This document shows, in pieces, positions 1 to 28,980 of a stretch of DNA of 28,980 nucleotides. Within the stretch, counting starts at the first letter, position 1. Each line of letters starts with the position of its first letter. Source of the stretch: a virus. Lineage: Duplodnaviria > Heunggongvirae > Uroviricota > Caudoviricetes. Where the stretch lies: the IMG/VR virus record IMGVR_UViG_3300042006_000037. One strand, written 5' to 3'. The position numbers were made by a program, and so were the translations under genes. The notes beneath the pieces are model-generated. The model was not told the DNA's origin and did no database searches. It saw only the letters and a program-made list of their open reading frames with translations.

Positions 1-1
1 A

Positions 2-364
2 ATGTCACCTATTGAGTTTGACTTGTACGTTTCGAGCCGCTATCGCATCAAAGCGAATGATGCAAAGGTGCGTAGTCTTGAGTTTGGTCTAACCTTCTCG
101 GAATTCCGCAAATTGTGTGCCCGTCGTGTTTGTCAATATACAGGAATCCGGTTGACACTCCCGGCTGAAAAGCAAAAGAATACAGATATGAGTTTCGAGC
201 GGGTTGACAACTCAAAAGGTTATGTTTCTGGTAATGTTATTACCGTTTGTTTTGCAGCCAATAACATTAAGAGTGTTTTCGAGAATCCAAACCACTTGCT
301 ACAGGTTGAACATGCTGTTAAAATGTTTGCAACAATCAGTAAAATGCAAAAGGGTTTGAAATAA
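2..364 (+). CDS. Srd-like protein (T4 putative anti-sigma family, degenerate HNH-like fold); may be 5'-truncated
   Basis: Motif C-x-YTG...ERVDNSKGYVSGNV..VC..AN..K typical of phage Srd-like proteins. Confidence 0.55.
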   Translation: MSPIEFDLYVSSRYRIKANDAKVRSLEFGLTFSEFRKLCARRVCQYTGIRLTLPAEKQKNTDMSFERVDNSKGYVSGNVITVCFAANNIKSVFENPNHLLQVEHAVKMFATISKMQKGLK

Positions 365-368
365 AAGG

Positions 369-396
369 TTGACAATCTAGCAAATTAATTTAGAAT
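369..396 (+). promoter_or_regulatory. sigma70-like promoter TTGACA-16-TAGAAT
   Basis: TTGACA 369-374, TAGAAT 391-396. Confidence 0.75.
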
Positions 397-430
397 ACTC
401 ACCATCAAACAACGAATAGGACTCACCGTA

Positions 431-559
431 ATGACTTTGTTCTTCAAAAGCCGTACACTTGCACGTCAATTCAAAAGCACCAACGGTAAAGTGGTTGATC
501 ATGGTCATGACGCGCCTAATGGTCGTCGCTGGGGTTTCTTGATCGATAAGAAGGCATAA
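431..559 (+). CDS. 42-aa small phage protein (MTLFFKSRTLARQF...GRRWGF), missed by ORF track
   Basis: Manual translation; AGGA RBS upstream; fills gap between promoter and next gene. Confidence 0.75.
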   Translation: MTLFFKSRTLARQFKSTNGKVVDHGHDAPNGRRWGFLIDKKA

Positions 560-563
560 CCTC

Positions 564-926
564 ATGACCATCAAAAGTATCGTAGTATCAACCAAACCTT
601 TCAAGTTTAACGTTGGTGACCAACTGTTCACCTGTGAGTTCTTCGGCGGTAAAACTCTAACGGTTCTGGGTCCGGTTGAGAAAGACGGATGGGTTGAGAA
701 AGTCAAGGTCTTGTGCACTGACTCTGACAAGTGTTACTCGTTTTGTGTTGGTCGTGAAGACTACATTTTTCCGGGTGATTTAGGCGTTCCGGGTTTTGCA
801 TACGACGACCGTAAATGCAGCCTGTTCCGTAGCAAGAAAGCGGCAGACGCCCATGCTGGTGTTTATTCAAAATGGCTTGATCGAAACCCTGTTGACCTTG
901 ACGACTCATATTTTGGTCACTGGTAA
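564..926 (+). CDS. hypothetical protein (120 aa)
   Basis: ORF in operon, followed by terminator. Confidence 0.75.
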   Translation: MTIKSIVVSTKPFKFNVGDQLFTCEFFGGKTLTVLGPVEKDGWVEKVKVLCTDSDKCYSFCVGREDYIFPGDLGVPGFAYDDRKCSLFRSKKAADAHAGVYSKWLDRNPVDLDDSYFGHW

Positions 927-946
927 CTGATAGAACAAATGTATAG

Positions 947-970
947 AGCCCCGCTTTTGCGGGGCTTTTC
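947..970 (+). terminator. Rho-independent terminator
   Basis: AGCCCCGC-TTTT-GCGGGGCT followed by TTT. Confidence 0.85.
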
Positions 971-1008
971 ATTGCCTAAAAATAAATGCAAAATGGTGAA
1001 AATAGTTG

Positions 1009-1036
1009 TTGACTCGTTTTCTAAAGCCTGTAGAAT
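1009..1036 (+). promoter_or_regulatory. early promoter cassette TTGACT-16-TAGAAT with spacer box TTTTCTAA; 5' stem-loop at ~1046-1065
   Basis: Direct motif match; GAAAGGGG-AAAA-CCTCTTTC hairpin downstream. Confidence 0.8.
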
Positions 1037-1086
1037 GGGCGTCAAGAAAGGGGAAAACCTCTTTCACCACTAAAGAGAATGCGAAC

Positions 1087-1410
1087 ATGACAACAGTTAA
1101 CCAAGTTGCAAAACAAATTGTCGAATCAGCTATTGACATGGAGTATGTGACCGATTGTGGTAAGACAACAGTAGGTGAAGTGTACCAAGCTGAATACGGT
1201 TACAATGGTTTGACTCCTACAGCGTGCAAAGATTATTTGCAAGGGTTGCCAAGTGTATGCACTGTTCCATTCTGGAATAATGAAATTCTAGAACTTCTGG
1301 CAAAGAACGGAATCAGTCGTAAAAGCGATGACGCACAAACTACACTGATTGAGAACTATTGGTACGCTTGTGGTAATCAATTGTTCCTACTTATCAAAGG
1401 TGGTAAGTAA
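1087..1410 (+). CDS. hypothetical protein (107 aa, YLQGLPS motif)
   Basis: Start reassigned to ATG 1087 downstream of promoter. Confidence 0.75.
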   Translation: MTTVNQVAKQIVESAIDMEYVTDCGKTTVGEVYQAEYGYNGLTPTACKDYLQGLPSVCTVPFWNNEILELLAKNGISRKSDDAQTTLIENYWYACGNQLFLLIKGGK

Positions 1411-1411
1411 A

Positions 1412-1639
1412 ATGAAACATCAACATGGTACAATTCTTTGTCTGTTAGAAGGTGGTAACAAGTACAAAGTTATTCACGCACTACCATCAGAAGGAAGTGA
1501 TTTTAAAGGGTTGTACCTTCTTGAATGCGTTGACTTTTGGTGTTCCGAGGATCTTGGTGATGGGATTGAATGTCACAAGGAATATCAACAGCTGTGGATA
1601 GCCTCATACCATGCTGATTTCATGATTGTTTATAAATAA
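1412..1639 (+). CDS. hypothetical protein (75 aa)
   Basis: ATG immediately after upstream stop. Confidence 0.7.
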   Translation: MKHQHGTILCLLEGGNKYKVIHALPSEGSDFKGLYLLECVDFWCSEDLGDGIECHKEYQQLWIASYHADFMIVYK

Positions 1640-1642
1640 AGC

Positions 1643-1670
1643 TTGACCACTTCTCTAAACCTGCTAGAAT
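1643..1670 (+). promoter_or_regulatory. early promoter cassette TTGACC-16-TAGAAT with TTCTCTAA box; 5' stem-loop 1682-1699
   Basis: Direct motif match; GAGAGGC-AAAC-GCCTCTC hairpin. Confidence 0.85.
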
Positions 1671-1717
1671 CAACCACACAAGAGAGGCAAACGCCTCTCG
1701 CTAAAGGAATAAAGATT

Positions 1718-2047
1718 ATGAAATCCGAACAATTCTGGAATGTTGACAACGTTAAAACTTTCAAAGGCTTCGACGTTAACAATGGTGAAGTGTCTGTATC
1801 TGAAAGTGAATATGTAGACTATCTCGATGAGGTTTACGGTGACGTGCAAGTGTGTGGTATGACTTTCGGTTCCGGTCGTCTTTTGCAAGATGCAGACCCT
1901 ACGGCTTTCCGTTGTGGTAAGGGTGATTATGAAAGTGAGTTGCAGTCGGAACTTGAAAACCAACTGTCTAAAGAAGACTCCGACGATATCGAATTTATCG
2001 ACGGTGACGAATGGGAACTTGAAGAAGAAGATGAGGACGAAGAATAA
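1718..2047 (+). CDS. highly acidic 109-aa protein, candidate DNA mimic
   Basis: 34 D/E vs 7 K/R by manual count; AAAGGA RBS; first gene behind its own promoter. Confidence 0.75.
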   Translation: MKSEQFWNVDNVKTFKGFDVNNGEVSVSESEYVDYLDEVYGDVQVCGMTFGSGRLLQDADPTAFRCGKGDYESELQSELENQLSKEDSDDIEFIDGDEWELEEEDEDEE

Positions 2048-2098
2048 CAGTTGATTTATAGAAGCACTCTAGATTGGGTGCTTCTAGTAAGTCTTCTG
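2048..2098 (+). other. long imperfect intergenic hairpin (RNase III-site-like)
   Basis: Core TAGAAGCAC(2059-2067)/GTGCTTCTA(2078-2086), extendable by GATTTA/TAAGTC. Confidence 0.55.
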
Positions 2099-2130
2099 AA
2101 TGTAATACAAACGGACAAATGAGGTGTAAC

Positions 2131-2430
2131 ATGGCTACTACAAAACCGACTAAGAAAACCCGTCAACAACTTGAGCGCCAGATTCTTGAACTTGAGTCAC
2201 AGTTAGCACACCGTTATGCATACGCCCAATCTGAAATAGACAAAGCTTCAACATCTAGAATGATGGCGAGCGGTGTACTGTTGCAACTTACCGCCTTAGG
2301 TGGTCGTGAGATTATCAACCCTGTTGTTATTCGTGATGGTCTGTCACCTGAAACCATTGCAGCAATCAAAGCTGATTTGCACCGTAGTTATGAACTAACT
2401 GTGTTGCATAAAACAAAAGGAATTGAGTAA
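2131..2430 (+). CDS. hypothetical protein (99 aa)
   Basis: GAGGTG RBS before ATG 2131. Confidence 0.75.
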   Translation: MATTKPTKKTRQQLERQILELESQLAHRYAYAQSEIDKASTSRMMASGVLLQLTALGGREIINPVVIRDGLSPETIAAIKADLHRSYELTVLHKTKGIE

Positions 2431-2431
2431 C

Positions 2432-2533
2432 GTGGCGATTCTAAAGCGTAAGAAGAAATGCATGGGATGCGGTGCTATGTTTAGCAATTACCCCGGTATG
2501 TTTTGCCGATACTGTCATGTGAAGGAAGATTGA
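2432..2533 (+). CDS. 33-aa CxxC-x11-CxxC zinc-finger microprotein (GTG start), missed by ORF track
   Basis: MAILKRKKKCMGCGAMFSNYPGMFCRYCHVKED; exactly fills gap between neighbours. Confidence 0.6.
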   Translation: MAILKRKKKCMGCGAMFSNYPGMFCRYCHVKED

Positions 2534-2536
2534 ACC

Positions 2537-2860
2537 ATGGCAAACACTCATACTCCCTTTGTGCGTTCCTGTGTGGCTCTCTGGCTTGCTGGAACAAGTG
2601 AGACAACGTTCTGTGTAGCTGACGTGATAGCGTGCCTTAAAGACACACACACGAGCCTAGAGGCTGTTGATTTATCGAAAGCTGTCAGCAATGAACTGGT
2701 AAGGCTTGAATACATTGGAAAGCTTGTTAGCCATGTTGGCAAGCTTGAAGATGGTTGCGGGGTTGGTCGCCCGCCCCGCGTGTACGCTCGTAGTGTGTGT
2801 CCGCATATGATGGTAGCTTTTCAACAAAAGTCGACAGACGGTAGTTTACAACAGTGTTAA
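2537..2860 (+). CDS. hypothetical protein, possible winged-helix DNA-binding protein
   Basis: Helical N-half plus GRPPRVY wing-like motif; inference only. Confidence 0.55.
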   Translation: MANTHTPFVRSCVALWLAGTSETTFCVADVIACLKDTHTSLEAVDLSKAVSNELVRLEYIGKLVSHVGKLEDGCGVGRPPRVYARSVCPHMMVAFQQKSTDGSLQQC

Positions 2861-2947
2861 ACATGCTAATCTAACAACGTACAAGACAGCAGGATGTTCG
2901 CAGTAGCTGCCGGTAATTACTCTTAACTGATGATTGAGGTTTGCCAA

Positions 2948-3181
2948 ATGGATATTCGTGAATACAAGAAACATCGTACAGCTTTGCGTAACAGCGCTAT
3001 GAACATGAGCGTTGATGGTCTGCAAGAAAGTATTAAAGCGGACTGGAAAGAGCCACAATGGCCTAGTGTGTTGTTTGATGCCATGAATGATGCACTTGAA
3101 CGCAAGATGGGTAAGCGTGCATATGCGACATGGTTTAACAGCCTGTCCAATGTTGAAACTGTAGAGGTAGCACAGCCATGA
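2948..3181 (+). CDS. hypothetical protein (77 aa)
   Basis: GAGGT RBS before ATG 2948. Confidence 0.7.
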   Translation: MDIREYKKHRTALRNSAMNMSVDGLQESIKADWKEPQWPSVLFDAMNDALERKMGKRAYATWFNSLSNVETVEVAQP

Positions 3182-3423
3182 AAAAGCTTTGCACATACAG
3201 CAGTAACGTACACACTCACAGCTCACAGGTTGACCGTATAGCACGTATATACGAAAGTGAGACACCTGTGTTTAAAGGTTGTCGCTTTGAAGTTAGTACA
3301 CACTCTGGCGGCGTTGGTGTTGATTGGGACTTTAAACCATTCAAGACCTTGCAAGATGCTCAATGCTACGCACTCCAGTTTATTGCACCGTCTCACATTC
3401 TTTGCAAATTCAAACCGGACTAA
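3178..3423 (+). CDS. hypothetical protein (81 aa)
   Basis: ATGA overlap with upstream gene. Confidence 0.7.
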   Translation: MKKLCTYSSNVHTHSSQVDRIARIYESETPVFKGCRFEVSTHSGGVGVDWDFKPFKTLQDAQCYALQFIAPSHILCKFKPD

Positions 3424-3439
3424 TTAAGGGTTAACGAAA

Positions 3440-3652
3440 ATGATTCTCACTCCTAAACAGGCGCAAATTCTTATCTGTAGACACCTTGACTCAGGCAACG
3501 GAATATACATTGATAGTCGTTATTATGATGTTCGTGTAAAGGACGGTGTTCTACAGGTTTGTGACTTTAACAGCTGGTTTGACGTTCCAGACGGTGCTGA
3601 GTTTCGCGGCTCACATGGACAACAGCTGTTTATTTATGAAATTGCAAAATAA
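3440..3652 (+). CDS. hypothetical protein (70 aa)
   Basis: AAGGG RBS, operon context. Confidence 0.7.
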   Translation: MILTPKQAQILICRHLDSGNGIYIDSRYYDVRVKDGVLQVCDFNSWFDVPDGAEFRGSHGQQLFIYEIAK

Positions 3653-3655
3653 CCG

Positions 3656-3692
3656 TTGACACGGGGTTAACCAGATGAGACTATAACCCCGT
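3656..3692 (+). promoter_or_regulatory. promoter TTGACA-16-GAGACT overlapped by 9-bp inverted repeat
   Basis: TTGACA 3656-3661; ACGGGGTTA(3661-3669)/TAACCCCGT(3684-3692). Confidence 0.55.
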
Positions 3693-3726
3693 CGAAACAA
3701 AACAATTTTTCTAAAGGAATACGAAA

Positions 3727-3978
3727 ATGTCAATATGGGCAACTATCGCTGTAGTGTGCACAATGTCGGCTTGTTCTGACTATGTGATTGATACAGCGTC
3801 AAACGTGCAAGATGCCAACTCAAACACCCATGCTCAAGATGAGCGCTTTCTAGCCCTTTGGGGTGATGAACAACAGTTGACAGACTGGCTCACAGAGTTT
3901 AAGATCGGTGAGACTGTTTTCGAAATTGTCTCGCTCGAAATGGAAACGAAAGAGATTGTAGAGGATGATGCACCATGA
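3727..3978 (+). CDS. hypothetical protein with hydrophobic N-terminus (83 aa)
   Basis: AAAGGA RBS; N-terminal IWATIAVVC segment; acidic remainder. Confidence 0.7.
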   Translation: MSIWATIAVVCTMSACSDYVIDTASNVQDANSNTHAQDERFLALWGDEQQLTDWLTEFKIGETVFEIVSLEMETKEIVEDDAP

Positions 3979-4167
3979 CCGAAATCAAACAAGGTGACAA
4001 AGTGATGTGCATAGATCCCGACTATCGGAATGTGCTAGAGCTTAACAAGGTATACACTGTTGAAAGGACAATCGAAGTATTTTGGCGGTAAAACCGATTT
4101 GATCCTAGAAGGTGTTCCATTCTACTCATGGATGCCTGAAAGGTTTGTTAAAGAAGGTCGAAAATAA
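3975..4167 (+). pseudogene. small gene interrupted by a +1 frameshift in a T4 run (or sequencing error)
   Basis: Frame 1 stops at 4089-4091; removing one T at 4080-4083 gives a 63-aa protein ending at TAA 4165-4167. Confidence 0.65.
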
Positions 4168-4170
4168 AGC

Positions 4171-4198
4171 TTGACTCCTTCTCTAACTGGTGTAGAAT
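4171..4198 (+). promoter_or_regulatory. early promoter cassette TTGACT-16-TAGAAT with TTCTCTAA box; 5' hairpin ~4211-4231
   Basis: Direct motif match. Confidence 0.85.
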
Positions 4199-4249
4199 TG
4201 AGGACAAGAAAGGGGAAAAATGGTTTTCCCTAAGATGAGAAACATTATC

Positions 4250-4348
4250 ATGAACAAGTATATGGTTGCACTTCCTGTTGGTGTTCTGATTACTGTAGCA
4301 CTGTATGCTATGATTAACTACGGTTCCATTCTGGCGACGACTATCTAA
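4250..4348 (+). CDS. 32-aa single-TM membrane micropeptide, missed by ORF track
   Basis: MNKYMVALPVGVLITVALYAMINYGSILATTI; directly behind promoter. Confidence 0.6.
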   Translation: MNKYMVALPVGVLITVALYAMINYGSILATTI

Positions 4349-4349
4349 T

Positions 4350-4544
4350 ATGAAAGCTCATAACTTCCTTAATGTGTTCAATATTTCAAAAGCCTTGCAT
4401 CTTCTGGAAAACAACCTAGATTATGCAGCCATGTCCGACGATCTTGTAATGGTAGTTGCCCATGATAATACAGTGTGGGTATGTAGAGAGGACGGTTCTA
4501 GTTGCGCACTTGATAACCTCAAGTTGGTACAGCGTATTGTCTAG
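4350..4544 (+). CDS. hypothetical protein (64 aa)
   Basis: ATG directly after upstream stop. Confidence 0.65.
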   Translation: MKAHNFLNVFNISKALHLLENNLDYAAMSDDLVMVVAHDNTVWVCREDGSSCALDNLKLVQRIV

Positions 4545-4596
4545 TGTAATTATCAGAAAGTTCTGTTATGTACTTAAGAGCTTTCGAGTAATTACA
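4545..4596 (+). other. long imperfect intergenic hairpin (RNase III-site-like)
   Basis: TGTAATTATCAGAAAGTTCT pairs with AGAGCTTTCGAGTAATTACA. Confidence 0.55.
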
Positions 4597-4607
4597 TGAT
4601 GTATAAA

Positions 4608-4772
4608 ATGCAATATCTTTCAGTAGTAAACTTAGTTGTTATCGCATTCTTTGCTGTAGTATGGGCTAAAACTAGCTGGTCCAACTTTGTTATTAAATTT
4701 GCTCTAATTACACTTACAGTGTTTAATGCTGTATATGTTTTTCAATCATTCGGTTATGTTGTAAAACTATAA
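4608..4772 (+). CDS. 54-aa two-TM membrane protein, missed by ORF track
   Basis: MQYLSVVNLVVIAFFAVVWAKTSWSNFVIKFALITLTVFNAVYVFQSFGYVVKL. Confidence 0.65.
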   Translation: MQYLSVVNLVVIAFFAVVWAKTSWSNFVIKFALITLTVFNAVYVFQSFGYVVKL

Positions 4773-4781
4773 GGAAATAAT

Positions 4782-4943
4782 ATGTTGGTCATGAAACGAA
4801 GCGGGAAGCCGTTCAAGTGCGGTAAGATCGTAGCGTCTATCCTTGGTTATACAGTCAACCCACAATGCCCTAAACAGTCCAGAGCGGCACTAATGCAGGA
4901 TGGTAGCATTGTGAACCTTGACCGACTGAAATGGTGGCTGTAA
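4782..4943 (+). CDS. 53-aa basic hypothetical protein, missed by ORF track
   Basis: AAGGA RBS; MLVMKRSGKPFKCGK...KWWL. Confidence 0.7.
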   Translation: MLVMKRSGKPFKCGKIVASILGYTVNPQCPKQSRAALMQDGSIVNLDRLKWWL

Positions 4944-4945
4944 AG

Positions 4946-4961
4946 AGTTCCACGTGAAACA
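4946..4961 (+). promoter_or_regulatory. parS-like centromere site 1
   Basis: AGTTCCACGTGAAACA, 15/16 to consensus TGTTNCACGTGAAACA; intergenic. Confidence 0.75.
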
Positions 4962-4965
4962 ATAG

Positions 4966-4990
4966 AGCCCCAGCTTATGCTGGGGTTTTT
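4966..4990 (+). terminator. Rho-independent terminator
   Basis: GCCCCAGC-TTAT-GCTGGGGT followed by TTTT. Confidence 0.85.
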
Positions 4991-4994
4991 AATA

Positions 4995-5095
4995 CCTGTG
5001 ATTTTCTTTTCAAAAGGTTGAAAATAAAGCTTGACCGGTTCTCTAAACCTGCTAGAATTACACCATACAGACAAACAACGGAGCAAGACGAAATG
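4995..5095 (+). repeat. 101-nt promoter-to-ATG cassette, copy A
   Basis: Ungapped alignment to 5945-6045, 72/101 identical by manual count. Confidence 0.7.
5031..5058 (+). promoter_or_regulatory. early promoter cassette TTGACC-16-TAGAAT with TTCTCTAA box
   Basis: Direct motif match. Confidence 0.85.
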
Positions 5096-5188
5096 AACGT
5101 CACTGACTTGGTATGTGAAATTATCTTCTGGATGATAATCACCACACTGGTTGCTGCTCTGGTTACTTCTTTAATCACTGGTCTGTAA
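5093..5188 (+). CDS. 31-aa single-TM membrane micropeptide, missed by ORF track
   Basis: GGAG RBS; MNVTDLVCEIIFWMIITTLVAALVTSLITGL. Confidence 0.65.
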   Translation: MNVTDLVCEIIFWMIITTLVAALVTSLITGL

Positions 5189-5210
5189 TCAAACAACAAA
5201 GGTGTTTTTA

Positions 5211-5528
5211 ATGTTATTAATGTCTGTTGAAAAATACGTTGATCATTATGCATTGCGTATGCGTAGTGGTTTGGTTACTGGTGAGCTTATAGCCCAGTTT
5301 GAAACCGAACAACAGGCTAAAGAGTGGGCATATTCTCAAGGTGGGGAGATAATCACCACCGTCGCAGTGTACAAGCGGATAGAGATTGCTAAGGACGTGT
5401 GCGGTAAATTCTACGCCTTCAATCTGTACGGTGATCAATGTTGTAAAGGTGTGGTGTTCAGAAGTGAATCCCATGTAAAGGATCTTATTGATTGGCATCT
5501 AGAATGCAAAGCAAAGGGGTTTGTATGA
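5211..5528 (+). CDS. hypothetical protein (~105 aa)
   Basis: AAAGGTG RBS; start uncertain (5211 or 5220). Confidence 0.7.
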   Translation: MLLMSVEKYVDHYALRMRSGLVTGELIAQFETEQQAKEWAYSQGGEIITTVAVYKRIEIAKDVCGKFYAFNLYGDQCCKGVVFRSESHVKDLIDWHLECKAKGFV

Positions 5529-5698
5529 AACATTGGGTACTTGCACGCGACTTGATGCAATCAATTATCACAAACCTAGACACAAACCGTATGACGCTCA
5601 AAGCTGCAAAGCTTTACTATTCAGCGTATGGTGTTGAGGTGAAAGGGCGAACAAAAGAGCAATTCATAAAGAACCTGTCAAAGCTTGTAAGCGAATGA
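5525..5698 (+). CDS. hypothetical basic protein (57 aa)
   Basis: ATGA overlap with upstream gene. Confidence 0.65.
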   Translation: MKHWVLARDLMQSIITNLDTNRMTLKAAKLYYSAYGVEVKGRTKEQFIKNLSKLVSE

Positions 5699-5736
5699 AC
5701 AAAGCCCCGCAATCTAAATGGTTGACGGGGCTTTGT
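5699..5736 (+). terminator. 11-bp inverted repeat, probable terminator, containing the -35 of the next promoter
   Basis: ACAAAGCCCCG(5699-5709)/CGGGGCTTTGT(5726-5736). Confidence 0.55.
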
Positions 5737-5750
5737 CTCGCCTGTAGAAT
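5722..5750 (+). promoter_or_regulatory. promoter TTGACG-17-TAGAAT with no clear downstream protein gene
   Basis: Direct motif match. Confidence 0.7.
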
Positions 5751-5769
5751 TATGTTCATGGTGTTAGGT

Positions 5770-5865
5770 TTGGCACGAGACAAACACGGGATGAGCCTGT
5801 TATTCCTAGTTGGCACGCAAATAGCATATGAAACTGTGTTCAAAGTTGGCACGCTTATTGGTACG
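5770..5865 (+). repeat. three TTGGCACG plus one TTGGTACG; includes sigma54-type GG-N10-GC box at 5810-5826
   Basis: TTGGCACG at 5770, 5810, 5846; TTGGTACG at 5858. Confidence 0.65.
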
Positions 5866-5944
5866 ACGTTTTAATCCGAAAGACATATCAGCATCAAGGG
5901 TATGCTATATCGTTGCTCAAATCGCTTTATAGGAGCTTACAGAG

Positions 5945-6045
5945 CCTGTGAATTCTTTTCTAAAAGATTGAAAATAAAACTTGCATGGTTCTCTAACCGG
6001 TGTAGACTGAATTTAACGAAACGAACAGCGGAGCAACACAAAATG
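5945..6045 (+). repeat. 101-nt promoter-to-ATG cassette, copy B, containing promoter TTGCAT-16-TAGACT (5981-6008) with TTCTCTAA box
   Basis: Ungapped homology to 4995-5095. Confidence 0.7.
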
Positions 6046-6225
6046 CCTTCACTCAATAAAGTAACATCAATCATTTCCAAATTTGACGAATTGAACAAGG
6101 TTTGGCGAGTGGTTGCATATATGGAAGACGGCACAAATGTATGTTTGGGCAATACACCTACTGAGAAAGGTGCAAAACGGATGGTTACAGTCCACAAGAA
6201 ATTTCACAACTTACCTTTAAAATAA
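6043..6225 (+). CDS. hypothetical basic protein (60 aa)
   Basis: GGAG RBS before ATG 6043. Confidence 0.7.
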   Translation: MPSLNKVTSIISKFDELNKVWRVVAYMEDGTNVCLGNTPTEKGAKRMVTVHKKFHNLPLK

Positions 6226-6228
6226 AGC

Positions 6229-6256
6229 TTGCATAGTTTTCTAAACCGCCTAGAAT
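6229..6256 (+). promoter_or_regulatory. early promoter cassette TTGCAT-16-TAGAAT with TTTTCTAA box
   Basis: Direct motif match. Confidence 0.8.
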
Positions 6257-6294
6257 GAAATCAGTGAAACAAACACACCAAAAGGACAAAGATC

Positions 6295-6687
6295 ATGGTT
6301 AACAAAGTTTGGAAATTCACCAGTGAAGAAAAGGCTCTGATACGTAAGGCTGCATTGAAAGCCACTTGTGTGGGACGTGTGAAGCTTGAAGCTGGTGAGC
6401 GTGTGTCATTGATTGACAGCAGCAAACCAATCTCTAACAATTGCTGGCTGGTTGACGACGATGATGCTTTGTGTAATTCAGACCTGCACCAAACCCAAGA
6501 TTGGGCAGAGACTTGCAAGGGTGTGGAACTGACACCAGAGGGCAAAGCGTTCATTGACTTTTACGTTTATAGCGTTGGTGAATATTCAGAGCTGATTACT
6601 AACATTGGCGTCTGTTATGAGCATGGTTCTATCCAGTACATTGAAAACGTTGGTTGCTCAAAGATTTATGTAAAACAGTTAAAATAG
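6295..6687 (+). CDS. hypothetical protein (130 aa)
   Basis: AAAGGA RBS; behind promoter. Confidence 0.8.
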   Translation: MVNKVWKFTSEEKALIRKAALKATCVGRVKLEAGERVSLIDSSKPISNNCWLVDDDDALCNSDLHQTQDWAETCKGVELTPEGKAFIDFYVYSVGEYSELITNIGVCYEHGSIQYIENVGCSKIYVKQLK

Positions 6688-6690
6688 TTG

Positions 6691-6718
6691 TTGACGCCTT
6701 CTCTAAAAGGTATAGAAT
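6691..6718 (+). promoter_or_regulatory. early promoter cassette TTGACG-16-TAGAAT with TTCTCTAA box; 5' stem-loop 6729-6748
   Basis: Direct motif match; GGGAAGC-AAGACA-GCTTCCC. Confidence 0.85.
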
Positions 6719-6770
6719 TGAACACATAGGGAAGCAAGACAGCTTCCCAGCCAACCAAAGGTAGAACACC

Positions 6771-7127
6771 ATGAACGACAAAAATGCTGTAGCATTGTTG
6801 AAAACTGACACCATTGCCAAGTTTGAACAACGTGTTGAAGAGTTGAATCAATACATCTTGACAAGTGGTGAAATCAGCAAATGGATTGTCGTGTGTGGTA
6901 ATGAGCACCCAATGCCTGTTAACTTTGATGCACCCAATCCTAAATGGCCTTGGGTCAAAGTGGAAAACGCTTCCAAGTGGGACAGCCAGCGAGTTGCACG
7001 CATCAAGGCTCAAAGTGTTGTAAATGGCAATAATCAAGTGGGATGGGCTGTGCTGGTAGCAGACCATGTTGAATGGGATATTGCCAACCTGCAAAAGCTC
7101 ATTGCCGACTTGAAAGCTGAAAAATAG
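6771..7127 (+). CDS. hypothetical protein (118 aa)
   Basis: AAAGGT RBS; behind promoter. Confidence 0.8.
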   Translation: MNDKNAVALLKTDTIAKFEQRVEELNQYILTSGEISKWIVVCGNEHPMPVNFDAPNPKWPWVKVENASKWDSQRVARIKAQSVVNGNNQVGWAVLVADHVEWDIANLQKLIADLKAEK

Positions 7128-7130
7128 TTG

Positions 7131-7159
7131 TTGCACTGGGGTTGTGAAGTCGATATAAT
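7131..7159 (+). promoter_or_regulatory. promoter TTGCAC-17-TATAAT
   Basis: Direct motif match with AAAATAGTTG upstream. Confidence 0.75.
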
Positions 7160-7193
7160 GGCTTCACACCCATACAACATAAGGTTCTCTAAA

Positions 7194-7424
7194 ATGAACA
7201 CTCAAAATACTCCAGTTAACCAGAACCACGAATTGATTGCAGCGGCTGTTACCAAGGTCATATCCGAGGCAGATGAGTTTGGTTATGATTGCACCTTGAA
7301 CGCCTTTCACCTGCAATTGATGCTGGACTGCTATGTTAACGGTATGGAACCTGTGTTGCTGGTTCGTGAAATGCAAGCCGGTGCAGATACAAACCGCGCC
7401 TTCTGGATGGTGATAAATCGTTAA
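7194..7424 (+). CDS. hypothetical protein (76 aa)
   Basis: AAGG RBS; ATG 7194. Confidence 0.7.
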   Translation: MNTQNTPVNQNHELIAAAVTKVISEADEFGYDCTLNAFHLQLMLDCYVNGMEPVLLVREMQAGADTNRAFWMVINR

Positions 7425-7432
7425 ATAAAAGC

Positions 7433-7468
7433 TTGTACAGAGAGCATTCTCTAAGGTAGAATGCTCTC
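7433..7468 (+). promoter_or_regulatory. promoter TTGTAC-18-TAGAAT overlapped by perfect 11-bp inverted repeat
   Basis: GAGAGCATTCT(7440-7450)/AGAATGCTCTC(7458-7468). Confidence 0.65.
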
Positions 7469-7511
7469 ACACGGTCAAAAGACCTACCCCATTAGATAGA
7501 GGTTTTCTAAA

Positions 7512-7703
7512 ATGGCTAAGCGCAAGATTCAAACGTTCGCAAATAACAGCAAAGTGGCTAATGTTTATCGGAATGTTGAGTTTGATGAATATGAAGTGCG
7601 GTTTTCTGTCAACGGTGAAGACCTTGATTCAGATGCTGACTATTTCACCAATGACAAACAGGATGCGATTGATACGGCTGTCAATTGGGTGAATGAAGAA
7701 TAA
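7512..7703 (+). CDS. hypothetical protein (63 aa)
   Basis: GAGGT RBS. Confidence 0.75.
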   Translation: MAKRKIQTFANNSKVANVYRNVEFDEYEVRFSVNGEDLDSDADYFTNDKQDAIDTAVNWVNEE

Positions 7704-7718
7704 TCGTTAAATAAAAGC

Positions 7719-7746
7719 TTGCACCCTTCTCTAAACCGTGTACAAT
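7719..7746 (+). promoter_or_regulatory. early promoter cassette TTGCAC-16-TACAAT with TTCTCTAA box
   Basis: Direct motif match. Confidence 0.8.
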
Positions 7747-7784
7747 GACTGTAACGAAACGAAATCAACCCTGAGGATACGACC

Positions 7785-8054
7785 ATGGCTTTCATCAAAT
7801 CTGAGATTCAAGTCAAAGACATGCAGAAAGGTGATGTTTTTCGCGTGGTCGAATCTAATGGTAACCTCAAAGGCACTTTCGAGTATGAGGTTGTTAGCCT
7901 TAAAACCGAATCCGTCACATTGCAAGTGGGTGATAGCGGCACCGTTCGCCAAGTGGATCAATGCACCCTCAAGGTTGTTAATCGCAAGAATGGTGCCAAC
8001 AAAACCAAGAAATACAATTCTAACCAAATGCTGACAGTATGGCGTCAAGCTTAA
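7785..8054 (+). CDS. hypothetical beta-rich protein (89 aa)
   Basis: GAGGA RBS. Confidence 0.75.
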   Translation: MAFIKSEIQVKDMQKGDVFRVVESNGNLKGTFEYEVVSLKTESVTLQVGDSGTVRQVDQCTLKVVNRKNGANKTKKYNSNQMLTVWRQA

Positions 8055-8091
8055 AAACAGCTTGTACACATCATAAAGAGAGGAAATTATC

Positions 8092-8367
8092 ATGGCTGGT
8101 ATTCAATCGCATTACGAAATCAACGTAAGTCATAAAGGTCGTCACTTGTTTGCTACCGATACCCGGTCAGCTGTTGATGAAAACACAGCTAGAATGTTGG
8201 TTAATATTATCATAGAACGGTTCCCTGCAAAGGAAGGGTTTGAGGTGTCTTGTACCCACTGGCGTTGTGGTGGTACTAGTGTAACCTTTGACGTTCCAAA
8301 ACCAGTGATTAAAACACTTGAAGAACTGGAACGTGAAAACCCTGATGGGTTCCGTAATCCTGAGTGA
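8092..8367 (+). CDS. hypothetical protein (91 aa)
   Basis: GAGGA RBS. Confidence 0.75.
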   Translation: MAGIQSHYEINVSHKGRHLFATDTRSAVDENTARMLVNIIIERFPAKEGFEVSCTHWRCGGTSVTFDVPKPVIKTLEELERENPDGFRNPE

Positions 8368-8390
8368 TAACCTAAACTCAAATACTAAAA

Positions 8391-8406
8391 TGTTCCACGT
8401 GAAACA
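8391..8406 (+). promoter_or_regulatory. parS-like centromere site 2 (perfect consensus)
   Basis: TGTTCCACGTGAAACA, 16/16 to TGTTNCACGTGAAACA; intergenic. Confidence 0.85.
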
Positions 8407-8420
8407 AAGGACTAACTAAG

Positions 8421-8681
8421 ATGGCAACTGTAATTAAACATACTGTACTCAGCAGCAAACTGGCATTAACCGAAATGACCGATGGCTTCTGGTTATATGA
8501 TGAAACCCGTGGCATGAATCTAGCAATGCGTGCCAAGACAGCAGAAGTTGCTTTTGTAGAAGCACTGACCTATTATCAAGACCGATTGACATTGGTAGAA
8601 AGTGAACACAAGGAATTGAAGCAAAAGGTTGACGCATTCGTTTCTCAGTTTGTAGATGAGAATGATAGTCAAGGGTATTGA
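8421..8681 (+). CDS. hypothetical protein with C-terminal coiled coil (86 aa)
   Basis: AAAGGA RBS. Confidence 0.75.
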   Translation: MATVIKHTVLSSKLALTEMTDGFWLYDETRGMNLAMRAKTAEVAFVEALTYYQDRLTLVESEHKELKQKVDAFVSQFVDENDSQGY

Positions 8682-8707
8682 CACAAACCGATTGTTAGTA
8701 GTACAAT
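8678..8707 (+). promoter_or_regulatory. promoter-like TTGACA-18-TACAAT pointing into the non-coding region
   Basis: Motif match; spacer is 1 nt longer than optimal. Confidence 0.5.
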
Positions 8708-9178
8708 GCTCTAGATTCTGTGGTAGTAACCACAGCGAGCAACCGAAGCTAGTAGAGGAAAGGGAGGGGAAAACCTCCCCTCTTAAAGAATATAATATTA
8801 TGTTGTATACAACATAGAAGTAATACTCTATATAACCTATTGTTATGTTTCACATAACAGGCGTACACATCAGATATAGAAACAGGGTAGTCACCCCTGT
8901 TCTCTTCCCTTGTATGCGGTAGCATGCCCTCTGTAACCTCCTACAATACCCCTCATTGCAACGCAATAAACATTCCCTACCATGGGCATAGCCCATCATA
9001 TACCACTTCTCCTAAAGCCTTATAGCTCATGGCTTACAAGCCATGTATATAACAGATCATGTCGTATAACGACATAAATATAACCTATTCACAGATAAGG
9101 CTATTCGGGGATAAGCTGAACATTGGGACAATGGGTTGGTCAATTGGTTAAGCCTCACTCTCTCGAAATACATTTACA

Positions 9179-9194
9179 CGTTTCACGTGGAACA
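9179..9194 (-). promoter_or_regulatory. parS-like centromere site 3
   Basis: Minus strand reads TGTTCCACGTGAAACG, 15/16 to consensus; intergenic. Confidence 0.75.
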
Positions 9195-9273
9195 TATTCC
9201 AATTCTTTTATTCATAAAAGATAATGATATCCATTCACATTCAGGTCATTCTGACGAAAGGTAGTGAAATAGT

Positions 9274-9302
9274 TTGCCTTCTTGCCCGAATGGGCGTATG
9301 CT
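9274..9302 (+). promoter_or_regulatory. orphan promoter-like TTGCCT-17-TATGCT
   Basis: Motif match; no ORF downstream. Confidence 0.45.
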
Positions 9303-9521
9303 GTATGACATGGGTGATGAGTCTGTGCAACGCAGACATATAGAGTCAGTCACCTAATCCAAGCCAATCGATAGACCCAGCCTTTCCGGTGCATACCAAG
9401 GGAGGACATAGTGCATTGCGTGTAATCAGTATTATGTTAAACACGATTGAATGAGAATCATTTACATACCATGTGCATAGACTGAGTGATATGTCAATCA
9501 TCATATGAGGATGGATCAACA

Positions 9522-9538
9522 AGCATAGATCATGCCAA
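9522..9538 (-). promoter_or_regulatory. sigma54-type -24/-12 box TTGGCATG-ATCT-ATGCT
   Basis: GG-N10-GC spacing on minus strand. Confidence 0.4.
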
Positions 9539-9710
9539 GTCGTAGGGATTTTGAGAATGTTTAGACGGGCGGTAGGTGCCTGAAGTCCGGGGCGTTAAAC
9601 CCATTTACGCAATATCAGGGATTCCAAGGTATACGGATTCTGGAAGGAAGTGTATTCGGAGAAGTGTAAAATAGGGTAATTGAAAATACAGGGGAATGGA
9701 ATTTTGGGTA

Positions 9711-9734
9711 AAATAAAACCCGCTCAATGGCGGG
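9711..9734 (-). terminator. Rho-independent terminator of minus-strand operon
   Basis: CCCGC-CATTGA-GCGGG then TTTTATTTT directly after the TAG of the last gene. Confidence 0.75.
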
Positions 9735-10436
9735 CTATGGGAAGCGAGCAAGTAACGCTGCTGCAACTCGGGGATCAGATTGTTTACCAGCTAGTTCAAT
9801 TGCAGCTTCGCGTTTAGAATTATACCAAGCTAGATATGCATCTTCTGGTGTATCATACATACCGAGATGTTTTTTAACACCACCAACTCCAGAGCTAATA
9901 CCTGCGATATACTGTTTACCGTTACATGATAGAGATACACCGATTGGTAGATTTCCTCGACTTGCTTTTCTTTCAGTTAAGAAACAGTTAACAGCATGTG
10001 ATATAAACAAGCATGTATCCGGACCGTATACTTTGTTACCTTCTACAAGAAGGTCTTTGTCAAGCTCTTTACCTTCCCAATCCTGAGTTAACATCCATGA
10101 TCGAAACCCCATGAACGAGTGCCACTCATCAACGACTGAGCAATCTTCATATGTCGGATACTTTTCTTTAAGTCTGGTTGAATAACCACGTTCAATCATA
10201 CTTATCCATTTTTGGTAGATTGGGCAAACAAGTTGTTTTCCCCCGACAATAGGTGCTACCGGATAATTAGCATCATTGATACCTACACCACGTATGAGTT
10301 TCAAAGCAGGTTTAGGTTTAGGGTTTTTAAAACACCACAACTTATTACCGCAAGATTTTGTGCATACCATTGCATCCTTCCTTGAGGGTATGAAATCATT
10401 GTTACAGAATTTACATTTACGATACGTTGTTTTCAT
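9735..10436 (-). CDS. HNH-like homing endonuclease with N-terminal Zn finger and C-terminal AP2-like domain
   Basis: GVGIND...W.SM..R.Y...EW..F..F..WM...LDKD....K.YGP..C.F; AP2-like GVS...Y.A...LG.Y...A..A. Confidence 0.7.
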   Translation of the reverse strand: MKTTYRKCKFCNNDFIPSRKDAMVCTKSCGNKLWCFKNPKPKPALKLIRGVGINDANYPVAPIVGGKQLVCPIYQKWISMIERGYSTRLKEKYPTYEDCSVVDEWHSFMGFRSWMLTQDWEGKELDKDLLVEGNKVYGPDTCLFISHAVNCFLTERKASRGNLPIGVSLSCNGKQYIAGISSGVGGVKKHLGMYDTPEDAYLAWYNSKREAAIELAGKQSDPRVAAALLARFP

Positions 10437-10444
10437 TTAACGAT

Positions 10445-10654
10445 TCACACTCTAATCAAAATGGCATTGTTCCAAACAGTTGGATACCGAGCATATGGAC
10501 GTTTATCAACCACGGCATGTACGCGAATACCATCTGGTGTATAACCGTCCATAACGACTGTGAAGAACAAATCACCAGTGTATAAATCCCTTATAGGCCA
10601 AGGCTCCATTTCTTCAAGAACAACTTTACCCAAATACCCTAGATCAATATTCAT
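10445..10654 (-). CDS. hypothetical protein (69 aa)
   Basis: GGAG RBS; operon context. Confidence 0.7.
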   Translation of the reverse strand: MNIDLGYLGKVVLEEMEPWPIRDLYTGDLFFTVVMDGYTPDGIRVHAVVDKRPYARYPTVWNNAILIRV

Positions 10655-10746
10655 TCGTAGTCACTCCTTTCTTCAAGTTCACGTTGTCTACTTTGTTGGT
10701 CACGACACTTACCACACCAGTCACAATCGCATGGTTCACTCATCAT
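10651..10746 (-). CDS. 31-aa Cys-rich microprotein (CxCxxCxxC), missed by ORF track
   Basis: MMSEPCDCDWCGKCRDQQSRQRELEERSDYE; GGAG RBS; ATGA overlap. Confidence 0.6.
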   Translation of the reverse strand: MMSEPCDCDWCGKCRDQQSRQRELEERSDYE

Positions 10747-10996
10747 TATTCTCCTCTGGTTGCTCTACTGTTGGATATGGTTGCCAGTGGGTTACCAAGT
10801 ACAATGCATCATATCTGTTACCCGTCTTTGCCCATTCTGACCAACCTAGTTCATCAACGGCTGTCAACTTGGCTGCAAACACTTGCCTTAGTGGACGACG
10901 TTGTTTGTCATACCAATCTCCAATACTGTAATCTTGAACAACGAGTGCCCAACTATCTATCGGTGGTAGTTGGTCTTCAACTGCAATCCATGTCAT
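10736..10996 (-). CDS. DUF551-like phage protein
   Basis: WI.VEDQLP N-terminus and VTHWQPYP C-terminus. Confidence 0.75.
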   Translation of the reverse strand: MTWIAVEDQLPPIDSWALVVQDYSIGDWYDKQRRPLRQVFAAKLTAVDELGWSEWAKTGNRYDALYLVTHWQPYPTVEQPEENNDE

Positions 10997-10998
10997 TT

Positions 10999-11271
10999 TT
11001 AATCTTCCCACAACCATTCGTTATCTTTAACCATTTCTTGACACGTATCGAAGATTAGACGATCAACAGTGATTCCTTTGTAATTAGCTATGAATTGCAG
11101 TTCATCATATAGACCTTTATCAAACTCAAGTTTAACAACAGGTGCTTTGTTTGTCTTTCTCCATTCGATATTTCTACACTTGGCGTTGCAGGTTTTAGTG
11201 TGTGACCTACGACCGATCAACTCTTTAAAACAGGCAGTGCATACCTTTTTATCAATACTCATATTACTCAT
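10999..11271 (-). CDS. Zn-finger plus ribbon-helix-helix-like putative transcription regulator
   Basis: CxxC-x12-CxxxC then KLEFDKGLYDELQFIANYKGITVDRLI. Confidence 0.55.
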   Translation of the reverse strand: MSNMSIDKKVCTACFKELIGRRSHTKTCNAKCRNIEWRKTNKAPVVKLEFDKGLYDELQFIANYKGITVDRLIFDTCQEMVKDNEWLWED

Positions 11272-11272
11272 G

Positions 11273-11578
11273 TTACTCTCCAGTTAGAAATTGCTCAATT
11301 GCTGAGCGTAGTGATACTGCGTAATCCTCACCCATATTAGGCATTACTTTACAAACACAGAGTAGTAAGTCTTTAGCCTTTTGTAGTTGAAAATCTACGT
11401 CACTTGTCTGATTTAATCCATTACGTATTACCTTTTGCATATCGTTTTCGGTATACAAAAGTGGTTCATCTGGTGGGTCGATAATATATGTTGCCTGAGC
11501 TAATGAGTCACCATCGTGCTCGTAATTTGGATATTCATACTCGTTACGTTTACGAACCCAACCCTTTTCAACGTTCAT
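11273..11578 (-). CDS. hypothetical protein (101 aa)
   Basis: ATGA overlap; GGAG RBS. Confidence 0.7.
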   Translation of the reverse strand: MNVEKGWVRKRNEYEYPNYEHDGDSLAQATYIIDPPDEPLLYTENDMQKVIRNGLNQTSDVDFQLQKAKDLLLCVCKVMPNMGEDYAVSLRSAIEQFLTGE

Positions 11579-12063
11579 TTAAGTTCTCCCAAATCAGCTT
11601 TCCATAATTGGTTTGCTTGTTCTTTAACAGCCAGTTGTGGTCGTCTGCGTCCACACCATGCTTTAATTGCCCGTAAGTCTTTGCGTTGTTCGCGCTCATC
11701 CCACTTCAGTCTTGCCCATGAGGTTTCTGTTTTCAACTCTAGAATGTCTACTAACGTGAATCGAGTGCTTGTCAGCAACCAGTGTTCTTTTGTTATGTGT
11801 GAATCATATACATCATATGGTACTCGTGCTTTCACCATACGTCGTGTCCGGTAAACATAAACTTTACCTGTTTCTCCTGACCTAGCACTTGATCCAACGT
11901 CGATTGCCGACATGCAATGAGCGGCTGTTGGTGCTACACAGATACGCTTAGTTTTTGGCTCATCTTCTGACATGCCCCAAGGTGTACGGGGATGTAATGT
12001 CATTGTCTCACCCATATCTTTTTCGGTAATGAAGTACCAATACCTTGGGTCATGCCATTTCAT
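11575..12063 (-). CDS. hypothetical protein, possible ADP-ribosyltransferase-like fold
   Basis: L.PR.P....E.....RICVAPT...C..AI...YVY....VYDSHITKEHW pattern. Confidence 0.6.
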   Translation of the reverse strand: MKWHDPRYWYFITEKDMGETMTLHPRTPWGMSEDEPKTKRICVAPTAAHCMSAIDVGSSARSGETGKVYVYRTRRMVKARVPYDVYDSHITKEHWLLTSTRFTLVDILELKTETSWARLKWDEREQRKDLRAIKAWCGRRRPQLAVKEQANQLWKADLGELK

Positions 12064-12079
12064 TAGTTTTCCTTACAAG

Positions 12080-12301
12080 TTAAAACCACTGTGTGTCTTC
12101 ATGGACAACAAAGTCGTTATATTCAGGGTGATAGTCATTGATATACTTACGTAGTTCATCTTCGTCTTCCATGATCGGAACACTAAAGCTAGACATGTAA
12201 GCGTCCAGTCGATTGTGGTAGATTTCAACAGTCGATTCAGAGTTGGAGCAGCAACCACAACCCTCTTCATACCAGTAATATTCATATTTAATTACATACA
12301 T
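12080..12301 (-). CDS. hypothetical acidic protein (73 aa)
   Basis: GAGGA RBS. Confidence 0.7.
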   Translation of the reverse strand: MYVIKYEYYWYEEGCGCCSNSESTVEIYHNRLDAYMSSFSVPIMEDEDELRKYINDYHPEYNDFVVHEDTQWF

Positions 12302-12304
12302 TGT

Positions 12305-12472
12305 TCAATCCTCATCATTGTACAACTTTACCTTATCGTCTCCACCACCATACGTCATACCCGTCACACCATACCACTCAAGTGTATCAGGGCAGAATGT
12401 CTGCACTTCTTGATCTTCACCACACATGACAGCCACGCTTTCAAGGTGATTAATTAGCTTACGAATATTCAT
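12305..12472 (-). CDS. 55-aa hypothetical protein, missed by ORF track
   Basis: MNIRKLINHLESVAVMCGEDQEV...; GGAG RBS; fills operon gap. Confidence 0.65.
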   Translation of the reverse strand: MNIRKLINHLESVAVMCGEDQEVQTFCPDTLEWYGVTGMTYGGGDDKVKLYNDED

Positions 12473-12689
12473 TGTCATCTCCATTAGTTAGTACCATTAC
12501 AGCCGTTCGATATTCATCATCAGTTAAATCATTGTCCATCCATCCTTGTTGGTAAAGGGTGATGTTTGTCAACGCCTCATCAACTTGGATGAACAAATCA
12601 GGGTGTTTTCTCAGCAACCAGAACTTGCCATCTGGGTATTGCTCAAGCGTAAACCCATCATCAATCAACATCGCTTTGGTAACCATCAC
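12459..12689 (-). CDS. hypothetical protein (76 aa)
   Basis: GGAG RBS; overlap. Confidence 0.7.
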   Translation of the reverse strand: MMVTKAMLIDDGFTLEQYPDGKFWLLRKHPDLFIQVDEALTNITLYQQGWMDNDLTDDEYRTAVMVLTNGDDNEYS

Positions 12690-12958
12690 TTACTCCTGTA
12701 TGTACGCATCGGTGGTGCTGGTGGAACATCACCCATCATTAAGGCTGACTCGTGCGCTCGTTTATAATCAATCATGTCACTACAATGACTAACTGAGCAA
12801 CAGCATGTTGAGCACGAATAACGAAAGAAGTTCCAACAAGGCCATTTATACCCGTTCTCCCTTCGGAACTCTTGATCACAGAAGTCGCACGTCTTCCAGT
12901 TGAACAAAGCATAGTGTGTACTCACTTCGTGTTCATTTGTACGCTCTCTTTTAGCCAA
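12686..12958 (-). CDS. Cys-rich hypothetical protein (90 aa)
   Basis: CDFC and CSTCCCSVSHC motifs. Confidence 0.65.
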   Translation of the reverse strand: MAKRERTNEHEVSTHYALFNWKTCDFCDQEFRRENGYKWPCWNFFRYSCSTCCCSVSHCSDMIDYKRAHESALMMGDVPPAPPMRTYRSK

Positions 12959-13169
12959 TGTATTTCACCACTTTAGCCTTTGGTGTGTTTTTGATGATCG
13001 CACGTTGTTCACGCTCTTCAGCTTCCCTTTGTGCAATGTAAATCTCACACGTTTTGACATCGCAATAAGATGTAATCCATTCCCAACCAAAATACCATGT
13101 ACGTTTATAGATGCGGAACATGTGATCCGAGTCATTCTGGAAATGTTGAACAATCTTGTATCGTTTCAT
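12951..13169 (-). CDS. hypothetical protein (72 aa)
   Basis: ATGA overlap. Confidence 0.7.
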   Translation of the reverse strand: MKRYKIVQHFQNDSDHMFRIYKRTWYFGWEWITSYCDVKTCEIYIAQREAEEREQRAIIKNTPKAKVVKYIG

Positions 13170-13648
13170 GCAGGCATACCCTCATAAATTGAATTGAAGT
13201 GACCACGGATAACCATACGACGCAGTGCACTGTACATATAATCGCATTCAGCCTGCTTATTGGCATGAAATGGTTTGTCATACCATCCGGTGTTAGGTGG
13301 AAAACCATGTACTTTATACACTCTTTTACCGTCTGTTTCAAGCAATCCCCAACCTGTTGGAAGTTCATCAACTTTGATTAAACCTCGTGGTGTCAGCATA
13401 AAACGCCAATCACCCATACCAATCGAAGGATTTATCCTGAATTTCTTCTTCCTATCGACTAGGAAGTCTGAGCGGCTTGTCTTGCATTCAATTAGACAGC
13501 TTACACCATTACGAAAGCCAAGGCAATCGGGCATTTCACCGCTATTGGTCTGTGCACGAAACTTATCGTGGAATATAACACCGAATGCATTTGCACGCAA
13601 GAATGTTTCAGCCTTTAGGCAAAGTGAATCATGAGTTATAACACTCAT
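13166..13648 (-). CDS. PD-(D/E)XK-fold protein, MmcB-like
   Basis: E.PD...F......IECKTSRSDF..D..K...G..R....P..L....ELP..WGL. Confidence 0.65.
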   Translation of the reverse strand: MSVITHDSLCLKAETFLRANAFGVIFHDKFRAQTNSGEMPDCLGFRNGVSCLIECKTSRSDFLVDRKKKFRINPSIGMGDWRFMLTPRGLIKVDELPTGWGLLETDGKRVYKVHGFPPNTGWYDKPFHANKQAECDYMYSALRRMVIRGHFNSIYEGMPA

Positions 13649-13932
13649 TTATTCAAACCCGGTCGAAATCGTGTCATGATCCACCGTTTGCAATACGGAT
13701 TGACAACTTCTGAGAAGATTGCATCGAAATTAATACCTGCAATTTTCATGACATCTTTATCTTCACGGAATGTATAATACATCCAGCGAACATTATCAAT
13801 CGTGATCGTTGCACTTCTTGGACATACTTTCACATAGCAGTCATAATGAATAGGGTCTGCTCTGTCAGCATGTGCTTTAAATGCTTCATGCATTTCACCT
13901 ACGGTGTTGTAAAACATACCAATGTTTTTCAT
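13645..13932 (-). CDS. hypothetical protein (95 aa)
   Basis: ATGA overlaps at both ends. Confidence 0.7.
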   Translation of the reverse strand: MKNIGMFYNTVGEMHEAFKAHADRADPIHYDCYVKVCPRSATITIDNVRWMYYTFREDKDVMKIAGINFDAIFSEVVNPYCKRWIMTRFRPGLNK

Positions 13933-14204
13933 GGTGTGCACCACTGATTACCACCACAAAAATTCTCACCCTCAAACATCTCGCTGAGTTCACAGTCTGG
14001 TTGATAACTCTTACCACATGATCGACAAGTCATAGACCACCCACATTCACGAGCAACGTCGTTCATGAATTCAATCTTTTCAGCGAATCGGTATTTTGCA
14101 TTTCTCTCATCGTATAACTTACCAACAAGATCAAACACAAGTTCATTTCTTGGTGCAAGTTCTGCACCCTCAAGGAACGTTTGTATGTACTCTTCTCTTT
14201 TCAT
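13929..14204 (-). CDS. hypothetical protein with C-terminal Cys cluster (91 aa)
   Basis: TAATG overlap; CRSC...FCGGNQWCTP. Confidence 0.7.
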   Translation of the reverse strand: MKREEYIQTFLEGAELAPRNELVFDLVGKLYDERNAKYRFAEKIEFMNDVARECGWSMTCRSCGKSYQPDCELSEMFEGENFCGGNQWCTP

Positions 14205-14668
14205 TATGCACCTATTAATAATTTGCTGTTTGGAAGTTGCTCGATATCTTTTCTCTGTGGACCACAGATGTGTTCGGACCACCAAGAATAATTAGTGTGA
14301 CTGTTGGAATTACACAAAGGTCGAAGTTCACGAAACTGATTACCCCATGGACCTGTAATCAACAATGTACGACACCCTTCACTCTTGGTAATACGATGGT
14401 ACTCATTCGCTGGAATGTACAAGAGACGTTGACGACTGCGTTTCAACTGACATACAGAAGTACCATACTTGATTACTTCTTCAATGTAGTCACCAGATAG
14501 CAGAATACTCACGGCATTGAAGGCATGAGTATGGAATCGATCTTGTTTACCATCAGTAGGATGGAAATTGAACAGCTTGATGCTGAAGAATCGCTTCCAT
14601 TCTAGGATAGTAAGTTCGGTAACAGACTGATCACCAAGATCAATCTTCTTTCGTTTCCAGAACACCAT
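14204..14668 (-). CDS. cupin-fold protein (154 aa)
   Basis: RFHTHAF...LSG.Y.E...YHRI...TL.ITGPW metal-binding cupin pattern; GAGGA RBS. Confidence 0.7.
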   Translation of the reverse strand: MVFWKRKKIDLGDQSVTELTILEWKRFFSIKLFNFHPTDGKQDRFHTHAFNAVSILLSGDYIEEVIKYGTSVCQLKRSRQRLLYIPANEYHRITKSEGCRTLLITGPWGNQFRELRPLCNSNSHTNYSWWSEHICGPQRKDIEQLPNSKLLIGA

Positions 14669-14837
14669 TTGAATCATCCTCAATTTGTGTTCCCCAGATT
14701 GCCATTGCATCATCCAGAGTGTAATAGTAGACACTGGCGTGTCGTTGGAATGTGAGTATCTTTCGAATCTCTTCATTCATGGGTTGATCACGCCAGAACT
14801 TGATTCCATTATTGTAGCATTCTGGACACCCGGTCAT
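14640..14837 (-). CDS. hypothetical protein (65 aa)
   Basis: TAATG overlap start (MTGCPECY...). Confidence 0.55.
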   Translation of the reverse strand: MTGCPECYNNGIKFWRDQPMNEEIRKILTFQRHASVYYYTLDDAMAIWGTQIEDDSNGVLETKED

Positions 14838-15067
14838 TACTTTCGACTTTCCTTGTATTCTTCTACAAAGCCAAGAATTACCCGGTACAGTTGGAAGGTG
14901 AAATAACCAAGAACAGTCAATGCAACGAGTACAATACAAATTGCGATGAACCCAACAGGGTAACTGATCAACAAATACAACAGAAGCCAGATTACAGCGA
15001 TCACAAGCAGAACACTGATACTGGTTATGACATGTGTGTTTGTAAAGAAGTTCTTCAGCTTTTCCAT
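14837..15067 (-). CDS. two-TM membrane protein (76 aa)
   Basis: Two long hydrophobic segments; GGAG RBS. Confidence 0.75.
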   Translation of the reverse strand: MEKLKNFFTNTHVITSISVLLVIAVIWLLLYLLISYPVGFIAICIVLVALTVLGYFTFQLYRVILGFVEEYKESRK

Positions 15068-15579
15068 GGTTTACTCTCCAGTAAGTATTGTAGTTCTTCA
15101 AGTGTGTATTCATCCAAGTCTACATGGGACTGGAACCCTTGTCTAGCTATTTTTGGCATCCATTGTCCAGCTTGATCACCGTCACCGATCCCAATCAGAT
15201 TGTATGGTAGTGTGTGCAACCAACTTTCCATTGGTTTTGGGTTTGATGTTAGCAGAGCTAGAGCATTATGTCCAAGCATATGTAAAGCAGATGCTTTAAA
15301 GATTCCTTCAACAAGATACAGATCCTTTTTGCTGGTGTCAAGTGTTTCTAATCCCCAGCAGGCGTTTACACCGCGTTGACTGTATGTGAAATAACGTGCA
15401 TCTGACGATAAATTCAGTCGTTTGAACTCAACATCTGGTCTGTATTGCTGAAAGCCAACAAATTGACCACTCAAGTTAGTTAGAAACACGGTGAGAACGT
15501 TGTTGTCAACGTCCAGTACATGATTGATATACCGACTTGGATCGTAATGACGTGTCAGCAGGTGTCGAATTAGATTCAA
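15055..15579 (-). CDS. stand-alone TOPRIM (primase-like) protein
   Basis: G..VG.Q.Y...YF......WGLE.......LVEGIFKA...GDGD.AG. Confidence 0.7.
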   Translation of the reverse strand: MNLIRHLLTRHYDPSRYINHVLDVDNNVLTVFLTNLSGQFVGFQQYRPDVEFKRLNLSSDARYFTYSQRGVNACWGLETLDTSKKDLYLVEGIFKASALHMLGHNALALLTSNPKPMESWLHTLPYNLIGIGDGDQAGQWMPKIARQGFQSHVDLDEYTLEELQYLLESKPWKS

Positions 15580-15785
15580 TCGTCTAACTCCCGTTCTGTT
15601 ATGTACATGTAAAGCTCATCGTAACTGCCGGATGCAATGTAACGACACAATTCCCATTGTCGGTAGTTGCTATTGATGATATATCGCAGTGCACCCTTTC
15701 TGGTCTTGTGATATGACACATCCCATGAGTCGTAACCACCATGATCAACTGATGTTACCACGTACATTTTATCAACCATGTCCAT
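15576..15785 (-). CDS. hypothetical protein (69 aa)
   Basis: ATGA overlap. Confidence 0.7.
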   Translation of the reverse strand: MDMVDKMYVVTSVDHGGYDSWDVSYHKTRKGALRYIINSNYRQWELCRYIASGSYDELYMYITERELDD

Positions 15786-16158
15786 TCCTCACTCCAAAAT
15801 GTTTCAACAGAATGTCGTTCATCTCAGCAAACAACTTGGGACTCGTTTCACGCATCTTAGCCATACCTACTCCTATCCCTTTAGATGGGAAAACAATAGT
15901 CCGTCGCTTAGCTAATGAATACAGTTCACGGAGTGCCTTCAAAACATGCTCACGTTCGCAATCTCTGTCGGTAAAGAATGATCCAGCTTCCATCGACGGG
16001 TATCTTTTGGTTGGAATACCGAATGCATTAGGTTCTTTTCGGATACACGCTTGCCCAGCTGTACCGTATCCAGCGAGGTTACAACCAAAGACAAATATCT
16101 TCTCAGGGTTCTCTTTGCACAATTTTACATTAAGATCATTACAGTATTTAATTTTCAC
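15772..16158 (-). CDS. conserved phage protein, FVFGxN...G.AGQA...PNA.GIPTK family
   Basis: Motif recognition; function uncertain. Confidence 0.7.
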   Translation of the reverse strand: MKIKYCNDLNVKLCKENPEKIFVFGCNLAGYGTAGQACIRKEPNAFGIPTKRYPSMEAGSFFTDRDCEREHVLKALRELYSLAKRRTIVFPSKGIGVGMAKMRETSPKLFAEMNDILLKHFGVRNGHG

Positions 16159-16711
16159 TGAACCTCCTTACGATTGCGTCCAATACCCAAGTTGGTCTGT
16201 CACTGAATAATTCAATCGCTGAATTTCGTTTCGCATTGTTATGTGCACGAACAGCATCCTCGATAGTTTCAAATCTACCAAGGTAATTATTAACACCGTT
16301 ACTGCCAAAGTGTGCGTGAATACCACCACTACTATTTAGTGCTACCCCTTGTGGTAAACCCCACTTGTTCTTACTTGATTTAATGAACGAATTAACATCT
16401 GAATCGATGAACACACAAACATTCGGTGAATAAATTGTACCGTCACCAAGAAGGTCTTTGTCTAAACATTTACCCTCATGATCCTGACAACTCATCCAGT
16501 CCTTAAACGTAGAAAATGATTTCCATTCCTCACAGACAGTTGACTTACCGTAGTTAGGTCGTTCTGAAAGAGATGCTTTTGAATAACACCTCTTCAGCAT
16601 ATTTGCCCACTTCGTGTAAAAAGGGCAACGCCATTTAACGTTGCCCTCTGAGTCTTTCAACTGTACTGGTGTTTCTGAATCATTTATTCCAACACCATAT
16701 ACCTTTTTCAT
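16148..16711 (-). CDS. HNH-like homing endonuclease with AP2-like domain (paralog of 9735-10436)
   Basis: GVGIND...CP.Y.KW..M..RCY...EEW..F..F..WM...LDKDLL....YSP..C.F. Confidence 0.7.
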   Translation of the reverse strand: MKKVYGVGINDSETPVQLKDSEGNVKWRCPFYTKWANMLKRCYSKASLSERPNYGKSTVCEEWKSFSTFKDWMSCQDHEGKCLDKDLLGDGTIYSPNVCVFIDSDVNSFIKSSKNKWGLPQGVALNSSGGIHAHFGSNGVNNYLGRFETIEDAVRAHNNAKRNSAIELFSDRPTWVLDAIVRRFSEN

Positions 16712-16872
16712 TCTGGTTCAACTGCTCCACGCTTACGTGCTTCGTGGAATACTTCGAAGTTCATAAGAGCCAGTTGCTCATTTGTCAGCTTTTCAACATC
16801 ACGAAGAGTTCGTTTAAAGTTGTTGAACACATTACGATCTTGACCATCAGGTTTATGTTGTACAAATTTCAT
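16708..16872 (-). CDS. 54-aa hypothetical protein, missed by ORF track
   Basis: MKFVQHKPDGQDRNVF...; ATGA overlaps at both ends. Confidence 0.7.
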   Translation of the reverse strand: MKFVQHKPDGQDRNVFNNFKRTLRDVEKLTNEQLALMNFEVFHEARKRGAVEPE

Positions 16873-17051
16873 CGCATACCCTCACTACCTGTAAAATGTA
16901 ATTGCCAACCAGTGACTTCAACACCGTTGAATACTCGCTTGATCGCAAGTTCATCTGGTTTGACGAATAGGCAATAATCCAATGCAGCCTCAAGACTCTT
17001 AAACATTTGACTTTTCACCGTTGGACTTTGAACTTCACCAGTCAAAGACAT
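16869..17051 (-). CDS. hypothetical protein (60 aa)
   Basis: GGAG RBS before ATG 17051. Confidence 0.65.
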   Translation of the reverse strand: MSLTGEVQSPTVKSQMFKSLEAALDYCLFVKPDELAIKRVFNGVEVTGWQLHFTGSEGMR

Positions 17052-17785
17052 AATATACTCCTTACCCAATCTTCGTTAATTTCAACCAAATTGATCTTGT
17101 CGTTAAAGAAACTACCGCCGTCAATAAACACCATGTTTCCATACTGTTCAACTCCACCACTGTCAGTGGGAGTATGACCAACCAGAACAACGTCAACACC
17201 TTTCACGTCACCTTGATACTTCGTAGAGTACCACGTGCGAGCCCATTGTGCGGTAGCCTGCCCATCCCACTCAAGTTCGGCCTTACTAATGTTCAACCAC
17301 TTGTTCCAGTCGTTGTATGGGACTTCGGCGTGAATCATACCTAGTTTGTGACCAGAAGGCAACAACAATTCCATACCTAGTGGCATGTTAGTGAACGCTT
17401 CATGGATCAAGATCTTGTCAAGATCAGTTAACCCACTGTTCCAAATCCACTGTCCACCATGAGCTTTCAGCGTCAGTACACTTCGATTGTTTGGATGCCA
17501 GTGTGACTCAAACCCATCCATGTACATCTTTTCATGATTACCTTGTAGGCTTTCCACCCAAGGTTCATTAACGTAATCCAGAACATAACGACTGTCCGGT
17601 CCTCTGTCTGTCCAATCACCAATGACGAATAGTTTATCTTGGGTTGAATTGAAACCTACATCTTTCAGAGCTTCATGCAACAGATCATAGTGACCGTGCA
17701 AGTCGCTGACTGCGAATATACGACCTTTGAAGTTTCGTAGATCGTATTGAGCTACGTGATTGCACGATCCTATAAGTTTACGCAT
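17042..17785 (-). CDS. metallophosphoesterase / Ser-Thr protein phosphatase (lambda NinI/PphA-like)
   Basis: DLHG, GDWTDRGPDS, GNHE, GHTP, IDGG motifs. Confidence 0.9.
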   Translation of the reverse strand: MRKLIGSCNHVAQYDLRNFKGRIFAVSDLHGHYDLLHEALKDVGFNSTQDKLFVIGDWTDRGPDSRYVLDYVNEPWVESLQGNHEKMYMDGFESHWHPNNRSVLTLKAHGGQWIWNSGLTDLDKILIHEAFTNMPLGMELLLPSGHKLGMIHAEVPYNDWNKWLNISKAELEWDGQATAQWARTWYSTKYQGDVKGVDVVLVGHTPTDSGGVEQYGNMVFIDGGSFFNDKINLVEINEDWVRSILCL

Positions 17786-17793
17786 GTTATCTC

Positions 17794-18414
17794 CTATCCG
17801 TTAAAGACATCGAACTGTTCATATATAACCCAACCACCTTCAGTTTCCGGTCCATCGTTGTCGATCACGTAAGCACCAGCTTTAAAGTAGAATGGATATT
17901 CACTCCATGCTTCGTTAATCTTCAGGCTATAACCAAAACCATTTAGTTCGATGTGAAGTTCACCCAAAGAATCTACTTCTAAACTGTACTCGAACACCTG
18001 TCCTAGAGTGCAGGGTATTGATAGAACTTTAGTAGATGGTCCTGTTGGGTAATATCGTATATCAACACGGGCAACACCGTTCCACCATGTAACCATCAAG
18101 AACGGGTTGGGTGCTTTGTGTGCGTGGATTTGACCAACAATAACTTTACCACTACTCGGTGCTAATTCAACTCTAACCTTGCCTGTCATTGAATGTGGAA
18201 CACCGTTTACTACCCAATTGTATGGTTCACCCGAATCAGGAAGTGTCTGACGACTCTCTGTACGTGGACTGCTACTTGAGCCAGATGTACCACCAAGAAC
18301 AGAACACCAGTAGTTGGTATTCCCTTTTGGGTCTGTCCACACAAGGTTACATGGTGGCTTCTCTGGATACAAGTAAACTACACCATGTGCTGTTATGTTA
18401 CCGAAAATGAACAT
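17794..18414 (-). CDS. polysaccharide lyase family 7 (alginate lyase-like)
   Basis: PL7 motifs RTESR, QIH and YFKAGxY; GAGG RBS. Confidence 0.85.
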   Translation of the reverse strand: MFIFGNITAHGVVYLYPEKPPCNLVWTDPKGNTNYWCSVLGGTSGSSSSPRTESRQTLPDSGEPYNWVVNGVPHSMTGKVRVELAPSSGKVIVGQIHAHKAPNPFLMVTWWNGVARVDIRYYPTGPSTKVLSIPCTLGQVFEYSLEVDSLGELHIELNGFGYSLKINEAWSEYPFYFKAGAYVIDNDGPETEGGWVIYEQFDVFNG

Positions 18415-18422
18415 TGTTTACC

Positions 18423-18953
18423 TCACGCGTATTGATTGATTATATCCATTATCTGACTCGGGGTATGGTTTCGATCAACTCCATCTTCGAACCTCATTTT
18501 ATAGCCGTTTGGCCACATTCCAGTACAGTCAATGTCGAGCTTGGCAGCCGCAATCAACCCTGCAATGTCAGCACCTGTCTGGCCACCACTTACAACATGG
18601 TCAAGCTTCCAGTGTTGATGTACTTGGTTTAGGATTCCATACACCATATGATTTACACCATGCTGGGTGAACCCATGTTTTGCATACGTGTAGATACCAT
18701 TACCTGCGACATTCACAACCCTGCAATCTGACTCTTTCAGCTTCTTGTATAACTCACGAGCTGATCGAATCCAGTCGGTTGCAAAGTTCTTGGCATCACA
18801 ATGAATTATACCATTCTTTTCTGCTGCTTTGGTAGTTAATTTTTCACCAGAGGTTGTAAAGTCTACAGCAATTGCCAAGGTTACACCTTGAGCAGCATTG
18901 TGATACGTCCGTGCGGCATAACTTGAGCTTTTATGCTCTCTGATATTAATCAT
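18423..18953 (-). CDS. SLOG-superfamily (cpYpsA/MoCo-carrier-like) protein with permuted motif order
   Basis: RT..N...TL, NVAGN and SGGQTGAD.A.L.AA motifs. Confidence 0.75.
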   Translation of the reverse strand: MINIREHKSSSYAARTYHNAAQGVTLAIAVDFTTSGEKLTTKAAEKNGIIHCDAKNFATDWIRSARELYKKLKESDCRVVNVAGNGIYTYAKHGFTQHGVNHMVYGILNQVHQHWKLDHVVSGGQTGADIAGLIAAAKLDIDCTGMWPNGYKMRFEDGVDRNHTPSQIMDIINQYA

Positions 18954-19510
18954 GTTCCGTGCCTCTCTGTGAATTCTTTATTCAATTCCCAAGACCTTCT
19001 CGCACATATTGCGTCTAATAAATTTTCATGGTATCCAAGGTGAAATACTTTATAATTATAAGTTCCAGTTGCGTGCCAAGCGTTATATCTATTATACCAC
19101 CGCACACCATGTAGTCCAGACTTATTTGTATTCCTAAGTCTTTGGTTCTTTGTGTTAACTGACTGAGATGCTGGTCTTAGATTGGAAATCGAGTTGTTCT
19201 TCGTATTCCCATCGAAATGATCAATTGTTTCATCAGGCCAAACGCCATGAAACATCGCGTAAAGGATACGGTGCTGATACATAACTTTCTTACTTTCACC
19301 AATTCCACGCAATCCAACAGTCCAGTAATCATTCTTTGAAATCGAACCCGCAACCTTTCCAAACTGCCTCGGATTTATTGTATTGTAAGCAAAATCTGTC
19401 TCGAAATGATATCGAGGTCTTTGTTTCCACGTCAATTTCCCGGTCTGAAAGTTAACATCGAAACACTCCCACAAATAATCAACCTGGAAATCTTCGTAGT
19501 TCATTGTCAC
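18950..19510 (-). CDS. HNH homing endonuclease with AP2-like domain
   Basis: HRILY....G.WP...IDHFDGN..NN.I.NLR...N..N; SG..GV.W. Confidence 0.85.
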   Translation of the reverse strand: MTMNYEDFQVDYLWECFDVNFQTGKLTWKQRPRYHFETDFAYNTINPRQFGKVAGSISKNDYWTVGLRGIGESKKVMYQHRILYAMFHGVWPDETIDHFDGNTKNNSISNLRPASQSVNTKNQRLRNTNKSGLHGVRWYNRYNAWHATGTYNYKVFHLGYHENLLDAICARRSWELNKEFTERHGT

Positions 19511-19513
19511 TCC

Positions 19514-20725
19514 TTAATCATATGGTACAAACTCACCATTTACAGCATAACCGTCACGAACCATAAGTCCGACAGGAAACTGAGGGAGTAGAGTTCCTTT
19601 ATATCTGGTTTGGAATTTTACTTTCAACCATTTGTCAATCAGTGATTTACGGTACACATTAAGGTACAGGTTTCGCTCCTCAAGTGATCCCATTACACAT
19701 TGGAACGTCTCATTGTTCACGTTGTTCTTTAGTACAAACACGCCGTTACCTTGCTTGTCAGCTACAACATCAAGGATCAAGAACTCATCGTCCATGAATG
19801 TTTTCATCTTTTGCAAATCACCGCTTCGCTTTCCACTTTCGTAAACACCTTTCTTATTCCGTAACATTACACCTTCAAATCCGTCTTTAACTGCACGAGG
19901 GTGAAGGATTTGTCGAAGTTGTTCATCACTATTGCAAACGTCATATTGCGTCATTTCGATTGTATGGCCGAAGTTCTCTTTTTCGTTAAGGAATAACTCA
20001 TTCATTGCTGACAGGCGTGCTTCAAAATCACCATCCATTGGAATGTCAAAAATGTGGAACTCTAGATTGTCTCGAAGGTATGCAATTTTAACGGCTGAGT
20101 CATAAGCATCGGCATTTTCAACACTGTTGTTCTTTGACATCTTCTTGAATGCCTTGTCAATTTCCTTTTGCGTATCGGTACGCTTAACAGCAGACAAGAT
20201 ATCCTGAAGCTCATAGTTATGTTTGTAAAGTTCCCCATCCAACACATCACCGTCATGCATGATCTTATTCAGAGCTTCCTCGACACAAGGTACGCTAAAC
20301 GATTGTCCGGTTCTGGACTCCAAGCGAACTTCACCACAGTGTTTAATCGCTAATGCTCGGCAACCATCATATTTCACCGATGTATAGCAGGGAAATTGGA
20401 TTCGGTGACCAACCTTGTTGTAATCAGATGCTAACATCGCAAGTAGTGGCGTTGAATCCAGTTCCTCCTTAGTTTCACGGTACGCTTTATCAAGTTGTTT
20501 CTTGATGCGACCTTCGGCCTGAGATACAGCTTGTTCGTAAACAGTACGACCTTGTTTCCCCTGAGTCACGCTCTCATTCTTAACTGTGAGTTTACCACCT
20601 TCTTTACCATGTGTGATGACCAACATAGCTTCAGGGTGATCGCAGAACACGTCCTCAATTCTGATAGACCAAACCTTTACATCACCATTCTTTTCCAATC
20701 CAAACAAATGTTTCTCAAACATCAA
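19514..20725 (-). CDS. ATP-dependent DNA ligase
   Basis: KYDG adenylation motif, LDGELY, FDI, EGVMLR, YESGKRS...KMK, OB domain. Confidence 0.92.
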   Translation of the reverse strand: MMFEKHLFGLEKNGDVKVWSIRIEDVFCDHPEAMLVITHGKEGGKLTVKNESVTQGKQGRTVYEQAVSQAEGRIKKQLDKAYRETKEELDSTPLLAMLASDYNKVGHRIQFPCYTSVKYDGCRALAIKHCGEVRLESRTGQSFSVPCVEEALNKIMHDGDVLDGELYKHNYELQDILSAVKRTDTQKEIDKAFKKMSKNNSVENADAYDSAVKIAYLRDNLEFHIFDIPMDGDFEARLSAMNELFLNEKENFGHTIEMTQYDVCNSDEQLRQILHPRAVKDGFEGVMLRNKKGVYESGKRSGDLQKMKTFMDDEFLILDVVADKQGNGVFVLKNNVNNETFQCVMGSLEERNLYLNVYRKSLIDKWLKVKFQTRYKGTLLPQFPVGLMVRDGYAVNGEFVPYD

Positions 20726-20972
20726 TTTTCTCCATGGTTACCGAGTAACCCAAAAGGGATGAATCGTTGTAAACAAACTTCAGTGCATACTGACCAATGT
20801 TCGCATAAGGATTCTGTAGAATCCATTGGGCAACGAAACACTCTTGGTTGTCGTACAGAAACTTCATTGCCTGATTGCGAAGTTGTTCACGCTTGTCAAC
20901 ATCATTCGATTGATCACCTACAGCGGCAACAGCGTTGAACATCTCTTTACCAGACTCAGTGTCAATAATCAT
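20715..20972 (-). CDS. hypothetical protein (85 aa)
   Basis: GAGG RBS; overlap. Confidence 0.7.
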   Translation of the reverse strand: MIIDTESGKEMFNAVAAVGDQSNDVDKREQLRNQAMKFLYDNQECFVAQWILQNPYANIGQYALKFVYNDSSLLGYSVTMEKIDV

Positions 20973-21157
20973 TCTACAACCTCACTACTAACTAACTCAT
21001 CACCAATTAATTTCTCAATAACCGCTCGTGCCAATATTACCGTGTCACGGTTGGTGATATGAACCCAACGCTCAACATGCTCAACCTTCTTTTCAATCTT
21101 GAAATTCACATTCCCATTACGATATTCCTCTCTAAGAATGCGATAGATGGCACTCAT
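20969..21157 (-). CDS. hypothetical protein (62 aa)
   Basis: ATGA overlaps. Confidence 0.65.
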   Translation of the reverse strand: MSAIYRILREEYRNGNVNFKIEKKVEHVERWVHITNRDTVILARAVIEKLIGDELVSSEVVE

Positions 21158-21351
21158 GCTACCACCTTGTATTCGAAGACACCAGAACTCAAACATGTAC
21201 TGTGACCATACTCAACTTCAACAACAGGAACGTGACGGATATAGCTACTAAAGCTACTTGCGTAAAATGGTTCAGTGTGAATCAAATCACCTTGTTTGTT
21301 GTAGATCAAAACAGTTGCATCTCCTGACATGCGGTCAACTAAAATCCTCAT
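21154..21351 (-). CDS. hypothetical protein (65 aa)
   Basis: GGAG RBS; ATGA overlap. Confidence 0.7.
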   Translation of the reverse strand: MRILVDRMSGDATVLIYNKQGDLIHTEPFYASSFSSYIRHVPVVEVEYGHSTCLSSGVFEYKVVA

Positions 21352-21764
21352 ACGCTCTCCTCGTACTTCAATACATGAATTTGTTTTCGTTTTAGGAATT
21401 CGATACCGTCAGTCAGCCGATATTCCTCGTCGTATGTAACCATTCTAACACCCGCCTGATAGAGTTGCAACGCACACGGTAGACAAGGACTAAGTGTTAC
21501 ATAAATGTCAGCGTCTTTAAGTGATATACCCTCTCGTGCTGCCTTCGCTACAATGTTTGATTCAGCATGTAGCACTTCAGGATGTGTCAATTCTGGATTA
21601 ACTTCACAGCAATTACTGTCACCTGATGGTCTACCGTTCCAAGAGTAAATCACAACGTCTTGTGGAGTTACAGCAATCGCCCCAACCTTCCGTCTTTCGG
21701 CGTGCGATAACTTAGCGAAAGCTCGTGCAGTTTCCATGTACGGACGTATCATTTTCGCTTTCAT
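21348..21764 (-). CDS. dCMP deaminase
   Basis: HAE and SPCxxC zinc motifs, KVGA, NG.PSG. Confidence 0.9.
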   Translation of the reverse strand: MKAKMIRPYMETARAFAKLSHAERRKVGAIAVTPQDVVIYSWNGRPSGDSNCCEVNPELTHPEVLHAESNIVAKAAREGISLKDADIYVTLSPCLPCALQLYQAGVRMVTYDEEYRLTDGIEFLKRKQIHVLKYEESV

Positions 21765-21767
21765 TGT

Positions 21768-22199
21768 TTAGAAACCGTAACGACGTTGGTCACGTTTAGT
21801 CATGAACTTGACATTGTGATTGTGAACAACAAAACCTTTCTTCTTTGAGTAAGTTGCACTGATGAAATTAACAATCTTACAGGTTCCAGCAAACAACGAT
21901 GTGATCTTATCGATATTGTCGTAGTCAGCAACGAAGTCACGGAACTCCTGATTCGGAGTAAACGAAATAAGTTCTGCAAAAGACTCTTCGGCATACTCAT
22001 TGTGTAGTTTGATCGCAGTGTTAACACTCAAACGAGCCCGACCGATACGAAAGAACTTTGGTTGGAAGAAACCAACCAGCATGTCGGTACATTGTTGGGT
22101 CAGTTTGTAAACAGGTTCATAACCAATTGCAGCCATGAAGTTTACAAGGGATGCTTCTTGAATTTCAGAAGTGTCGCTAAGACCAGTGTTGTTCATCAT
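21768..22199 (-). CDS. hypothetical protein (143 aa)
   Basis: AGGAG RBS before ATG 22199. Confidence 0.7.
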   Translation of the reverse strand: MMNNTGLSDTSEIQEASLVNFMAAIGYEPVYKLTQQCTDMLVGFFQPKFFRIGRARLSVNTAIKLHNEYAEESFAELISFTPNQEFRDFVADYDNIDKITSLFAGTCKIVNFISATYSKKKGFVVHNHNVKFMTKRDQRRYGF

Positions 22200-22213
22200 T
22201 TCTCTCCTATCAA

Positions 22214-22495
22214 TTAACGTTTTTGTTGACCCTTGCGGGTTGCTGTACCGGTACAACTAAGACCACCACTCTCAAGACGACTCACCGTCTTCTGAACCTT
22301 AGCTGCAACTACTGTATACTTACCTTTACCGTAAGTATCGTTCACATGCTTCTGTGCTTCTGCTCGATTAGAAGTTTTCAAGAATAAGTAGTCACCGCTT
22401 GCATCTCGGATATAAAAGCTTCCAACCGGGATAAAGTCCCACGCACTGAATGCTTCAAACTCTACTATAACTGTCTTGATTTTCTTCTCAGCCAT
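22214..22495 (-). CDS. hypothetical protein (93 aa)
   Basis: GAGGA RBS; TAATG overlap. Confidence 0.75.
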   Translation of the reverse strand: MAEKKIKTVIVEFEAFSAWDFIPVGSFYIRDASGDYLFLKTSNRAEAQKHVNDTYGKGKYTVVAAKVQKTVSRLESGGLSCTGTATRKGQQKR

Positions 22496-22659
22496 TACAA
22501 CTTTTCCTCAATCAGTGCATCAATGTCATCTTTCTCGGTAGACGGAAGTGAGTAAATCATTTCACGCAGATCTGGGACAAGAAGTTGCACTTCGTGATGA
22601 CTGTAACCTAGTGCTTTTGCTTCATTCTTTACATATTCTACAGCTTGGTCAAGTGTCAT
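22495..22659 (-). CDS. 54-aa hypothetical protein, missed by ORF track
   Basis: MTLDQAVEYVKNEAK...; overlaps at both ends. Confidence 0.7.
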   Translation of the reverse strand: MTLDQAVEYVKNEAKALGYSHHEVQLLVPDLREMIYSLPSTEKDDIDALIEEKL

Positions 22660-22982
22660 GCTCGGTCCTCGTAAATGATTTTCATACCCAGTCGATCAGC
22701 GATTAGTTGTTCAAGACAAGCACCACGTGACATCTCCCAACCTTTCAACATATAGATCGCACCACATTGACCCAATTGAGTTAGATCGAATGCCATGTAA
22801 TCTTCCCAAGTTGCACCTTCAACAACACCATGTTCTGCTGGATTCTTAACTTCCCAACCATCGGCTTTAAACTTGTCAGCAGCAGAGTTAAACGCTGGGA
22901 AATTGAATTCAGGCAAACCAGTCATCGCACCAGCAATGTAAATAGTATTCTTACGTTGTTCTTTTGTTGGGATAACACTCAC
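22656..22982 (-). CDS. DUF4406 family protein (nucleoside deoxyribosyltransferase-like fold)
   Basis: IYIAG.MTGLP.FN.PAF...NPA...W..YM...L..C.AIY.L.GWE.S.GA..E. Confidence 0.8.
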   Translation of the reverse strand: MSVIPTKEQRKNTIYIAGAMTGLPEFNFPAFNSAADKFKADGWEVKNPAEHGVVEGATWEDYMAFDLTQLGQCGAIYMLKGWEMSRGACLEQLIADRLGMKIIYEDRA

Positions 22983-23182
22983 AGACCATACTCCTCTTTC
23001 AATTCATCAACAAGATCATCAGCATGACGATTACAAAGTGCATCAAACAACTTAACAATCAATTCATCGGCCTTCTCGGCAATGTTTGACGCTTCATCAC
23101 GACATTGGTAAAACCCATCATGATAATGACCGTATGTAAAACAGTTAGCTGGAATATTATCAATTCTTTCAGCAAACTTCAT
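22979..23182 (-). CDS. hypothetical protein (67 aa)
   Basis: GGAG RBS. Confidence 0.7.
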   Translation of the reverse strand: MKFAERIDNIPANCFTYGHYHDGFYQCRDEASNIAEKADELIVKLFDALCNRHADDLVDELKEEYGL

Positions 23183-23345
23183 TCAAATCTCCTTTAACAT
23201 TTCGTGTATCGATACACAAGTAAGCGAAATCATCGTCACCGTCGTAGTTGTTCATCCACTCTTCAGCATCATCGTGATCGAAGAACACTTCAAGAATTTG
23301 AGTGTCATGTGAGTCAACACCTTTCACAATATGAACTTTAATCAA
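23169..23345 (-). CDS. 58-aa acidic hypothetical protein (TTG start), missed by ORF track
   Basis: GGAGG RBS; fills operon gap. Confidence 0.6.
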   Translation of the reverse strand: MIKVHIVKGVDSHDTQILEVFFDHDDAEEWMNNYDGDDDFAYLCIDTRNVKGDLNEVC

Positions 23346-23541
23346 GAGAAACCTCCATCTTATTTACTTCAATGAACTCAGGATGATCATCTAACGTGAA
23401 GTTGGTCCACGTGTAACGCCAATAACCATCATGCAGTTCGTAATCTTCGTAGTGTACACCACATGAATGGTAACGTGCAACTGGTTTCTTACCAAGAGTT
23501 GCATCAAGTTTCGATTGCCATGTAACGATAGCACCTGACAT
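23338..23541 (-). CDS. hypothetical protein (67 aa)
   Basis: TAATG overlap. Confidence 0.7.
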   Translation of the reverse strand: MSGAIVTWQSKLDATLGKKPVARYHSCGVHYEDYELHDGYWRYTWTNFTLDDHPEFIEVNKMEVSLD

Positions 23542-23807
23542 TAAACTTTCTCCTCAACAAGTTCGGTCCAGTGAGCGCCACCGTTGTAGTGATATGTTTC
23601 GAAGTGAATAAAACCAGCCTCATCAACTGTCGTATTGTTCATACCATTGAGTTCACCACGTTTTACTTCCCAATGTGGAATGTAGAGTTCGTCATGAATT
23701 CGAACCAAACCCATATCCTGCGCGTTTTCAAAAGCATCTTCATCGAACAATTCGGTATCGATACCAGAAGGCTCCAACACACCTTTATTGTATTCCATCT
23801 CGCTCAT
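23541..23807 (-). CDS. acidic hypothetical protein (88 aa)
   Basis: ATGA overlap. Confidence 0.75.
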   Translation of the reverse strand: MSEMEYNKGVLEPSGIDTELFDEDAFENAQDMGLVRIHDELYIPHWEVKRGELNGMNNTTVDEAGFIHFETYHYNGGAHWTELVEEKV

Positions 23808-23977
23808 ACGTCACGCTCTTGATCGTATTGGAACTCAGCAATATCAATCAGTTCACAGATGGCGTCATCAACTTCCCAACTGGTGAACCCTGCGAGCTTA
23901 GCACTTACACGGGCAGATTTAAGACTTACCAGCATGTCAGCCAATGCAATTTCACGAATCTCTTTCTGGGTAATCAT
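23804..23977 (-). CDS. 57-aa hypothetical protein, missed by ORF track
   Basis: MITQKEIREIALADML...; GAGGAG RBS; overlaps at both ends. Confidence 0.7.
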   Translation of the reverse strand: MITQKEIREIALADMLVSLKSARVSAKLAGFTSWEVDDAICELIDIAEFQYDQERDV

Positions 23978-24132
23978 TATTTCATCTCCTCAACTGTCTT
24001 CTGCCATGATTGGCCTGAAATATACTTCTTCATTACATCTTTGTAATCAAGTTTCACTGTATCAACGATATTCAATTTCACTTGCTCAACATACCAAGTC
24101 CAACCACCTGTTGAATCTTTTACAACTGCCAT
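23977..24132 (-). CDS. 51-aa hypothetical protein, missed by ORF track
   Basis: MAVVKDSTGGWTWY...; TAATG overlaps at both ends. Confidence 0.7.
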   Translation of the reverse strand: MAVVKDSTGGWTWYVEQVKLNIVDTVKLDYKDVMKKYISGQSWQKTVEEMK

Positions 24133-24566
24133 TAGAATCCACCAAGTAGTTGAATCTGCTTACTATATTTGTTGATACGTTTTGCACTACAAGCATTGAT
24201 ACTGTTCATCAGATTAGCAGCAGTATCGCATAGTTTTACTTTAAGGGCCAGTTCATCCATACGAATATTATTTATATACTGATCATATCTTGTGAACGCA
24301 TCTTTGGTAACAAGACTAATCGCATTAACAACCTGATGTGAAAATCCAAGACTGAGTAACTCATCTGTTGTTGTATTCGTATCTTCAAGAATATCATGAA
24401 GAAGACAGGCAGCACGCAGATCATCAATACAGTCAGTACCACAACCATACATCCGAACAGCAATATTTTCAACTTGGTATAGGTGGAACATGTAAGGGTG
24501 CTCACCGTACAATTGACCGTGGTGCCTCAGAAGAGCGAGTTCACGGGCTTTGGTTACTTGAGTCAT
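24132..24566 (-). CDS. HD-domain hydrolase, Mesh1/SpoT-hydrolase-like
   Basis: A...H.GQ.YG..PY..HL..V...A.LLHDILEDT...V..VTK...A..VKL.D...N. Confidence 0.8.
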   Translation of the reverse strand: MTQVTKARELALLRHHGQLYGEHPYMFHLYQVENIAVRMYGCGTDCIDDLRAACLLHDILEDTNTTTDELLSLGFSHQVVNAISLVTKDAFTRYDQYINNIRMDELALKVKLCDTAANLMNSINACSAKRINKYSKQIQLLGGF

Positions 24567-24591
24567 TTTCATCTCCTTTGTTTGTCCGACC

Positions 24592-24619
24592 ATTCTACCA
24601 GAATTGTCATGCCTGTCAA
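24592..24619 (-). promoter_or_regulatory. sigma70-like promoter TTGACA-16-TAGAAT
   Basis: -35 at 24619-24614, -10 at 24597-24592. Confidence 0.8.
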
Positions 24620-24647
24620 CAACATAAACCACTTATTTCAGACGTGG

Positions 24648-24667
24648 AAAAGCCCGCCGAAGCGGGC
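24648..24667 (-). terminator. Rho-independent terminator with UUCG tetraloop
   Basis: GCCCGC-TTCG-GCGGGC-TTTT after the NAMPT-like gene. Confidence 0.85.
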
Positions 24668-24674
24668 CATCCAG

Positions 24675-26480
24675 TTACACCATCAGTTTTGCACGAATCT
24701 CATCAAGGGATGTTTGATTGTAGAAACTACCATCCAAGAATCGAATCTTCAGCATATTGGATTCACTCTGTTCAACCTCACGAGTGACATTATCGGTCAA
24801 GACATATTCATCATCAACCAGACCAACGTGCAACAGACCTTTAGCACTCTTCTTCTTGCTATCCGTCTTAGGATCTTTGAAGATCGGAATCGCCTTACCA
24901 TTAACTTCAGTGTAAGTTGCCTTAACGGCAAAGCCTAGAGAATCACGTGTCACACACTGGTAAGTGTAAGAGCCAACACCGAACATTGCATTACCAGAAG
25001 CGTAACCCTTGTCAAACAGGCGCTCAAGGATTGTTTGGCAACGATTGGTAGTAATAGAGTCGCCGTAGATCAAACCAATGTGGTCGTCCATCAAGAAGTG
25101 ACCAGTGGAAGTCTCAGTGTATCCGAAGATGTCCATCAATACTTCTACAGCACCTTTCTGTTCAACAGTTAACTCAACTTCACGAGCGTACCAACCTGTA
25201 AAATGTTTACTGTCGTAGTAACGCTCCTTGTGCACATAACCGTCGATGGAAACGATAACACCATCAGATGTACGACCAATGAAACTGGCTTCATCTCCAC
25301 CATCAAGGTCTTCAACTACGTTGTAACCAATGTCACATATAGAATCGGAAGCTTCATCTGTTTGCTCATCAAGCTCAGCAAAAGTGTGAGGGATGTTATA
25401 AATCTTAACACCACACAACACTTCTACAGGATCACCAGAGTCTGGACGAATAACTAGTCGTCCGGGCGTTACACCATTTGACTGGCGACGAAGGATAACT
25501 TCTTTCAGATATGGTAGACCACGAGAAATCAGACCGTAGAAGTCGAAGCTGTCAGCAACATACGAAAGAATACCAACTGGAAACTTCAGCATCAGTTCGT
25601 ACAGGAACATGATTTCAGCGATCAGTCGAGGATCTTCATCATTCCCAACCATTTTACTGTAGATGTCGTATTGCTCGTTGTTGACAAAAGCGTATACGTT
25701 TTCATCAAGTTCTTCTTCAATTCGCAGAATGTTACTTGTGCTTACAGCGTGCTCAGTTGCAGGTACAGAACATGCTACAAAGTTACCAGCCTTGTAATAC
25801 TGTTGTGCGTACAACACAGTACCAAGCGAATCACTACCCAAGAAACTACCAACGTGACCGAAACCAGAGCGTGCAGCATCTTCAGGACCAGACATACCAC
25901 GGTCAGCAAAGCTGTGTGCTTGAATATTAACTACTTCAAGAGCAGTACCTGTACGAATTGCATAGTCGGTCAACATTGCACGGTATTCAGCTGCAATAGT
26001 TGCCGCAGTACTTGGTTTCCAAGTAAGGTTGCTGATCACAGTTTCAAGGAAGTTAACCAACCAAAACGCATGTGCAATAGTGTTACGGATGGTCAGGACC
26101 GGAACACCCATGTTTACCTTACTACCTTCATCCAGAGTACGGATTTCCAGCGGAAGATAACCAAGATCGTGCAACTTCGAAAGACGATCAACTTGAATCA
26201 AATCATACCCAAAATAACTGTCGCACAAAAGCTTGAAACGACCGAGTGCAATGCCTTTGTCCATTTTGAAGAAGTCATCCCACATCTCAACGACTTCCAT
26301 CACAGCACCTTGGTGGCCGAGTACAACCAACTTACCATCGTAATACTTGGTGCACGAACGACGATAAATACTGTCAGAACGTGGTGTAAGGTTAGAAGAC
26401 ACAACCTCAGTATTGTCTGCGTACATGTCCATATGACCAGCCTTATACCCATCCGAGAGGAATGCTGCGAAAAGATTCAT
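24675..26480 (-). CDS. nadV: nicotinamide phosphoribosyltransferase-like protein (NadV/Namat)
   Basis: DGYK.GH, HSFADRG, SVPATEH, DSFD, IRPDSGDP, GLIYGDSIT, FGVGS, RDSLGFAVK, KDPKTD..KKSAKG. Confidence 0.92.
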   Translation of the reverse strand: MNLFAAFLSDGYKAGHMDMYADNTEVVSSNLTPRSDSIYRRSCTKYYDGKLVVLGHQGAVMEVVEMWDDFFKMDKGIALGRFKLLCDSYFGYDLIQVDRLSKLHDLGYLPLEIRTLDEGSKVNMGVPVLTIRNTIAHAFWLVNFLETVISNLTWKPSTAATIAAEYRAMLTDYAIRTGTALEVVNIQAHSFADRGMSGPEDAARSGFGHVGSFLGSDSLGTVLYAQQYYKAGNFVACSVPATEHAVSTSNILRIEEELDENVYAFVNNEQYDIYSKMVGNDEDPRLIAEIMFLYELMLKFPVGILSYVADSFDFYGLISRGLPYLKEVILRRQSNGVTPGRLVIRPDSGDPVEVLCGVKIYNIPHTFAELDEQTDEASDSICDIGYNVVEDLDGGDEASFIGRTSDGVIVSIDGYVHKERYYDSKHFTGWYAREVELTVEQKGAVEVLMDIFGYTETSTGHFLMDDHIGLIYGDSITTNRCQTILERLFDKGYASGNAMFGVGSYTYQCVTRDSLGFAVKATYTEVNGKAIPIFKDPKTDSKKKSAKGLLHVGLVDDEYVLTDNVTREVEQSESNMLKIRFLDGSFYNQTSLDEIRAKLMV

Positions 26481-26989
26481 ACTGTTTCTCCTGTGAAATT
26501 AATTTTGGCGAACTCGCCTTTGTATTTAAGTGCTGCTATATCGTAAGCTCTTGCTGCATCTTCTTTGTTGTCGTATCTACCGAGAAGTATTGACTTCTTA
26601 TCAACAGTTATTTGAGCCTGCCAAGGTTTACCTCTTTTTGTTGGGTAAACACCTTTATAACCTGATTCAGACCATCCATTTCTGTTTGCACAATTTCTAC
26701 CCCGTGTTGCAAGGCGAAGATTTGAAATTGTGTTATTACAACAGTCGCCATCTTCGTGGTCAAGCTCGCCATCTGGAAATACACCATGTATCATTAACCA
26801 AACCAATCGATGCTCACCATAAAGCTTGTTGTTTATCTTTACATACTTGTAACCAGAATGGTGCGTGTTACCTACACGATTCCCTACGGCACTTCTTGGA
26901 AAACCTCGTCTCCATTTCTTTAAATAAATACCATCCTCACCAAGAGAATAAAACTCCTGACAAATTGCGAGGAGTTCTTCATCCCTCAT
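26477..26989 (-). CDS. HNH homing endonuclease with AP2 domain
   Basis: HRLVW...G..P...LDH.DG...NN.I.NLR...N..N; SGYKGV...W.AQI...LG.Y...A.AYD.AA...GEFA..NF. Confidence 0.88.
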   Translation of the reverse strand: MRDEELLAICQEFYSLGEDGIYLKKWRRGFPRSAVGNRVGNTHHSGYKYVKINNKLYGEHRLVWLMIHGVFPDGELDHEDGDCCNNTISNLRLATRGRNCANRNGWSESGYKGVYPTKRGKPWQAQITVDKKSILLGRYDNKEDAARAYDIAALKYKGEFAKINFTGETV

Positions 26990-27001
26990 GTTTCTTTCTC
27001 C

Positions 27002-27325
27002 TTAAAATACGTCCCTACTTTCTAGATATTTAATGTGTGAACGCAATTCAGTTGTTAACCAATTGAACGCTGTCCTCAAATCTTGAACTGGTTTGTCACA
27101 GATAACTTCAAAACGATCCTGACTGTAACGGGCAATCTTGAAGTTATCATTAATGATCGAGTACATCGCAGGTCGATCAAATGGTTCATCATTCACCAAA
27201 GCATAAGTATGAGCCGGTTCAATTACTTCAGCTACCTTGTAAACTTTTCCAACAGTAATACCACCCGGTGGACCACGACGTAAATCAGAACGCGGTGTGG
27301 TGATTTGAACACATCTAACCTTCAT
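27002..27325 (-). CDS. hypothetical protein (107 aa)
   Basis: AAGGA RBS; operon context. Confidence 0.75.
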   Translation of the reverse strand: MKVRCVQITTPRSDLRRGPPGGITVGKVYKVAEVIEPAHTYALVNDEPFDRPAMYSIINDNFKIARYSQDRFEVICDKPVQDLRTAFNWLTTELRSHIKYLESRDVF

Positions 27326-27334
27326 TTGTAATCC

Positions 27335-28174
27335 TTAGTATACCGAAATGATACGGACAATACCGTTATTCTTGTCACTTATGATGCTGTCTGTAGTATA
27401 GATTGTGTCATAGTTCTTTGCAACAACATCTACACCTTTCGAGAACAATCCGTGTGTAACTGCCAAATCAAGATTCGAAACGTTACCCGTTGCCTCAAGA
27501 AGCTGTGAGACTTCGATGAATGTACGACCACCGTCACACAGGTCGTCGAGTACCAAGATGTTAGCACCTTCTGGAACGCTGTCAAGTAGTTTAAGACCTA
27601 CAATTTTACCAGTATGTGGATCGCGTTCTTTCGCACAGGTGATAACACCAGCAGCACCAACAGCTTTCGCAAACGTTTCACACTTCTTACTTGCACCAGC
27701 ATCTGGAGCAACAACGTAAACTTGACGAAAACTCGGATAGATATTACGGAAGATATCTAATTGAGTAACCTCAACCATGTTATCAATACAAGCATCAGCG
27801 ACGATACTGTGGGCGTCAAGGACGAACACTGATGAGAAACCCATAGCGTTGATCATCTTTCCTATTACTTTCAAGCTGTTAGGCTCACCAGCGTTCACAG
27901 CACGATCTTGGCGACTATATGGAATGTAAGGTAGTTCAAGTTCCAACTTAGCAACAGGGTATTGACGTTTTACAGCATCAACAACCATCGCAAGTGCAAT
28001 GATGTCATCATTGATTGTAAACCCCTCACTACCAAAGATACAAGTGATTTTAACCAGATCGTTTGTAAAGTCTTTTGCCTGACTACCCACTTGGATATCA
28101 ACCCCAACACAACCGTCAGGAAACTTCCATTGACGAACAGTAGTCTGGGTATGGTTCACGCTGTACTTAATCAT
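27335..28174 (-). CDS. prs: ribose-phosphate pyrophosphokinase-like protein (Prs/Adps)
   Basis: FPDG, PYIPYSRQDR, LDAHS, VAPDAGA, KER, LVLDDLCDGGRTF, VTHGLFS. Confidence 0.92.
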   Translation of the reverse strand: MIKYSVNHTQTTVRQWKFPDGCVGVDIQVGSQAKDFTNDLVKITCIFGSEGFTINDDIIALAMVVDAVKRQYPVAKLELELPYIPYSRQDRAVNAGEPNSLKVIGKMINAMGFSSVFVLDAHSIVADACIDNMVEVTQLDIFRNIYPSFRQVYVVAPDAGASKKCETFAKAVGAAGVITCAKERDPHTGKIVGLKLLDSVPEGANILVLDDLCDGGRTFIEVSQLLEATGNVSNLDLAVTHGLFSKGVDVVAKNYDTIYTTDSIISDKNNGIVRIISVY

Positions 28175-28386
28175 TGTAGAACTCCTTGGATTGCTTCACA
28201 GTCGTCATCATCAAACACCATATCATCACCATCTTCATCGATAGCAACATAACTGTAATATCCATTACCCCAATCTTTAATACTATCAATAGTTACAGTG
28301 CTACCAATCTCGAAACCATGAAATGTGGTATCGTCAATGATGCGAACAGTTACACCTTCTTTAAATTTAAGTTGAACCTTGCTCAT
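28171..28386 (-). CDS. small acidic hypothetical protein (71 aa)
   Basis: GGAG RBS; ATGA overlap. Confidence 0.75.
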   Translation of the reverse strand: MSKVQLKFKEGVTVRIIDDTTFHGFEIGSTVTIDSIKDWGNGYYSYVAIDEDGDDMVFDDDDCEAIQGVLQ

Positions 28387-28398
28387 TACTTCTTCTCC

Positions 28399-28980
28399 TT
28401 AAAACTCAATGTACGGATCAGCAACAGCGATCACGTTTGGAATCTTCAACTCATGCCACAGACGGATCATCTGTGGTCGGTCATCAACACAGGCAACGAT
28501 GTTATACTTATGTGTGAGGTATGTCCAGAAGATTTCTTCCTTTACAGCATTATCTTTTCGGAAATCACCATTCTTACGCATGTACAGAGCGTGCCAGAAC
28601 ATAGATCCAACATGTTCATTCAACCAATTGGCAGTTTCAACACGGCAGATATCGTCTCGACCTGAGCAGATGATGATAATGTAACCCATCATTGCATAGT
28701 TACGCAACATCTGAATCACAAATTCACGAGGTTTATCCTCACCAACACGCTTCCATTCAAATGGACCACGACCATCCATCTCAGCAATGGTTCCATCAAC
28801 ATCAAAGATAACAGCTTTCGGTAAACTTTCATCAGCAACATATGTCAGACGACCGACATAATCATGGTAATCTTTGAACTGACGATAGATTACACCTTCA
28901 CCAACACCATTTGGTCGCAGACGATCACGCTTGTAAGCAGTATCTTGTGCTACATGAAACTCTTTGATTTCAACAACATA
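28399..28980 (-). CDS. pseT: polynucleotide kinase/3'-phosphatase (PseT-like), 5' end outside window
   Basis: Frame open to window edge; end of kinase domain then HAD motif IFDVDGT, SGR, RK.GD.RKD...K, DDRPQ. Confidence 0.85.
   Translation of the reverse strand, partial: YVVEIKEFHVAQDTAYKRDRLRPNGVGEGVIYRQFKDYHDYVGRLTYVADESLPKAVIFDVDGTIAEMDGRGPFEWKRVGEDKPREFVIQMLRNYAMMGYIIIICSGRDDICRVETANWLNEHVGSMFWHALYMRKNGDFRKDNAVKEEIFWTYLTHKYNIVACVDDRPQMIRLWHELKIPNVIAVADPYIEF

Follow-up and report, generated by a model that had tools for sequence, protein, structure and literature searches.

Introduction

The Bacillus phages phi29 and Nf exploit parS sites, five of which lie in phi29, through the host protein Spo0J, and the principle of a virulent phage exploiting host ParB through parS is already known from phi29 (PMC2731898). 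The chromosomal parS of P. aeruginosa and P. putida reads TGTTCCACGTGGAACA, and ChIP-seq showed binding of ParB to both the GTTCCAC and the GTTTCAC half-site (PMC4368675, PMC7022226). P. aeruginosa half-sites invariably carry C at position 5 (PMC4368675), and binding of the GTTTCAC half-site was likewise recovered by ChIP-seq (PMC7022226).

The window analysed here is a stretch of 28,980 nucleotides, corresponding to the minus strand of G000:C1:17582-46561 in a 104,907-bp virus record (~105 kb). It belongs to a phage of lytic type from rhizosphere samples that is kin to Pseudomonas phages. Megablast of the parS region against GenBank phages gave no near-identical match, and relatives were recovered through a distant nucleotide search together with protein searches. 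Relatives have been described as virulent (PMC10580904), and all of the named ones infect Pseudomonas. The host of this phage is probably also a Pseudomonas, judging by the hosts of relatives (P. putida, P. plecoglossicida, and other Pseudomonas), by the presence of a gene for a PL7 alginate lyase, and by the rhizosphere samples from which the runs come; no relative was detected when bacterial genomes were scanned using the terminase or the alginate lyase of the phage. Published work supports the presence of a ParB of matching specificity in these likely hosts (PMC4368675, PMC7022226).

Three chromosomal-type parS sites in a phage genome

The initial annotation described three parS 16-mers, all of them intergenic, and both statements hold at 0–1 mismatch per site and from the positions of the open reading frames. 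Site 1 (AGTTCCACGTGAAACA, 4946-4961, plus strand; one mismatch, at position 1) begins 2 nt past the TAA of ORF 4782-4943. Site 2 (TGTTCCACGTGAAACA, 8391-8406, plus strand) is exact and lies between ORF 8092-8367 and ORF 8421-8681, directly upstream of the ribosome-binding site and ATG of the latter. Site 3 (TGTTCCACGTGAAACG, 9179-9194, minus strand) occupies a variable linker inside a non-coding block of ~1 kb. Compared with the consensus TGTTNCACGTGAAACA, the three sites have 0, 1, and 1 mismatches, and all of them retain the CACGTG core and two intact GTT(C/T)CAC arms, although one arm of each has T at position 5, unlike the half-sites of P. aeruginosa. With 15-16 of 16 positions matching, far above chance, their designation as genuine chromosomal-type parS sequences, which had been drawn from the consensus, is borne out.

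A scan of the full genome, which had been suggested as a check, returned no further match with ≤1 mismatch across the 104,907 bp. Under a first-order Markov model, 0.064 such matches are expected per genome, and the probability of three or more is ~4e-5. At ≤3 mismatches there were seven strand-matches against 0.73 expected, a number reached in none of 100 shuffles of the sequence, and a weak fourth match (three mismatches) lies at 23403. Three points placed at random on 105 kb would all fall into a 4.25-kb stretch with a probability of ~0.005. A chance origin of the sites is ruled out by these enrichment statistics. Counts of the half-sites GTTCCAC and GTTTCAC were at most mildly above the Markov expectation genome-wide, with no local excess beyond the full parS sites. 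The exact 16-mer also occurs in at least 120 IMG/VR contigs, which is not clearly above chance at that database size and was not used as evidence. Local GC at the sites is ~0.40 and phage-like, which rules out freshly captured host DNA as their source.

Conservation of the sites among relatives

Eight relatives carry two to five parS sites each, always in the final kilobases of the early arm and in the non-coding zone that leads up to the replication genes. The parS-bearing relatives include six uncultured genomes, the Pseudomonas phages vB_PpS_SYP and phiPMW, and the more distant Otagovirus Ep020. In nine genomes we counted 27 sites with ≤1 mismatch against 0.5 expected, whereas a comparison set of fifty other viral records (~2.7 Mb) held a single parS site, and the loci surrounding a shared gene, 1.3 Mb in all, contained none except in the ~100-kb relatives and one 130-kb record. 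The clusters span at most 7.5 kb and keep to the same syntenic zone, though the intervening genes are shuffled.

Positional conservation and enrichment in relatives, the tests proposed at the outset, were thus both observed, with the sites kept while their flanks diverge. The early genes beside the sites have been exchanged between relatives, and the surrounding DNA is diverged or swapped. Homology to the relatives G001, G002, and G003 starts exactly at site 1, which is kept in all three although the flanks are unrelated; in a related strain (run X8) site 1 is unchanged and differences begin at 4962, the next base. All listed sequencing-run entries with this sequence are contigs, and none is of RNA. 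Site 2 is found as the same site in the same place in G005 with different flanks. The place of site 3 holds a parS in G001 and G005; in G002 and G003 a different small palindrome stands there, and the parS of these two is located ~300 bp upstream of the promoter. The perfect Pseudomonas palindrome TGTTCCACGTGGAACA also occurs in relatives.

In relatives without parS the core hexamer CACGTG has been purged from the whole genome. Kremar, Psxphi15, and KIL1, which are related Pseudomonas phages, tolerate CACGTG and carry no parS. A rule by which CACGTG tolerance goes with parS presence therefore breaks outside the phiPMW-like clade, and the sites are dispensable for such phages. Against an expectation of 23, the phiPMW genome contains no CACGTG, but three syntenic sites persist in it whose sole departure from parS is the core, which reads CACATG. 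Retention of these altered sites in a purged genome argues for selection on them and points to selection to retain as much of parS as restriction avoidance permits.

A conserved non-coding block at the boundary of two gene arms

The last gene of the early arm (8421-8681, plus strand) encodes 86 aa and belongs to PHROG 19040. It is followed by a conserved σ70-type promoter, TTGACA-18-TACAAT (8678-8707, plus strand), that reads into a conserved non-coding block of ~1 kb (8712-9721, plus strand) between the early arm and the replication-gene arm. This block is 68-73% identical over its full length to its counterparts in G001, G002, G003, and G005, and contains many hairpins bearing compensatory changes, with 37 pairs changed on both sides among the five sequences. 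AT-rich patches lie at 8780-8839 and 9170-9259. The parS sites flank a promoter-led block with AT-rich patches that adjoins the primase and the replication arm. Rfam and ARAGORN gave no match in the parS region, DnaA boxes were not enriched in the phage, and no iteron arrays were found in the boundary zone. ORF 9735-10436 was dropped as a synteny marker, since it is a mobile HNH homing endonuclease present in unrelated phages.

The sites had been placed at the distal end of the early region and next to a putative terminus. The first part stands, and in relatives too the sites fall in the last few kilobases of this arm and the zone behind it. The second is not confirmed: the contig ends lie ~20 kb from the sites and represent a 127-bp assembly overlap. 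The one pointer to a possible link between the parS zone and a genome terminus is the 351-bp terminal repeat of the vB_PpS_SYP record, which maps to the syntenic zone.

Loading of host ParB as the favoured explanation

The absence of parAB, noted earlier for the window, extends to the whole genome and to eight parS-bearing relatives. No ParB_N, HTH_ParB, AAA_31, or CbiA domain (PF02195, PF17762, PF13614, PF01656) and no integrase was detected across the phage genome, and none of the nine parS-bearing genomes encodes a ParB_N protein, a ParA-type ATPase, or an integrase. As cognate parAB is absent from the replicon, the orphan sites must depend on a host protein. The phage combines a virulent-type lifestyle and several host-type parS sites with the lack of its own ParB, as in a hijack of the phi29 type, and shows no cassette of the P1/N15 type, in which a parA-parB operon lies beside an element-specific centromere.

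We favour, with moderate confidence, the explanation that the three 16-mers are cis-acting loading sites for host ParB that serve as a phage centromere, in the damping of early promoters, or in both. Binding of the sites by host ParB is the firmest component, and we consider it probable. Once the phage DNA has been injected, and while it replicates, the sites would be bound by host ParB-CTP dimers, which would then clamp shut and slide along the few kilobases between and around the sites, so that one partition complex would form where the early-gene arm meets the replication-gene arm. Its most likely use would be as a phage centromere, in which host ParA, and perhaps SMC, would position the genomes on the nucleoid; where an infection is slow or stalls, as in the carrier state, in pseudolysogeny, or in starved cells, phage genomes would then pass to both daughter cells, a non-sporulating counterpart of phi29 with Spo0J.

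We hold centromere-type use only tentatively. Segregation brings no obvious benefit in a fast lytic cycle, and among asymmetric sites 13 of 14 share the same orientation relative to transcription, a bias that a purely DNA-level function does not predict. This bias may reflect common descent or avoidance of RNA hairpins; in the preferred orientation the parS RNA forms no hairpin. More doubtful still is the broader proposition that a true centromere, made of clustered host-type parS sites beside the structured, promoter-led block, exists in large lytic Pseudomonas phages from two or more genera and, by way of host ParABS, secures the positioning and inheritance of unintegrated genomes in carrier or pseudolysogenic infection of slow-growing rhizosphere hosts. 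Under this proposition the block may be the replication origin, and restriction that cuts CACGTG would force phages either to abandon the centromere or to degrade its core to CACATG, as in phiPMW. A second effect, compatible with the first, would be ParB-dependent damping of the early promoters that lie 20-100 nt behind several sites.

Alternative roles for the sites

Such damping could also be the chief purpose. An intrinsic-terminator hairpin with a T-run (4966-4990, plus strand; fold -19 kcal/mol) lies directly behind site 1; the hairpin scan reports its stem on the opposite strand, and compensatory stem changes occur in G001-G003. An early σ70-type promoter, TTGACC-16-TAGAAT (5031-5058, plus strand), follows 70 nt downstream of the site, and site, terminator, and promoter are conserved in these three relatives as a single intergenic module. 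The same grammar of stop codon, parS, terminator hairpin, and early promoter recurs across the parS-bearing genomes: 16 of 28 sites stand directly behind a stop codon, 13 of these 16 have a terminator hairpin within 5 nt, and an early promoter often lies 20-100 nt beyond the pair. Host ParB might accordingly be recruited mainly as a transcription regulator or insulator, with clamps at the ends of early units sliding over the terminator-promoter spacers and damping or timing the next units or the promoter of the non-coding block. In G004 one site overlaps the -35 position of a promoter-like sequence, and in P. aeruginosa the promoters adjoining parS3 and parS4, both intergenic, are repressed by ParB (PMC5521831). 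However, the gap between stop codon and terminator may be the sole safe spot for a 16-bp insert in a packed early region, about eight sites sit in the boundary zone at a distance from early promoters, and bacterial ParB silencing is weak and local (PMC5521831, PMC7022226). We therefore regard regulation as unlikely to be the main role.

Several high-affinity sites per genome, multiplied by replication, could instead act as a sponge, with dozens of phage genomes drawing ParB, and SMC with it, off the host origin and disturbing chromosome organisation or division, all the more as ParB is not abundant (PMC7022226). Pseudomonas ParB is, however, non-essential and its loss causes mild defects only (PMC4368675, PMC7022226), so that titration would gain the phage little; it also leaves the strict clustering in one syntenic zone unexplained, and we consider it improbable. 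We give equally little credence to the possibility that the palindromes are operators of a phage-encoded DNA-binding protein whose family is unrecognised, their likeness to parS being mimicry or coincidence. The majority of early genes near the sites belong to no known family, and Pfam and PHROGs assigned no function to the early ORFs adjoining them. Against this, coincidence could hardly produce a 16-of-16 match with the host centromere in two phage genera, the domain searches returned nothing of ParB type, and the genes next to the sites are among those swapped between relatives. In a comparison of eight parS-bearing with six parS-lacking genomes, moreover, no small phage gene co-occurred with the sites, the only co-occurring genes being replication genes and ligase. 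Lastly, a role as RNA elements or as recombination linkers between gene modules, rather than as protein-binding DNA, is very improbable: the 13 to 1 orientation bias, the coincidence of mosaic junctions with site 1, and the breaking or joining of metagenome assembly graphs at the sites would fit it, but neither role explains the identity to parS, the preferred orientation gives no RNA hairpin, and both orientations occur among the boundary-zone sites.

Significance and comparison with known systems

If host ParB does load onto these genomes, "strictly lytic" Pseudomonas phages would possess a means of passing on or positioning their DNA in an orderly way, and the phi29 strategy would extend from spore-formers to Gram-negative bacteria. 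It would also provide a molecular handle on pseudolysogeny and carrier states, with relevance to soil phage ecology and phage therapy. The opposition between the parS core and CACGTG-specific restriction offers a concrete, testable case of host defence constraining the use of a host factor by a phage, and the culturable relatives phiPMW (P. putida) and vB_PpS_SYP (P. plecoglossicida) make the question directly testable. New here are the site grammar, the orientation bias, the purging of CACGTG in parS-lacking relatives, the variant sites of phiPMW, the extension of the finding to Otagovirus, and the conserved non-coding block around site 3.

Among described systems, plasmid prophages (P1 parABS, N15 sopABC) and ParB/KorB-type regulators share a centromere-like cis site with this phage, but P1 and N15 supply ParA and ParB themselves and rely on element-specific centromeres, whereas this phage has neither protein and carries the host-chromosome sequence. 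Closer in sequence is the chromosomal parABS of Pseudomonas (parS1-4 near oriC in P. aeruginosa; parS in P. putida), which shares the 16-bp family and, like the phage, clusters its sites within a few kilobases, with intergenic ones beside promoters that in the chromosome are repressed by ParB (PMC4368675, PMC5521831). The phage differs from it in lacking cognate parAB on the replicon and in having one arm that is usually GTTTCAC rather than GTTCCAC. Its genome is about five times that of phi29, and its sites lie in one 4-7 kb zone with the stop-parS-terminator-promoter grammar, in contrast to the sites of phi29, which are spread over the genome map. Phi29 and Nf infect Bacillus and combine parS with Spo0A boxes in spore entrapment, whereas the probable host here is a Gram-negative Pseudomonas and no second host factor of the Spo0A type is known for this phage; as Pseudomonas does not sporulate, spore entrapment cannot be the purpose of the phage sites. 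Like this phage, phi29 and Nf are virulent, have no ParB of their own, and carry several copies of the host-chromosome parS, and in them the host segregation machinery serves a non-lytic fate of the genome, which is the use proposed for the sites described here.

parS sites in the phage genome

The initial annotation had reported three 16-mers matching parS, the bacterial chromosome site bound by ParB/Spo0J, and we recovered all three with at most one mismatch each: site 1 at 4946-4961 (plus strand, 1 mismatch), site 2 at 8391-8406 (plus strand, exact), and site 3 at 9179-9194 (minus strand, 1 mismatch). The chromosomal parS of Pseudomonas is TGTTCCACGTGGAACA, and Pseudomonas ParB is also found on the half-sites GTTCCAC and GTTTCAC (PMC4368675, PMC7022226, PMC5521831). 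In the source virus record (104,907 bp, GC 42.8%), the window occupies positions 17582-46561 on the minus strand, and it differs from the record by one base, at window position 19485. Scanning the whole genome for the 16-mer, a check that the annotation had proposed, showed that sites 1-3 are the only parS matches with one or no mismatch in the 104,907 bp. A first-order Markov model predicts 0.064 such matches per genome (P of three or more ~4e-5), and three random points would cluster within 4.25 kb with P ~0.005. When up to three mismatches are allowed, the window holds seven strand-matches compared to 0.73 expected, a number reached by no shuffle. GC content around the sites is ~0.40, matching the rest of the phage, and captured host DNA is therefore ruled out as the source of the region. 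The proposed position of the sites beside a putative terminus was not confirmed, as the 127-bp "terminal repeat" of the record is of assembler-overlap length and lies ~20 kb from them.

At the protein level (NAMPT), the nearest named relatives are Pseudomonas phages vB_PpS_SYP (hereafter SYP, 60%) and phiPMW (59%), followed by the more distant Otagovirus Ep020 (55%); five closer uncultured relatives of 97-107 kb (G001-G005) are available in IMG/VR. Because the relatives are Pseudomonas phages, the sequencing runs holding the sequence are rhizosphere metagenomes, and the phage encodes a PL7 alginate lyase gene, we infer that the host is probably Pseudomonas.

Conservation of parS in related phages

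Enrichment among relatives, another check named in the annotation, was borne out: nine genomes together carry 27 parS sites with one or no mismatch compared to 0.5 expected, all in the same zone. Besides the three sites here, there are five each in SYP and Ep020, three each in phiPMW, G003, and G005, two each in G001 and G002, and one in G004, with a further copy within the SYP terminal repeat and a further G004 site differing solely at its two outermost bases. Sites span no more than 7.5 kb per genome, falling in the distal early arm and boundary zone of every parS-bearing genome, and the genes separating them vary between genomes. Only one parS site was present in 50 other viral records (~2.7 Mb), and among loci around a shared gene (1.3 Mb) parS was confined to the ~100-kb relatives plus a single 130-kb record.

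The position of site 2 is kept in G005 despite diverged flanks. At site 1, the upstream sequence is unrelated to that of G001-G003; homology starts exactly at parS and runs through the terminator, with compensatory changes, into the promoter. A related strain from an independent run has an identical site 1, with differences starting at the immediately following base. Judging from these alignments, parS itself stays fixed in the midst of changing flanks.

Among contigs of run X6 touching window positions 4947 and 8408, a low-depth contig carries two parS sites 22 bases apart, and a related phage in that run therefore has a tandem pair; pairs spaced by 25-42 bp are also present in IMG/VR loci L038, L059, L090, and L104. 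In SYP (OQ183418.1, 7671-9125; locus L024), a gene encoding a 484-aa DndB-family protein (PF14072, E 4e-32) stops immediately 5′ of a parS site; the window showed no homologue.

Context and orientation of the sites

Small plus-strand genes, preceded by a series of TTGAC-16-TAGAAT promoters, fill positions 1-8681, which constitute the early arm. Minus-strand genes follow from 9735 on and include HNH endonucleases, primase pieces, a ligase, and NAMPT/Prs. Site 1 begins 2 nt past the stop codon of ORF 4782-4943 and is followed after 4 nt by a strong terminator hairpin, with the next early promoter after 70 nt; site 2 lies between two genes, immediately 5′ of the ribosome-binding site of the final early gene; and site 3 falls within the ~1-kb non-coding zone separating the two arms. 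As first annotated, parS is located distally in the early region, both in this genome and in its parS-bearing relatives. Three HNH homing-endonuclease genes are present (9735-10436, 16148-16711, and 18950-19510), two of them of the same PHROG 953 type, one of these two adjoining a DNA-primase fragment gene (15055-15579), which suggests a replication arm with inserted mobile endonucleases.

We oriented all 28 sites by the direction of early transcription. Sixteen follow a plausible ORF at 0-13 nt from its stop codon, and 13 of these 16 have a GC-rich hairpin (-11 kcal/mol or stronger) within 5 nt; at several sites an early promoter follows 20-100 nt further downstream. Of the 28, one is intragenic and approximately eight fall within the boundary zone. 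Ep020, a phage of another genus, has the identical stop-parS-hairpin-promoter arrangement. The form TGTTCCACGTGAAACA runs along the direction of transcription in 13 of the 14 asymmetric sites (P ~0.002, the sites not being independent). In this preferred orientation the transcript has no predicted hairpin, compared to -3.4 kcal/mol for the reverse and -6.3 kcal/mol for a perfect palindrome. We read this bias as a secondary mRNA constraint or the result of common descent, either being compatible with a DNA-level role.

CACGTG avoidance and parS

The parS core hexamer CACGTG is scarce across the whole genomes of phiPMW (KU862660.1; 0 observed, 23 expected) and of four IMG/VR relatives that lack canonical parS: G006 (0 and 21), G007 (1 and about 13), G008 (0 and about 13), and G009 (2 and about 13). 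These parS-lacking relatives are those in which the core has been purged, presumably by restriction pressure, and the scarcity across all five genomes suggests a restriction system specific for CACGTG. phiPMW has purged CACGTG, yet it retains three syntenic parS sites that depart from the perfect sequence by a single core transition each (CACATG), one 5′ of an early gene and two in the boundary zone; in G006 a pair of neighbouring GGAACA arms in the boundary zone is all that remains. Affinity for parS in P. aeruginosa benefits from an intact core, although binding to core variants remains specific (PMC4368675). Such a pattern would be expected of sites that are selected for ParB binding and thereby clash with a host defence.

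A rule that phages tolerating CACGTG carry parS breaks down in other genera: parS is lacking in Kremar, Psxphi15, and KIL1 despite their tolerance of the hexamer, and is present in REC1 (two sites) and PPSC2 (one); the feature is therefore optional for phages of this kind. G006 (101,375 bp) has many early genes in common with this phage and lacks its DNA polymerase, primase-helicase, UvrD-type helicase, and ligase genes as well as its non-coding block; exchange of the replication module apparently accompanied the loss of parS.

The boundary-zone non-coding block

The block at 8678-9721 is conserved end to end in G001, G002, G003, and G005 at 68-73% identity. A conserved sigma-70-type promoter stands at its start, and it holds AT-rich patches and a chain of many hairpins with compensatory changes in the four relatives: both partners differ in 37 pairs, although just five sequences were compared. 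Site 3 lies in a variable linker of the block in this genome, G001, and G005; G002 and G003 have another small palindrome at this spot, and their parS is ~300 bp upstream, here too with a terminator right behind it. SYP has a 351-bp direct terminal repeat (positions 1-351 and 106823-107173) that carries a perfect parS at 294-309; by synteny, the repeat falls in the zone corresponding to window ~9100-9500, where the G001 and G004 contigs also end, and this zone may represent real genome ends. The block could be a long structured non-coding RNA, a transcription-primed origin, or a terminal/packaging region. A search for origin signals found no DnaA boxes or iterons, and the block matched no Rfam family. 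Right behind the promoter (8678-8707), at positions 8712-8785, come two small hairpins with stem covariation among relatives and then a very AT-rich stretch; this segment may encode a short RNA (~75 nt).

Partition genes and known systems

The absence of parA and parB, first noted for the window, extends to the whole genome and to all nine parS-bearing genomes, none of which encodes a ParB N-terminal domain, a ParA-type ATPase (AAA_31, CbiA), or a tyrosine integrase; HTH_ParB was likewise not found in this genome. We compared all ORFs of the genome across eight parS-bearing and six parS-lacking relatives, and no small gene co-occurred with parS, the only co-occurring genes being replication genes and the ligase.

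The parS feature is real and selected, and these putative ParB-loading sites most likely serve to load host ParB. For the downstream purpose we tentatively favour a centromere-like role, in which ParB would help position the phage genome or ensure its inheritance when infection is slow or of the carrier type. The reading that ranks next, in which ParB would regulate the early promoters beside the sites, appears rather unlikely; Pseudomonas ParB does repress promoters beside intergenic parS (PMC4368675, PMC7022226, PMC5521831).

parS goes unmentioned in the published descriptions of phiPMW and SYP, and no account of host-type parS in a phage infecting Gram-negative bacteria came up in full-text literature searches. 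Host-type parS sites are known from phages phi29 and Nf, which rely on Spo0J to become entrapped in spores (PMC2731898). The phage described here resembles phi29 in bearing host-type parS on its genome and is a variant on that principle, which is itself not new.
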